Assembly: GCA_020184695.1 (NCBI GenBank)
Contig: JAANOX010000253.1
Span: 248,001-312,000 of the forward strand
DNA: 64,000 nucleotides
Source of the DNA: Histomonas meleagridis 2922-C6/04-290x
Taxonomy: Eukaryota; Protista; Parabasalia
Direction of reading: 5' to 3'
The notes under the pieces: generated by a model
The model's database searches: none
The model's input: the letters and a program-made list of their open reading frames with translations, nothing else
What the model was told of the DNA's origin: nothing
Shown: in pieces, positions 1-64,000 of the stretch
Layout of the letters: every line of letters starts with the position of its first letter
Numbering within the stretch: the stretch's first letter is position 1
Translations under genes and position numbers: made by a program

Positions 1-845
1 TCTGGATACATTAACAGGTTTTCCATTAGCAAATGAAAATCCTATGTTTTCTTCAGTATTTTCAGTATTAAAATTAGCATCGATTTGCAGTAGGTTTTGC
101 GCCCTTTGAAGTGATTCTTTTGACACATTAACAGGTTTTCCACTCGCAAATGAAAAGCCAACGTTTTCTTCAGTATTCACGTTGGAATTCCCATCGATTT
201 GCAGTAGACTTTGTGCCCTCTGAAGTGATTCATTTAACACATTAACTGGCTTTCCATTAGCAAATAAAAATCCAACGTTTTCCTCAGTATTGATATTTGG
301 ATTACATTCAATTTGCAATAAATTTTGTGCCCTTTGAAGTGACTCTCTGGATACATTAACAGGTTTTCCATTGGCAAATGAAAAGCCAACGTTTTCTTCA
401 GTATTCACGTTGGAATTCCCATCAATTTGAAGCAGATTTTGTGCCCTCTGAAGTGATTCTTTTGACACGTTCACTGGTCTTCCGCTCGCAAGTGAAAATC
501 CAACGATTTTTTCAGTATTCATATTTGGATTACTTTCAATTTGAAGAAGATTTTGTGCCCTTTGAAGTGATTCTTTTGACACGTTCACTGGCTTTCCACT
601 CGCAAGTGAAAAGCCAACACTTTCTTCAGTATTCATGTTGGAATTTCCATCGATTTGAAGCAGATTTTGTGCACGTCGCAGAGATTCTTTTGATACTTCC
701 ACTGGCTTGCCAGTAGCGAGTGAAAATCCTATGTTTTCTCCAGTGTTTTTATTTGAATTGTCTTCTATTTGCAAAAATTTTTGTGCTCTTTTTAGTGATT
801 CCTTTGACACATTTACTGGCTTACCACTAGCTAGCGAAAATCCTC
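1..845 (-). repeat. ~114-nt tandem repeat (7 complete plus 1 partial BRC units)
   Basis: Recurring plus-strand motifs GTGCCC(T/C)TGAAGTGATTC and GAAAA(T/G)CC(A/T)A at ~114-nt spacing; the plus-strand ORFs 378-716 and 707-892 are antisense shadows. Confidence 0.9.
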
Positions 846-987
846 CACTTGTGTCATTTTTAATTTCTAACGAGTTTTCTTTATCCTTTTGATCGTTAAT
901 ATTGATCTCCAATTTTTTTTTATTCTGAAGATCTCCGCTATTCCTTTTGCTTCTGTCCTCTATTTGCAGACTTCTTTTCCTTTGCAT
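1..987 (-). CDS. BRCA2-like protein, 5' part with tandem BRC-repeat array (runs off window edge; absent from ORF track)
   Basis: Manual translation from ATG at 987 is open to base 1 (329 codons): MQRKRSLQ... then 38-aa repeats such as GFSLASGKPVNVSKESLQRAQNLLQIDGNSNVNTEENV. These contain the BRC FxxA-SGK hairpin and the downstream SL..AQ.LL module. BRCA2 identity needs the C-terminal domains outside the window. Confidence 0.8.
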   Translation of the reverse strand, partial: MQRKRSLQIEDRSKRNSGDLQNKKKLEININDQKDKENSLEIKNDTSGGFSLASGKPVNVSKESLKRAQKFLQIEDNSNKNTGENIGFSLATGKPVEVSKESLRRAQNLLQIDGNSNMNTEESVGFSLASGKPVNVSKESLQRAQNLLQIESNPNMNTEKIVGFSLASGRPVNVSKESLQRAQNLLQIDGNSNVNTEENVGFSFANGKPVNVSRESLQRAQNLLQIECNPNINTEENVGFLFANGKPVNVLNESLQRAQSLLQIDGNSNVNTEENVGFSFASGKPVNVSKESLQRAQNLLQIDANFNTENTEENIGFSFANGKPVNVSR

Positions 988-1146
988 CAATTATTTATCT
1001 GCAGGAGGAACAGTGAAGTCACTCGAAATTCACTTGTGATTTCAATTGTTATCTGGTCGAATACTGATTTGAAATTCAGACAAAACGAAAACTTTCTCCA
1101 AAATTCACAAGCAAAAATAAAAAAGAATTTGTATCATTTGGTTTGT

Positions 1147-2631
1147 TTAAGCCTTTTCAAGCTTTTCAGCCTCCTTAACGAAAGGAATGAATGTAAGGTC
1201 TTCGGTATGAGATTTAATATTTTCTGCTTCAGCTTGTAAGTCGACATCCGGCATATTGTAGTCAGTCCTTGGCTGCTCTTCTTCGATAATCTGCTTCAAG
1301 TAAGGTTGGAGAACCTTTGGTACTTTGATACCTTCAGGTGTTTGATAGTTTTCGAGGATAGCGCAAAGAGTTCTTTCTGTAGCGCATAATGTGCAGTTAA
1401 GCATATGAACGTATTCCTTTTCGCCGCCTTTTGTCTTTCCATGGCCAAACCTAATTCCTAATTTACGGGATTGGAAGTCAAGACAATTAGAACCGGAGAC
1501 AAGTTCGCGATATGTTCCATAGCTTGGGAACCATCCTTCGATATCATATTTCTTGGATGTGGAATAGTTAAGTTCGCCTGAGACAACACAGACAACACGG
1601 AATGGAATACCAAGTGTACGAAGGAATTCACATGCATTGTTGATCATTTCATGATGAACTTTGTCGGATTCGCCATCATGTGGTGATGTAATGCAGAATT
1701 GTTCGACTTTCTCGAACTGATGGACACGGAAAATTCCCCAGTTATCTTTGCCTGATGCACCAGCTTCTTTACGGAAGCATGTAGAGAAGCCTGCATACTT
1801 CTTCGGAAGTTCGGTGGCATCAAGAGACTCACCAAGATGGAAGCCGCAAAGTGTTTGCTCGGATGTGGCAATAAGGAACATGTCATCATTTGGATCATTG
1901 GTGGCTGAATCTACATGGTAAAGTGTTTCTTGGAAATCTTCGAGTTGGCAAACACGTCCCATAATGTCACGACGCATAAAGAATGGTGTATGGATAGATG
2001 TGAATCCACGAGATGTAAGGAAATCAATACCATAACGGAAGAGGGCTTGGTTAAGACGAAGTGCTGAACCCTTGAGATAGTAACCACGATGACCTGCAAC
2101 ACGGGCACCACGAGCAGCATCATATCCATCAATCATCGAAAGAAGTTCATGATGAGCTTTGAAGTTTGGAATGTTGGGGATCTTACCACATGTGCAAACA
2201 GTGACATTGTCAGCTTCATCAAGGGAAACTGGAACATCTGGTTGGATCATGACACCAACTTCTGAAAGCATCTTCTCAACAGACTTGAAAAGAACTTCGG
2301 TTTCCTTCTCAGCTTCTTCAACTTGTTTCTTGAGTTCAAGGCTTTTTGCTTTGATGGCTTCTTTTTCTTCTTCAGTCTTTTGACCGCCTTTCTTTGGATT
2401 TAAGCTTTGCATAAGGGCACCACGTTGCTTGGCTAAATCAGCTTTTCTCTTGAGAGCAGCACGATACTTGACGTCCTCTGCAACAATTTGATCAATTAAT
2501 TCTGGATTCCTATTTCTCTTTTTTTGATTTTCTCTCCATTTAGCAAGTTCGGCTTCTGGTGCGTCACGGAAGTTTTTGATATCAACACCAGCGGTAAATT
2601 CTTGTGCAGCAGATGCTTTTTTGGTTGTCAT
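1147..2631 (-). CDS. SARS: Seryl-tRNA synthetase (cytosolic type)
   Basis: N-terminal coiled-coil arm, LIATSEQTL, motif 2 FRKEAG...GIFRVHQFEKVEQF, motif 3 HMLNCTLCATERTLCAILENYQ. Confidence 0.97.
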   Translation of the reverse strand: MTTKKASAAQEFTAGVDIKNFRDAPEAELAKWRENQKKRNRNPELIDQIVAEDVKYRAALKRKADLAKQRGALMQSLNPKKGGQKTEEEKEAIKAKSLELKKQVEEAEKETEVLFKSVEKMLSEVGVMIQPDVPVSLDEADNVTVCTCGKIPNIPNFKAHHELLSMIDGYDAARGARVAGHRGYYLKGSALRLNQALFRYGIDFLTSRGFTSIHTPFFMRRDIMGRVCQLEDFQETLYHVDSATNDPNDDMFLIATSEQTLCGFHLGESLDATELPKKYAGFSTCFRKEAGASGKDNWGIFRVHQFEKVEQFCITSPHDGESDKVHHEMINNACEFLRTLGIPFRVVCVVSGELNYSTSKKYDIEGWFPSYGTYRELVSGSNCLDFQSRKLGIRFGHGKTKGGEKEYVHMLNCTLCATERTLCAILENYQTPEGIKVPKVLQPYLKQIIEEEQPRTDYNMPDVDLQAEAENIKSHTEDLTFIPFVKEAEKLEKA

Positions 2632-2962
2632 CCAAAATGTGCACCGACCAACCCAAATTGAAACAAACGATATGAATTCAATTTGTCATTTTAAATTTGT
2701 GTAAAGATATTTTGGCTCAGGCCATTCATATTCAAAAATTGTGGGAAAAAGTTGACATTCAAATAAAAACGAAAGAAAAATGAAACCACCAAACAGAAGT
2801 TAATTTAACATTAATTCCGAGAATTAATATTGATTTCAAGCAAATGTTTTTCGTTAGATGAATTTTTTTTGGATACAATTATGAAATTTGATTACCATAA
2901 ACAATGTTGTTCGCAAATTAATTTAGTTGAATTGACCTAGTAATAGTTAAAAAGCGATTTAT

Positions 2963-3433
2963 TTACCATAGTTCAAAATCTTTGTTTGAAATAATATCAT
3001 CAAAAAAGTTCAAATCAGTATCATGAAAGTCTAAGAAAGTTTTTGAATTAGCGATACTGGATATAGAATCTTTGCTATTAGGTTCAAGAGGTTTTTCAAT
3101 CATTTGCCGTAAATGACGCATCCAGCGGTTTTTAAGGTTACATTCACTCCTACCTTTGAACTCTTGGGATATCCGTTTCCACTTCGGTCCAATTTCTCGT
3201 ACTAGTTTTACTAGTAGTTGATCTTCTTCATGTGACCATGGACCATTAATGATTTCGGGATTTAAAAACGAACGCCATCTTTCACGACAAGATCTTGCAT
3301 TTCTTCCGTTCATAAACATTGAAATAAGTTCCCAATTCTTATCACCATGAAGATTAACAAGTCTTGTTAAAAGAAAGTCTTCAGATGGGGAGAATGCCTT
3401 ACGGTGATTCTTTTTGCATGATACAGATGTCAT
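2963..3433 (-). CDS. R2R3 Myb-like DNA-binding protein
   Basis: FSPSEDFLL...W..IS..M.GRNARSCRERW and WSHEEDQLL...GPKW..IS..F.GRSE..LKNRW repeats; first in-frame ATG at 3433 (the track starts at a non-ATG codon, 3478). Confidence 0.92.
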   Translation of the reverse strand: MTSVSCKKNHRKAFSPSEDFLLTRLVNLHGDKNWELISMFMNGRNARSCRERWRSFLNPEIINGPWSHEEDQLLVKLVREIGPKWKRISQEFKGRSECNLKNRWMRHLRQMIEKPLEPNSKDSISSIANSKTFLDFHDTDLNFFDDIISNKDFELW

Positions 3434-4469
3434 GACATTATTTGTTGAACTAAGGACGGGCACTGCTGATAAATACAACTCAAAAGGAAAGTGAACAGAA
3501 ATTGACTTTTTCTATGTAAAACCTATTGAAATTGAGTTGTAAAACATTCAAACATTGGCCACCCAAAGCTTCATAAACTATTAAAACCGGTCTGAAATAA
3601 AAAGTTTGGTATGACCAGATATGGATTGAAAAAACTTCTCTTCAAATTCTAGGGAATATAAATTGCATGTACATCCATTCGAAAAAATGCACATTAGTGT
3701 CATGCAATTTCGTTGTTATCCGAATATTATTTTTATAGATTTTGACTTGGAGTATGCTCTTTATTATAAAGTTCCCATAGATTCTCAAAGTTTTTTATAT
3801 TTTTCTTTGATTTCAATCATAAAATTGATGTATTTTTATATTTTTTCTTTGAAACAATAAAAAATTTCACGCACCTAAAAAAATATCTTCTTTCTCTTGA
3901 ATTTATATTAGGTTAAATATGTTTTGTTTTGTAAATGAAATATAACTCATCTAAAATTTCGCAATTACTTTTCATATCATTAGTTTCGCTCACAAAAAAG
4001 TCATGTGTATGTATGAAAATTTTGCAACGTGATTTTTTTCCACTTAAATATAATTTTTGGAACTCATTCCTATTATATATGTTCTACTTATTATTGACAA
4101 TAATTTGTCCAAATAAAAATTAAAAATTTGTCAACCAACTTGCAAATCAGATGATTCACTGGAAAATTGCATACCAGAAAATTGGTAGAAGCGATTCTAA
4201 CCAAATTTCAATATGACATTAATGCTATTATGTCTATTCTTATGTTTTGAGTGAGTAATATTGATGCGACATGTCGCTTATTTTTTCTCTGTCGTATTTA
4301 CAAAAAGTTAATCAAAAACTTTTTCAAAGCGCACAGGCTATCGGTGTAAAAAATTTCTGTTTGAAACCGTGATCGATAGCACTTTTACTCATTTGACCAG
4401 TTGGAACGTGCTCTTGCCAAGCGATTTCAAACTAAAGCTAGTAAACGGAAAAAAAAATTACGCAAACTC

Positions 4470-5942
4470 ATGCACTTTATTATTATGAGTGTAATAACAA
4501 TATTATTTCTTTTTTCTTTAAAATCATTAACTAATAATTCAAATATAAAATATGTTTACACCATAACAAATGATACACTTTCTGTGGCTATTGACCTCAA
4601 CGAAGAAATGGTTCTTAACTCTTATCAAAACATTAATTATCTCAACATATTGTCATCATTTGCAGTTATCCGTGATAAAACTCTTCTTAAATGCGGCTAC
4701 AAATATAATATAACCTATACTACGTTTCCAGACAATGGTTATTTTGCACTTCAAAGTGCAATATATTTATTGGAAATGCCTGATTATGTTCTTTATGTTA
4801 ACAGTTCCAACGTTAACTACATGCCAACCAATTCATGGGTTGAATCCGCAATAAATAAAATGATATTTCAGAAGTCAGATGTTCTTTTTGGTGGTAACAC
4901 CACATTTCAAAACAAAACTGTTGGCATTGGCGTTGCTATACTTAAGGCATCAATTGTTCGTGAACTTCTTTATTACACCAATTCCACGTTCACTTCTATT
5001 CCGCCGTTACTTGCTGTTTCACTTCTTCCCAGAGATAAAATTCGTATTGTATATAATCACTTCGATGGCATTAAGCCATTACAAAACTATGATCATATAA
5101 CAAAAGTTGAACAACTTCGATATCAAAAATGTTCCATAGTATCCAACACAACCAAGCCAACGCTTGCAGTCATGATACCATTATTCAAGCGCCAAAACAT
5201 CTATGAATACATTAAATCGTTTGAAAACGAAACGTATAAAGCGAATTTCTATTTATTAGTTCAATGTGAGAATCGATTTACATTAAACTTAAAACTTGTT
5301 CAATCAAACATTAAAAGACGTGTGCCAGTATATCACATTTGGTGCTATAATTGGAGTCCATTGTTTATGTTTCCTTTATATGTCACTGGTATGTTACCTG
5401 TTGACTTTGTAATGCGTTGGGATGATGATGAAAGGCCATTCGGCAATCAAACGCACAACAACTTAATCGAACGCGTTAAAAATGATGATAACATTGCGGG
5501 GCTACAATTGTTTAACGATAATAGAATCAGATGGGAGAAAGATGATGGCAACGCACCCTTTTGCGGGAGGACTGATCACATAGCTGCGCCAATGATGTAT
5601 AGGCCAACTCATGCAAAGATTGCGGCAAGAACAAAAGTAATCACATTCGCGCATGGAGAAGATATATATGTATCCGTTTCTTCGAACATTGTATGTAATA
5701 CGAATATGGTTTTTGCGGGTATGCCATTCGATATGAATGGAGAAGATGGATTAAAACATGAAAACGACGAGGAAATGAAGAAGGCAAAGAACTACCAAGG
5801 AGCAATGTACTTCGTGTGGGAAATTTATAACGATTACAGGAGAAGGGCTAAATATGTGCCGCAATGCTTAGTAAATGAAAATACAACGTCAAGAGGTAAC
5901 TTCGCGTTGATAGAGTTCGCGCACACAGATTTATTTAAATAA
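4470..5942 (+). CDS. Type II membrane protein, putative GT-A glycosyltransferase
   Basis: N-terminal hydrophobic anchor (MHFIIMSVITILFLFSL), VMIPLFKR strand and DFVMRWDDDE DxD-like motif; ATG at 4470. Confidence 0.55.
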   Translation: MHFIIMSVITILFLFSLKSLTNNSNIKYVYTITNDTLSVAIDLNEEMVLNSYQNINYLNILSSFAVIRDKTLLKCGYKYNITYTTFPDNGYFALQSAIYLLEMPDYVLYVNSSNVNYMPTNSWVESAINKMIFQKSDVLFGGNTTFQNKTVGIGVAILKASIVRELLYYTNSTFTSIPPLLAVSLLPRDKIRIVYNHFDGIKPLQNYDHITKVEQLRYQKCSIVSNTTKPTLAVMIPLFKRQNIYEYIKSFENETYKANFYLLVQCENRFTLNLKLVQSNIKRRVPVYHIWCYNWSPLFMFPLYVTGMLPVDFVMRWDDDERPFGNQTHNNLIERVKNDDNIAGLQLFNDNRIRWEKDDGNAPFCGRTDHIAAPMMYRPTHAKIAARTKVITFAHGEDIYVSVSSNIVCNTNMVFAGMPFDMNGEDGLKHENDEEMKKAKNYQGAMYFVWEIYNDYRRRAKYVPQCLVNENTTSRGNFALIEFAHTDLFK

Positions 5943-6512
5943 ATGTTTGAAATTCGAATTATTTGATGAATGTAATTTGTTTTTTTGATTATTATAAAAA
6001 TTTTTATAAGTGATTGATTGTTGAGTAATCATAGGAATTTTAATTTATTAGTGAAACATTTTAATGTAAATAATTATTACTTTTATCAATGTTAAAATAT
6101 TATCTAACAACATCATTATTTAAATCGAATCAATTAATTGAAATAAATATTAATGAGCAATTAGTAAACATTTTTTCTTAAATAATAATATAAAACTTTG
6201 AGTTTATTTAATTTAAGGAATAATAAAAATTTTTAGAAATTACGGAGAATGAGATCAAAAATAAAATAATCCTTAAGGATAATAAGATTATGACAATAAT
6301 GTTCATGAAAACTTTTTATCACCAAAAAATATATTGTTATTGAGAAATTATAGTTTTTCCAAAAAACTTTTTAATTTTATAAATTCTATAATTTAAATTT
6401 GAATTATTAAAATATCAAAATTCATTTTATCGATGTTAACAAAGAACAAATACAAATATAACAAAAATCAATAATAACTTAACATTATTTTTATTTAAAA
6501 ATTGTCAAAAAG

Positions 6513-7193
6513 TTACATATTATCCAAAATGAATGTGCTAAGTTTTGATTGGAAAGAAGAAAGCTCGTTTTGAATAAGAGACAACTGTTCAATACTGGTA
6601 ATAATATTTTTCAATTTCAAGAAATTTGTTCTTGTGGTCTTAAATAACGTTTTGTTTGATGAAATATATTTTGTTTCAATTGATGGCAAAAAAATATCAT
6701 CGACAAGGCCAACCGCATATTTGAGAGAAACAACAACAGAGTTTGTATCGTGTGGCTTGCAATTTAATTCTGACTGAGAAAACTTTAAGGCATTTACAAA
6801 TTGACTTAATAGATCATACTCTGCTTGAGGTACATCAGTATCTGGTAAAAATCCAATGTAGCTATAAACATCTTCAAAGTGTTTAACGTAGTTAGCTAAG
6901 GAATTACATATATCATGATTTTGTAATTGATCAATCAAATCTGGAATGTCTTTACTTGCTGTTAAAAATATTTCACTAATAATGTCCTTTGGTTGCTGGC
7001 CTTGAAGTAACTTATTGAATGTTAAATCAATCTTTGTTAATATTTTTAAAATCGTTTCCTTATCATTTTGTGAATATAAATCATTACAAAGAGTAGCTAA
7101 TTGAGAATGCATTGACTTCCATTTTATTGGTAGATTGTTTCCAAATGTAATAGATTTTTTTTGGCTGCTCGAGGAGATGTCATTTGTTTGCAT
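6513..7193 (-). CDS. Hypothetical helical protein
   Basis: 226-aa ORF with ATG and an upstream AACGGTT motif; no recognised domain. Confidence 0.7.
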   Translation of the reverse strand: MQTNDISSSSQKKSITFGNNLPIKWKSMHSQLATLCNDLYSQNDKETILKILTKIDLTFNKLLQGQQPKDIISEIFLTASKDIPDLIDQLQNHDICNSLANYVKHFEDVYSYIGFLPDTDVPQAEYDLLSQFVNALKFSQSELNCKPHDTNSVVVSLKYAVGLVDDIFLPSIETKYISSNKTLFKTTRTNFLKLKNIITSIEQLSLIQNELSSFQSKLSTFILDNM

Positions 7194-7714
7194 TTTGGAA
7201 AAAGTGCTTATAAAGTAACCGTTTCTATCGTTTTATGAGGCACACCAAAACACAAGAAACAAAAAATGTTTACAATTGGTTTCTCCTGCACCCTTGTATA
7301 GGGTGCATTTTGCTTAGTGTTTGCATTAATATAAATGAAAAGTATAAAATCATAGAATCATCGTTAAAATGAGGTACATATGAAAACTGTTGGAATTTCA
7401 AACGTTCTCCGATAACGTTCCTTTTTAAGTCAAAATTTTATTTTTATGTGTGGTGTATACATAAAATATTTTGGTTTAAGACTAATTTTCCAAAACCTTT
7501 CTCATACTATTTCGAGTTGACAAGTTTTGCATCAAAAATTTGAGATAATATTAAAAATGTTTTGGTGAAATTTGAAGAAAATATCAAAGTGATCCCGTTG
7601 ACACTTTTTAGACCGAAATCTTCTTCAGTCAAAATTCAAAGACTTAAACGAACTTTTATTGGTAATTGCATTGAATTTTTTTGCTTTTTGAGAGGGCAAA
7701 AGTGGCATTGAGGA

Positions 7715-8647
7715 ATGGGTGGCTTGTTTAGCTCTAGCAAAAGATCGCTTCCCGAATTATATGTTGACATAGTAAATGCTGAACCTAAGTCCGAAAGCGA
7801 AAAGCAATTGTACGATGATTTTCAAAACAATATATTTGTTCCCGCACAAGATAAATTCCAACGTTTCTCTGCTTACCAAGATGGACAGCAGCTTGCAGCA
7901 GAATCTCTTAATCATCCATCGCCAGAATCCAAAGAAGCTGCATGGGAAGCTATATATCCCAACATTCAATTACAAATGGAAATGTTCAAATTTGCTAAAT
8001 CAGTTTCCAAGAAGTTTTCTGAGCTCCTTGAAACTGTTACTAATTTGGTACATGATAAGACAATTGATGTTTTTGTGGATATGCCAATTGCCATCAAATG
8101 TTTTGTGAATTGTTTTGACATTATCTTAACCTTTGATGAAATCAAACTTCGTCTTCCTAAGCTTCTTAACGACCTTGCTTTCTTTAGAAGAAATGCGCCA
8201 TCGCGCAACCAAGGTGATTTAGATGATATAATACATGATTCAAATACATCCACTATTTTTTGGGCCGCTCCAACTCCAATGCTTTCTGATGTCATTAATA
8301 CACTCCAAGCTACGTACACACCAGCATCCGAAGCTCATGCTAAAATTTTAGATGTAATTGGGTGTGTTAGTGATGTTTGCACTAATATCCTCAAGAACCA
8401 CAGATTCGATGATGAACAGCCTAATAAACTCTGCTTAAGGTGCATTGTCGGATCGACATTGATATACGATCACCTTTCTCCAACTGGAGCCTTCACATCT
8501 AAAACAAAGTTCCACGTCAAAGAAGCAATGGAACTTTTAGTAGGATTTGAACCAAAGCAGGTTAGTCTCATCAATGCTATTAAATATTCTTCAAAGAATT
8601 TGGATAAAGATGGAGCAGATCCTAAAATCACTAACCTGTTCAAATAA
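7715..8647 (+). CDS. CYRI/FAM49 family Rac1-binding protein
   Basis: MG start (myristoylation-like); LTFDEIKLRLPKLLNDLAFFRR resembles the FAM49 LxFDELKM..P.IQNDFSYYRR motif; CLRCIVGSTLIYDHLSPTGAF C-terminal block. Confidence 0.85.
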   Translation: MGGLFSSSKRSLPELYVDIVNAEPKSESEKQLYDDFQNNIFVPAQDKFQRFSAYQDGQQLAAESLNHPSPESKEAAWEAIYPNIQLQMEMFKFAKSVSKKFSELLETVTNLVHDKTIDVFVDMPIAIKCFVNCFDIILTFDEIKLRLPKLLNDLAFFRRNAPSRNQGDLDDIIHDSNTSTIFWAAPTPMLSDVINTLQATYTPASEAHAKILDVIGCVSDVCTNILKNHRFDDEQPNKLCLRCIVGSTLIYDHLSPTGAFTSKTKFHVKEAMELLVGFEPKQVSLINAIKYSSKNLDKDGADPKITNLFK

Positions 8648-9338
8648 TGGAATTCATGGATATTAAATAGTCTTGCCGATTTTTTTGGGTTTTGTTATTT
8701 TTCGTTTTTTCCAAACTCACAACCGTAAAAATAAAACATTGAAATAACAAACACTTTTTGCTTTGGGAATATTCCACTTTTGATGAGAAAATCAGTTATT
8801 GAAAAGTTTTTTAAGCAAACTTTTGTAATTAAGATATTTTACAATCCGAGTTCTCACAAGATGATTGATAATTTAATTATATTTAAATTATGACAAAAAA
8901 AATGTATTTTTTAGTGCAGATGCATGCCAAAAAGTGTTGCTGCTAAAAGAAATTGAAATAAATTTCATTTTTAAATGATCAATAATTTAGCAAATATTAA
9001 ATAAATTTTATGTGCAATACAGCAAGGGCACTATAAATTTTTTGCTTAATTAAGTAACTATTGTATGAAACCTTATTTGGAAACAGATTGAATATTTTCA
9101 ATTTTTTATTCAAATAACACAAATCTTAGCAAATTGTTTGAAAAAATTTTTTATAATTGTTTTCAAGAAATTTAGAATATTTTTCGAAATAGGTCATTCT
9201 TTATTTTTCTTCTAACCGTTAATTTAAACACATTGGAGATCAAATCACATTCAATTAAATGTAAACCTCAAATTTGCCAGAAAAATTTATCACCTCAAAT
9301 GTTGACTAAGTTTGTTCGACTATTTATCAAAATTAAAA

Positions 9339-11429
9339 ATGGATATGGAAAATCATCCATTCTTAAATCCTAAGTTCCCAATACAATGGTCAAGGATGAC
9401 ACCTGACATTGTTGAAGATGAAATCAATCTTGGAATGAAGATTGCAGAAGAAAACATTGAAAAGATTGCATCATTAAAAGATGATGAAATCACTTTTGAA
9501 AATACATTTGAAGCTTTCGATAAATATGATGAGCTTCTTAACATCGGTTGGGAACGTTTTTCTAACTTAAATACATGTCATGATAATCCTGAGCAAAGAG
9601 CTAAATATCAAAAACTTCGTCCCATTGTTATTGAATTTGCCACCAAGGTCTATATCAATGATCGTCTTTGGCACGTACTTCAAGCTGCTAAAGAGCGATT
9701 TCAAAATACGGATCTTGATTATTCCCAAAAGCGTCTTATTGAAGAAGTATGTTTAGACTTCATTCACAATGGTGCCAATCTTCCACAAGACAAGAAACAA
9801 CGTATTACAGAGATTAGCAAAGAAATGGCCACAGCCAATACCAAATTTGTACAAAATGTATTAGATTCCACCAATGCCTTTGAGTACTATGTCACAGATC
9901 CCAAAGAACTCGAAGGTCTTCCAGAGTCTGCCATTCTCCAAGCCAAAGAAAGTGCTGAATCGAAAGGCAAACCAGGCCAATGGCGTTTTACACTCCAATA
10001 TCCATCACGATTCCCAGTGATGCAACATGCCAAGAGCGAGAGCTTCCGTCGAGCGATCTGGGAAGCCAACAACAAAGTTGCAAGTGAAGGCGAATATGAT
10101 AACACGGAGAACATATTCAAAATCCTTAAACTTCGAGATGAGAAAGCCAAAATCCTTGGCTATAAGTCATTTGCAGACTTAACGTTATCACGTCGAATGG
10201 CTAAAACACAAGAAAACGCGATGAAATTTATTGATGAATTACATGACAAGATATATAAGCCATTTATTCGTGAGCATGAACAATTATTAAAGTACAAATC
10301 TTCTAAGACGGGTAAAGAAGAAACTGAAATATATCCATGGGAAAGAGCATATTACACCGAAATGCAACGCAAAGAGTTATATGACTTTGATGAAGAGTCA
10401 TTACGCCCATACTTTAATGCTGATTCAGTGCTCAAAGGATTATTTAATATAGCATCCACTATCTATGGGTTTAATGTTGTCGAACGTCCAACATATTGTA
10501 AGATTAATGGCGAGGAACCACAAAGTGAAGATAGTGTCGAAGTATGGGATAAAGATATCCAATTCTTCGATGTATATGACAAAGAAACTAATACTCACAT
10601 TGCATCGTTTTATAGTGACTTCTATCCACGCGAGAACAAGAAAGAAGGAGGATGGACACATCCATTAAGTAATGGAACGAAAGAGAACCCAATCATTATC
10701 GCAGTGATTGCCGGCAACTTACAAAAGCCAACAGAAGGTAAAGCGTCGCAATTAAATCATCGCGAAGTCGAAACTATATTCCATGAATTCGGTCACTTAT
10801 GTCATCACGTTTCATCACGCGCTAAATATAACTTATTGTTCGGCACGAACGTCTCATGGGACTTTGTCGAGTTGCCATCACAGATATTAGAGAATTGGAC
10901 ATGGGAAAGGTCTGCGTTAGACATCTTCGCAAAGCATTATGAAACTAATGAAAACATACCAAATGATTTGTACGAGAAAATGATTAACGCGCGTAACTAT
11001 AACAAGGCAACGTTTTACATGAGACAATTGTCATTCGGAAAAATTGATTTGGAGATTCATAGCCATTTGGAGAAATATGTCAACATGTCAATTAAGGAAA
11101 TTAACGACGAAGTGTTGAAGGATTATATGGAGCCGTGCTCAATCAAGCCAAACTCAATACTGTACGTGTTTAACCACTTGTTCTCAAGTTCAGTAGCATA
11201 CGCTGCGGGTTACTATAGCTACCTGTGGGCTGAGGTGCTCGACGCAGACGCGTTCTCAAGGTTTAAGAAGGAGGGAGTCCTCAACCCGAAGGTCGGAATG
11301 GAGTTCAGGAAGAAGATATTGGAATACGGAAACACAAAACCACCAGAGGAATTGTATAGAGATTTCATGGGAAGAGACCCAGACCAAAGGGCTTTCTTGG
11401 AGAGAAGTGGAATCAAGTTCGATGAGTAA
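9339..11429 (+). CDS. Oligopeptidase A-like M3A zinc metallopeptidase (bacterial type)
   Basis: NPFL-like start, FHEFGHLCH zinc motif, WDFVELPSQILENW, HLF...YAAGYYSYLWAEVLDADAF; ATG at 9339. Confidence 0.95.
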   Translation: MDMENHPFLNPKFPIQWSRMTPDIVEDEINLGMKIAEENIEKIASLKDDEITFENTFEAFDKYDELLNIGWERFSNLNTCHDNPEQRAKYQKLRPIVIEFATKVYINDRLWHVLQAAKERFQNTDLDYSQKRLIEEVCLDFIHNGANLPQDKKQRITEISKEMATANTKFVQNVLDSTNAFEYYVTDPKELEGLPESAILQAKESAESKGKPGQWRFTLQYPSRFPVMQHAKSESFRRAIWEANNKVASEGEYDNTENIFKILKLRDEKAKILGYKSFADLTLSRRMAKTQENAMKFIDELHDKIYKPFIREHEQLLKYKSSKTGKEETEIYPWERAYYTEMQRKELYDFDEESLRPYFNADSVLKGLFNIASTIYGFNVVERPTYCKINGEEPQSEDSVEVWDKDIQFFDVYDKETNTHIASFYSDFYPRENKKEGGWTHPLSNGTKENPIIIAVIAGNLQKPTEGKASQLNHREVETIFHEFGHLCHHVSSRAKYNLLFGTNVSWDFVELPSQILENWTWERSALDIFAKHYETNENIPNDLYEKMINARNYNKATFYMRQLSFGKIDLEIHSHLEKYVNMSIKEINDEVLKDYMEPCSIKPNSILYVFNHLFSSSVAYAAGYYSYLWAEVLDADAFSRFKKEGVLNPKVGMEFRKKILEYGNTKPPEELYRDFMGRDPDQRAFLERSGIKFDE

Positions 11430-11801
11430 AAAGAGTAAAAATACATCGAATGAATTCTTTTGAATGTGCAAAGCGAAGAAACAGTTTGCTGTGTGTTGGA
11501 TATGACTGCGAACGGATTCGTGAAACAAAACGCATATTCAGCTTTATGAGGAAAATTACCATTCTGATCAATGCTCAGTTAGCTGGCTGATATATATAAA
11601 ATTTCTTGAAGATTGACATTACTTGAGTGTGAAAACTTCTATCGTTGAGTATCGTTCATTTTTTCTTGAAAAACCGATCGCCCGGTGGGAAATAAAGTTA
11701 TGAAAATTTTCAGTAGCGTATTGAATAGTTTACATAAAAAATGGTGTTCACCGAGTGTTTGAATTCCGGTGAGAAACTCCTATAAGTAATCATTTTTTAT
11801 A

Positions 11802-12230
11802 ATGTCAGAAACACAAAAGGCACAAAGTGTATCGAATATGGAAGATGCAATCCGTGATCGTCTTGTCAATGGATTCAAGAACTGGAATGGAGGATATGAT
11901 GGTTGGCTAGAATGGTGCAACACATTGTATGAACCAGATGCACACTATAATGTGTATGGTCACCGATTAACATTACAACAATATAAAGATATGATGGGAC
12001 AACTTTTCCAACATTACACCATGGAATTGGGTGAATTCGACAATATGATTATTAAGGATGATTGGGCAGCAATACGTTATAGCGTTAAAGTCAAAAATCT
12101 TGATACGAATGAAGAAATCTTACAACACACAATGGAATTTGTTAACTTTAAACAAAATCCAGATCCCATAGGTGTACGCGTTGTTGAAGGTTGGGCTCTT
12201 TCTGACAGTCCTCTTTCTGCTAAGCACTAA
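11802..12230 (+). CDS. SnoaL/NTF2-like fold protein (bacterial type)
   Basis: 142 aa; LYEPDAHY, MIIKDDWAAIRY and MEFVNF are consistent with the SnoaL-like ester cyclase family. Confidence 0.6.
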   Translation: MSETQKAQSVSNMEDAIRDRLVNGFKNWNGGYDGWLEWCNTLYEPDAHYNVYGHRLTLQQYKDMMGQLFQHYTMELGEFDNMIIKDDWAAIRYSVKVKNLDTNEEILQHTMEFVNFKQNPDPIGVRVVEGWALSDSPLSAKH

Positions 12231-12428
12231 ACAAAACCTTTCAAACATTTTACTTTTATCAAATGTGCAGCAAGCTTTTATTAAACACCTCAATATCGGT
12301 GTCTCTTGAACATTGGTTAATTTTATATTGATAATTGCTTGATGAAATTGCATTATCAATTTTTCACTAACTATATAAAATCATTTTTCCAGTTAAAAAT
12401 AAGAGCAAAAATAAAAGCAAAGTGACTT

Positions 12429-12842
12429 TTAGTTAATTGGTACGGACCTTGGTAAGGATTGCAAGTTTGCCATATCATAGAAATCGCAAGCTCCTTCGAT
12501 GTAAAAGACAGTGAGAACTGGGTTGGTTGCATCCTTGTAAAGTGGAATAAGATCTGGCATTACAACAAAGATCTTTTCTTTGGCAGCTTGATCATTGATC
12601 CAGTGGACGACACCATGAATTCTGCACCATTTACCGCTTTTATCATTATAAGAGCAAATTTCAATGTTTGGATTTTTGCTAAGTTCAGCATAAAACTTTT
12701 TTGTTGAAGATGTGCAGAAGCAAATATGACCTTTGTAATCCATAACAAATGAAAAAGGACGAACACGAGGTTTGTTTTCTGCATCAACAGTGGCTACATG
12801 GAAAGCAGGAGAAGATCTAAGAAATTCGATTATTTCTTCCAT
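12429..12842 (-). CDS. Pyridoxamine 5'-phosphate oxidase-like FMN-binding split-barrel protein (bacterial type)
   Basis: FHVATVDAENKPRVRPF, FCTSSTKKFYAELSKNPNIEIC; ATG at 12842. Confidence 0.85.
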   Translation of the reverse strand: MEEIIEFLRSSPAFHVATVDAENKPRVRPFSFVMDYKGHICFCTSSTKKFYAELSKNPNIEICSYNDKSGKWCRIHGVVHWINDQAAKEKIFVVMPDLIPLYKDATNPVLTVFYIEGACDFYDMANLQSLPRSVPIN

Positions 12843-13255
12843 TAAAATGAAGTGACCATATAATTGTTTGAGAGAAAGCAACACAATTTTTCAAAGGATA
12901 CGACGATTTTTTTTAGAATCAAAATATTTGATTTTTTAGATAAAGATGAATAAATTTAATTTTACATTTTTATTTAATTTATCAATGTATATATTAAAAT
13001 AAAATAAATTATTCATAAAATCAAAAGTGTGTATTTTTTAGAGCATTTTTTATCCTTAAAAACACAAACTGTTCAAAACTTTTCAAAGATAAACCGTTTT
13101 ACATAAATGTTCAAATCGTTGGCCGATCATAGAATTTTTTGTGGGGGATATATTCAAAAAGTTGAATTCTTTTTTGCGTTGATTTCACAAATTTGTGTAA
13201 TACACATTGATTTTTTAATGATATGAAATTTCATATCAACAATTCAAGTATTTAT

Positions 13256-14326
13256 TTAACAACATGTTGTATCAACTAAATTTTCAAAGCCACTCGATAT
13301 TTCAAAAATATCGTCTGTTAATGGGGAAATTAATTCAACCATCATGTTTTGAGAATCAATTAACCACTTAGGGATAATAACTCTTCTTTTTTGTATCTCC
13401 ATCTCAGATAACAAAGGAATTTCATTAAATTGTAATTTGTAATCCTCTGTTATTGATACAGTAGCTGCATGATTTTTTAACCCGCAGTAATCTGAATTAC
13501 TAAAAACAGTGCAGCATTTTTTGCATTCGCCGAATGGGAAATCAAATCCGTTCTGACAAAATTCATGTGATCTAATTAGCATTTTCAAGTTATTTAAGTT
13601 AAGGAAATTTTCAAGTGCTTTTAACCCAAACAATTGTCCTGCACCTCTCTTGCTTGGGAAAAAGCATGTTACTAAATTACTTGGATCACTCCAAACAATA
13701 TCTGTAAATATTTCATTGTCCATTTCTTCATCTGGTTTTGCAAGGTTTTGAAGGTCTTCAATTTTTTTGAGGTGCTGAGAAATTCCACCATGAACGCAAA
13801 AAATAGAATTTCCGATAATTGCAGCAAGTGGTAAGCATTGGAATATTCTCATGATTTTAAAGAAAAATACAGGAGAATATTTCCATGTACATTCTTTCAT
13901 GAAACCATAGTTCCTAGAGATATGTAAAGTTTCATGATTTCCTCGTAGAAGCCAAATTTTATCTGGAAATTTTACTTTAAGTGCAAGAAGCATTGTGAGT
14001 ACTTCAATACCATAATCACCTCTATCAATATAATCTCCTAAAAACAAATATTTTGTTTCGGGTGGATATCCTGATTTTTCGAAAATTCTGATTAAGTCAT
14101 CAATATTCCCATGTATGTCACCTACAACGGTAACCTTTGGATCAATATTTAAGACAATAGGATCATCTTTCATGACTTCAATTGCGATTGAAACAAGTTT
14201 GAGTATAGCCTCTGCTGTTACACTCTTTTGTATTTCTTGTGTTTGTCTCATTTTGTTTGTCAAAATCTTGTAAATAAGTTCATCCAAGAAACGTTCCATA
14301 TCCATCTTAAATAGCTTAACGTACAT
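13256..14326 (-). CDS. Ser/Thr protein phosphatase, PPP family
   Basis: GDIHG, GDYIDRG, LRGNHE, HGGIS, WSDP and RSHE motifs. Confidence 0.96.
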   Translation of the reverse strand: MYVKLFKMDMERFLDELIYKILTNKMRQTQEIQKSVTAEAILKLVSIAIEVMKDDPIVLNIDPKVTVVGDIHGNIDDLIRIFEKSGYPPETKYLFLGDYIDRGDYGIEVLTMLLALKVKFPDKIWLLRGNHETLHISRNYGFMKECTWKYSPVFFFKIMRIFQCLPLAAIIGNSIFCVHGGISQHLKKIEDLQNLAKPDEEMDNEIFTDIVWSDPSNLVTCFFPSKRGAGQLFGLKALENFLNLNNLKMLIRSHEFCQNGFDFPFGECKKCCTVFSNSDYCGLKNHAATVSITEDYKLQFNEIPLLSEMEIQKRRVIIPKWLIDSQNMMVELISPLTDDIFEISSGFENLVDTTCC

Positions 14327-14386
14327 AATTGTTTTGGCAAAAAATGAAAAAACTTTAAAAAAACAGTTAAAACAATAAAAGTATTT

Positions 14387-15727
14387 TTAATCAAACAGTT
14401 TTTTCAAGTCATTTAGTTCTTGAGTATTCTCATCATTTGTTATTGACATTGCATTTTCATCAATTTCTTGCTGCAAAATCTTAACTTTTTCCATCATTTC
14501 ATAAGCCTTCTTTTGTACTTCTGTAACTTCTTCTTCTTTTTTGATAATTATCTTTTCTAATTCATCTAATTCCTTACGTTTTTTATCATATTCCAATTGT
14601 CTTTGTTTAAGTGTTTCTCTTCTTTGATTTAAACTTTTTTCTTGTTGTATTAATTCTTCTTTTTTGTCATTTAATTTCGTTTCTTTTTCATTTGTAGAAG
14701 TTTTCTTTTGTTCTATTTGCTTAACATCATCATTTTGTAAATCTAACTTATGTTTTAGTCGTTCGATTTCTTTATCAAGATCTTCACCTTCAATTTCATA
14801 TGTTTCTTTTTCTGTGTTTAGTTGATTTAACTTATTCAAATATTCTTCAGAATCTCTTTTTTCTTCTTCTAATTCTTTTTGCTTTTTTTCAAGTTCATTA
14901 ATGTTATCTTTCATTTTTTTAATTTCTGCTAAAATTGGTTCTTTCGATAATTCGAATTCTTTCATTTTATTACTTAGTTGTTCTCTTTGTTTCTCTAATT
15001 CTTCTTTGTGTTGCCTTTGTTGATCTAGAAAATCATAATCAATTTCCGAAATACTTTGTTTAAGTTTATTTGCTTCCTCTTTTGATTTTTGCTCAAGTTG
15101 GACTTCTTCTTCCTCGAGTTCAGATAATTTAACGATCTTATTTTCCAGTTCTTTGCTTTTTATATCAATTTCATTTGATTCATCTGTTAATCCTTTGTTC
15201 TTCATTTCGTTTTGTTGAAGTAATGAACGTGCTGATTGAAGTTGCTTATTAGCTTTTTTAATTTGTTTAGGTGTTGGATGGTTTTCCATTTTTGTTTGCA
15301 TTTTTTTGACTTCTGACTCTATTTGTTTAATGTAATTTTCTTCTTCTGTCAAATCTAAAATTGGCTCTGATAATTGTTGACGCGATTTTTGATAACGTTG
15401 TTCAAGCTTATGTTGATAGTCAGTTAATTTTGGCGCTACTGTGAGCATAGATGATATTGTATTTGATGTTTTTTGATAGCTGAGAATACTTTTTTGTTTT
15501 AATTTTCTCAAACCTTCTGCTCTTTTATAAAATGCTTGAAGTTCAAGGAGAAATTCTTCTTCTCTTTGACTTAAATCATTATCTTGATCCAAAAGTTTGG
15601 AATTAAAAACAGGCATTTTCAAAGGAGAAGATGGAGAAACGAATACCTGTGTTTTGTTTTTTCCTTTTTGCGGGGAGCTTCTCATTTCATATTTATTGTA
15701 TTTCCTTGTTTTTGGCTTGGAGCTCAT
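14387..15727 (-). CDS. Coiled-coil protein
   Basis: 446-aa E/K/Q-rich heptad-like ORF. Confidence 0.8.
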   Translation of the reverse strand: MSSKPKTRKYNKYEMRSSPQKGKNKTQVFVSPSSPLKMPVFNSKLLDQDNDLSQREEEFLLELQAFYKRAEGLRKLKQKSILSYQKTSNTISSMLTVAPKLTDYQHKLEQRYQKSRQQLSEPILDLTEEENYIKQIESEVKKMQTKMENHPTPKQIKKANKQLQSARSLLQQNEMKNKGLTDESNEIDIKSKELENKIVKLSELEEEEVQLEQKSKEEANKLKQSISEIDYDFLDQQRQHKEELEKQREQLSNKMKEFELSKEPILAEIKKMKDNINELEKKQKELEEEKRDSEEYLNKLNQLNTEKETYEIEGEDLDKEIERLKHKLDLQNDDVKQIEQKKTSTNEKETKLNDKKEELIQQEKSLNQRRETLKQRQLEYDKKRKELDELEKIIIKKEEEVTEVQKKAYEMMEKVKILQQEIDENAMSITNDENTQELNDLKKLFD

Positions 15728-16444
15728 TTAGAACGCTTAACGTACGTTTGATGAACAAACGTTAATAATGGCGCCCGTTATAACTATTTAACGTTTTACA
15801 CACGAACTTTTTCGAAATTTGTTCAAAAGTGTAACGTTGATTTGATTTTTGGAAACAGGTTGTTCGAACAATTTTTCGTTCAAGCTTGACGAAACTGAAC
15901 TATGAATAAGTATTAAATGAAATGGCTTCGGTGTCATAAGTAATTCCAATATTATTCGGACAGTAAATTACAAGTCTTCGAAATTTCATTGTGATAATGG
16001 AATCAACACTACTGATAATTTTATACGATTCGAATTAAATCGTTGAAATAAATACTTAAACTCTTTTCTAATATATTGATCTTATTACTTCTTGTCATTT
16101 TTTTCAAAAATGTAATTTAGATCGTGCAATAGCAATGCATTGCGAAAAACGAAATCGTTTCAAACATTGTATTTTCATTTTAATGATATCTCATAATTAA
16201 CCCACACTTGAAACCAAAATTCCAATCAGTTCGAACTGAAACAGTTGCAATTTTACAGAATTCCGCTTTAAAATCAGGATTTTGATTGAATAGTTTATTT
16301 CACCTGTTTTCTCTATCAGCGGTTTTTTTCAGAAAAATTTTGTGCCAGAGTGCATGTGAACCGTTCGAATGAATAAATTGTCGGCCAAGCCACCTCGCAT
16401 TCAATTTTTGTGACATCCTATTCAATTCGTTATCTACCAAATCA

Positions 16445-18775
16445 ATGTTTGTTGCTTTGTTTATCTTAGCAACTAAATGCGACACAGACACTTTGAATAT
16501 AGCCAATCAACCAAAGGTTCTTCAAGACACCTATTATGGTTTTAAAGATAAAATCAAATATCTAATTATATCTGAAGGAGTCTTTTCAATTGATTCTAAA
16601 GCTTTTTACAATTGGAAACTTTTAAGTGATGTAAAAATTGGTAATTCTGTTACTTACATCGGCGAACGATCATTTGAATCTTGCTCTAATTTAATATCTG
16701 TTACTCTTGGAAATAATATCGTAACAATTGACAATTACTCTTTTTGTGAGTGCCGAAACTTAGCAAACATTACAATTCCTAACTCAGTTACTACAATTGG
16801 ATTAAGATCTTTTCTTAGATGTTCAAATCTTAAGTCAGTTGTAATTGGAGAAAATGTCAAAGAGTTACCAAAAAGCGTATTTTGCGAATGCTATAAACTC
16901 GCAAAAGTCATTATTCCAAATTCAGTCAAATCACTTGGAAGCGGCACTTTTTCTCTTTGTACCAATTTAAATGAAGCTAACATTGGAACAAGTGTAGTCA
17001 CCATCAGTAGATATTCATTTTTCTCCTGTGAAAAACTTACCAGCATCAAAATTCCAGATTCAGTCACATATATTGGCGACAATTCATTCTTTGAATGCAC
17101 CAGATTAACGACAGTTATAATAGGCAAAAATGTTCTTGAAATTGGACATAATGCATTTGATAGTTGTTTTGTATTATCACAACTTGAATTAGGCGAAAAT
17201 CTAAAAATAATTGGAAACGAATCATTTTCTCGATGTATTAATTTGAAAGAAATTACAATTCCAAAATCAGTTACTGAAATTGGAGAAATTGCATTTGGTT
17301 ATTGTTCTGGATTAGAAGCAATTACAATTAATGAAAACTTAAATAAATTAGGACAAAAAGCGTTCTATAAATGCCATAAATTAACAAGTTTCGAAATTCC
17401 ATCTTTAGTTACATCAATTGAAAGCATGACATTTGAATATTGCTCGAACTTAAAGACAATAACGATTGGTGCCAAAGTAACAACAATTGGTAATTATGCA
17501 TTTTATGAATGTTCAAGTTTAACAAATGTAATAATTCCAAATTCTGTAACCAGTATCTATAAATATGCATTTGCATATTGTTATAATTTAGAAAACATTG
17601 AAATTGGTGAAAATGTTGAAACAATTTATGAATCTGTATTTCAACATTGTCATAACTTAAAGAAAGTCAAACTTCCAAATTTAGTTAATGTAATTAATTC
17701 CAACACATTTTATTATTGTTCTAATTTAGTTACAATAATTATTGGTAATGATATAACAAAAATTGGGAAATCTGCTTTTAATAGTTGTATTAAATTATCT
17801 AATTTCACATTTCCAAATACATTAACAACAATTGAAGATATGGCATTTTATAATTGTTCTAAACTTACAACAATTACAATCGGAAAGAACATTAATTCAA
17901 TCGGAGAATCAGTATTTGCATTATGTGAATCATTACAATCATTAAAAGTTTCATCAGATAACACACATTATTCCAATTATAATGATGATGGAATTCTTTA
18001 CAATAAGAATACATCGACTATTATATGTTATCCATCAGGAAAAACTAATGATAATTATGAATTCCCTTCAACAATTGTTAAGATTAGTAATAATGTATTT
18101 GCTTATTCGAAGCTTAAAGATATTAAAATGACAGATTCTATTACAATGTTTAATGAAAGAGCATTTTATCAATGTTCAAACTTAGAAAATATTACATTTT
18201 CTAATTCTCTTGAAACAATTGATAAAGAAGCATTTTATGGCTGCATAAACTTAAGAAGCATTATAATTCCTGAAGCTACATCTGTAATTGGCGCATATGC
18301 ATTTTCGAAATGTTCAAATCTTAAATCCATTTTATTGAATGGAAATGTTTCGATAATTGACGATTATGCATTTAATGATTGTAATGAACTTATATGTATA
18401 TATTATAATGGTTTAATCGAACCTAAATTCGGAAGAAATGTTTTTACTAATGTAATTGCTTCAGTGAATGTAAATGAGCAATATAAAGGTACAAAATTCG
18501 GTACATTAAACATAAGTCGTGGTGAATTAATAGCTTGTAACATAATGAAAACAAAAGAAAATAAGTCAAACTTTGGTTTGATTGTTATAATTGTTGTATC
18601 AGTTGTTATTGTACTTGTTGTGGTTGTTGTTGTTGCTATAATATTAATTAAGAAACTAAAGTCAAATATTGAAGTAACCGATGCTCAATTCAATGTCGGA
18701 TTGAATGAGGAAGCCGTTATCGGGGAACCGTTAAAGGACGATGAAACGACAAATAATACTTTGTATACTAATTAA
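16445..18775 (+). CDS. BspA-like (TpLRR/LRR_5) surface protein with C-terminal TM helix
   Basis: Many 23-aa repeats (IPNSVTTIG..AF..C..L..I.), TM FGLIVIIVVSVVIVLVVVVVVAIILI, tail ending NTLYTN. Confidence 0.93.
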   Translation: MFVALFILATKCDTDTLNIANQPKVLQDTYYGFKDKIKYLIISEGVFSIDSKAFYNWKLLSDVKIGNSVTYIGERSFESCSNLISVTLGNNIVTIDNYSFCECRNLANITIPNSVTTIGLRSFLRCSNLKSVVIGENVKELPKSVFCECYKLAKVIIPNSVKSLGSGTFSLCTNLNEANIGTSVVTISRYSFFSCEKLTSIKIPDSVTYIGDNSFFECTRLTTVIIGKNVLEIGHNAFDSCFVLSQLELGENLKIIGNESFSRCINLKEITIPKSVTEIGEIAFGYCSGLEAITINENLNKLGQKAFYKCHKLTSFEIPSLVTSIESMTFEYCSNLKTITIGAKVTTIGNYAFYECSSLTNVIIPNSVTSIYKYAFAYCYNLENIEIGENVETIYESVFQHCHNLKKVKLPNLVNVINSNTFYYCSNLVTIIIGNDITKIGKSAFNSCIKLSNFTFPNTLTTIEDMAFYNCSKLTTITIGKNINSIGESVFALCESLQSLKVSSDNTHYSNYNDDGILYNKNTSTIICYPSGKTNDNYEFPSTIVKISNNVFAYSKLKDIKMTDSITMFNERAFYQCSNLENITFSNSLETIDKEAFYGCINLRSIIIPEATSVIGAYAFSKCSNLKSILLNGNVSIIDDYAFNDCNELICIYYNGLIEPKFGRNVFTNVIASVNVNEQYKGTKFGTLNISRGELIACNIMKTKENKSNFGLIVIIVVSVVIVLVVVVVVAIILIKKLKSNIEVTDAQFNVGLNEEAVIGEPLKDDETTNNTLYTN

Positions 18776-18995
18776 TATATAACCTACAAATAAATATATA
18801 ATATAAAACTGTTTTAATAATGCGGAATATAATAAAACTTTGTATGTATTATAATTTTTCTTTTTTTCATTGTTAGTGAATCTATCATTAAATTGTTTTC
18901 AGAGTAAAACTTATTATCGCATTTGTAATAAGAAATAACGTCATGAAATTAAAATAATTGATTCTTAAAGTAAAATAATATGATGAAAAATATTT

Positions 18996-19364
18996 TTATT
19001 GTGAAGAAAATAATGTATTGGTTATTGTCCACGTCAAAACAAATGCAAAGTAACATGGAAGCATGCCTTCAAATATAACTCCATTTCCATTTCCAAAAAT
19101 TCTATCTACATCAACATTTAAAGCACCTGAAACATAGAATTGCATAACAACCGGAACAGCAATATAAATCAAATTGCCAATTGCCCCTTGGATACGAATT
19201 ATTCCAACAATCAAACCAACAATGATGCTTAATATGAGTTTTGTCCAATAAATAGCAAGACTAAGATTTTTCTTTTCCCATGGTCCTTTTTTAGTTATGA
19301 GGCGAGTTACTAAAGAAATTGGTGATTCTTTTTTTGGTTGTTTTTGGTTGTCTTTTTCTCCCAT
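18996..19364 (-). CDS. Rab5-interacting (RAB5IF/EMC6-like) membrane protein
   Basis: W.K..L...IYW.K.I.SII.GLI.GII...G..G pattern and three hydrophobic segments. Confidence 0.7.
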   Translation of the reverse strand: MGEKDNQKQPKKESPISLVTRLITKKGPWEKKNLSLAIYWTKLILSIIVGLIVGIIRIQGAIGNLIYIAVPVVMQFYVSGALNVDVDRIFGNGNGVIFEGMLPCYFAFVLTWTITNTLFSSQ

Positions 19365-19433
19365 GAATAGCTACTGGCCAAAAAATAAAAAGTGTCGTTT
19401 TTAACTGTTATCGTAACGGTTTATTGAAACCTA

Positions 19434-19991
19434 ATGGAAACGCTCAAATCTCTTGATGGAAAGCAAATGAAAGATTTACTTCTTCAGACCTTAGCTTGGC
19501 GTGTAGGAGATATGCCAGATCTTCCTGCTAAGTTATCTCAAACTTATTCTTTGAAACAATATGAAGCATACCAATTAATTGAATTAATCTGTCCAGCATT
19601 AGATTACACAATCAATAACAATCCTCAGACTTCAGACGAAATTTTTAAGGATTACAAAATTCAAATTGATGGAAAAACAAAACAAATTCTTGCTGATACA
19701 GCATTTGAAAACAAAGAAAAATTCATAAGCTTTTGTGAGAAACATGTTCCATCACTTTCGCGTGTTGTTTATCATGATTGGACAATTGAAACACAAATTG
19801 CTACAGAATCACTTGGTAGAATCGCACGTCCAATAGCATCAATAACTTTGAGAATCCAGCCAGAATCAGAAGGAAAACAATTACTTCCTCCTTTGCGAAG
19901 TGTTTCAATGAAATTAGCAAAAGATATGATTGACGCTCTTAGCTCAGGATTTGATCGTCTTCAAAACCAACTTAGTAAAATCATTAAGTAA
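19434..19991 (+). CDS. COMM-domain protein
   Basis: C-terminal VVYHDWTIETQIATESLGRIARPIASITLRI matches the COMM-domain W-x-I...S...P pattern. Confidence 0.75.
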   Translation: METLKSLDGKQMKDLLLQTLAWRVGDMPDLPAKLSQTYSLKQYEAYQLIELICPALDYTINNNPQTSDEIFKDYKIQIDGKTKQILADTAFENKEKFISFCEKHVPSLSRVVYHDWTIETQIATESLGRIARPIASITLRIQPESEGKQLLPPLRSVSMKLAKDMIDALSSGFDRLQNQLSKIIK

Positions 19992-20175
19992 TTCGAAAAA
20001 GTAATTTTTTTTAAGATTATTTATGCAATTAAATCTTAAATTTTTTTTTCATATTAATAGTTAACTATTCTCAGTGTTATGTTACAAACACATTTGGCTA
20101 AATGCATTGTGCACCTATAGAAAGAAATTCTTTTCCAAAAAAAATTTTTTAGCTAATGGAAGACGTTTAGAATAT

Positions 20176-22611
20176 ATGAAAGATGCTTTTCATCAATTAT
20201 TAACAGCATTTACTTTATCAGACCAGAATGCAATTTGTCAATCAGAGGAAGTAATTAAAGGCAATGCAAAAAATGAAAATTTTGGTCGCTTTTTAATAGA
20301 TTTCATATATGATTCAGATACGCCACCTAATTTTAAATTATTGACATTAATTATTTATGACCGATTTGATGTTGTTCCATTTTCTGATATAATACCTAGA
20401 TTAATTCCAATGCTATCATCTAATTTAGAACAATTTAGATTCTATAGTGCCAAATTAATTGGGAAATTTCTGACCAAAGAAGAAGAAATTCAAAACATAT
20501 TTCAGCTACCACAAGAATATATACAATCCATTTTAATCATAATCACATCATTTTATGATACTCAAAAAAAAGGAATTCTCACGATATCAATGATTCAGTA
20601 CCTTATATCAATCATCAACTCACCATTACCATATAATATTAAAGTTGATGCAGCAATTTGTATGAATCATTGTTTTCCCAAAATTGAAGAAAATCTTGTA
20701 GAAATATTCAGTAATTCCATCCCATTTCAAAATATCTTTACTCAACCAGTTACACCGGAAAATATTTTATTTTTAACCAAATTTTTCCGCTTTTGTTACA
20801 AAACTGTTTCCAAGGCCGATAGCTATCGTATTTGTATTTTTTATCTTTCACAAACATGTGAACATTTATTAAATGATTCATTTCCAGAAATAGATTTACT
20901 ATTTAATTTTATTAGTAAATTAGCATTACGTGTTGAACATTTGCTTGATATTGGATTTAAAGAATTTGATGTTTCCGAATTAGCAAGGATATTAGTATTA
21001 AATTGTATTTTAACAAATCAGCAAATTATTTCATGGAAAAATAATATCGAATTATTTATCAATGATAATTTTGTTGATGATGAATATTGCGATGATGATG
21101 ACAGTGATCATTTACCACAAAAAATTTGTTTAAAAATTTTACAAAAAAATTATTATTTAGTTGATGAAACAATAAACTTTTGTTGTTCGATTGTAAATTT
21201 ATCACCGAAACATCAAGAAGTTGCATTTAATATTATATCCAATATATTACCGAAAGATCATATTTATGATTTATATTTTCCATTAACTTTTCCGGATCCT
21301 ATAATTATTGGTCGATATATGACTTGCACATCAATACTTAATAAAGAAATCGATATTGATTTAATTGAAGGATCATTAAATTCCGATAATTTCATATTAC
21401 CTATTTTTGTAGCTGATGTTATAACTGATACTAAATCTGATAAATATGATAAATATCTTTTACCAACATTTAATAAGTTATGCTCCATGATAACAATGTT
21501 TGAGACTGATTCTCTTCAATATTTTATTAATATTTTAGAACATTTAATAGCTCATAATCCTTTAGAATTTATTAATGTATATCCTGAAATAATACAATTT
21601 TTCTTAAATATAATTCCAACATTTTATGGTTATCCTTCAATTAGAATTGTAATAATTGAGTTAATTACATTATTTATTAAAATTCCTCAAGCAATTATAA
21701 TAATACAACAAATTTGTTTTCCATTTATTTCAATGTTTTTAAATTCTCTTGAGTTATGTGAAAGTGGATTTGATTTGTTGGAAGGTATTCTAATTGGTAA
21801 TGAACCACCGATATTAATTGAAGAAACAAATCAAATATTTAAATCTTTTTATAATATAATAAACGTATATCCATTATTTAGAGAAACTTCAAAATCTGTT
21901 TTTAATCTTGTTGCTTATTTTACAAGAAATATAATCGAATCAAGAATACCATTATTAAAATGGTATATTTTATGTTTAAGTGATGTAAGTATTGATAGTT
22001 CCTTGTTTAATTATATGACAACTGTTGTAATTCATTTCGTACTTAATTGTAATGAAGGAATTGTAAATCTATTAAATTCACTTTATTCAAGAATCCGATT
22101 TTATGAATCGATATCTTATGCAGTTAATTTTGTCGTGACAATATCTTCATTGATTTTATTAAATAAAGAAAAGGCAATAAGTCTTATCGAGGAATCAGGA
22201 ATAGGTTTTAATAACGTTTTAAATCATATTGGTAATGTGAGTAATATAATTGGCGATATGAACTTTTTCGAACAAAAAATTTTATTAGCTGCAATGATGT
22301 CTTTGGGTTCAATTAAAGTTAATTTCGATGATGATGAAAAAATGTTAAGTGAAATAGCAATTGTATATTTAAATTTAATGATTTCTCCATATTTGGGTGA
22401 TGATATAAAAATAGATAATTTCGATGAGTTTTTGTTGTTGAAAGAAGAAAATAATGATGATAACCCAATTAATTCTTTCTTCATAGGTGACCCATTTTAT
22501 TTGGATCATCCATTGAAGAATATGAGCTTTTCGAATTTTGTGAAAATGTTTTTCCCGGTGATACCTGAAATATTACAATATAACTTAAATCGATTGTATA
22601 ATAAAGAATAA
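20176..22611 (+). CDS. Divergent importin-beta-like HEAT-repeat protein
   Basis: Long helical ORF with an importin-like N-terminus and acidic loop (FINDNFVDDEYCDDDDSD); ATG at 20176. Confidence 0.55.
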   Translation: MKDAFHQLLTAFTLSDQNAICQSEEVIKGNAKNENFGRFLIDFIYDSDTPPNFKLLTLIIYDRFDVVPFSDIIPRLIPMLSSNLEQFRFYSAKLIGKFLTKEEEIQNIFQLPQEYIQSILIIITSFYDTQKKGILTISMIQYLISIINSPLPYNIKVDAAICMNHCFPKIEENLVEIFSNSIPFQNIFTQPVTPENILFLTKFFRFCYKTVSKADSYRICIFYLSQTCEHLLNDSFPEIDLLFNFISKLALRVEHLLDIGFKEFDVSELARILVLNCILTNQQIISWKNNIELFINDNFVDDEYCDDDDSDHLPQKICLKILQKNYYLVDETINFCCSIVNLSPKHQEVAFNIISNILPKDHIYDLYFPLTFPDPIIIGRYMTCTSILNKEIDIDLIEGSLNSDNFILPIFVADVITDTKSDKYDKYLLPTFNKLCSMITMFETDSLQYFINILEHLIAHNPLEFINVYPEIIQFFLNIIPTFYGYPSIRIVIIELITLFIKIPQAIIIIQQICFPFISMFLNSLELCESGFDLLEGILIGNEPPILIEETNQIFKSFYNIINVYPLFRETSKSVFNLVAYFTRNIIESRIPLLKWYILCLSDVSIDSSLFNYMTTVVIHFVLNCNEGIVNLLNSLYSRIRFYESISYAVNFVVTISSLILLNKEKAISLIEESGIGFNNVLNHIGNVSNIIGDMNFFEQKILLAAMMSLGSIKVNFDDDEKMLSEIAIVYLNLMISPYLGDDIKIDNFDEFLLLKEENNDDNPINSFFIGDPFYLDHPLKNMSFSNFVKMFFPVIPEILQYNLNRLYNKE

Positions 22612-22761
22612 AAACTCCTGATTTTATTTTTAATATTTTAACTGTTGGTAACGGTTTGATTATTGTGGAAAAAAAATTGACTGAATGACTTTGAATTTTT
22701 TCAATAGAAATCGTGCAAGTTCTAAATAAAGTCATCTGCCAGTTCTTCAGGTTATCTTGGT

Positions 22762-25080
22762 ATGAAATTGTTTTTATTATTTAATTTTATATTTTGCGAA
22801 AATAGGAACACATACAAAGCTGTTAAGCGCTCAATAAATAATCCTGACAAAGATGAATTCTTAATTCCAATACCAAATTTTACAAGTGGAGAATGGGAAT
22901 ATACAGAAACAGTTGAAATAATTTCGGCTACACAAGTTAGAGTACCTCCTGGATTATCAGCTTCCAAATCGATCAGATATACAACAAATTTACAAGATTA
23001 TCCAAACCTTTCTTATCAATATTTTGTAAATAATTGTCCAGCTACAACACAAAATGATTATCCATCCGAAGTTTTATGTTATGTTGACATTTATAATTTC
23101 GAGTCACCTTTGTCAACTGATCCTCAATATGCATTACTAACAGTTTTAGGTCATGAAGAAGAATTTACGTTACCAGGGAAGCCTTACAATATTGGTCGTC
23201 TGACAATATTTTTACAAAATCTTGGCACAGAATCAGTAATTTTTTCACTTCCTGAACTAATGCTTCGAAGTTATATTTATGAACGTGCTGACTATATCGA
23301 AGAAAGTGAAGGAAAGGTTGTTGTTAATATTAAAGAAGGAGATGAATATCAACTTTCGACTCTTTTTTTAGAAAATCCATTTCCACTTCCGCCAAATTCC
23401 ATAAAATATGAATTTCAACTTCCACGTCTGCCAATCATTGCAAACTCGACGCATATTGTTGGCGTTGATATTGAATTTACAAATTTCTTCATTCCATGGG
23501 ATTTTGTAATAGATAATACAGCTAACTTTTTCCTAAATTTAACAGCTCGAAGAGATTTCTCCATCAGTTTTTATGTGCTTGAAGTAGAGACAACATCATA
23601 TTTAGATGCATTAGAGAAATGGCATGATAAGTTTCCTCATATTTATCATCATCAAGAATTTGGTGTTGGTTGTTGGGTATCATTTTATTTTGATAATAAT
23701 CGAGATGATCTTGACACGAATTATTTTGTTAAATTCTTTTGGGGCACATATGTAAAATATAAAAATTATCCAATGTTTGGATATGTTGAACCATCATGTT
23801 ATCATATATCTAATATGAGCATAGGAAATACGCCTGAAATTACTAAGCAAAAATTAGAAGAATGTTTGAATGATGAAACGAATGAAGGACGTGAAAAATG
23901 TTATTTAGCACTTCATTATACTCCACGATATTCAAATGGATCATTTGTTTCATTAAGAAATGAAAAGGAAACTTGGAATGATGGAATATTTGGGAATTTA
24001 CGTATGGAAGAATTTACATATCATTATTATTTCGATCAAGTTTTAGATACTATTATTAAAGATGATACAATTAATGGACTTGGATTAGATTCATTTAATA
24101 TTGATTATGATTCATATCAAGTTGAAAATGAAGATCCTTTTTTATATGTACCTTTTTTATTAAATGATAAAAAGAAAAATAAATATTTACCTTCAATAGT
24201 TGGTTTATTTTGGGCATTAACAAAAGCTGATCAAAACTTATCAACTTATGGTAAAAATTATTTCATGTCAAATACTAATACATTATATCCTCAATATATA
24301 AAATATATACAAATGGGAGGATTCGAAACAGATGTGTTTGAAAATTGGGGTGATCATCAAGCACATAATTTCTTCACTTTAAGATATTGTATGGGTTCAC
24401 GTGCCTTAAGTGTACTTGAAAATACAGATAATTCACGTGCATATACGAGAACAGAAAAATATTTTTCTATTTGTGCTTCACTTGGAATATTCCCTTCATA
24501 TTTTACTGATATTCCTGGAGAAAAACATTTTTGGGAAAGTGAAACTGATCTTGAAGCTAAAAGAGATGATTATAAAAGATGGGGAACTGTTTTAAATTAT
24601 ACTTTAGATCATACATATTATAGAGCTAATCGACTTGGAAGACTTAATTTTGTTGTCGAAACTGTACCTTTCGAAATCTCCAAATTATCAACTGTCAGTA
24701 TGTTTTGTAATAAGGAAAATGAGAAATGTTTTATTTGGGCATTGATAGCAGGAAAAGGAAAAATGGAAATTAATGTAAATGATAAAGTTCCTTTAAGTGA
24801 AGCGAAGTTATTATTTACAGCAAATAATTTGGAGGTGAATATATTGAATAATAATATTACACTTCGTCTAAATGATGTTGAAGATGATGACGCATATAGA
24901 GCTGCATGTGTTGAACTTGATTTTAATATGGAAAATCAGCCATCAATTGATAAAAAAGGTTTAAGTGATGGTGAAATTGCGGGAATTGTAATCGCAGTTG
25001 TTGCTGCAATCGCTATTGCTTGTGTTTTGATTTATGTTTTTGTAATTAGGAAAAAGAATGATAAATCTTCTTCGAATTAA
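22762..25080 (+). CDS. Type I membrane protein (signal peptide, large ectodomain, C-terminal TM)
   Basis: MKLFLLFNFIFC signal; GLSDGEIAGIVIAVVAAIAIACVLIYVFVI TM; aromatic-rich ectodomain. Confidence 0.75.
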   Translation: MKLFLLFNFIFCENRNTYKAVKRSINNPDKDEFLIPIPNFTSGEWEYTETVEIISATQVRVPPGLSASKSIRYTTNLQDYPNLSYQYFVNNCPATTQNDYPSEVLCYVDIYNFESPLSTDPQYALLTVLGHEEEFTLPGKPYNIGRLTIFLQNLGTESVIFSLPELMLRSYIYERADYIEESEGKVVVNIKEGDEYQLSTLFLENPFPLPPNSIKYEFQLPRLPIIANSTHIVGVDIEFTNFFIPWDFVIDNTANFFLNLTARRDFSISFYVLEVETTSYLDALEKWHDKFPHIYHHQEFGVGCWVSFYFDNNRDDLDTNYFVKFFWGTYVKYKNYPMFGYVEPSCYHISNMSIGNTPEITKQKLEECLNDETNEGREKCYLALHYTPRYSNGSFVSLRNEKETWNDGIFGNLRMEEFTYHYYFDQVLDTIIKDDTINGLGLDSFNIDYDSYQVENEDPFLYVPFLLNDKKKNKYLPSIVGLFWALTKADQNLSTYGKNYFMSNTNTLYPQYIKYIQMGGFETDVFENWGDHQAHNFFTLRYCMGSRALSVLENTDNSRAYTRTEKYFSICASLGIFPSYFTDIPGEKHFWESETDLEAKRDDYKRWGTVLNYTLDHTYYRANRLGRLNFVVETVPFEISKLSTVSMFCNKENEKCFIWALIAGKGKMEINVNDKVPLSEAKLLFTANNLEVNILNNNITLRLNDVEDDDAYRAACVELDFNMENQPSIDKKGLSDGEIAGIVIAVVAAIAIACVLIYVFVIRKKNDKSSSN

Positions 25081-25307
25081 TTATATAATATATGCATGAA
25101 TAAATTTGTTATATACGATTTTTATAAATTTATGTTTGGATTGACTAATAAAAATTCTTTATGTAAATTAATCATCTTCATTTATACAAAAAAGAAATGT
25201 TATCAAATGATTTTATTCAGAGCATTGATGTATTATTAAATAAAATACTTCATTGGCTATATAATATATTAATTATATACATAGAGAAGAAACAATAAAC
25301 TTCGAAA

Positions 25308-28300
25308 TTAATTAATATTATTTTCTTCATGTTTAAGAAGTAAATTAACAATTTCTGTATAACCATTTTCAGATGCTCTCATAAGTGCTGTCTTAAATGT
25401 TTTGAATAATTTCCAAATATTATTTTGAAATATTAAATTATTAAAATAAATTTTATATAAAACAAATAAATATTTTTCACATTGATATCAATTCCTTTTT
25501 GTGCAAGAAGTAATTTAACTATTTCTGTACAGCCTTTTTCAGATGCATTAATAAGTGCTGTTTTATATAATTTAAATAATTTCCAAATATTATTTTGAAA
25601 TTAAAAATTATTAAAATAAATTTTATATAAGAAAAATAAATATTTTTAGCATTGATATCAATTCCTTCTTGTTCAAGAAGTAATTTAATTACATCTGTTT
25701 GACAATTCCACGATGCTTCAATCAGTGCTGTATTAAATATTTAAAATGATTATCAAATATTAATTTGAATTTCCGAATATATTTAAAAAATATTAAATAA
25801 AACATATAAATATCTTTATTATTAATATCAATTCCTTTTTGTTCAAGAAGTAATTTAACTATTTCAGTATGACCATTTCTAGATGCAATATTAAGTATTG
25901 TATCAAATAATTTTAATAATTTCCATATATTATTTTGAAATTATAAATTATTAAAATAAATATTATATAAAACTTATAAATATTTTTATCATTAATATCA
26001 ATTCCTTTTTGTTTAAGAAGTAACTTAATGATTTCTGTACAGCCTTTTTCAGATGCCAACATAAATGCTGTCCAAAATAATTTGAAAAATTTCCAAATAT
26101 TATTTTAATATTTTAAAATATTAAAACAATTATAAAACAAAAAAAATAAATATCTTTATTATTGATATCAATTCCTTTTTGTTCAAGAAGTAATTTAACT
26201 ATTCCTATATTACCATTTTTAGATGCAATTATAAGTGCTGTATTAAAAAATAAAAATTATTTTTAAATATTATTTAAAAATATCAAATTAGTAAAATAAA
26301 TTGAAAATAAGAAATATATATATTTTTAGCATTGATATCAATTCCTTTTTGTTCAAGAAGTAATTTAACTATTCCTATATTACCATTTATAGATGCACAA
26401 ATAAGTGCTGTATTAAAAAAATTTGATAATTGTTAAATATTATTTTGATATATTAATTTATGAAAAAAAATATTGAATAAAATGAATAAATATCCTTTGC
26501 ATTAATATCAATTCCTTCTTGTTCAAGAAGTATTTTAACTATTTCTGTATTACTTTTTGAAGATGCATACATAAGTGCTGTTTTAAATAATTTAAACAAT
26601 TTCCGAATATTATTTTGAAATCTCAAATTAGTAAAATAAATTGAAAATAAGAAATATATATATTTTTAGCATTGATATCAATTCCTTTTTGTTCAAGAAG
26701 TAATTTAACTATTCCTATATTACCATTTATAGATGCACAAATAAGTGCTGTATTAAAAAAATTTGATAATTGTTAAATATTATTTTGAAATATAAAATTA
26801 TTAAAATTAATATTAAATAAAACAAATAAATATCTTTAGCATTAATATCAATTCCTTTTTGTTCAAGAAGTAATTTAACTATTTCTGTATTACTTTTTGA
26901 AGATGCATACATAAGTGCTGTTTTAAATAATTTAAATAATTACCGAATATTATTTTGAAATAAGAAAAAATTATAAAAATAAATTTTAAATAGAATAAAT
27001 AAATATCTTTAGCATTAATAACAATTCCTTTTTGTTCAAGAAGTAATTTAACTATATCTGTATTACCTTCTTCAGATGCAAATATAAGAGCTGTAGTAAA
27101 TATTTTAAACATTTTCCAAATATTATTTTGAAATTTTAAATTATTAAAATAAATTTTAAATAAAACAAATAAATATTTTTCACATTGATATCAATTCCTT
27201 TTTGTTCAAGAAGTAATTTAACTATTTCTGTATTACCTTCTTCATATGCAATAATAAGTGCTGTTTGAAATAATTTAAATAATTTCCATATATTATTTTG
27301 AAATATCAGATTATTAAAATAAATTTTAAATAAAACAAATAAATATCTTTAGCATTAATATCAATTCCTTCTTGTTCAAGAAGTAATTTAACAATATCTA
27401 TATGAAATTTTTTAGATGCCAATATAAGTGATGTATCAAGTATTTTAAATAATTACCAAATATTATTTTTAAATATCAAATCATTAAAATGAATTTTAAA
27501 TAAAACAAATAAATATCTTTGGAATTAATATTAATTCCTTTTTGCTCAAGAAGAAATTCAACTATTTCAATAAAGCCTTTTTTGGATGCATTTAAAAGAA
27601 CTTTAAAAATTTTGATAAAACATCAAATATTTTTTAGGATCTTTTAATTATTTTAATAAATATTATTTAAAAATATTAAACCTTTTCATGAATTGAATCA
27701 ATATATCCATTTTTTTTAATGTAATCCAATATTTCTTTGTTACCTGAAAACGTTTTTATAGAATTTAAATTTATTTTTATTCGATTTTTTGTTAAAAAAT
27801 ATTGAAAAAGGAATAAATCACCACTTTCTATTGATTGAATGACAAGTGAATCGCTGATTTTCATACCTTCTTCTACAAAAAAGGAAAGAAGTTCATAATT
27901 ATGAAATAAAACACATTTCTTTCCTAATTCTTCAAAGTTATCAATTTTTCCAATATTATTTTCATAAAGATATCGGAAAAGATCATTTCGATGAAATTCA
28001 ATTGCTGCTTCATATGCATTTTCAAATGTTGATTGATTTTGTTCACATAAATGAATGATTTCTTCGTTTCCACCTGCAACTGCATATTTGCCTGTATTTT
28101 CTATATTAGAATCATTCATGAGTAAATATTTGAAACATTTAACAGAAGTAAAAAATGCTGCATAATCAATTAATGAAACATCTTTTTGATTGATAAATGA
28201 ACATCTTTCATATAATGATGGTTCAATTGTTTGATTAAAATCGAAGTTTGTTTCTGATGATATTTCTTGAAGTTTTTCTATTTCATCATTTCGAATTATA

Positions 28301-28899
28301 TTTGCAATTTCATTTGGATTATGTCCTTCTTCTATTAATTTCTTATGAAGTTCCCAATCATTCTCTGATAATTCGATATATTTTTTAATGATACTGTTCC
28401 ACATTAATATTAAATTATCATTTATAGAGGAATCGAAGTATTTGTTAGTTAATCTATTTATTTCACAATCTGACATACGGTGAATAAAATATGGAGTTTT
28501 TATGTTTTTACAAATACTGAAATCAAAAAAGTTATTTTCGATCATTTTTTCTATAAGATAATATGATTCTTGCGTTTTTTTATATAATAAATATTTTATA
28601 AACATTTTTATTACGTTGTTGTTCTTTTTAAAAATTTCATTTTCTTTCTTTTCAAGTTCTTGTAAATATTTAATATATATTTTATGATGTAAACATTTTG
28701 TCTTAAAATGCATATATAAAATACTACAAATAATAAAATTAGATGAATGTGAAAATTCTTCATTAAAATATTTTAAAGACAATTCAACTGTTTCATTAAT
28801 GTTATCTTCATTCAAATCAAAAATAACCTTTTTAATGTGTTGTAATATTTGAAGGTTTTGTGCGTATTTCTTTTTAGTGCCACTTTGGTTTGATCCCAT
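25308..28899 (-). CDS. DUF3447/ankyrin-repeat gene A, interrupted by 14 non-canonical spacers
   Basis: N-terminal part 28899-27682 (YAAFFTSVKCFKYL, YAVAGGNEEIIHLCEQ) followed by 14 stop-free ankyrin modules (TAL..AS..G.TEIVKLLLEQKGIDINAKD), each preceded by an 80/83-nt spacer. Final module ends ...KHEENNIN-TAA at 25310-25308. About 865-880 aa if spacers are removed. Confidence 0.8.
25392..27681 (-). repeat. 170-nt tandem array: 90-nt ankyrin module plus 80-nt spacer (14 spacers)
   Basis: Spacers at 27602-27681, 27435-27514, 27265-27344, 27095-27174, 26922-27004 (83 nt), 26752-26831, 26582-26661, 26412-26491, 26242-26321, 26072-26151, 25902-25981, 25732-25811, 25562-25641, 25392-25471. Confidence 0.93.
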
Positions 28900-29202
28900 T
28901 AGTCAGATTTGACTAAAAAAAGTGACATGTGGCCAAGAGATTCGAATCTCTTCACATATTCCACATTAAATTCAAGGTAATTTTTCCTTGATAATATTTT
29001 GAATTGATTTTTTAAAGACATTTAAAATATATTAGACAATTAAATAATTTTGTATTTTGTTACTATGTAAATCAACAAATTTTGAGCTTTAAAAAAGTGG
29101 CACTTTGAGGTACCCCATGGCAATAAGGAACCGTTTATTAATATGGTTTGTAGAATACGTTAAAATCGCTTTTGAGAACGTTTATTTAAATCTGAAAGAA
29201 AG

Positions 29203-30042
29203 ATGTCCATAATCGACTCTCGCCCTGGTCCGCACTTTTTTTCAATGCCATTACATAACTATAAAGGGAAAATTCCATTTATTATTACAAACTTGATTAA
29301 CAGACTCGAAGAAAGAAATGCAGATCAACAAGAAGGGATATTTCGGTTAAGTGGACGAAAATCAGAAGTTGATAGGATATGCACTTTCATGGATAGGGCG
29401 CCTGTTACGGATTGGACCCAATTTGAAGACATGGATAATAATGTTATCGCCTGCGCACTTAAAAAATACCTACAAAATTTATCAAGTTTCGATCCCCTTA
29501 TTGGCAAAGACATCTCTGATGAGGTCAATTCTACTATTCAATTGTTTTCTGAAGATCCAACAATATATTCTCGACTTAAAAACCTTCTTGAGCACTCCCC
29601 TCTCACCCGACGAAATGCTCTTGCCTATGTTATGCATTATCTTAAAAAAATTGCCGATAACTCCGGGGTTAATAACATGAATTCTTATAATTTATCTGTT
29701 TGTTTTACACTAGCAATTTTCCCACAGACAGACACAATTGCTAGCGGTAACTCCATGAAAGCGTTTGAGCTCTTTATCAATGATTTTGAACAAATTTTTG
29801 ATCCATCTTGGTATGATGCAGCAAACATACTAACACCAGGTGATATCGAAAAACTCTCTGCGCCAATCATTGATATCAGTGACGCCAAGAATGAACAGAT
29901 GAGAAGAATGGTAAAAAAGTCATCTTTGATACCATATGATCGATCGATGCTTAGTACATTTTTCTTAATAGAACGACCAAATAGGCCACCACCGTCACCG
30001 CCACATTCACCGTCACAATCTCCCGCAGTAATACCGGAATAA
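29203..30042 (+). CDS. RhoGAP-domain protein
   Basis: QEGIFRLSG arginine finger, IACALKKYL, NNMNSYNLSVCF; Pro-rich tail. Confidence 0.93.
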   Translation: MSIIDSRPGPHFFSMPLHNYKGKIPFIITNLINRLEERNADQQEGIFRLSGRKSEVDRICTFMDRAPVTDWTQFEDMDNNVIACALKKYLQNLSSFDPLIGKDISDEVNSTIQLFSEDPTIYSRLKNLLEHSPLTRRNALAYVMHYLKKIADNSGVNNMNSYNLSVCFTLAIFPQTDTIASGNSMKAFELFINDFEQIFDPSWYDAANILTPGDIEKLSAPIIDISDAKNEQMRRMVKKSSLIPYDRSMLSTFFLIERPNRPPPSPPHSPSQSPAVIPE

Positions 30043-30206
30043 ACGCTATGTTTTATTAAATGTGATTTCAAATACACATAATTTGTAAAATAAAATTGGA
30101 TAAAGGCTTTCAAATTGTTGATTCTTAAATATTCTTTTAGAGAAAATAAGAAAAAGAAAAAAGTTCTTGCTGAAATGAAATACAAGAAAAATAACGTATT
30201 TTACAA

Positions 30207-30938
30207 ATGCCACCAAAAAGAGTTATAAAAGTGGTGCGCAAAAAAACACCAGTTGAACGAACACCCCGTATCCCTACAAAGCAAAAAGTAATTATATTAC
30301 GACGCGTAAAAGATGGTGAAGAATATGTTCATAGAGAAGAGATTCCTGCATCAATAGGACTACCAGAATATTACTCAGAAATGGAAGAAGCTAACAAAGA
30401 AATAAATGAACAAACAGAAAGATTTGATGGGAAAACAATTATTTTTTTAATTGGCGAACCAGGAAGTGGTAAAAGAACACAATCAGAAAAAATTGTCAAT
30501 GAATATAATATGGGCTACATTGATGCAGCTGAGCTGCTTCATTATGATTCAGAAGATCAAGAATCTGAAGAAACATATGTAAATATATTAAAGGAAGAAA
30601 TCATTTCTCAAAACAAAAACTCTTACGTCATTAGCGGATTTCCTATGAACATTGAACAAGCAGAAGAATTTGAAAAAATTGTTTGTGATATTACATTTGT
30701 TATATTTCTTGATGTTCCAACCGAATTTCTTTTTGAAAGCCTCTTAAAGCAAGACCCTGAATTTGCAGAAAAAAGTGAGTATGATGAAATTCGACTTGAG
30801 ATCCAATCACTTCATGAGGAATTAGAACAAGTTTTCGATCATTTCAACTCACTTGGGAAAGCTGCAAAAATTGATGGAAATCGAGAACCTGACGAAGTTT
30901 TTAGAAATATCCAAAATTTTATTCAAGAAATTGTATAA
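30207..30938 (+). CDS. Adenylate/UMP-CMP kinase-like protein (divergent)
   Basis: IFLIGEPGSGKRTQSEKI P-loop, YVISGFP, IDGNREPDEVF. Confidence 0.8.
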   Translation: MPPKRVIKVVRKKTPVERTPRIPTKQKVIILRRVKDGEEYVHREEIPASIGLPEYYSEMEEANKEINEQTERFDGKTIIFLIGEPGSGKRTQSEKIVNEYNMGYIDAAELLHYDSEDQESEETYVNILKEEIISQNKNSYVISGFPMNIEQAEEFEKIVCDITFVIFLDVPTEFLFESLLKQDPEFAEKSEYDEIRLEIQSLHEELEQVFDHFNSLGKAAKIDGNREPDEVFRNIQNFIQEIV

Positions 30939-31076
30939 ATTATTAGAAGCTATTCACGATATAAATAAAATTATTTATTATTTTATCATTTCCACAATTC
31001 TTTAATGAAATTTTTTTTTAATAACATTCATATAAATTATATTTATCTCAAATTAATAAAATATGTTATATCTTTA

Positions 31077-32501
31077 TTATTGTTCTTTATAATAATTCTC
31101 TTTTATACGATCAACTGTTTCAACAAAGTTTGGATTAAACCCAACTTCATCTAAAAAGTTAATAACGCTATTACCAAAGAAATATGTTTCCCTATAATTG
31201 AACGAGCACTTTTTCAATAAACATTTGAATGTTTGAATTGCCTTTTCAATTGTTATCTCTTGCGAAGACAACAAAATATCAATAAATAGATCCCAAAACT
31301 GATTTGGGAACAAATTTCCGAGTTGTGCAGGATCAAGCCCATCCAAAATATGCAAAAACAAATAAGCGCAATGCTCATGTATGCTATTTGATTTCTCGAT
31401 ATTATCGAAAGTCATTTTTATGATATTTAAAACATGATCAACAGGAAAATTCGGTGGCAAAGCACCAAAAGCATCAATGTAATATGTTAAAAGTAGTAAT
31501 AATGATTCAAATGTTTTATCATCCATATTAGGATTAGATAACATTTGAATAATGAATGGTAAATCAATTTTACTAATTAATATTCTTTTATATTCAGTTA
31601 TTTCGGATAAAAGTAATTCCGTTATTATATCAAGTGATCGATAATTACAATAGTTATAAAGAGAATCCAAAATTTCATCAATTATTCCATATTTAAATAT
31701 TTTTTCTTCGATAATTTTTGGCTTTTCCCAAAAAATTCTTTTAAGTGTTTGTGAAGAAATATTTATAATTGTTTCATCGTTAAGTTTATAAAGTTGTTTT
31801 ATTAATGTTAATAATCTTTTTTGACTTAAAATTTCTTTTTTGAATCCAATTTGTATATAACTGGTATAAATTGTCAAAAGATCTTTAATTGTTCTTATAA
31901 ATGTATCTACATCATCTTGTGACTGAATTTCATTCATACGAAGTAAATAATAATTAAGATAATTTAATGAAAGTTCAATAATTGGCGAATTAAGAATGAA
32001 TTCGCGCATTTGGGGAAAGGTTGAAAGCATCCATATAAAATGATATGTATTATAAGAAAGTAATATATATTGGCTTTCTCCTTGAAGCAGTGGATTTGAT
32101 AGGATTTGATGCAAAATTTGAAGATATTCTGGTGGAAATTTCATCAGAACAGAATCTTTATAGTGAATAATTAAACGTGATAGAGTACCTATAGACTTGA
32201 CTTTAACAGGAATACTTCTCAATATTATTAATTGAAAGAGAAAAGTTATCAAATCTGAATCAAATGAATTTATAAATTCATATGTTGGTATTTGTCCTTT
32301 ATCGAATTCTATATTAATATTGCATAGAGAGTCATATAATGCTTGCTCATTTTGTTTAGAATTTGTAAGAGTATCAATTAGAAACACCCATTTATGATGA
32401 CATTGTTCTTGTTCCTCAATAGATTCCTCAGCTAATGCAATGTCTTCGTGTAATGTTTTTTTCTTTTTTTTATTTATTGTCTTTGCTTTAAAATTTAACA
32501 T
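31077..32501 (-). CDS. Hypothetical helical-repeat protein
   Basis: 474-aa Leu/Ile-rich ORF; no specific family recognised. Confidence 0.65.
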   Translation of the reverse strand: MLNFKAKTINKKKKKTLHEDIALAEESIEEQEQCHHKWVFLIDTLTNSKQNEQALYDSLCNINIEFDKGQIPTYEFINSFDSDLITFLFQLIILRSIPVKVKSIGTLSRLIIHYKDSVLMKFPPEYLQILHQILSNPLLQGESQYILLSYNTYHFIWMLSTFPQMREFILNSPIIELSLNYLNYYLLRMNEIQSQDDVDTFIRTIKDLLTIYTSYIQIGFKKEILSQKRLLTLIKQLYKLNDETIINISSQTLKRIFWEKPKIIEEKIFKYGIIDEILDSLYNYCNYRSLDIITELLLSEITEYKRILISKIDLPFIIQMLSNPNMDDKTFESLLLLLTYYIDAFGALPPNFPVDHVLNIIKMTFDNIEKSNSIHEHCAYLFLHILDGLDPAQLGNLFPNQFWDLFIDILLSSQEITIEKAIQTFKCLLKKCSFNYRETYFFGNSVINFLDEVGFNPNFVETVDRIKENYYKEQ

Positions 32502-32946
32502 TTACCAAAGATTTTGGCCGCCGAATTTGGGGTGCACCAGTACAATCATGTATGGAATAAACGGCTTCCTTTTCTTTCTTTTCGTCACAAAAAAAAATTC
32601 AACATTTTAACTTTAACATTATTTGATAAAAAAGAAACCAAAATATTCTACTATGATAAAAATATTTCAATATTTTAAGAATTTCGAAAAAAATCAATAA
32701 ATTTGAGATTTCAAATTTTTTAAAAATAAAACACAAAATTATATTTATTAATGTACCTCTGTAGCATCAAAAAAATTGGCTTGTTTTTATTAAGGATAAT
32801 GTTCATTTTTTGAGAGTTACATTTTTTTCGCTTACATTACTCTTAACACACAAATGAACATCCGAACTATGACAATTTTAACATTTTTTTTTAATGATTT
32901 TAAATTTTATTAAGGAAAACATTTAAAATTTTTACTTACATAACAA

Positions 32947-34947
32947 TCAGTAATTATTGCCGAACTTATCGAATTCCTTATCCTCATAGTAGTCATCATT
33001 TTCGTTGTACACCTGCACCTTTCCCATTGATTTCCTTCTCCACAAACCAATGATTGGTGTTAATATTCCTCCTATTACGAAGAATATCACGCCCATTAAC
33101 CAATAAGCCATTCCGTCAGTGAAGTGTACGCATAAACCATTTTTTATTGGTGAGTAAATACATTTAAATTCGGTACATTTGATAGAGTTAAATCCATCAT
33201 TGACAATAACTTTAGCCTTATCTATTAATTCATTACCTATTCCAACAACTTTATTTTTGGTTGTATCAATAGTAACTATAACATCATTGACATAATTTGT
33301 TACAACTTTCATTTTCTCACCAGTTTTAGTTAAGTCTTCATCATGTTTATCAATCGATTTATCTAAATTATTAAGTTGTATAAGTGTTTCTTCATCATCT
33401 TTATATTTAATACGTAATTTATCAGTGTTTTCTTCATGTTGAAATATAATGTTATTACTTGTGAAAACTTTACTCCAAATATTACCTTCACTAAAATTAC
33501 GTAATTGTTGTAACGTATGTGAAAATGTACTTAAGTCAAAGGCATCAGTCATTTGTATGACAACTTCATCAAGTCCATTTAATACTGATTGATAATCAAA
33601 TAATCGTTCAAGGCCCATTTCGAAAATTGGTCTTTCGACTTCGCATACTAACATTGAAGTAAAATTATTACTTGGAATTCCAGTTGCATTACCTGCAATG
33701 TTACCTAATGTTACATCTAATGATTGACAATTATCATTTAAGACAAAGAATAATAACCCAAATATTGCACCGGGTATAACAATAAAGATATCTAATAATA
33801 TCCCAATTAATGAAAATCGTCCCATTATACATCGTGAAAAACAATTGTTACAAAAGAAAAAGATGAAAAATATGATCGAAAATAATATAATGAAAATGGT
33901 GGCAACAATTGAAACTAATGAGATATATGGCTTAGCAATATGAATATAGTGGACAAATGTGCTCACATAGCCTTGTAACGTCGAATTGATGTCATAAATT
34001 CCATTTATTTCAGATGAAATACTTTTTTCATATTTCGATATCTCATTTTGGGCTGATTGAATATTGTCAGTAATGGTCGTTTGCGCTTCTTTAGAGATCT
34101 TCGTAAGGTCCCCGGCATTGTCAGTGAGTTTACGTGTGATTTCTTTGATGCCTGGTGCTGTTACGGTTAAACTTGTATCAATAAAATTAAGATCAGAAAT
34201 ACTTTGCTTTTTTTCGAAGTAGCCGCGGACTGCTTTGTAATCTGGCTCAATTGTGGGAGAGTTTGACTTGAAATAATTGGTATAAGTATCAAGATAATCA
34301 CTGACGGCAGATGCCACATTGGAAACTGTGGATGCTTGAATAAGTATGTTGACAAGAGTGCTTAAGTTTTTGTCAATTTGTACTAATGAATAATTTATGA
34401 GATTAAAACTATTGTCGGAAATTGAATTTGCGGCATTGGCAACGGTTTCAATGGTATTCGAAATGTGCGTAGGCTCTGAAGTAAACTCGTTAAGACCTTT
34501 GAGGATGGAAACAACAGCTATAAATGTTAAAATTGCAGAAACAATTAGTAAAACAACAGAAATTAAAAGAAAGAAAACTTGCATACATGTTTGCTTTTTG
34601 CTGTTTTTTGGCCTACAGCAACAACATGATACACAATTCAGAATAATGTAGTATAGAAGCATTAATACAAAAAGTACAAGAAGTACAACTGCAAAACCAG
34701 CTTTTCCATACAAATATGGCATGAGATCATCAGAGTTGAAATTTGATAAGTCAATCGAGTCAACTGTGGGAAAACCTATAATTCTTGCAATTGATAATGA
34801 AGGTGTACCGATTTTTATTATTGAATCTTGGAGAGGACCCGGTGTTGCAAACGAACATCTTTCCTCACTTCGAGCATTGCTCCAAAAGAGGAACAGAAAG
34901 CTACAAAAAAGCATTGAACGCACGTTACGTAAACTTTTGTTTAACAC
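32947..34947 (-). CDS. Prominin-like five-TM glycoprotein
   Basis: Signal peptide, TM1, Cys-rich loop (CVSCCCCRP), TM2, large loop, TM3, CNNCFSRC, TM4, large loop, C..IY.PI..GLC...W, TM5; this is prominin topology. Confidence 0.7.
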   Translation of the reverse strand: MLNKSLRNVRSMLFCSFLFLFWSNARSEERCSFATPGPLQDSIIKIGTPSLSIARIIGFPTVDSIDLSNFNSDDLMPYLYGKAGFAVVLLVLFVLMLLYYIILNCVSCCCCRPKNSKKQTCMQVFFLLISVVLLIVSAILTFIAVVSILKGLNEFTSEPTHISNTIETVANAANSISDNSFNLINYSLVQIDKNLSTLVNILIQASTVSNVASAVSDYLDTYTNYFKSNSPTIEPDYKAVRGYFEKKQSISDLNFIDTSLTVTAPGIKEITRKLTDNAGDLTKISKEAQTTITDNIQSAQNEISKYEKSISSEINGIYDINSTLQGYVSTFVHYIHIAKPYISLVSIVATIFIILFSIIFFIFFFCNNCFSRCIMGRFSLIGILLDIFIVIPGAIFGLLFFVLNDNCQSLDVTLGNIAGNATGIPSNNFTSMLVCEVERPIFEMGLERLFDYQSVLNGLDEVVIQMTDAFDLSTFSHTLQQLRNFSEGNIWSKVFTSNNIIFQHEENTDKLRIKYKDDEETLIQLNNLDKSIDKHDEDLTKTGEKMKVVTNYVNDVIVTIDTTKNKVVGIGNELIDKAKVIVNDGFNSIKCTEFKCIYSPIKNGLCVHFTDGMAYWLMGVIFFVIGGILTPIIGLWRRKSMGKVQVYNENDDYYEDKEFDKFGNNY

Positions 34948-35398
34948 TTACGTTCTATCAAAAACTTGATCCTCAGCCAATTTATTTGGTGACAGAAAAT
35001 TTTCAAAAGTATTATATAGTTTACATGAACATAAAAAATTCAAAAAGCTGTTTGTTAAATTTTCGGTGAAAAGTTTCTAACTTGTTTTATTTCTTGTCTA
35101 CCAAAAAAAATTGATATCAAAACTGTAGAAATTGTTATTAAGTATGCTTTAATTGTTGATTTCAAAATAAAAATTAAATATAAGATAATTGAAAAGAAAA
35201 AAATAAAATTTTATCCGAATGGTTAATATCAAATATTTCTTTATAAAACTTATATCATAACATTTATTATGCTGATTATAAATTTTGCATTTAAATAAAA
35301 ATTAATCCTTTCGATTGATAGGTTAATCACACATTTTAATTGTTATTTTGGGGCACCCTTTGACTAAATTATAATTAATTTTCACTTTTCCTCAGACA

Positions 35399-38300
35399 AT
35401 GGGAACAAACCAAGAACAATCTGAAATTAATTATATACAATCAATTCACCAAATCATATTTAATCTAGAAAATGAAAATATTGAATCATCAGTCCAAACA
35501 ACAATGCAATACTTTGATCAATCAACCCCGATATCATTTAATTATATCATATGTCATTGCATTTACTCATCTTTTGTGTCCCAAATCAAGGATACAATGA
35601 TATATATTAATTATTTAAAAGCACTTGAAACAAAAGAGGAACATATTTTAAATAAAAATCCACAAATTTTTAATATTTTTGAGCAATATTTAAAGACCAA
35701 AAATATATATACTGGAGAATCAAATTATCTTCTTGCAGAACTTAAAGAAGCCGGATTAATAAAAATGGATTTTTTTATTCATGGATATGATATGAATTTA
35801 TTTAAAATTCTTAAGGAGAAAAACTTTGAAGAAGCAAAAAGATATATTAACAAAAAATATTCAAATAATAATCGAAACTTTATAGAAATCCCATCAGATA
35901 TATCTATTATAATTCAAAATGATGATGTGGAAAAGCTCCAAGAAATTGCATCACAACCAAACTTTGATTATAATCAAAATATCAAACAATATGTATATGA
36001 GAAAGGAATTGTTAATGATGGAAATACTTCATTAATTAATTATAGTGCATTTTATGGATCAATCAAATGTTTCAAATTTTTAATGTTAAATGGTAGTAAT
36101 TTAACAGATGTAGGGAAATATGCAGTTGCAGGAGGAAATATAGAAATGGTTCATCTTTGTGAAAAAAATATCATAAAAATTAAAGAATTATTTGAAGTAG
36201 CAATAGAATTCACTCGAAATGATATCTTTCATTATCTATATGATAAAAATCCAGAAGAGATAAATGAAAATAACTTAAATGATTTATGTATAATATGTAT
36301 TCAATCTGATAATTATGAAATTTTCTCATTTTTGATTGAAAAAGGACTTAAAATTAATAATAAAGTTATCTCAGCAATAATCACATGTGGAAATTTATAT
36401 ATATTAAAGTATGCTATAAAAGGAAAAGAATTCCCGAAAGAATCTTTAATAAATTCCGTCATTTCCAAAAATATAGAACTTGTTGAATATATTCTAAAAC
36501 AAAATGTGATTGATATTAATGAGAAAGATATATATTTATTTTATATGAGATTTATTTTAATAATTTTATATTTCAAAATAATATTTGGAAATTATTTTAA
36601 ATATTTCAAACAGCACTTATGATAGCATCTCAAAAAGGTGATATAGAAATAGTTCAATTACTTCTTGAACAAGAAGGAATTGATATTAATGCTAAAGATA
36701 TTTAATTGTTTTATTTAAAATTTATTTTAATAATTTAATATTTCAAAATAATATTTGGAATTTATTCAAAATATATTACACAGCACTTATAAGATCATCT
36801 GAAAATAATAATATAGAAATAGTTAAATTGCTTCTTGAACAAAAAGGTATCGATATCAATGCTAAAGAAGTTTATTTAATATATAAGGTGTTTATTTTAG
36901 TGTTATCTAATATCAATATAATATTTGGGATTTTTTAATATTGTATAGAACAGCTTTAATCTTTGCAGTAACAAAAGGTATCGAACTTGTTAAATTACTT
37001 ATTAATAAAGGAATCGATATTAATGCTGTGGATATTTATTTATTTTATAATTAATTTTTTTAGATAATATAATATTTCCTTAAAATATTTCATGTTTTTT
37101 CATTATAATTCAAACAGCTATATCAGTATCTTTATCAACAAATCAAATCAACGTATTTAAATTACTTCTTGAGCAAAAAGGAATAAATCTAAATGATAAA
37201 AACGCTTATTTTATTTATTTAAAGTCTATTTAACAAATATTCAATTTCAATATAATATTTGGAAATTGCTTTAATTTTTTCAAACAATACTAATGGATGC
37301 TTTATCTCATATTAAAATTAATAAGACTGAATTTAATAAAAAAGAAATTGTTAAATTGCTTCTTAAAAATAAAGGAATTGATGTCAACATTAAAGATTTT
37401 TATTGTTTTTAATTAATGTTTATTTCATTGTTATAATAATTGAAAATATTTTTTGGAATATATAAAAATTAATTCATACAGCTCTTTATTATGGAATGGG
37501 AGCTACAAATGAAAAAATTGAAATCTTTAAGGAATTTCTTGAAAGTAATAAATTTGATATATATGCTAAAGATAATGTTTATATCAATAATTTGATATTT
37601 CATATTAATATTTGGATATTTTAACTAATATATGAAACACCATTTATGTATGCATCAAGAAATGGTTATACGGAAATAGTTAAGTTACTTCTTGAAAATG
37701 CGAAAATTGATTTAAATGAAAAAGATATTTCTTGAATTCACATAATGATTTTATAAATAATTTAAAATTTCTTCATAAAATATGGTTTTCATTCAAATGA
37801 TTTAAAACAGCACTTATTTTAGCATGTGAATATGGCAAAACGGAAATGGTCAAATTACTTCTTGAACAAGAAGGAATTGATATCAATGCACAAGATATTT
37901 TTTTATTTTATTTAAATATATTTTTATTAATTTGAATTTTATTTATAAAATATGGAATTTATACAAATAATTTAAAACAGTTTTAATGTATGCAACATTT
38001 TGTAAAAAAGAAATAGTAACATTACTTCTTAAACAAGAAGGAATTGATATTAATGCTAAAGATGTAAATTTATTTTGTTTAATGTATATTTTAATAATTT
38101 AATGATTTAAAATATTATATGGAAATCATTAAAAATATTTGAAACAGCACTAATGTATGCATTTCAAGATGATAAATTCAGAATGATTATATTTTCAAGT
38201 GATGTTAAAAAACTACGTATCGAAATATTACAATTACTCCTTCAACAAAAAGATATTGATGTAAATGCTAAAGATATTTTTTTATTAAATTTAAAATTTA

Positions 38301-38616
38301 TATTAATAATTTTCTGTTTTAATATATTATTTGGTAATTATTTAAATGATTTCAAACAGCACTTATCAAAGCATCTAAAATTGGAAAAAAAGATGTTGTT
38401 AAAATTCTTCTAAAACAAAAAGGAATTGATATTAACGCACAAGACAATCAAGAAATGACTGCAATATTAAGGGCTTCCGAATATAATAAAAATGATGTGG
38501 TTAAACTTCTTAAAAGACAAAAGGGAATTAAATACAATGAAGATAAACTTAATGAAGTTCGCAAGGTAAATCCAATGAACTATGGATTTGGCTTTGGTTT
38601 TAATAAAGGCTTTTAA
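35399..38616 (+). CDS. DUF3447/ankyrin-repeat gene B, interrupted by 11 non-canonical spacers
   Basis: N-terminal part 35399-36529 is paralogous to gene A (MGTNQ vs MGSNQ; YSAFYGSIKCFKFL; YAVAGGN). Then 11 stop-free ankyrin modules; the last contains an uninterrupted repeat (INAQD-NQEM-TAIL) and ends ...GFNKGF-TAA at 38616. About 817-828 aa if spacers are removed. Confidence 0.8.
36530..38355 (+). repeat. Ankyrin module plus spacer array (11 spacers)
   Basis: Spacers at 36530-36609, 36700-36779, 36870-36949, 37034-37113, 37204-37283, 37398-37477, 37574-37636 (63 nt), 37727-37806, 37897-37976, 38064-38143, 38276-38355. Confidence 0.92.
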
Positions 38617-39131
38617 AAACAATAATTTTACAAAACTTTTCCTATTATATAATAAATAAAATTAAATTTCAATTTCATGAATAATAGCTTTACTGAAAAC
38701 CAATTAGGTTTCGAAAGCTATAGACAATATTTTCTTTAAATACATATTAAAAACAAACAAACAACAGTTAAAATTACATTAAACAAATTGAGTATTTAAC
38801 CAATTTTGAAAACCATTAATTGGTAAAACTTGATAACTTTGCATGAAAGCTTCTTCCCTAGCTAAAAGAAATTGTATTTAAAAAATTTAAATCAAAAAAA
38901 TAATAATGAAACAAATATTGATTAATAATTTTTTCTGAACAATTTTTTTTACTTTGTTAAATACAGAAGCTGTAAAAAGCTAATAAATTAGCGAAAAGAA
39001 ATTTAATCCAAAAGTAATTAACTATTGGGAAAATGTAATTTTTGGATTTTTTGAATTATCGGGAAAGTTTTGAATATAAAAGTGACGAAATTGGATAAAA
39101 CGGTCTCCAAAAATAATTCATCGTTTTGCCA

Positions 39132-39707
39132 ATGACTAAAATGACCCAGGTGAAGGTCGTCATTGTAGGAGATACAAAAGTAGGGAAAAGTTGTATACTT
39201 AGCAAATACGTTCAGGGTACATTTGATAAGAATTTACCAGCGACAGTCGGCGCAGCTCTTCTTACAAAAGTTATCCAGACACCAAATGGATCAGTTCGCC
39301 TTCAACTATGGGACACAGCTGGCCAAGAAAAGTTCAGAGCACTTTCTCCTATGTACTACCGATCAGCAGATGTTGCAGTTCTAGTTTATGATATAACATC
39401 AAAATCAACTCTGGAAGCTCTGGAAGATTGGTCAGCTGAAATTGCAGATAAAGCCCCGCCCAATATTAAATTAGTTGTTATAGGAAATAAGAATGATTTA
39501 GAAAAAGAAAGATGCATATCATTTCAACAAGGAAAAGAAATTGCCAATCAACTCGGCGCAACTATATACGGTGAAACGTCTGCAGTGACAGGTGATGGCA
39601 TTAATGAAATCTTTGGTAAAATTGCTCAATTAGATTTTACCCAAGATATCGTTATTCAAACCCAAACGCCAGTTACTAGACCAGAAGAGGGCAACAAGTG
39701 CTGTTAA
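39132..39707 (+). CDS. Rab-family small GTPase (Rab5/21-like)
   Basis: GDTKVGKS, WDTAGQEKF, MYYRSAD, GNKND, ETSA, C-terminal CC; first ATG at 39132. Confidence 0.95.
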   Translation: MTKMTQVKVVIVGDTKVGKSCILSKYVQGTFDKNLPATVGAALLTKVIQTPNGSVRLQLWDTAGQEKFRALSPMYYRSADVAVLVYDITSKSTLEALEDWSAEIADKAPPNIKLVVIGNKNDLEKERCISFQQGKEIANQLGATIYGETSAVTGDGINEIFGKIAQLDFTQDIVIQTQTPVTRPEEGNKCC

Positions 39708-39832
39708 ATGTTTCTCACTTCAAACGCCAAAATTTTCAGAATGAAAAACAGATTCTAAACTGTCATTAAACAAAATATCAAATTTTTGATTGTTTTTCTT
39801 GATTTATTGTTCACTGTTTTTTTAATGGACGT

Positions 39833-41733
39833 AAAGTTTCACAAGGAACTTTGTTGTGACAGCCCTGCCAACGAATTGTCTGATAAGGAAAGTGACAGTT
39901 GATTAAAACAATAATAATCATTCACAACTTGATATTTCGGAGAACAAAACAGAAATTTTATTGAACAAATTTATTTTTTGATGGCATTAAACCATTAAAA
40001 ATCATTTTAAAAAATAATATTTTTGATTAAATATTTTTGATTAAATATTTTTTATTTATTTTTTATTTTTTATTTTCTCGTGTTGTTTTACATGGACCTG
40101 TCCATTCAGTTTCAAAGAATAAGAATTCTTTATTATCATCAATTTCTTCATTCCGATTAACAATTGTTGGTGGAACTTTATCTGCCAACCAAAGTGATGT
40201 TTTCCCAATTTTATGGAATGGGATATTAGACATAATTTTTTTGGGAACTTATCCATCATCGTAGTAATATTAACATCTGTAATTTGTGCCAATTCATTAA
40301 ATCCTTGAACAATTATCGCTGCCACAAAGTATGCTAACCACGTTTGCGGACATGGCGAACAATTTAATTGTAACCAAACTGACCAAATGTCACTAAATGA
40401 TCGTTTAAATAATAAAACAAAATCGGAATAACACCATAAAAGTTCTTTAAGTGAATTACGTCGCATCCAAATAGCTGCAAGTGGTGATACTTTACAAATA
40501 ATTTGAAAAATAGTTTCTGCTTGTTTTTTACATTGTTCTGTAACATTAGCTAATAATTTAAAAATGCTAATAATATTGGAACAAATAAATCATTCATACC
40601 TTGAAGATATCCAATCGGTGGATTAAATATACAATATGTACGTAATAGTTGTGTAACCATTTTAAGTCCTTCTGCATCATTATCTTTAAATGCTAATAAT
40701 TGGCGATCGGTACGACTAACATCATGTTTAATAACTCGAAATGCAGATGAAATTCGTTTATTATTATTAATTTGATCGGGTGTAAGTTTTTCAACTTGAT
40801 TAACTAATTGTTTATATTCTTTACTTAATTCTTTATCAAGTTTTTCTCGTTCAATAGTAGTACTATTAGATGGATAAACTCCAAATGCAAATGGTAATGC
40901 TTTATTTAATATTTCAGTATCAATACCTGCATGAAATAAACGTAATTTAAATTCTTCAAAATTTTTAATTCGTCCTTCTTCATCAAATAAATTACCCCAT
41001 TCTTCACTCGTAATTTTTTGATATTCTTGCCCAATATGATCTGAATATTCATCAATTTCTTCTAAAATTCGTTTATGATTAGCTCGTGCTGCTTCAGCTA
41101 ATGGAAATTGTGGATCTCGTGGTAATGTATCACTATTATCTAAATGAATAATTAACGTTAAAAAGAAACTATGTAAACAATCCCAAAATTTTTTAAGATC
41201 TTCTGGAAAATTTTTTGTAGAAGGTTCTGATGAAGTATCAAAACCTAATTGAATATGTGGTGGTGTATATGGATAAACTCCTCGATGACATCGTTTATAA
41301 AATTGTAATGAATATGATTTATCTGCTGATGGAACTGCAATACCATTAATTAAAAGTTGTTCAACTAACTCTGTAACTGAGATAAATTCCATCGGTTCAT
41401 ATGAAAATCGTCGTTCTTCACCTTCATTATATCCATAAATTGTTAATGAAAAATCTTCATGAAGTTGTAAAAGTTTAATATGAACACACTCTTGTTTAAA
41501 ACTTTTGTTAAATTCCCATGATTCTTCTGATTCTGTATTTTGTGTTTGTTGCATAACTGCTAAATGATGCATAGGTGAACCACTAATGGGTGTCCAACTA
41601 ATCATAAAAATTTCATCAAAACGTGATAAAACTAACGTACCATTAGATCCTCCTGTTTGTCCATTGGTTTTATCAATGGTTGGTTCAATAGTACAAAGTT
41701 GAAATCGCCTTGCTCCACCTGCAAAAGTCATCT
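39833..41733 (-). repeat. Left arm of ~1.9-kb inverted duplication
   Basis: Reverse complement of 43591-45413; identity ends at AAAGTTTC (39833) and at -2 from the ATG (41733). Confidence 0.95.
40056..41731 (-). pseudogene. TBC-domain Rab-GAP (TBC1D15/17-like), copy 1, disrupted
   Basis: IKHDVSRTDR and GYLQGMNDL TBC motifs; 393-aa ORF ends at a ~121-nt deletion (40550-40560); +2 A in a homopolymer near 40236-40242. Confidence 0.85.
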
Positions 41734-42129
41734 TGTTTGGTTTGGCTATCGGTGGAAAAATTGCTAACGGCAGTTATTATCTGTCACAATCGGATGTTCC
41801 TCCTGTTTTCCAATTTAGTATGTATATCACATTTTTCTAAAACCTAACCACAAAGGTTAACATAATAAAATTACGAATTTCATTACTCTTTTCTGATATG
41901 ACGATGTTAACAATTTGCTCAATCTGTCTAAATTAGAGCGGGAATTTTAAATATTATCAATAACACAGCTATTGATGAAAGACTTAGTAATATTTTGGTA
42001 AATAGTTTTTTCTAATTTCTTCAACAAAATTTTTTTTATTAGAAAAAATTATTAAAAAAGTTTAAGCTAAGGTAAGTGTTATCATTAATTAACATTATTT
42101 TAAATATAAAACATATTTGGAAAAAGGCT

Positions 42130-43273
42130 CATGAAAACAACAGCTTATTTAAAGCCAAAGGAAACAACCAGTTCAAAATATATGTTTCCTTTGTCTCCTC
42201 TTGAAAATCATGTGGGGTCTAAATTTCTTTGTGGTGATGTCATGTGTAATGGTCTTTGCCCAATTCTGTAGATAGATTTCATAATGGGTCTGTTTCATCA
42301 AATCATTCAATATGTTATCCGACACAATTTTCAGTTTAGTGTCATAACACTGGAAGCAATGTAGGAATGATTTTTATCACTGGGTCCATTTTTGTTATTC
42401 CATATATATTTTTTATACTTTATTATTGTTATCATAAGCAGCAAATCCTCAAAAACTTTCCTTTTTCTCGAATGTACATTCTCTTTTCCTTTTCCCTTGT
42501 ATCTCTATTTTATTTAAGCGCGACAACATTGTGATATCACAATTAATTTGTTATTTAACATTAGGCTCTACAATGTTTTTTACTTTTTTCTGTATATATA
42601 TCATGATTTTTCTGTTTAAGCTTTTTCTTCGTTATCCATTTGCTGACTCATACAAGTCGCCATATTTACCAACCAATTTTTTAATTCGTCCTAAAGCTGT
42701 CACACTTGAACAGCTCCAACATGCTATAACTAAAGTAAGAATGGCACTGCCAGCATTTTTAGTTAAAGGTGCAAATGTGAAAACTTATGAATTGGAATAA
42801 CTGACGTGGTAAGAAGAAGGTTCAGACATTCAACATCCGTCCAATGTTCCGATTTTTACATGCTTTTCAATTGAATCAACAAGTTATGTTTAATTATAAT
42901 TCACTGTTAATCATCGCATAGGACAAACAACTTATAAAATTGTTACTAATGTTGATGCGGAATATGAACCAATGATTTTAATGAATGGAAATGATAAAAC
43001 TTTTGAATTACTTAACAAAAATATATACGAATTGATTATTTGATTTCATTGTTGTTTTCATTTGATTTCCTTTTGAACCTTATCTATTGGGTACAATCCG
43101 ATTTTGTCCAAATAAAATGTATAAAAAATGCGTCAACAAAAGATGACTTGCGTACAAAGTATTGCGAAAAGGATATTAATGCATCTGTAAATGTGCAATA
43201 TGATAATGAGTTAATTCATATAACATATACAGATCAAATTTATTCGGAATCAAACCTAAATCCGGTACAATAA
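42130..43273 (+). pseudogene. Fragmented membrane-protein-like coding remnant between the inverted arms
   Basis: Short protein-like segments in shifting frames (MIFITGSIFVIPYIFFILYYCY; FLRYPFADSYKSPYLPTNF...; ORFs 42531-42800, 43040-43273) separated by stops and frameshifts. Confidence 0.4.
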
Positions 43274-43590
43274 AAGTTTGTTTTTATTTATCTAAATCAT
43301 AGATTTTTGGATAATGCTTTGATTAATATTTGAATATATTTTGCTGTATATACATTTTTAAACATAATATGAAAGGACAAAATGATGTTTAAAGTATAAA
43401 TTTATTTTTCTATAAGTTTACTAAAAAATTAAAAATTTATTTACTTGCTAACCTTTGTTTAGATATATACGTCCAGTTTGATCATAATACGAACGAGTTA
43501 TCGAAAAACGAAAAATCATCATTCGGACGGTTGGTCATTTATCGTTTTCGGTTGAGATTTGAAGCGATTCAACCGTTATAATCAAATTTT

Positions 43591-45413
43591 AGATGACTTT
43601 TGCAGGTGGAGCAAGGCGATTTCAACTTTGTACTATTGAACCAACCATTGATAAAACCAATGGACAAACAGGAGGATCTAATGGTACGTTAGTTTTATCA
43701 CGTTTTGATGAAATTTTTATGATTAGTTGGACACCCATTAGTGGTTCACCTATGCATCACTTAGCAGTCATGCAACAAACACAAAATACAGACTCAGAAG
43801 AAGCATGGGCATTTAACAACAGCTTTAAACAAGAGTGTGTTCATATTAAACTTTTTACAACTTCATGAAGATTTTTCATTAACAATTTATGGATATAATG
43901 AAGGTGAAGAACGACGATTTTCATATGAACCGATGGAATTTATCTCAGTTACAGAGTTAGTTGAACAACTTTTAATTAATGGTATTGCAGTTCCATCAGC
44001 AGATAAATCATATTCATTACAATTTTATAAACGATGTCATCGAGGAGTTTATCCATATACACCACCACATATTCAATTAGGTTTTGATACTTCATCAGAA
44101 CCTTCTACAAAAAATTTTCCAGAAGATCTTAAAAAATTTTTGGGATTGTTTACATAGTTTCTTTTTAACGTTAATTATTCATTTAGATAATAGTGATACA
44201 TTACCACGAGATCCACAATTTCCATTAGCTGAAGCAGCACGAGCTAATCATAAACGAATTTTAGAAGAAATTGATGAATATTCAGATCATATTGGGCAAG
44301 AATATCAAAAAATTACGAGTGAAGAATGGGGTAATTTATTTGATGAAGAAGGACGAATTAAAAATTTTGAAGAATTTAAATTACGTTTATTTCATGCAGG
44401 TATTGATACTGAAATATCGATCGCCAATTATTAGCATTTAAAGATAATGATGCAGAAGGACTTAAAATGGTTACACAACTATTACGTACATATTGTATAT
44501 TTAATCCACCGATTGGATATCTTCAAGGTATGAATGATTTATTTGTTCCAATATTATTAGCATTTTTACCACGTTGGGATGAAAAAGGATATCCAATTAA
44601 TGAAAATAATGAACGTATTGAATATGAAGAATATTATCCATCAATTTTTTGGTGTTTTGATGCTATGTTACATAATATTGATCATTTAAAATTATTAGCT
44701 AATGTTACAGAACAATGTAAAAAACAAGCAGAAACTATTTTTCAAATTATTTGTAAAGTATCACCACTTGCAGCTATTTGGATGCGACGTAATTCACTTA
44801 AAGAACTTTTATGGTGTTATTCCGATTTTGTTTTTATTATTTAAACGATCATTTAGTGACATTTGGTCAGTTTGGTTACAATTAAATTGTTCGCCATGTC
44901 CGCAAACGTGGTTAGCATACTTTGTGGCAGCGATAATTGTTCAAGGATTTAATGAATTGGCACAAATTACAGATGTTAATATTACTACGATGATGGATAA
45001 GTTCCCAAAAATTATGTCTAATATCCCATTCCATAAAATTGGGAAAACATCACTTTGGTTGGCAGATAAAGTTCCACCAACAATTGTTAATCGGAATGAA
45101 GAAATTGATGATAATAAAGAATTCTTATTCTTTGAAACTGAATGGACAGGTCCATGTAAAACAACACGAGAAAATAAAAAATAAAAAATAAATAAAAAAT
45201 ATTTAATCAAAAATATTTAATCAAAAATATTATTTTTTAAAATGATTTTAATGGTTTAATGCCATCAAAAAATAAATTTGTTCAATAAAATTTCTGTTTT
45301 GTTCTCCGAAATATCAAGTTGTGAATGATTATTATTGTTTTAATCAACTGTCACTTTCCTTATCAGACAATTCGTTGGCAGGGCTGTCACAACAAAGTTC
45401 CTTGTGAAACTTT
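43591..45413 (+). repeat. Right arm of inverted duplication
   Basis: Near-identical reverse complement of 39833-41733. Confidence 0.95.
43593..45184 (+). pseudogene. TBC-domain Rab-GAP, copy 2, disrupted
   Basis: Same protein split over five ORFs by three +1 T homopolymer insertions (~43852, ~44140, ~44833) and a 199-nt deletion at 44417/44418. Confidence 0.85.
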
Positions 45414-46123
45414 CAAATATTATTTTTAAATGTTTTAATATATATTATATTTTATAAATGGTAGTTCTTGAAATCTTAAGGATGATTATTTTCAATTTTC
45501 TTCATTTTATAATTACTTTATTTTAAATCGTATCTAAAAGTTCCTTGAAGTGGCGGTGGATGCATACAACTTTTTTCTTTCATTTTTCAAGTAAAATTGT
45601 AAGCTTTCATACATCCAGCTGACTATGGTCTATATTAAAAAAAAAATTTTTATTTTATACATTGTTTGATTGATGAACGCTCATCATTTTAGGAAAACAA
45701 CAAGAAAATTATGATAAACTTTTACATAATGATTTTAAACTTCATAAATATGTTAAAAAATCGTTAATTATATACAATGAATTAACGATATATTTGTTAT
45801 TTTCATAATAATTTACTTTTTGTTCAAACTTAATTTATCACAGATAAAAGCAGAACTACTCAAGACAAACACTTATTTGAAATTGAAATATCTTTCTTTT
45901 GATTTTTGAAAAAATAATGCATTTTTACCATAATATCTCTAAATTTCCAATTTTTTATTAATATAATTTATCATTTACTTTTAGTGTTTATGATTTGGAT
46001 AAATTGGATTTACTATAATAATCATATAATAGAAGAAACATAAAATTTGCTAAATGACAAAAATGTTCGTATTTATTAAATTAATAAACAAATTAAAATA
46101 TTTTGTTCTTAAAATATGTTTAT

Positions 46124-47632
46124 TTATATCTGACTGATAAATTTTTCTTCTTTGAAATCGTCTGCAAATGGATCTTCTTCAATATTTGAATTATTAATAC
46201 CAACTGAAAATGTATTATCGATTTCATTGATTTTATTATTATTTTCATCTGAAACATTCATTTCTTCTTCATTTTGTTTTCGCTTCTTATTTTGATATTT
46301 AATCATAAAAATTATTATTATCATTATAAATACAATAATTATTACAATTACAATAACAATTATAATGATAATTAATGTATTATTATCATCATTGTTCATT
46401 ATTACATCTTCGATATAAGAAATATAAAAGAAATTTGAATAATACGTAAAATATTCTGGATAATATATAATTGTATAATTATAATATATGAAATCGCTAT
46501 AAATATATTTAGTTTCAGATTCAATGAAAGTAACTGAATAAGATTTTATGAATGTGTAATAATTTGATAAAGTTTTTATAAACGATAAAGAATAAGTTAA
46601 AGTATAAGTATTAACCAAAGAAAAATTCATCGATAATGTATTAACATAAGTATTTGAATCAAAATTATTTTTTGATTTTGTAAATGTATTTGAGTTAGTG
46701 AATGTGAGTGTTGGCGGGAGACATTCGTCAAGTGTTGTTCCCTTAGTAATATTCATATTTCCAAATGTTTCATTTTGATATGTTTCTATTGTCATAACTG
46801 TTGTTGTATTTATATTAACAAATGCATCATTTTGTATTTCTGGTGAAATTTCGCCATTAAAATAAATACATTGAAGTGATGTACAATTAAAAAATGCACA
46901 TGAATTAATATATTGAACATTTTCATCAATAAAAATTCTTTCTAAATTATTACAATAAGCAAAAGAATAATTCATAATAGAAATGACTGAATTTGGAATT
47001 GTAAATGTTTTACTTTTCATATTCGGATAACTAATAATATATGTAATTTCTTTATCATATAAAACCCCAACATTTTCATAATTCGAATATTTAAAATTTT
47101 CTTCTGAGACATTAATAAATTGAAGTTTCGTACATTCTAAAAATGCATTCCCAATTGAAGTAACTGAACTTGGTATATAAATATTCACAAGATTTGTACA
47201 TTCTCTAAATGCATCTGAGCCAATACTTCGGACGCCTTCATATAATGTTATCGTTTCAAGTACTATACATTGACAAAATGCATTATCACTAATGATATTA
47301 CAATGAATTGTAATATTATTTTATGAAATACATTCTGCAAATGCACCACCTCCAATTCCACTCATTAATTTATCTGGAAATTGGACATATTCTAACTTTG
47401 TACATGATGCAAATGCTCCACTACCGATATTTCCAACTGTTTCTCCAATTATTACTGTTGTTAATAAAGGCCATTCTCTGAATGCATTATTTTCAATCTC
47501 GCCAACATCAATAATTATAACACGTTCTGTATCATTCATATAATCTTTTGAATAATCAATGGAATCAGATATTGTGAGTGTTTTTGTCTCTTCGTCATAT
47601 GATTGCTTTGTGTTAACAAAAAATATAATCAT
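46124..47632 (-). pseudogene. BspA-like LRR surface protein with one in-frame TAA (47321-47323)
   Basis: ATG at 47632; LRR repeats continue in the same frame across the TAA (..AFAECIS*NNITIH..AF..C..L); Thr/Ser/Tyr-rich stalk, TM helix and tail EEDPFADDFKEE. Confidence 0.75.
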
Positions 47633-50145
47633 TAAAATCGGAATAACTTCGTTTTTTTGATGAATGCTTTTCTGATTAAAATAAATTTCGAAAAAGAAAG
47701 TAAAAACAAAAAATATGAATACGAACAAAGTTATATTTGGATATATAGAAGTAATTAATGCATTAAATATCTTTGGTAGATTTTCAAGAATATTATTGCT
47801 GCAATTCATTGATAAATTACATGGAAAACTTTCATTAAAATGATATATATTATGCGAGATATGAAAGATTGCAGTTATTTTGGAATAAAAATACGAAATT
47901 ATTAAATTTGAAGAAACAAAATGCTTAAAACCTATTATATTGTTATTTATAGAATTTTTGAGTGAAGCGCATTGCAGTAAATGATTTATGTTGTTTGCTG
48001 TTTGAATTTTTTGTAAATATATTTTACTCTTTATGAGTTCTCTCTTGTTACTTGGCATGTAATGAATGCTTTTGTTATGCATATGCTTGTTTTATTCTCA
48101 GTGAGAGAATTTAAATAATAATTATTTTGAATAAAAACATTGTTGTTGATATTTACGAGGAGGATGAAAGTGCCAATGTGAATAAATGTTATCATCAATT
48201 GGGAATGGACATCACATTTCATTGTTTTGATATATGCCTTTATAATATTGGTCATAGATTTAGCTTTAACAAATATCCTCAAATTTTTAATCAGAAATGT
48301 GTGTAACAACTGTTGTTCAATGTGATACGTTGTGAGTTTTCTTCGAATTTATTATGGATGTTATGAAAGCCACATGTAACATTAGGTGACATGAGAAGAT
48401 TTCATTTACTTGCTCACAAGTGTAGAATTGACATTTGAATGTATTTAAGGGAAAACGACAAAAAACAACCAACTTTTTATGAAGAAGTTTCAATTGAATA
48501 GTCATTCGATATTTGTGCGTTCATACCAAAATTGTATCATAACATTTTTTGTTGAAATGGTTTTCTATGAACTCGTCATGGCTTAAATTTAACAGCCTAT
48601 TGTATTTAACTGTAAAATAGGATTCTCAAATTGTATTCGCTTACAAAAAATAAGAAGGGAATTACGGTCACTAAATACTCGGAATTGATATCAAGATTTT
48701 CTAATCAAAAACTTGTTTCATTGAATATAATGATGTTTATTTATTATTTTATTTTTGTTTAAAGTTTGTCAATCATTAGCGGTGTAACCTATAGCAATAA
48801 TTGAAATAAATTTGAATTATCACATGTTTGAATGTAAAAAATGAATTATTATCAAAACACTAATTTTAATTAACACGAAAGATTACACCACTAATAAACT
48901 TAAAAAAAAAACATGAAACTGGAGTTTTTTTTTTAACATTTTGATATTATATCATTATAAATCGGCGGCAGCAGATATATCAAAAGAATATCTATTTTAG
49001 AAAGACGCATTGAATTTCATGAAATACAATAACTAAATAGGGTATTCATTCGTCTTATAATATAGATGAGTAAGATTGTTATAGAAATAAATATACTGTT
49101 TATACTCAAGATGGATATGTAATCGAAAATAATGTGAACCAGATAGAAGAATCATTAACTATTTCTGTTATTGATGGAATTATTAATCTTTCTAAAGATT
49201 CTGATGGAGATTATTTCTATACTTTAAGTGATAATATATTAAAGGATTATACTTTTGTAAGAAAGTGTATAGTTAAAGAAGAAGCAAATTGTATAACATA
49301 TATAAAATTAAGAAATAATATGTAATTAATTACTTATAACGATACTGATAAAATTAATGACTTCGAAATCGATTTTGATGAAAGTTCAAATATAAATTCC
49401 ATAAAATTAAACAGTAACTTTAAAGTTGTCACTGATAGAGATTTTGTTCAATTTTCTAAATCATGGAAAGGTTCTGTTTTTACAAAAATAATTGAAGGTG
49501 CTTTTAAACAACTGTTAAAGCAATTAAGTTAACAAATTAAATTATATGCTTCTATAAATGGTGTTGATGAAGGAAATCCCATTTAGTCCAAACAAATTGT
49601 ATACAAGTGTTGAAGTTTTTCTGCGTGCATTAAAAGTTAAAGAGTCAAATAATGGGTATACATTAGAAAACATAAAGATGGAATTGGACGGAAAATTTTG
49701 AGTCCAAAATATTTTTATCAATATGGAGAAACAGTTGAATATTAAAAAGTGATCAATTATCCTCTAGGCAATATCCAATGCGTGACTGATTCTCCAAGAT
49801 TTTATTTCCTGAAACTTCATCCGAAATATCATCATCAGTAGAAACTTCGTCAGTAAAATAATCATCACTAGAATCTTCTGAAATAACTTTTTCTAATGAA
49901 GAAGATAAAAATAGAATATTCAACTATACTTCGGAAGTATACTTCCATCAGAATCAAATTATTAATATTATTTAAATTCAGAAATGTTAAATAGATTTTG
50001 TATAATTTTTTTTGATATTCCCCTAATACCAATTTAACATAACATTAAATTTGATGATAACAACCAAAGAAACGCATTTTATTTCATTACAACTTATGTA
50101 TAAAACAAAACAAAAGTCATACGAATGAATGAGTTTTTGTTTTAC

Positions 50146-51297
50146 TTAAACTCGTGGCATGTGGCAGTATACGCCGTTGTCACCATTGAACAAGCAAGAT
50201 CCGCAGTTGATGCAGTCGGCCCTATCCAACTTTCCATCCTTGAAATCGTTGATGATGTGTGGGTTACATATGAATGGCCTTGACATTGATATCAAGTCTA
50301 CGCCTTCGTTTTTGACCAAATTTTCCATTTCGCTGAATATTCTATTTCCACCTACTAAAGCGTAGTGCACTTCCGGATGATCCTTCTTCAATTGCCTATA
50401 TGCCTCCAAGTTGTACATCCTTCTGAACGGTACACCTTCGTAAGCCTTCTTGATGATGTTCTTCATCTCTTCTCTTTTGTTCTTTTTAACACCGCGTACA
50501 GCGCACTTCTCATTGTAGTCAGACATCATGAAGTATCTCGCTTCCATTCCACATGAAAGTTCGAAGAAGTCGACTTTGTTCTTGAGCGTTGCAATGTATT
50601 TAGATGCAATATTAGGTGTAACACCATTTGGTATAAAGTCATTAACATTAAGTTTCACTGAGATAGAAAATGATTCAGGAACTTTGGCACGAATCGCAGT
50701 AACAATTTCATCAATAATACGTGCACGATTTTGGCCATATTTATCAGTACGATGATTCTTAGCTGGAGAGAGGAAGAATGAAAGAAGTTCGTAGTGCGCG
50801 GCATGAACTTGGATTCCATCAGCACCTGCAAGATATGAAAGATATGCTGAATTTGCATATTCGTCAACAATACTTTCTACTTCGGGGATTGTAAGTTCAT
50901 GTTGATCAGGTGTAAGGGCTGTGGGTACATATGGTACATGATCTTTCATTGTAGGATCAATGGAACCTGGACCGCCATGGACAATTTGAATGACAAATTT
51001 GGTGCCGTTTTTATGAATACGTTCGATAACTGGCTTCCAATCATCTGAATGTTTTTTAGTGAACATGGCACCTTGTTTTGGTACAGCAAAGGCTTTGTTC
51101 GTGACTGAAAAACCACTGGTAACTATAAGTCCAATACCGCCTTTAGAAAGATCTTCAAAACAATCAAAAAATCTCTTGGTGGCTGTGCCATCTGGATTTG
51201 CTAAACCTTCCCAAGTAGCAGAACGCATGAAATGATTGGGAATGGTAAGGGGACCAATTCGTTTGGGAGTAAAGAGAATAGAGCCTGCTTGAGACAA
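50146..51297 (-). CDS. NADH:flavin oxidoreductase / Old Yellow Enzyme family (bacterial type); TTG at the apparent start
   Basis: LFTP..IG.L.IPN.FMRSATWE, QIVHGG, GADGIQVHAAH.ELLS.FLSP..N.RTDKYG, SRPFI.NP, C-terminal CxxCxxC. Confidence 0.9.
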   Translation of the reverse strand: MSQAGSILFTPKRIGPLTIPNHFMRSATWEGLANPDGTATKRFFDCFEDLSKGGIGLIVTSGFSVTNKAFAVPKQGAMFTKKHSDDWKPVIERIHKNGTKFVIQIVHGGPGSIDPTMKDHVPYVPTALTPDQHELTIPEVESIVDEYANSAYLSYLAGADGIQVHAAHYELLSFFLSPAKNHRTDKYGQNRARIIDEIVTAIRAKVPESFSISVKLNVNDFIPNGVTPNIASKYIATLKNKVDFFELSCGMEARYFMMSDYNEKCAVRGVKKNKREEMKNIIKKAYEGVPFRRMYNLEAYRQLKKDHPEVHYALVGGNRIFSEMENLVKNEGVDLISMSRPFICNPHIINDFKDGKLDRADCINCGSCLFNGDNGVYCHMPRV

Positions 51298-51863
51298 TAA
51301 GAAGTGAAATCAATTTCTAACTTCATGCGCCCGATAAAATGCCTTATCAAATTTTATCGGGGATTCTATGCGCTTTGGTGGTTATGACGGTTTTTTAAAT
51401 GCTTTCCATCCAAATCCTTCACAAATTCATAAAAAAGTTTGAACTATTCAAAATATATCGCTAGATAGCAGACCTTATAACAGATGCCTAAACAAGAATA
51501 TTTAATGTTTTTTTTTCAAAATATTTTAATGAGTATTATATTAGTTGAGTTCTGATTATTTATTGCATATGCTGAAGATTAATAAAAATTAATGTAAAAG
51601 AATATTCTTTGACTCTGAGTATATTTTAATGTCAAAACATTGGTGAAAATAAAAATAATATATGAGAAGTTCGAACAAAATATGTTTTCATATTGCAAAT
51701 CGCAAAGATATTATTAATTCTATAATAGCATAATCAATAATAAGTTCAAAACAAATTTTAGTTAAGAGTCTCATTGATAAAATTCATTTTTATATAATTT
51801 GAATTTAGACTTCTGATACAAAAAATATTTAATGAAAATGTTTACTAAAAATATCATTTACAT

Positions 51864-54800
51864 CTATTGGTTACTACAATATTTGAGCAAGTCATCGAAA
51901 TTTTCAACCTTTTGTATGAACTTTTTTCTATTTTCATCATTTAACTTATCACAAACCATTTCTTTAAACGACGAATTTTCATTTGCAACTAATTTACAAT
52001 AATAACAAAATATCAAAAAATTCGAATTATTAATAACTTCATCAGTTAATAACATTTCTTCGAATTTGAAATTATTTTTCTTCAATAACAAATAAACACT
52101 TTGTGCAAAATTCACATTTGTGTTATTTGAAATTGCCAATTTAAACAACAAATTCGAAATCTCATCAATTTTATTAAACTTTTGATCATTACATAAAATA
52201 TTATAAAACATTAAAATTTCATTATTTCTCATGTTAAACATCTCATTTAAGTTCTCAGGATATTTTTTCATTATCACGTTTGAATATAAATCATTTTCAT
52301 TATACACATTAATCACACCATAAGAAAACAAAGGATTAACAAGAGGAGAAACGCAAATTATTTCGTCGATTAAATTTTGTTTTATAATTGGCGCAAATTC
52401 GATGAATAACGATCGATAAAATGCTCTAAATTGCGAAGGCGGCAAAATCGAAAAGAAGTAAATTATATCATTTGATTTAATATCATTTTGTTCAATACAT
52501 CTAATTGATGGAATTATATATTTATAAATTTCGTCATTTAGAATCAAATTTTTTAATTTTTCGTTTTGTTCGACATTTAATTTACAATATGATAATATAT
52601 TTATAACATAATATTGAAATGAATTCTTTTTCTGTAATAATTTTATTAATAAATCAATTAAATTATTATCAATTTCTATTTTATTATCGATTTCGTTATT
52701 ATATTTCATTGAAAACAATTTATTATGTATCAATGGATAATTTTTATTATTTATTAAATATTCATTTTTAGGTTTAAAACATTTGTTAATTAATGAAGTA
52801 GATAATGTTAATAATGAATTATTTACCTTTTTATCAAACAAATTCTCAACAATTTCATTGAGTTTATCACATTTAGAAAATTCAGATTTTATTTGAAAGT
52901 TATTCGAAAACGCAGAAAGATCTAAAGATACAACAGAACGAATGAAGAACCATTTCATTCCTTTTTCGGCGGTAAATGCGTAATTTAAATTACGTATTGA
53001 AACACCGAAATAACCAAAACTTATTAAAACATTTTCAATTAATTTCTCTAATTCGTTTGGTAACTTTAATAAATTACAAGTTATAGTTGTTAAAAACAAA
53101 GAAATCGAATATAATGAAATATCAGTTCCATCATATATTAATTTTTTAGACCATTCTTCAATACGTTCAGTTGAATATCGATGTTTATATGAATAATAAA
53201 AGAAACCAATAATAAGTCGAACATCATTAATATTATTATTTAAAATAAAATCTTCGACTTCATTTATCGGAATAGTTAAAGTTTTATTCGAGAAATAGAA
53301 AAAGTTTATAATTGATATTAATGTACCATCAAATAAATTCTTAATTCCTTCTTTAATAATTGGTTCATTATAATTATAGTTTACTGTTTTATATTCGGAT
53401 TTTATGTTTTGATCATTTGGAATGATCCAGTATTTGTTTGGTATCGAATTTTTACATTCTTCAACCCATTTTTGATGCTTTTCGATATTAGAAAATGCTA
53501 AAAATGTTGGAATCTTTTCAAGTGGTTGATTAACATAAGGCGCAATCTTTTGAGCAATTTCATAATTCGTGGAAATTATATGTTTTAATTTCGAATGATA
53601 TTTTTGAATTGCTATTTCAGGACCATAAAATTCGATAACAAATTCTCCGAAATCATTTGAATTTTCATATTTTTGAAGTTGATTTTCGATAAATTCTTTA
53701 TCATTTTTAATCAAGTTTAATAAACGTAATGAAGGAATTGGAATATAATTTAATAATTTCATTAATATATTTGTTAATTCTTCTTTAATTTCATTCGAAA
53801 TTTCGATTTTTTCATATAATTTCGATATATAATTTATTAATGATATTAACATATGACCAATCATTGTGTTCGATAAATTTGTATTATAATGTTTTATAAG
53901 TTTAAAAAGTTCATTTTCATTTAACCAAATATTAGAACCGAAATTATTTTTCGATATATTTAAACCATTTGTTATTACAAAAATAGTATCAATAACTTTA
54001 TTAAAACAATTTTCATATTTTAATTTAGTTAAATTATTTATAGCGATACAAAATAACTTTGGTATTAAATAATTAAAGTCAAGTAATTCGATAATTATTT
54101 CTGGTTCATTTATCAAATTTAATGTTAATTCAGTACAATTATTAAACCAATCGAAATTATATACATATAAATCAATTGGATATTTATTTAATAATTTTTT
54201 AAATTCATGTAAAAACAAATCGAAGTTTAAAACATTATTTAACTTCAAATAGAAATAAATTATTTCTTTAACATTAAATTTAAATCGTTTATCATTTAAA
54301 TCGGGTAAAGAATTTAATAACTTTAATACATAATAAGGTAAAATTGGTTGTTTCGGTATCGGATTTAATAAAGTATTAATTGCTTTATAAGCAAATTCTT
54401 CATTACATTTAATTAACTTTGGAAAATAATATTCCATGTAATCAATTAAACAACAAAAAATTGGTCCATTTTTCTCACTTAATAATAACTCAAATGTATT
54501 TAAGACAATGTTTTTATGTTCTCCATCATCAATTAAATTAAATAATATTCGAAGTGATGCTAATCGAATTTTAATGTCATAAGTCTTAGCAAACTTTAAA
54601 TATGGAAATAATACATTTTGTTTGATATTACAACATTTTGTTAATGAATTTAATGCATCTAAATAATAATAACTTTCAATGTTTTTACATGATTCATATA
54701 AAAACGTATATATCGGTAATAATGAAGTTTGCTCATCAAATGTTAACTTCTTACGACATATAAATGGAATAAGTTGTATAACACGTTCAAGATTTTCATT

Positions 54801-55478
54801 TTCATTATATAAATAATCAGAAATTCGAACAATAATCGGAAGAAAATCAACGTCATTTAACGGTTTGGAATTAGCTAAAATAAGATTAATAAATTCAAAG
54901 GAACTTTCAGTAAAAATTAAGTTCATGTATAACTTGTAGTTCTTTTTAAGTAAAATTATTGTTGGATTAACATATTTGATATTTTTGCACATTTTTAAAA
55001 TTAACTTATGGACTTGTTCTTCATTGCTGATTTTGCAGAGATAATGCCATGTTTCATTGGTGATATGAACGTAATCAGAAAGACTAAGAGCATTGAATAC
55101 ACATATGAAAAACATATTCCACTTACTTTGTTCTGCTTCTGATAGAGTGGGAATGGAATATGAAAGAATGGGAAGGATAGAGGAAAGAATACCAATTGGA
55201 AATGATTTTATTGTATTATAAAAATCTTCCTTATGAGTAAGCTCATAAAGACTTAGCCAATGCAAAACAAATCTTTCTGCTCTACTACGTAGTTTTACAT
55301 TTGTGTTTTTTGTAAGGGGAAAGATGTGTTCGAAGATATGAACAACAGTTTTTGGATCATTAAAATATGTAAGTTTCATTCGAGAAGTAATATGATATAC
55401 ATTTTTTGTAGCTCTTTCTATGTAGTTTTTATCTGATACATCTTCTAATTTTTTAAGGTATTCTTCGATTTCATCCAT
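51864..55478 (-). CDS. Large hypothetical helical (HEAT/ARM-like) protein
   Basis: Uninterrupted 1204-aa ORF; family not recognised. Confidence 0.75.
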   Translation of the reverse strand: MDEIEEYLKKLEDVSDKNYIERATKNVYHITSRMKLTYFNDPKTVVHIFEHIFPLTKNTNVKLRSRAERFVLHWLSLYELTHKEDFYNTIKSFPIGILSSILPILSYSIPTLSEAEQSKWNMFFICVFNALSLSDYVHITNETWHYLCKISNEEQVHKLILKMCKNIKYVNPTIILLKKNYKLYMNLIFTESSFEFINLILANSKPLNDVDFLPIIVRISDYLYNENENLERVIQLIPFICRKKLTFDEQTSLLPIYTFLYESCKNIESYYYLDALNSLTKCCNIKQNVLFPYLKFAKTYDIKIRLASLRILFNLIDDGEHKNIVLNTFELLLSEKNGPIFCCLIDYMEYYFPKLIKCNEEFAYKAINTLLNPIPKQPILPYYVLKLLNSLPDLNDKRFKFNVKEIIYFYLKLNNVLNFDLFLHEFKKLLNKYPIDLYVYNFDWFNNCTELTLNLINEPEIIIELLDFNYLIPKLFCIAINNLTKLKYENCFNKVIDTIFVITNGLNISKNNFGSNIWLNENELFKLIKHYNTNLSNTMIGHMLISLINYISKLYEKIEISNEIKEELTNILMKLLNYIPIPSLRLLNLIKNDKEFIENQLQKYENSNDFGEFVIEFYGPEIAIQKYHSKLKHIISTNYEIAQKIAPYVNQPLEKIPTFLAFSNIEKHQKWVEECKNSIPNKYWIIPNDQNIKSEYKTVNYNYNEPIIKEGIKNLFDGTLISIINFFYFSNKTLTIPINEVEDFILNNNINDVRLIIGFFYYSYKHRYSTERIEEWSKKLIYDGTDISLYSISLFLTTITCNLLKLPNELEKLIENVLISFGYFGVSIRNLNYAFTAEKGMKWFFIRSVVSLDLSAFSNNFQIKSEFSKCDKLNEIVENLFDKKVNNSLLTLSTSLINKCFKPKNEYLINNKNYPLIHNKLFSMKYNNEIDNKIEIDNNLIDLLIKLLQKKNSFQYYVINILSYCKLNVEQNEKLKNLILNDEIYKYIIPSIRCIEQNDIKSNDIIYFFSILPPSQFRAFYRSLFIEFAPIIKQNLIDEIICVSPLVNPLFSYGVINVYNENDLYSNVIMKKYPENLNEMFNMRNNEILMFYNILCNDQKFNKIDEISNLLFKLAISNNTNVNFAQSVYLLLKKNNFKFEEMLLTDEVINNSNFLIFCYYCKLVANENSSFKEMVCDKLNDENRKKFIQKVENFDDLLKYCSNQ

Positions 55479-56058
55479 TTGATAATATTTTTAAATACTT
55501 TACATTTATTGAATTTTATTCTGTCTCCAAACGGTTTATTGCAAAAAAAAACCGTTAATCGCACAGATGCACTATTTTTGAAATTTCTTGCTTGTTTTGA
55601 AGTAAATAAATTATATCAATTCATATTTTAAAACATTTTTTGTAAGATCGCGAAAATAAAAAGTGTATAAGATTAATTCATCATTTAAATAGAAATTGAT
55701 CATTAATCTTTTTTTGCTAATAATTATGCAAATTTCATGAATATCACAAAAAACAATACTAATTAGCCACAAAACCGCATTAATGGTAATGCTTTTTAAA
55801 TGCAGAATATTTTTAAATTAATTATTTTTATCAAATATTTCCGGGCATTTCTTTAACAACAAAAATCCTCCAAAAAGAAGGTCTCATTTTTAAACATAAT
55901 GAAGAAACGTTGCGATTCTATGATTATCTTATAATAAAACTTCATTTTATTTCAATAAAAATTTACAGTTAAAATTTTGGTATTAAATGGTTTATTACAA
56001 GAAGTGATCTGAACAATTACGTAAATTATTCAAATATCGGGAAAAATTTGTCACTTGT

Positions 56059-56829
56059 ATGGAAGAAAAAAATATCTTTGGAGAAAAGCCAAATAAGGAG
56101 GAAATAAAAGTCGAAGATGAAGCTGAAATAAAGACTGAAAAAAAGAATGAGGAAGAGACAGTCGATAGCTCTGAAGACGATGATGAAATCCTTGACATTC
56201 TTCAAAATATGAGAAGTTATATTGATCAAATCATCCAAAAGAGGTCAAGCCGCAAGTCAAAGCAATCACCATGTGACAAACAAAAGGAAACCAGTGATAA
56301 AGAAGAAAAACCTTGTAAGAAAGGTCATCGCAAGCATTTTGAAAGTGATTCATCTTCAAGCGAATCTGGCGACGAAAGGCCATGCAAGAGGAAGCATTTT
56401 GAATCCTCATCTTCTGATGATGAATCAAGTGAAAGCGATAAAGAAAGGCCACCACGACATTTCCATGACAAAATGTGGGGCCATCGCTGCTGTAAAGATC
56501 CTTGCTTTAAGAAATGCAGTATGCCACCACCATGGTTAATGAGGAAGCGTTTCCTCAGGAGATTTGGCATGATGCCACCTCCTCCACCATGGCATTTCTG
56601 CAAGCATATGATGCCACCACCTCCTCCACCACGATTTATGAGAGGCCGTTGCTGCAGGAAAGAAATGAAGCATATGAAATATGGAAAACACATGCCACCT
56701 CCACCACCACCGCCACCTCCTCCTCTACCACCACAGGATCCATACTACGACATGTTCTATCAGCAAAATGATTTCATGCAGCCAGGTTACGAAATGCAGC
56801 CACAATTTTGGCAACCACCAATGTGGTAA
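56059..56829 (+). CDS. Low-complexity protein: acidic N-terminus, Ser-rich repeats, Pro/Met/His/Cys/Arg-rich C-terminus
   Basis: 256-aa ORF; two KRKHFES.SSS..ES..E.P repeats and four M(M)PPP blocks. Confidence 0.7.
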   Translation: MEEKNIFGEKPNKEEIKVEDEAEIKTEKKNEEETVDSSEDDDEILDILQNMRSYIDQIIQKRSSRKSKQSPCDKQKETSDKEEKPCKKGHRKHFESDSSSSESGDERPCKRKHFESSSSDDESSESDKERPPRHFHDKMWGHRCCKDPCFKKCSMPPPWLMRKRFLRRFGMMPPPPPWHFCKHMMPPPPPPRFMRGRCCRKEMKHMKYGKHMPPPPPPPPPPLPPQDPYYDMFYQQNDFMQPGYEMQPQFWQPPMW

Positions 56830-57104
56830 AGTGAATTTTGGGGTGAAATTCACCAACATCAAGTAAAACAACCCCGAAAACCGCCTTTTCGAATTTAAAA
56901 AGTGAAAATTTCTGAGATTTACACATTTTATACTTTAATATTTGCATTTTTATAGTTATTGCTTAATGCTCTTAGGTTATCTAATTATGAATGAATTAAT
57001 TAAACCATGAAGAAGATTAAAAATAGGAAAAATATTGTTTACCAATTTTGTTTATCTTATTGTTAAAATCATATCGAACGCACACATTAAATTATGGGCT
57101 TGCC

Positions 57105-57731
57105 TTAGAAGAGTTCCTCTTGCATTTGGTAGAGGAGTTCTTCTGTCTTTAAAATTGATAGGTTAATGTCGAATTTATTGGCAATAAGAATTTGGGCAGC
57201 TTCTTCTGTGGTAACAGGATATATGTCAACAATTGTATGAACCATTTCTTGAAATTGAGTTGATGCAGGGAAATTTTGATAGAATTCAGCAGATTCAAAA
57301 AAGTCTACGATGTCACCTTCATCATTTCCTTTAACTGTAATAGCATAGTCTATACATGGAATTGCATAACCCATTCCAATAAGATTTTCTTTTAATTTTT
57401 GGATGTCAAAATTATTATTACTATTGCTGGTGATTATAGGTGGCGCCTCTAGAATAGGATCTGGCGTTTTACACCTGGGTGGAGGATCTTTTTCTGTTGG
57501 TTTTTTAAAAATTATGATTGGTATATTTTCTTCGTTTTCATTCTTGAAAAAATCAATAGTCATATTATCATCTGAAATAAGTCTTGACATATAAACAAGT
57601 TGATGGGATGGAATATCTAAATTATACTTTTTAGCAAGAGCAACCCGCATATCACGAACTGTAGTTTTCGGAGGAAGAAGTAAAGAATATTCTTTTGCTA
57701 GTGGAGTGGTGAATTTTAATTCGATTTGCAT
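57105..57731 (-). CDS. Ubiquitin-like domain protein with UBA-like C-terminal region
   Basis: MQIELKF...TTVRDMR..LA.......HQLVYM.R.I.D (UBL); LKENLIGMGY (UBA-like). Confidence 0.7.
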   Translation of the reverse strand: MQIELKFTTPLAKEYSLLLPPKTTVRDMRVALAKKYNLDIPSHQLVYMSRLISDDNMTIDFFKNENEENIPIIIFKKPTEKDPPPRCKTPDPILEAPPIITSNSNNNFDIQKLKENLIGMGYAIPCIDYAITVKGNDEGDIVDFFESAEFYQNFPASTQFQEMVHTIVDIYPVTTEEAAQILIANKFDINLSILKTEELLYQMQEELF

Positions 57732-57891
57732 TTGCCTAAAAAAAATAATTTTTTCAATTATAGGGGTTTAAACGTTCGAATAAATGAACCCATACAATCA
57801 AATTTTCGCCCAGCAATTAGACTGTTCAATTCCACAGATTTTTGTTATTAAAAGGTAAGTTATATAAATGTTTAAAGGATTACATTCTAAT

Positions 57892-58170
57892 TTATTTGGC
57901 TTGTGCTTCACGGAGACGTTTGATTGCAGCGCGGGCTGTGAGAGCTGCTGGTGTTGATGGAATATAAGCACCACCTGTAGTTGCCTTACCACATTTTTGG
58001 CATTTCCAAATACCAACAACTGTTCTTCTAACAGATGTCTTTCCACAGAATGGACATGGATATTTCTTACGTTGTGAAATCTCAATCTTTTTTATTGTCT
58101 TACGAAGGGAAGCACCATAGCGAACACCATATTTACCAACAATACCAACTTTCTTTGTTCTGCGAGCCAT
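57892..58170 (-). CDS. RPL37A: 60S ribosomal protein eL43 (L37a)
   Basis: [30 protein letters not shown]...WKCQKC zinc ribbon; ATG at 58170. Confidence 0.98.
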
Positions 58171-58276
58171 TTTCAAAAAGGCAGGCCAAAACCGTTTTTG
58201 ACGCTTATTTCACATCACATGTCCAATTAAACAAGTTGCCCGTTAGTCTAACCGTCAATGGTCGGCCCTTTTACCA
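58171..58276. promoter_or_regulatory. Compact divergent promoter region between RPL37A and RPS17
   Basis: CCTTT just upstream of each ATG on its own strand (58177-58181 minus; 58267-58271 plus); AACCGTT at 58190-58196 and AACCGTC at 58250-58256. These resemble the T. vaginalis M5 and M3 core-promoter motifs. Confidence 0.65.
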
Positions 58277-58660
58277 ATGGGTCGCATCAGAACCAAGACA
58301 ACGAAAAGAGCCTCACGTCTTATCATTGAACGTTTCTACGGACAACTCAGTTTTGACTTCCAAGACAACAAGCGTGTTTGTGATGAAGTTGCCACCATCC
58401 CATCTAAAAGAATGAGGAATAAGATTGCTGGCTATGTTACACATTTAATGCGTCGTCTCGAGCGCGGTCCAGTTCGTGGTATTTCATTCAAACTTCAGGA
58501 AGAAGAACGTGAAAAGCGTGACAACTGGATGCCAAAAATTTCACAACTCGAACAACCAACAATCAGTGTCGATCCAGACACCAAAGCTATGCTTGCTTCC
58601 ATTGGTCTTGAAAAGATGGAAGGTGTTGTTGTTAGAGACAATGTTCGCCGCCATAAATAA
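58277..58660 (+). CDS. RPS17: 40S ribosomal protein eS17
   Basis: [55 protein letters not shown]. Confidence 0.98.
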
Positions 58661-58718
58661 ATCATCTGATTTTTCTCAAGGCTGGATCGAATTTAAAAAG
58701 AGATTTTTATTCTGTTTC

Positions 58719-59663
58719 TTAAAGGAGCCACTTTTCCTCTTCTTCTTCGTTTTCTTCTTCAGCTTTTTCATTGTTCTCATTATTTGAATTTTCGGGAACA
58801 TTTGCAGCTGGCGTTGGTTTTTCGGCCGCTTTGGAAGGCGCCTTGAAGCTGTATATGATTCTAGAGATCTCTGGTTTCAAGAAGCTGAGAATTACATTCT
58901 TTTGAGCAATTGCAATTAAATCTCCATCTCTGTTTTTGACGCCACGAAGGAGCATATCTATCATCGAGAAGTCCTCTGTCTTAGTGAACCAATCTTGTTG
59001 AAGTGCTTCGTTGAAGAGATTTTCGGCAGCGACAATATCATTTCGTTTGAGATGAATAACAATTGCAGATACAACACAATGTGCTGCGTTGTCGTAGTTC
59101 TTGAGAAACAAAAATGCCTTTTTGGCACGGTCCCATACTTGGAAAGTCTCCGGATATTTTTCCATATCATTTGCTAATATGGCAAAATCAACAAAAGAGT
59201 CTTTCTCCCAATGATACTTTTCGGTGTTCTCAATGACATCAAGAAGAGTGTCGTAAAGAACGTAAGCAACTTCTGGATCTGTTTGTTTAAGTCTTTGAGC
59301 CATTTCTTTCATACGACGAATTCCTTGGAGTGGCTGATCGCATTCAAAGAACCTGACCTTTGCTTCTTGGAGGAGACGAAGAACTTCATTGGATTCATTA
59401 TGATTGAGAGCTGCTTTTGCTGCTGAAACATAGCATTCACCGGATTTTCCTTGAAGTCCACTATTATCATATGCAATGGCAGCTTGTTCATAAGCTTCTT
59501 TAGCTTCTGCAAACATGTTGAGATTTGAATAAGCATCTCCTGCTTTTGAAAATGATGACGAAGCTGTAACATAGTCTGGCTTGTGGAAGAAAGACTTTTT
59601 ATTGGCGCTGACGCCAGCTTTCATAAAGTTATCTGCTTCCTTGATTTGCTTTGGATCGTTCAT
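58719..59663 (-). CDS. Soluble NSF attachment protein, gamma-SNAP-like
   Basis: FFHKPDYVTASSSFSKAG N-terminus, TPR-like helices, acidic C-terminus. Confidence 0.75.
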   Translation of the reverse strand: MNDPKQIKEADNFMKAGVSANKKSFFHKPDYVTASSSFSKAGDAYSNLNMFAEAKEAYEQAAIAYDNSGLQGKSGECYVSAAKAALNHNESNEVLRLLQEAKVRFFECDQPLQGIRRMKEMAQRLKQTDPEVAYVLYDTLLDVIENTEKYHWEKDSFVDFAILANDMEKYPETFQVWDRAKKAFLFLKNYDNAAHCVVSAIVIHLKRNDIVAAENLFNEALQQDWFTKTEDFSMIDMLLRGVKNRDGDLIAIAQKNVILSFLKPEISRIIYSFKAPSKAAEKPTPAANVPENSNNENNEKAEEENEEEEEKWLL

Positions 59664-60055
59664 TTGTTTTTTTGAAAGATAACCGTTTCATTGGACGGTT
59701 TTATGAGAAAATGAATTTTTATAACATTTCGTTTTCAGAAGAAACTACAAATTTTTTGCATAAGGAAACCATTATTTAATTGTTCCATATTATATAAATT
59801 AATCTATAAGATGTATTTGATAATTTTGTTCAACTAATTAGTGAAATGTTTTCCGTACAATTTGAAAAATATTTCCCATAAATATAGACTTATTGAAAAA
59901 TTTATGAACAAAATTAAAGAATAAGATTAACATTGAATAATAAATATCAAACATTCGACCAAATTGAAGAACTTCTTGTTTCGGTGCCACTTTTGGGCAT
60001 TATAAACTATTCAAAATCACATTATTTTATTTCTTTATTGTGAGCATTTGTTCCA

Positions 60056-61378
60056 ATGAAAACGTCAAAAAAGACTAAGGCAGATGCAGCACATCAAGAT
60101 GAAGTGAATAAGGAAATAAAGTGTTGTACGTGTGATAGAGTTTTAACAGGCAAAAGGCATATTCGATGTACACGTTGTCCTGATTTTATTCAATGCTTAA
60201 CTTGTCTATCAAATGGTCGTACCTCAAGATCACATGATATTTCTCATATGTTTTATTCTGTTTACAAAAAATCAAAACCACTTTTTAGGGAAGATTGGGA
60301 TAAAGAAGAAGAAATCCTTTTACTTTTTGGAATAAAAATGCTTGGCTTTGGGAATTGGCATGAAATAGAAAAAATCATTGCAACAAAATCAGCTCTACAA
60401 TGTCAAGATCATTACATTAATACTTATATAAAATCCCCAAAAGCCCCATTTCCTGTCCGAAAAGTCCTCCCAAGAGTTGATCCAGAGCCAATACCACTTA
60501 GCTATCAAATACGTGATACAGAATCCAAACCATCAATAGGTCATAAAGATAATCTAAAAAAAAGGAACAAAACACGCCCAACAACCACAGGTGAATACTC
60601 AGATTACATGCCGTATCGCCATGAATTCGATAAAGAGTATCAAAATTCTGCCGAATCAATTGTCGGATCTCTCAAATTCTGTAGCGACGAAACTGAATCC
60701 AGTTTCCAATCCAAAGTCGAACGCCTCCAGTCGTATAATTTCATTTTACAGGAGCGTCGATTCCGAACAAAGATTATTGAAGATTGGCGAATTCAAGATA
60801 TCGAAGTCAAAACCGATTCTAAGATGAAACATACTATAGTTGGCAAAGATATTGAACTTGTTCGTCTTCTAGATCCAGCCACTAGTGAGTTAAGAGAGAT
60901 CAATTCCAAAATCCTTCCACTTGCCCCTTATATTGGGCACAGAAAAACTTTACAACTTGTGCAGGCTGTCGACAAGAACATACAGAATGACTTCCATATC
61001 AAAACGCTTCGGACATGGCAATCGTATCACATCACATCTCTTCACGAAGGTCATATGTTTAAGGCACTGAGTAACTACGTCAATGAAAAGATCACTGACA
61101 TCGACAAATGGAACGACTTAATACGGAAATATGGCAACACTAAAAGTCAGACTGTCGAAACACAATTCCTTTCGCCTGAAGAAAAAATCCTTTGCGCGAG
61201 CATAAGAGTAAACCAGGACATGTACCTGGCAATAAAGGAGTTTATGATTAGGGAATACTCCGTTGATGGACATTTTGATCGAGAAAAATTAAAGATGATA
61301 ACGAATAAGGACCTGACGCTGAAGCAGTTGGAAGAAATCTACGATTACATGGTCGGAAACGGATGGATCGCAGAATGA
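60056..61378 (+). CDS. ADA2: Transcriptional adaptor ADA2-like (ZZ zinc finger, SANT, SWIRM)
   Basis: CCTCD...IRCTRCPDFIQCLTCL, W.KEEEILLL.GI..LGFGNW.EI, YMPYRHEFDKEYQNSAE, C-terminal SWIRM-like block. Confidence 0.9.
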   Translation: MKTSKKTKADAAHQDEVNKEIKCCTCDRVLTGKRHIRCTRCPDFIQCLTCLSNGRTSRSHDISHMFYSVYKKSKPLFREDWDKEEEILLLFGIKMLGFGNWHEIEKIIATKSALQCQDHYINTYIKSPKAPFPVRKVLPRVDPEPIPLSYQIRDTESKPSIGHKDNLKKRNKTRPTTTGEYSDYMPYRHEFDKEYQNSAESIVGSLKFCSDETESSFQSKVERLQSYNFILQERRFRTKIIEDWRIQDIEVKTDSKMKHTIVGKDIELVRLLDPATSELREINSKILPLAPYIGHRKTLQLVQAVDKNIQNDFHIKTLRTWQSYHITSLHEGHMFKALSNYVNEKITDIDKWNDLIRKYGNTKSQTVETQFLSPEEKILCASIRVNQDMYLAIKEFMIREYSVDGHFDREKLKMITNKDLTLKQLEEIYDYMVGNGWIAE

Positions 61379-61780
61379 TGGAGTTTCTATACATCTCAAA
61401 AATATTAATAAACATAGAGTAAACCTTTTGTTTTTAAGGATTCATTCTTCTATTTTTGGATATTTTTATTTTAAAATTCAATTAATGATAAATGTGTTTC
61501 AATTTTTTGTTTATTTTTGATGATTTAACTGATGTTTCATGCAGAAATTAATCAAAATATGCTTATAAATTGTAGTTGCTGATGTATTAACATAAATTTC
61601 TATTAAAGTTTACATTAATTACACCTCTTCACTAAAAAATGAAGAAATGGTGTCATATGAAAATTAAACATGATACAAGATTTTATGTGAAAACTATTAA
61701 ATTTTAATTTTATTATTATTTGATCAATATTATGATAAAATATATCAATATTTTAAGATTTAAGAAAATTTCAATTTTTT

Positions 61781-62411
61781 TTATTTATTATACAAAATTA
61801 TATTTATTAAGGTGCCTATATTACAAATAAAAATTTTTGACTCGATTTTATTAATGATAGAGAATTGTCCATCGCCTTCAAATGTTCCGACGTTTTGCAA
61901 TTTAATGTTTCTTAATGATATACAATCCTTAAAACAATATGACGGAAATGTATCAATTCTTTGTAATGAAACATTACATAAATTAATACATCCCAAGAAT
62001 GCGTAATCACTAATTTTATTTAATCGAGGAAAATTAATTGACTTTAATGACGTACAATATTGAATGAGATCCACAATATTTGAGTAGAGGAAAATCAACA
62101 AGTTCTAATCTCGAACAACATGAAAATGCATACTCGGAAATTTCTGTAACATTTGGAAATGTAATTCTTTCTAGGTTCATGCAATTTTGAAAAACACTTT
62201 CACCAATATATTTTAAGGAAAGAGCTTCAACGGAAATCAGATCTGGACACCTTGAAAATAGATATGATTCAAAACTCAAAGCATTTGCTAAGGAAAGATA
62301 TTTCAAACTCATACAATAGTCAAATGAAACATATTCAGTGTTTTCAGCTGTAGTAACTATGGAAATGTTTTTTTTTATTGATATGCATACAAGAGAATAA
62401 AGAGCCGACAA
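61781..62411 (-). pseudogene. Truncated, frameshifted BspA-like LRR gene
   Basis: Two overlapping ORFs with FP.VT.I.EYAF..C..L repeats joined by a frameshift near 62060; no TM end. Confidence 0.65.
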
Positions 62412-63738
62412 TTTGAAGTCAAAACTTTAAAAATAAATAAACTTTTGAAAAAAATTGACAACGATTTTTTAATAGTAGATCGTTTACTTTTCACAGAAAA
62501 AACAAATTTAAATTGTAATTGTAATAAAAGAGCTTAGTATGAAAGAACGATATGTTTCTAAACTCTCTATTTCAAATATTCGTAATACAATATTAAATTA
62601 ATCGTCCGTTTTTACCTATGGTGTAATTCTTCTTGAGCTCCGAATGTAACACATTGGGTTACCAATGAATCAGACAGTGTTTCTTTTACAAGAATGACCA
62701 AAATAATCCAACAAGCAATAGATCTTTCTGTACTCTAGAGATATAGGAATTCTGTCAATGCTTTATGGAATTAACAATACAGAAAACAGATCAAGAAATC
62801 GCAAGTAATGAATTATCAAACTGTATTTAAATCTCAAAGGAAGCTTATACCTGATATCTAAATAATGTGATAAGTTTAAAAAAGCTCAATCGTGAAGGAT
62901 AACAGTGCAAAATTCATAGACAAAACAATCTAAAACGAGTTAATTTTTTAATGAAGAGTGTGATACTTTTTGTTTTGATATATTTAATTATAAGTGAGAA
63001 TGTCATGTCATAAGTAATAATTATTATCTTTTTCTCAATATTCTTGAAACACCTTATAATTTTCCTTTGTGTATATATGTAATATATTAACATTATTATT
63101 ACAAATGATAAATCAAAATATACATAAAATTAAAACGTATTAAAAATGTATTAAATTTTCCCAAAAATAGAATATGAACTTTTATGGGAACATTAAGATT
63201 AGATACCAAATTTCTTTTACTGTAGTATGATATGATAGCCATATTTTTTTGTTATGGATAAATTACATCCTTTATCGTATTAACGTCTGCATCTCTCAAT
63301 ATTTGAATACTTTACAATAAAAGATTTTGATCAATTGGTCACTTAATGAAACCCATTTTCTCCAAAATTAGAAAGGAAGCATAAAATTTTATGTTAAGAA
63401 ATTGGTCTCCAGACGTCATGTTAAAAAATTAATTCAGAGAAGAAATTTCTTTAGCAACATTGGCATAAATTAAGACACATTGAAACTTAAAGTTTAACAG
63501 TAACTTGGAAGAAAAAAATTTATGGTAATTTTAATCGGCTTCAATAGAATTATAATTCTAATTTTATATTGTTGGCGTTATTTCGGTTTTTTAGCAGGGT
63601 TTCATAGAAATAAACGGTGTCTTCATGACTTTTTCTGTTTTTTCATAGAAAAGTCTATTGAAATATCCATAAAAGAAATTGTGGTTTCTTAAATGAAAAA
63701 GTGGAAAAAAGACAGCTGGGCGAAAAACGCTATCACTG

Positions 63739-64000
63739 ATGGAAAATTGTTCGTCACACATTTTTATTACAATCCCATGCTTGAGCAAAACCATCATGAC
63801 AGATATTTCATTCAGCGAAAAAGTTTCTGATTTAATTAGTCGAGTACTTCTTGAATTAGGAATCAAAGAATTTTCAAATTTTCAACTCTTTGGAAAAAAA
63901 ATAAATTTACAAGCCATACCAAACGACAGCCTTTGTTACACATTATTTGCATCACCATATGATTCATTTCTTCTTCAAAACATTGATTTTACAATTGTTA
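63739..64000 (+). CDS. 5' part of a gene running off the window, possible ubiquitin-like N-terminal domain
   Basis: TCACT initiator-like motif at 63733-63737, ATG at 63739, open to the end: MENCSSHIFITIPCLSKTIMTDISFSEKVSDLISRVLLELGIKEFSNFQLF... Confidence 0.55.
   Translation, partial: MENCSSHIFITIPCLSKTIMTDISFSEKVSDLISRVLLELGIKEFSNFQLFGKKINLQAIPNDSLCYTLFASPYDSFLLQNIDFTIV

Follow-up and report, generated by a model that had tools for sequence, protein, structure and literature searches.

Two ankyrin genes interrupted by spacers of near-constant length

How can a protein be made from genes in which almost every repeat is broken by an insert that disturbs the reading frame? Two paralogous genes on opposite strands raise this question in a 64,000-nt stretch of Histomonas meleagridis DNA (contig JAANOX010000253.1, positions 248,001 to 312,000; hereafter the window), where we described them by sequence reading and scripted dissection. 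Gene 1 (25308-28899, minus strand) encodes an N-terminal DUF3447 domain followed by 15 repeats, and gene 2 (35399-38616, plus strand) an N-terminal DUF3447/Ank domain (35399-36529) followed by 12 ankyrin repeats. Pfam searches with the N-terminal parts returned PF11929, which in gene 2 fell below the curated cut-off, and PF12796; together with the tandem 33-34-aa repeat and the D-x-x-G-x-T-A-L turn, these domains place both genes in the trichomonad family of DUF3447 ankyrin proteins. The interruption always lies between a D/N/E codon and a T codon of the ankyrin module, and the last repeat of gene 2 (D-NQEM-T) is uninterrupted. Gene 1 contains 14 spacers and gene 2 contains 11; 23 are 80 nt long, one is 83 nt and one 63 nt. 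TRF detected a period of 170 nt, plus a sub-period of 20-22 nt within the spacers. Stops occur inside the spacers in the flanking frames, and the ankyrin modules of both genes are all open (25/25). Dissection and both public assemblies thus confirmed the number and lengths of the spacers given in an earlier note on this DNA, as well as its description of stops in the spacers and stop-free modules between them. The 20.8 kb spanning both genes are identical, spacers included, in the two independent public assemblies of H. meleagridis, and contigs from DNA runs retain the spacers, which are therefore not assembly errors. Neither gene is called in the public annotation.

Absence of the spacers from RNA

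In contigs of three runs whose 'RNA?' label is a guess, and whose assembled form lets minor variants drop out, every covered spacer was skipped, with 7-10 unplaced letters between the flanking pieces. For each spacer a net 68 nt was gone and 12 nt were kept. The share of 31-mers present in the RNA runs was 0.53-0.58 for gene 2, equal to the expectation for exons only, and 0.28-0.31 for the gene 1 array against 0.35 expected for exons only. These results strongly support the conclusion that introns are removed from the RNA and the exons joined in frame, with a net loss of 68 nt from each spacer and retention of 12 nt in the mature RNA. The earlier note had deduced that 3n+2 nt must be skipped at each spacer and that the modules are functional coding sequence; both views are supported. 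The spacer-less contigs could in principle stem from genomic DNA, if another locus carries a copy without introns, and we count this against our preferred explanation. Searches for the spliced product among proteins (C-terminal piece, N-terminal domain, representative library) returned paralogues and relatives, none of them identical, so the 12 retained letters are deduced: their number is known, and so are the bases by which the alignments on either side run on into the spacer, and the letters in the middle are assigned by periodicity and by homology of the protein.

A model of four 17-nt introns per spacer

We propose, with a probability of about 0.8, that these are intact, expressed ankyrin genes in which the four turn codons of a repeat are 3-nt exons, each preceded by a 17-nt intron, and that these introns are removed stepwise by spliceosome-type splicing. 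This model gives the upstream ends of the RNA alignments right to the base in 6/6 cases and the downstream starts in 7/8, the eighth being 1 base off. It is exact on both sides at junctions J1, J4, J6 and J11, upstream at J5 and J7, and downstream at J3, J8 and J10. Two partly spliced contigs break at 38292 and 36885, again where the model places them. Five rival models fail. When spliced in this way, by removal of 43 micro-introns from gene 2 and 56 from gene 1, the reading frames are open over 828 codons plus stop and 879 codons plus stop, respectively.

The spacers of gene 2 follow one another on the plus strand. In the first (36530-36609), micro-exons 36547-49 (GAG), 36567-69 (TAT), 36587-89 (GGA) and 36607-09 (CAA) give the turn EYGQ; RNA pieces stop at 36529 and resume at 36607 with 9 letters between, matching the prediction. 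At the second (36700-36779; micro-exons 36717-19, 36737-39, 36757-59 and 36777-79; turn KNGY), numerous contigs specific to the RNA runs, paralogues among them, stop at 36700 as predicted from the first codon, AAA. For the third (36870-36949; 36887-89, 36907-09, 36927-29 and 36947-49; GLGR), the downstream RNA piece begins at the predicted 36947, and one contig that retains introns 2-4 stops at 36885, the point predicted if intron 1 alone has been removed. Pieces ending at 37033 and starting at 37110, with 8 letters between, were found in three runs at the fourth spacer (37034-37113; 37051-53, 37071-73, 37091-93 and 37111-13; LNHQ), again as predicted. The fifth (37204-37283; 37221-23, 37241-43, 37261-63 and 37281-83; KSGQ) holds the single mismatch: the upstream end at 37203 agrees with the model, but the downstream piece starts at 37282 instead of 37281. 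This suggests that the fourth intron is 37265-37281, shifted by +1 but still 17 nt long and giving the turn KSGK, although a strain SNP at 37281 may also account for the offset. At the sixth spacer (37398-37477; 37415-17, 37435-37, 37455-57 and 37475-77; NNGH), pieces at 37397 and 37475 with 9 letters between match the prediction. The seventh is the 63-nt spacer (37574-37636), which we parse as an AAT codon (37574-76) and 60 nt of three 17+3 units (37577-37636; micro-exons 37594-96, 37614-16 and 37634-36; turn letters DGE); the upstream RNA piece stops at 37577, as predicted. A contig that possibly derives from a paralogue begins at the predicted 37803 in the eighth spacer (37727-37806; 37744-46, 37764-66, 37784-86 and 37804-06; NKGK). 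The ninth (37897-37976; 37914-16, 37934-36, 37954-56 and 37974-76; KEGK) is assigned from the sequence model only. In the tenth (38064-38143; 38081-83, 38101-03, 38121-23 and 38141-43; NNGE) the downstream piece begins at 38141, and at the eleventh (38276-38355; 38293-95, 38313-15, 38333-35 and 38353-55; KSGQ) the pieces lie at 38276 and 38352 with 7 letters between, both in agreement with the model. A second contig at the eleventh spacer begins at 38292 after 8 unmatched letters, which fits removal of intron 1 and retention of introns 2-4.

Partition of the minus-strand sequence gives the corresponding turns of gene 1: NKDK (27602-27681, where the first intron begins with GT), KDGD (27435-27514), KDGQ (27265-27344), KKGT (27095-27174), KFLGK (26922-27004), NYNN (26752-26831), SEGK (26582-26661), NNNN (26412-26491), SDKN (26242-26321), YKGW (26072-26151), NIGD (25902-25981), NGDN (25732-25811), KLGK (25562-25641) and KNGK (25392-25471). 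The fifth of these spacers measures 83 nt and still contains four 17-nt introns; its additional 3 nt are located in an exon, the second micro-exon being 6 nt long (26962-67, TTTCTT).

Sequence of the introns and of the retained codons

Partition of the 25 spacers yields 99 introns, every one of them 17 nt long (99/99). The introns contain about 6% G+C (94% A+T), with the consensus RTTT-N9-ATTT: R-T-T-T is conserved at positions 1-4 and A-T-T-T at positions 14-17, A occupies position 14 in 87/99, and in the position weight matrix A is also common at positions 9 and 11. Their first two bases are AT in 59, AA in 20, GT in 11 and GC in 1, and their last two TT in 72, AT in 19, TC in 4 and AG in none, at variance with the canonical 5' GT/GC and 3' AG. 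Even when the borders were allowed to slide, a GT-AG, GC-AG or AT-AC placement was possible for 1/99. Together with the loss of the spacers from RNA, this supports the proposal of an intron-like element that is not of the GT-AG type. Between units of gene 1, identity is 80% in introns, 74% in long exons and 51% in micro-exon codons, the isolated turn codons varying more than any other part of the repeat. No indel was found in the 99 introns; with the 80% identity, this indicates that both the sequence and the length of the introns are constrained.

The 100 retained codons contain no stop and rebuild the D-x-x-G-x-T ankyrin turn, as in KD-KNGK-TAL, with turns such as KNGK, KDGQ and NNGE. The four retained codons encode the x-x-G-x of the turn, which had been noted earlier as missing. 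In the coding register, 0 of 92 triplets are stops and most of the G+C is found (72 G/C letters), whereas 50 of 92 triplets are stops when reading begins one base earlier. Every repeat of the spliced arrays regains the turn, and the arrays align best with uninterrupted ankyrin arrays.

Neither a T. vaginalis-type GTAYGT 5' site nor a ACTAACACACAG-like 3' motif is present in the intron consensus, which reads RTTTAT...ATTT; the 3' motif occurs 3 times in the window against 2.8 expected by chance, always outside both genes. The position weight matrix likewise contains neither the ATATCCTT 5' box nor the terminal AC of U12-type AT-AC introns. Scans for Rfam families and tRNAs gave no matches in the window. 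A 17-mer matrix scan of the rest of the window, of low specificity in such A+T-rich DNA, revealed no convincing tandem sets outside the two genes.

The same layout at other loci

The 4 x (17+3) layout was found again in two metagenomic relatives, L001 (6/6 spacers) and L005, and at another Histomonas locus, L002, so that the element is indeed a family, as had been proposed. In the partitioned spacers of these three loci 34/34 introns are 17 nt long; one L002 spacer requires an intron of 16 or 19 nt in our own parsing. With 99/99 and 34/34 at 17 nt, these introns fall into the ultrashort fixed-length class (15-21 nt, spread of 1-2 nt or less). The 34 introns start with GT in 19 cases, AT in 9 and GC in 3, and end with TT in 30. 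Spacer variants of 63, 83, 40 and 60 nt are multiples of 17 plus codons. At L003, from a more distant organism, the spacers could not be divided into 17+3 units, since a stop arises in the first of them, and this organism may have a different system.

Proposed mechanism and alternative explanations

The two contigs that lack intron 1 but keep introns 2-4 point to stepwise removal, in which introns would be excised one at a time, the first intron first. The remover may be a spliceosome adapted to ultrashort introns and recognising an R-T-T-T-A-T-like 5' site. The 3' cut would be set by distance (a 17-nt ruler) together with the T-run, AG not being used. The mechanism is thus probably a length-measured, AG-independent form of spliceosomal splicing. 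Introns of 17 nt without a 3' AG, separated by 3-nt exons, are hard to fit to known spliceosome geometry, which makes the spliceosomal attribution the weakest step.

An alternative that we regard as unlikely, though worth weighing, keeps the same four 17-nt excisions and would assign them to a dedicated non-spliceosomal cut-and-ligate activity that senses the RTTT...ATTT ends or measures 17 nt; splicing of tRNA and of the HAC1/XBP1 type would be analogues. The lack of GT-AG ends and of a T. vaginalis-type branch/3' motif speaks for such an activity, as do the 3-nt exons, the strictly fixed length and the alike tetranucleotides at both ends. However, the introns of the relatives and of the other Histomonas locus mostly start with GT or GC, as is normal for a 5' splice site, and uniform 15-21-nt introns elsewhere are spliceosomal (PMC10245619). 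Moreover, neither a bulge-helix-bulge nor another stable structure, such as a helix joining the intron ends, was predicted (folding z -0.19 to +1.25 against shuffles, four spacers), and structure-guided excision was rejected on the same ground.

We consider it very improbable that a spacer consists of a single intron, or of a pair flanking one unbroken micro-exon of 9-12 nt at the TTTGGA core. The mRNA would then carry ATATTTGGA or similar contiguous letters. The ATATTTGGAAAT core is stop-free and in frame with the upstream exon, and a net removal of 68 nt is compatible with this reading, but most junctions do not show the ends that it predicts (36529 was observed where 36533 was expected, for instance, and 38276 in place of 38275), no consistent position emerged when all contiguous micro-exons were scanned, and the 63-, 83-, 40- and 60-nt variants are left unexplained. 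Homology decides in the same direction: against uninterrupted ankyrin arrays, the five top scores added up to 1299 and 1841 bits for the 4 x 17 model, to 1046 and 1529 for the next best alternative, and to 731 and 1037 for the single 71-nt cut leaving KD-I-F-K-TAL, which the earlier note had favoured and whose predicted ends were not observed. Single-intron models keeping the first 12 nt, the last 12 nt or 3+6 nt were rejected for mismatched ends and lower homology, as were those that place one contiguous micro-exon of 9-12 nt between two introns at the TTTGGA core. Of the former reading, the intron-like element stands, and translational bypass and removal in a single piece fall, the 68 nt leaving as four 17-nt excisions.

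Least probable of all is that ribosomes pass over spacers still present in the mRNA, by programmed bypass or frameshifting, or that the arrays are decaying pseudogenes: junctions without GT-AG and the lack of an annotated gene would fit, but spacers are absent from RNA-run contigs and present in DNA-run contigs, the k-mer shares fit exon-only RNA, the 25 modules and 100 micro-exon codons are all open, and intron length is invariant within an architecture conserved in other species. Minus-one frameshifting through the partly open frames was likewise rejected on the RNA evidence.

Returning to the four-intron model, the array may have arisen when a 20-nt unit of one intron and one codon was duplicated in tandem, which lengthens the mRNA by exactly one codon each time, followed by amplification of the 170-nt repeat-plus-spacer unit. 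A broader view, for which we have limited confidence, is that Histomonas and its relatives may possess a distinct, AG-independent micro-intron system that counts 17 nt and tolerates single-codon exons, by means of a strongly re-tooled spliceosome or of separate machinery. As gain or loss of 20 nt changes the protein by one codon and skipping of a micro-exon stays in frame, such a system would generate variation in length and sequence at the ligand-contacting hairpin tips of a large ankyrin family.

Comparison with known systems

Uniform ultrashort spliceosomal introns of mikrocytids (16-17 nt), heterotrich ciliates such as Stentor (15-16 nt) and the chlorarachniophyte nucleomorph (18-21 nt) share with those of Histomonas a length at the lower limit, a very narrow distribution and a conserved sequence (PMC10245619). 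The Histomonas introns differ in ending with T and no AG, in a 5' base that is mostly A, and in standing in tandem fours around 3-nt exons, so far in ankyrin turns only. The introns of the other three groups have GT...AG ends and lie singly among exons of normal size, spread over many genes. Trichomonas vaginalis, also of the Parabasalia, has an intron-poor genome with type A introns of 56-196 nt and a very short, uniform type B of 23-25 nt (PMC12316389). About 63 introns are active in that genome; they start with GT and carry an (A/T)CTAAC branch motif fused to ...ACAG, 23 nt being the minimum. In contrast, the Histomonas introns measure 17 nt, have no such motif and number 99 in two genes.

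Micro-exons of 1-3 nt exist in animals and plants, where the introns on either side are long and have canonical GT-AG ends, unlike the runs of four one-codon exons 17 nt apart seen here. In recursive splicing through zero-length exons, a 3' splice site directly adjoins a 5' splice site, implying stepwise removal. U12-type introns choose their 3' site largely by distance and tolerate non-AG ends, and AT-AC introns (U12-type, rarely U2-type) share the A at +1; the Histomonas introns have neither the ATATCCTT 5' box nor a terminal AC, and 17 nt is too short for a U12 branch site 10-20 nt from the 3' end. Non-conventional introns of euglenids also lack GT-AG borders in nuclear protein-coding genes, but vary in length and have their ends joined by a stable stem, whereas length is fixed and no structure predicted here. 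Bypass elements, such as that of T4 gene 60 and the byps in mitochondria of Magnusiomyces, are likewise short frame-breaking inserts in coding sequence; they remain in the mRNA, unlike the present spacers. As far as we could find, tandem one-codon exons 17 nt apart have not been described.

Nearly all known spliceosomal introns carry a 3' AG, AT-AC introns being the known exception, and four one-codon exons in a row between 17-nt AG-less introns bear on the limits of splicing. Choice of a 3' splice site by distance alone, and the processing of introns closer together than the spliceosome footprint, become testable. For evolution, intron-plus-codon duplication suggests a simple route to tune loop length in repeat proteins. 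Parabasalid genomes are regarded as intron-poor, and the Histomonas genome paper gives at most one intron per gene (PMC8529796), against 99 in the two genes described here. In the public annotation of a paralogue, the 'caskin' protein P0010, the gene model runs into the first micro-intron and stops there. With both of the present genes unannotated, this indicates that the annotation of an entire gene family is wrong in this poultry pathogen, and a 17+3 model has to be built into gene finders.

Ankyrin genes and their spacers

The two DUF3447-ankyrin genes, at 25308-28899 on the minus strand (gene 1) and at 35399-38616 on the plus strand (gene 2), lie in an A+T-rich window (about 28% G+C, 17-24% in the two genes) across which long intron-free ORFs are densely packed. 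The existence of two assemblies, the 28% G+C and two DNA samples from 2021 agree with the published genome of H. meleagridis (PMC8529796). A seryl-tRNA synthetase encoded in the window was matched residue for residue on JAANOX010000253.1 (GCA_020184695.1), and the RhoGAP gene that sits between both ankyrin genes was also present on WSYJ01000152.1 (GCA_020186115.1). Over 20.8 kb covering both genes, the two assemblies were identical except for one gap at the far end, indicating that the spacers are real DNA. A few words of the ankyrin locus were also present in chicken-gut metagenomes.

At its N-terminal end, each gene encodes a stop-free domain of about 375-400 amino acids with DUF3447/Ank Pfam matches. 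Ankyrin modules come next, each broken by a spacer that follows the D/N/E codon and precedes the T of T-A-L. We recovered the same spacers as the earlier note, 11 in the plus-strand gene and 14 in the minus-strand gene, 23 of them 80 nt long, one 83 nt and one 63 nt. No gene is called over either ankyrin locus in the public annotation. In the annotation of the sister assembly, no gene is called over two long ORFs either, at 20074-22611 (+, 845 aa) and 31077-32501 (-, 474 aa), and the 474-aa ORF had no Pfam match.

Spacers are missing from RNA contigs

RNA runs were available as assembled contig sets from one study, carrying the label "RNA?". The RNA-labelled runs contained a 0.53-0.58 share of the 31-mers of the locus versus 0.94-0.95 for DNA runs. 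In the gene 1 array the share was 0.28-0.31 in RNA runs and 0.76-0.79 in DNA runs, with an expectation of 60/170 = 0.35 for an exon-only transcript. When contigs were aligned to gene 2, DNA contigs read through the spacers whereas zero-mismatch RNA contigs jumped them, a single RNA contig spanning four consecutive exons (36885-37577). The translational bypass that had been proposed for these spacers is thus ruled out, as they are gone from the RNA contigs and the k-mer share of the gene 1 array is near the exon-only expectation.

At each jump, the upstream piece of the RNA contig stopped at the D/N codon or just past it, the downstream piece began 2-4 nt ahead of the T codon, leaving 7-10 contig letters unplaced between the two pieces. 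From these alignment ends and unplaced letters, the D and T codons are therefore always separated in the mRNA by 12 nt, whose identity we infer, and 68 nt are gone. Neither the beginning nor the end of the spacer can have supplied the unplaced letters, since the alignments would then have extended. A single unbroken micro-exon at the TTTGGA core, which is conserved, was also considered, and no contiguous segment satisfied the end constraints at all junctions.

Partition into four 17-nt introns and four micro-exons

The same layout of exons and spacers was found in a metagenomic scaffold of a relative (L001) and in a second Histomonas locus (L002), 3' of an annotated "caskin" protein (P0010). 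At both loci the sequence is less A+T-rich and the spacers begin with GT; one L002 spacer is just 40 nt long and could be parsed as 17 nt, GGA, 17 nt and TCT. As 68 equals 4 x 17, we tested the partition of 80 nt into 4 x (17+3). All 25 spacers fitted it, giving 99 introns of exactly 17 nt each; the 63-nt spacer corresponds to an AAT codon followed by three 17+3 units, and in the 83-nt spacer the second micro-exon is 6 nt long. The 100 codons retained under this model contain no stop and restore the missing ankyrin turn (KD-KNGK-TAL, KD-KDGQ-TAL, KD-NNGE-TAL, KD-EYGQ-TAL and others). Stops noted previously within the spacers are indeed present, and are explained as the last T of an intron read together with two bases of the codon after it: the register that begins with the last intron T has 50 stops in 92 triplets, and the coding register has none and contains most of the G+C of the spacers. 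Spliced in silico, the ORFs were open over 828 and 879 codons.

The model was then compared with the RNA alignment ends in gene 2 (spacers J1 to J11, 5' to 3'), on the assumption that alignments run on until the first mismatch. At J1, J4, J6 and J11 it predicted both ends to the base, along with the count of unplaced letters; the predictions were equally exact for the upstream ends at J5 and J7 and the downstream starts at J3, J8 and J10. The J8 contig has no upstream piece on gene 2 and may derive from a paralogue. The downstream start at J5 was one base later than predicted, which fits either a fourth intron shifted by +1 and still 17 nt long (37265-37281) or a SNP. Five other models missed the observed ends. 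Three of them keep 12 nt of the spacer (its core, its start or its end), one keeps a 9-mer plus 3 nt, and one keeps 3+6 nt.

For homology, we added up the five best phmmer scores that each model obtained against ankyrin arrays without interruptions in related proteins. The sums were 1299 / 1841 bits for the 4 x 17 model, 1046 / 1529 for core-12, 731 / 1037 for 3+6 nt and 617 / 751 for full removal. The single 71-nt cut keeping 3+6 nt (KD-I-F-K-TAL), favoured in the earlier note, is hence not supported, as it scored lower and did not reproduce the RNA alignment ends.

Two RNA contigs appeared to be partly spliced. One starts at 38292, preceded by eight unmatched letters, and the other, in which introns 2-4 of spacer 3 are still present, ends at 36885; these are the exact positions expected with intron 1 out and introns 2-4 still in. 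These intermediate-like contigs suggest that introns are removed individually, intron 1 first. The RNA contigs retaining introns 2-4 (36885-36946 and 38292-38352) had depths of 15 and 27.5, versus about 50-120 for spliced contigs, which may reflect slow or incomplete splicing of the arrays or the presence of pre-mRNA in the libraries.

Intron sequence and conservation

Among the 99 introns of the window, position 1 is A in 79, G in 15 and T in 5. T predominates at positions 2-4 (73, 88 and 90 introns), position 5 is A in 59 and C in 19, position 14 is A in 87, and the intron ends with T at positions 15-17 (92, 77 and 92). G+C was 6% in introns versus 26% in micro-exons. Keeping the mRNA implied by the model, sliding of the boundaries allowed a GT-AG, GC-AG or AT-AC placement in 1 of the 99 introns; placement was unique in 34, mostly as AT...TT. 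We found no branch or 3' motif of the T. vaginalis type and no predicted RNA structure in the four spacers folded.

Gene 1 units were 80% identical in introns, 74% in long exons and 51% in micro-exon codons, the most variable part, and the 99 low-complexity introns showed no indel. Both the sequence and the length of the introns are thus constrained, and the loop residues vary.

The 17+3 partition was also found in L001 (6 of 6 spacers), in L005, another metagenomic locus, and in L002, with turns such as KSGK, KYGK, KDGL, HDGS and SLGV. The 34 introns of the relatives and L002 start with GT (19), AT (9) or GC (3), and 30 end with TT. The GT start is therefore probably ancestral, and the A start probably a tolerated variant that is common in this young A+T-rich subfamily.

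P0010, annotated as "cask-interacting protein (caskin) 1,2" (L002:7560-8130, WSYJ01000138.1, GCA_020186115.1), ends inside a micro-intron, its annotation being truncated because reading runs into the first one. Ankyrin exons go on downstream, with spacers of 63, 79, 40 and 80 nt. Parsed manually, the 63-nt spacer was best read as 17-nt introns starting with GT or AT, in phase 1, with micro-exons of 2 and 4 nt, and the 79-nt spacer could be parsed only if one of its introns measured 16 or 19 nt. A more distant parabasalid-like ankyrin gene (L003:1735-2250, protein P0122, on a Logan contig of SRR24951071) has spacers starting with GTTTT, of about 53 and 82 nt and shorter, at the same repeat position and following uninterrupted repeats. 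There the 17+3 partition fails because its first unit yields a stop, and introns in this lineage may differ in length or layout.

Mechanism and origin

In full-text searches we found no account, for Histomonas or any other parabasalid, of 17-nt introns, of exons of one codon or of introns in ankyrin genes. Genes of the Histomonas genome were reported to have no more than one intron each (PMC8529796), and a T. vaginalis revision gives a minimum intron length of 23 nt (PMC12316389). Uniform spliceosomal introns of 15-21 nt are known from heterotrich ciliates, mikrocytids and nucleomorphs (PMC10245619). Given this precedent and the GT/GC 5' ends in the relatives and L002, the 17-nt introns are most likely removed by a specialised spliceosomal reaction; that a non-spliceosomal cut-and-ligate activity removes them seems improbable to us. 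The spliceosomal reaction would choose its 3' cut from distance (17 nt) and the T-run, not from AG. The J5 shift preserving 17 nt and the zero length variation fit such a ruler. Neighbouring introns would have to be removed stepwise, one after another, because a spliceosome cannot occupy introns 3 nt apart; the two intermediates suggest the same.

The four introns within a spacer are alike (TRF period 20-22 nt), and spacer variants of 2, 3 and 4 units measure 40, 60 and 80 nt. The arrays could have arisen by duplication of a 20-nt intron-plus-codon unit, each duplication adding one codon to the mRNA.

Elsewhere in the window, a gene at 40550-41731 (-) is duplicated in inverted orientation at 43593-45184 (+). 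From IxxDxxR and YLQGMND-like motifs, it resembles a TBC/Rab-GAP gene. The plus-strand copy encodes the same protein, broken up into five or more overlapping ORFs that lie in different frames, and extends further C-terminally than the minus-strand copy; it may be a pseudogene, or else a gene whose interruptions have gone unrecognised.

Follow-up and report, generated by a model that had tools for sequence, protein, structure and literature searches.

Candidate arrays of 17-nt introns in the ankyrin beta-turns of two Histomonas meleagridis genes

Two ankyrin genes interrupted by spacers

Short AT-rich blocks that break a reading frame without any splice consensus raise the question of how the interrupted gene is expressed, and the 64,000-nt stretch of Histomonas meleagridis DNA analyzed here (the window) poses it in two ankyrin paralogues in facing orientation. 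Gene A (25308..28899, minus strand) contains 14 such spacers and has an N-terminal ORF that matches Pfam DUF3447, while gene B (35399..38616, plus strand), which is transcribed, contains 11 and matches Pfam Ank_2, Ank_4 and DUF3447. Ankyrin repeat proteins are recognized by repeats of 33–34 aa with a T-A-L..A..G start, a helix pair and a D-x-x-G-x turn. Here, the uninterrupted part has Pfam Ank_2, Ank_4, Ank_3 and Ank matches and the repeats of the spliced models are regular, which identifies the products as ankyrin repeat proteins. With the 17-nt units described below taken out, gene A becomes a single ORF of 879 aa and gene B one of 828 aa. The DNA of the locus, spacers included, is identical in two independent assemblies. 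No gene is called at either locus in either public assembly, in the NCBI records or in the published annotation, and the spliced protein was found in neither of the two protein libraries searched; the best identity of the N-terminal part of gene B was ≤52% among length-matched clusters and ≤58% among representatives. No Rfam family was found in the window, and a full-text search of the literature returned no description of these spacers.

Spacer length is nearly invariant, with 23 of the 25 spacers measuring 80 nt and the others 83 nt (27004–26922, gene A) and 63 nt (37574–37636, gene B). A total of 22 of the 80-nt spacers, the one at 27681 being left out, align gap-free and thus without indels, and the spacers have a periodicity of four 17-nt T-rich units, each followed by 3 nt. 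Judged from sequence, the gene A array (25392..27681, minus strand) can be parsed as 4 × (17 + 3) nt at the spacers starting at 27681, 27514, 27344, 27174, 27004, 26831, 26661, 26491, 26321, 26151, 25981, 25811, 25641 and 25471, except that the second micro-exon of spacer 27004 would be 6 nt. The 63-nt spacer of gene B lacks exactly unit 1, as does one in the metagenome contig L002, and a repeat of the paralogue L006 has two units only, which begin with GTTT; the 80-nt layout is the same in the distant relative L001. It follows from the 63-nt spacers and the two-unit repeat that units are gained or lost independently of each other. An internal control is provided by the last repeat of gene B, where the frame is continuous through an uninterrupted 12-nt linker, AAT CAA GAA ATG (38446..38457, plus strand; D-NQEM-T), whose four codons equal the spliced linkers in length.

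The initial annotation of this locus drew attention to an x-[FY]-G-x reading at nt 52–63 of the spacer in the upstream frame (IFGN, IYGN, KYGF, LFGN, FFGI and others). All 25 spacers carry this reading, and we obtained the same count for its third codon: 19 are GGN, and the other six encode N, N, K, D, D and H. The motif is confined to genes A and B (11 matches at ≤3 mismatches versus 0 expected). Codon-like variation, which had also been claimed, is seen only at the Gly codon (entropy about 0.8, 0.7 and 1.5 bits at its first, second and third positions); the F/Y codon varies at its second base (TTT/TAT), and in the x codons on either side the third position has no excess of variation.

Spacer removal in gene B transcripts

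Contigs from four runs match gene B with 0 mismatches in stretches of up to 1230 nt. Five gene B spacers are fully bridged, each with a net loss of 68 nt and 12 nt remaining between the codons for Asp and Thr, and spliced and retained forms coexist in these runs, whose RNA label is a guess of the mapping tool. At the five junctions, 7–10 letters between the flanks are placed on neither side; further contigs supply one-sided ends. For example, at spacer 3 (36870..36949, plus strand), where GGT CTA GGG AGA would be kept, both forms were found: a spliced contig picks up again at 36947, and a contig of run X4 is unspliced from 36885 to 37033, yet spliced at the next three spacers. The initial annotation had expected 68 nt to be removed and 12 kept, with a 17-nt segment removed 3' of a retained Gly codon, and the contigs bear this out. 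They refute the single 71-nt removal that it had offered as an alternative.

Could the joined form have arisen other than by RNA processing at this locus, from a spacer-free second DNA copy, by DNA elimination or as a sequencing or assembly artefact? The guessed RNA label leaves room for this, as do contigs that give neither strand nor molecule information, but the contig flanks match the gene B locus with 0 mismatches over >1 kb, and the depth of run X1 falls >20-fold in the intergenic interval 39052–39185, as expected for RNA. The spacers are present in both DNA assemblies, four runs agree, and the run X4 contig combines one unspliced spacer with three spliced ones. Template switching is opposed by removed blocks that have no flanking microhomology to explain it. 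We regard any such origin as very improbable. Still less credence can be given to retention of the spacers in the mRNA with ribosomal skipping, or to decaying pseudogenes. The missing GT-AG ends would suit either, but the spacers are absent from the transcript contigs, their length restores the frame in 25 of 25 cases and no stop interrupts the exons through 828 and 879 codons. The loss of 68 nt and retention of 12 rule out translational bypass and pseudogenes along with the 71-nt removal.

The twelve retained bases

Contig-end coordinates, periodicity and sequence statistics point to the spacer triplets at nt 18–20, 38–40, 58–60 and 78–80 as the most likely kept bases. On this four-codon model, the Asp codon would be followed by unit 1, a codon, unit 2, a codon, unit 3, the Gly codon, unit 4 and a last codon before Thr-Ala-Leu. 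We consider it likely that very short introns, 17 nt each, interrupt the ankyrin beta-turn at successive codon boundaries, four of them (in rare cases three) making up one spacer. Three of the four kept triplets would be single-codon micro-exons, and the predicted intron count would be 56 in gene A and 43 in gene B.

With plain match extension, which the mapping tool visibly applied to paralogue contigs in the same output, the four-codon model reproduces nine of the ten observed contig ends. At spacer 1 (36530..36609; this and the following on the plus strand), where GAG TAT GGA CAA would be kept (D-E-Y-G-Q-T), a contig links 36529 to 36607 with 9 letters unplaced, exactly as predicted. The prediction is also matched in three runs at spacer 6 (37398..37477; AAT AAT GGA CAT, D-N-N-G-H-T), seen as 37397, 9 letters, 37475. 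Odd one-base overhangs at 38276/38352, 37110, 37803 and 37577 are accounted for as well. Spacer 11 (38276..38355; AAA TCT GGT CAA, D-K-S-G-Q-T) was seen as 38276, 7 letters, 38352, with the one-base overhangs on either side that are expected from AAA and GGT. Spacer 4 (37034..37113; TTA AAT CAT CAA, in which His replaces Gly) was seen as 37033, 8 letters, 37110, with an additional T match from CAT, as predicted. In the 63-nt spacer with three units (37574..37636), the codon AAT adjoins the upstream exon because unit 1 is absent, and in three runs the left contig piece takes in AAT and one further base, the G of GAT, to stop at 37577; this end fits the four-codon model and refutes models that keep TTT-GGA next. 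The only junction one base off is that of spacer 5 (37204..37283), seen as 37203, 10 letters, 37282 against a prediction of 9 letters and 37281, which would fit if unit 4, still 17 nt, were removed one base further 3'.

The kept triplets also stand out in composition. They include no stop codon among 96 (8.3 expected, P about 2e-4), vary more than any other position (entropy 1.23 bits versus 0.66) and are poor in T (0.20 versus 0.58) and rich in G (0.22 versus 0.03); as codons, they diverge more than anything else in the repeat (identity 0.52 versus 0.76–0.88). The predicted linkers are canonical x-x-G-x ankyrin turns, such as D-K-D-G-Q-T and D-N-N-G-E-T, and those of gene A include KDGD, KDGQ, KKGT, NYNN, SEGK and KNGK. 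The second kept codon (nt 38–40) is placed by periodicity, statistics and one junction (37577) rather than by read letters, and we infer the split of the 7–10 unplaced letters into three 3-nt exons. We know of no precedent for a 3-nt exon between 17-nt introns.

A single contiguous micro-exon was rejected, since under plain match extension no substring of the spacer suits all junctions. For the 12-nt core at nt 52–63, which the initial annotation had taken for a micro-exon between removed segments, the predicted ends match none of the ten observed ones; the downstream exon starts 3 nt upstream of ACA instead of with that codon, and the first kept bases differ from those of the core. The F/Y codon and both x codons, supposed to be kept, would be intronic on the best model, the F/Y codon being the ATTT 3' end of unit 3, and the linker would be D-K-N-G-K-T instead of D-I-F-G-N-T. 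What survives of that proposal is the Gly codon and the 68 removed bases, not the contiguous block. Two layouts that do keep F/Y-G both seem improbable to us. One has two removed segments, of 51 and 17 nt, around a single 8–9-nt micro-exon (nt 53–60 kept, exon resuming at nt 78; linker D-I-F-G-Q-T). It preserves the best-conserved part of the spacer, the F/Y-G core, and is the only uniform two-intron layout to fit four of the five junctions if joints are reported leftmost (8-nt micro-exon); under plain match extension, however, its left end is wrong at 36530, 37034, 37398 and 38276. It does not account for the 20-nt period or for the triplets at nt 18–20 and 38–40, which are hypervariable and free of stops; the frame is lost in the two-unit repeat of L006, and the I-F-G linker occurs in none of the abundant family transcripts listed. 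The other layout has three introns of 17, 34 and 17 nt and keeps nt 18–20, the F/Y-G hexamer at nt 55–60 and nt 78–80 (D-K-F-G-K-T). Its contig-end predictions equal those of the four-codon model at all 80-nt spacers, and it would retain the F/Y-G of the initial annotation, but for the 63-nt spacer the left end should then be 37576, and three runs have 37577. Furthermore, the other three units have 3' ends homologous to nt 54–57 (ATTT), and nt 38–40 are G-rich, T-poor and hypervariable, resembling the other kept codons.

Unit sequence, mode of removal and known systems

The units read R-T-T-T ... A-T-T-T; they begin with A or G and end in T, and the A at position 14 is conserved. Among 96 units, the first two bases are AT in 58, AA in 19, GT in 11 and others in 8, while the last two are TT in 70, AT in 18 and AG in none. 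Unit length is fixed at 17 nt in the family of genes A and B, and it is length alone that is conserved: the 22 aligned spacers have no indels although the units diverge about as fast as exon third positions or synonymous sites. As in trichomonad spliceosomal introns of type A or B, the units are present in genomic DNA and absent from the transcript, but the 96 units do not have the GT 5' and AG 3' ends of such introns. The trichomonad 3' motif ACTAAC-ACACAG has 0 matches in the two genes and only chance-level matches in the window; the 3' signal in the unit logo is A14-T-T-T alone. The U12-type motifs (/RTATCCTT, TCCTTRAY) are likewise missing from the logo, which reads R-T-T-T-[AC] and is nearly devoid of C. 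A single intron bounded by GT-AG, AT-AC or TA-TA was rejected, as no register gives such ends and the contigs have unplaced letters between the flanks. RNAalifold found 0 conserved pairs over 22 copies, with single-copy fold z-scores of −0.5 to +1.5, and structure-guided splicing of the bulge-helix-bulge or Ire1 type was dismissed because no conserved helix places the cut sites. An introner or MITE-like mobile element was dismissed because the motif is confined to the two ankyrin genes and the units are not in excess elsewhere; a position-weight-matrix scan with an open-frame test gave 10 hits outside the ankyrin genes versus 9 for a same-frame decoy length.

The units may be removed one by one through intron definition, in which case a 3-nt exon would need no recognition on its own, and the 3' cut could be set by distance instead of an AG. 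As for the chemistry, a strongly derived spliceosomal reaction and a different cut-and-join activity appear to us about equally probable. The arrays probably had a single origin in an ancestral repeat and then spread via 170-nt tandem duplication and gene duplication. A more speculative reading, which we think rather unlikely, is that the 17-nt units represent a novel type of intervening sequence, removed by length measurement with neither GU nor AG needed and possibly no spliceosome, and that the one-codon exons serve to vary the ligand-contacting tip. Such variation might come from codon-wise alternative removal or from unit-guided exchange of single codons.

Parabasalids are intron-poor eukaryotes. 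For the Histomonas genome, 573–638 introns have been reported, at most one per gene (PMC8529796). The two genes of the window alone, neither of them annotated, would add 99. If the four-codon model is true, these are the shortest introns in the phylum (17 versus 23 nt so far), and the minimal intron-defining information and AG-free choice of a 3' site become directly testable. To our knowledge, no other intron family ends in T-T and no other arrays of single-codon exons exist, so that both would be the first. Gene finders that depend on GT-AG miss an entire expressed protein family in a poultry pathogen and its metagenome gut relatives.

Among known systems, the type B introns of the trichomonads Trichomonas vaginalis and T. 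stableri are 23–28-nt spliceosomal introns with GT/AG ends, whose (T)CTAAC branch site is fused to ACACAG; an internal signal and the 3' site are a constant distance apart, no gene has more than one or two, and repeat-protein genes, ankyrin genes among them, contain some of these introns (PMC12316389). The units described here share the phylum, the very short length, the T-richness and the narrow length distribution, but they are 17 nt long with A/G-T...T-T ends, lack that motif and would number 43–56 per gene. Tiny introns of 15 nt in the ciliate Stentor and 18 nt in the Bigelowiella nucleomorph (as cited in PMC12316389) are similarly close to the minimal size and strictly fixed in length, and this implies that they are recognized through intron definition. 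Our units resemble U12-type AT-AC or GT-AG introns in accepting A or G first and in a 3' site that may be set by distance. In U12-type introns, which begin with A or G, distance is the main determinant of the 3' site and the terminal dinucleotides are relaxed; such introns are much longer and depend on /RTATCCTT and on the branch site TCCTTRAY, neither of which is present in the units. The tiny ciliate and nucleomorph introns, for their part, have GT-AG ends and ordinary exons between them, not single codons. The 3-nt micro-exons of animals and plants are also one-codon exons included in mRNA, but the known ones occur singly, flanked by long GT-AG introns, and need enhancer proteins, whereas here every repeat would have three in succession at a spacing of 17 nt. 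Finally, the bypass of phage T4 gene 60 and the TA-bounded IESs of ciliates are, like the spacers, cases in which a short AT-rich block breaks the frame without a splice consensus; the gene 60 gap remains in the mRNA and IESs are missing from somatic DNA, whereas the DNA contains the block described here and the transcript lacks it.

Two unannotated ankyrin genes with periodic spacers

Gene A (28899-25308, minus strand) and gene B (35399-38616, plus strand) form a convergent paralogous pair, in each of which an N-terminal DUF3447/ankyrin part (about 400 aa in gene A, 377 aa in gene B) is followed by an array with a 170-nt period. No gene is called at either locus in either NCBI record, and spliced products of the two genes were not found in the two protein libraries searched. 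The window corresponds to contig JAANOX010000253.1 of H. meleagridis assembly GCA_020184695.1 (accession given in PMC8529796). The Histomonas genome paper gives at most one intron per gene (PMC8529796). The published annotation seems to omit more than the ankyrin genes: a 776-aa BspA-type leucine-rich-repeat ORF (16445-18775, plus strand) and an 845-aa ORF with no Pfam hits (20074-22611, plus strand) also have no gene in the NCBI record. An M3 oligopeptidase A gene lies at 9345-11429 (plus strand). Its product is 81% identical to a Histomonas paralogue and 53% to the Tritrichomonas foetus protein, and its nearest non-parabasalid relatives are Verrucomicrobiota proteins (about 49% over the full length), a distribution of sequence similarity that suggests an old bacterial gene transfer.

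From 20207 to 40000 the second published strain is identical at every base, and the spacers interrupting the ankyrin repeats are therefore real DNA. The positional comparison of the two strains disagrees from 40001 on, at a 14-nt tandem repeat (40016-40056, 2.9 copies), which on that comparison looks like an indel. Gene A carries 14 of the 25 spacers and gene B the other 11. Of all 25, 23 are exactly 80 nt long, built as four 20-nt periods (also flagged by TRF), each a T-rich 17-mer, here called a unit, followed by 3 nt. Deleting all units in silico leaves each gene with one unbroken reading frame that runs to a natural stop, 879 aa long in gene A and 828 aa in gene B. Without the spacer at 27681, the other 22 of the 23 align gap-free at a mean identity of 83%. 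Read in the upstream frame, spacer nt 52-63 give x-[FY]-G-x, with Gly at the third position in 19 of 25 spacers and N, N, K, D, D and H in the others, exactly as the initial annotation had counted. The copy furthest from the consensus in gene A is its spacer 1 (27681-27602, minus strand), at the joint between N-terminal domain and array, where three of four units begin with G (GT, GA, GT) and Asp replaces Gly.

Spacer removal in gene B contigs

Four 2023 sequencing runs, RNA by a guessed label, contain about 0.6 of the sampled gene B words. Contigs of these putative RNA runs show 0 mismatches to gene B over up to 1230 nt and skip the spacers they reach, except for one contig of run X4, which is unspliced over 36885-36949 and spliced at the following three spacers. 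The comparison covers gene B, where five junctions were bridged on both sides at low depth. On the plus strand, the contig ends and the letters between them are 36529, 9 letters, 36607; 37033, 8 letters, 37110; 37203, 10 letters, 37282; 37397, 9 letters, 37475; and 38276, 7 letters, 38352. All five show a net loss of 68 nt, with 12 nt remaining between the Asp and Thr codons, the arithmetic that had been proposed for each spacer. Depth in run X1 falls away across intergenic 39052-39185. The pattern looks like RNA processing plus some retention. The 68-nt loss excludes a single 71-nt removal, and the same contigs exclude translational bypass of the spacers as well as the possibility that the genes are dead.

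Identity of the twelve kept bases

One of two readings offered in the initial annotation placed the kept bases in the contiguous core at nt 52-63, with 51 nt removed before it and 17 nt after. By plain match extension, no spacer substring fits all junctions as a single contiguous micro-exon. Removal of 51 and 17 nt on either side of the FG core can be fitted solely under left-normalised joints; under plain extension, both this 51+17 layout and the exact version first proposed fail on the observed contig ends. A model in which nt 18-20, 38-40, 58-60 and 78-80 are kept and four 17-nt units are lost predicts 9 of 10 of these ends with no special assumption. It accounts for the additional A at 38276 (source AAA), for the additional T at 37110, 37803 and 38352 (source CAT, GGT) and for the 37577 end of the 63-nt spacer (AAT, then G from GAT); its single miss, 37204, would fit with the cut of unit 4 shifted 3' by one base and its length unchanged at 17 nt. 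Kept triplets contain no stop codons (0/96 vs 8.3 expected, P about 2e-4), and they differ from units in mean entropy (1.23 vs 0.66 bits), T content (0.20 vs 0.58) and G content (0.22 vs 0.03). The linkers predicted in this way have the canonical form of ankyrin turns (D-E-Y-G-Q-T, D-K-N-G-Y-T, D-N-N-G-E-T, D-K-D-G-Q-T, D-K-N-G-K-T), similar to those in abundant family transcripts (K-N-R-K, R-N-G-K, K-K-G-R, E-S-G-N). Contig ends, periodicity and triplet statistics together make four separate codons the most likely identity of the 12 kept bases. On this model only the Gly codon of the core is coding, and it is the one core codon that varies in a codon-like way; the supposed TTT/TAT codon closes unit 3 on its 3' side.

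Units as modules and their proposed removal

The units behave as independent modules. Exactly unit 1 is missing from the 63-nt spacer at 37574 and from one spacer in the metagenome contig L002, and in the 83-nt spacer at 27004 the second micro-exon is longer by one codon. In L006, a Histomonas paralogue, units begin with GTTT and measure 17-19 nt, and one repeat has two units only (GAT AAT ATG [17] GGA [17] TCT ACA); in L001, from a distant gut relative with a protein identity of about 40%, the 80-nt layout is complete. The annotated 'caskin' P0010 (L006 7560-8130; H. meleagridis WSYJ01000138.1) has its end inside spacer 1 of its ankyrin array, so that its C-terminus is probably an artefact and the true gene probably extends about 600 nt more. 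On L001 and L002 (ENA gut metagenome contigs), called proteins P0001-P0009 of gut trichomonads also terminate inside spacers of this family, so the element occurs outside Histomonas too.

The pooled unit logo has A (80%) or G (16%) at position 1, T at 2-4, A (86%) at 14 and T at 15-17. The units have no GT-AG or TA-bounded ends and lack both the trichomonad ACTAAC-ACACAG motif (PMC12316389) and the U12 motif; no conserved fold was found in the spacers, and no unit copies outside genes A and B. Between the genes, units are about as diverged as exon third positions (identity 0.77 vs 0.76), and divergence is greatest at the kept codons (0.52). Yet no base is gained or lost in the units across 22 aligned spacers, which argues that unit length is under selection.

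Each 17-nt unit could be recognised as its own intron and taken out singly, which would make exon definition over 3 nt unnecessary. The unvarying length, the cut at 37204 that is displaced yet still 17 nt and the lack of an AG suggest that the 3' cut would be set by distance. The reaction itself could be a derived spliceosomal one or another cut-and-join activity.
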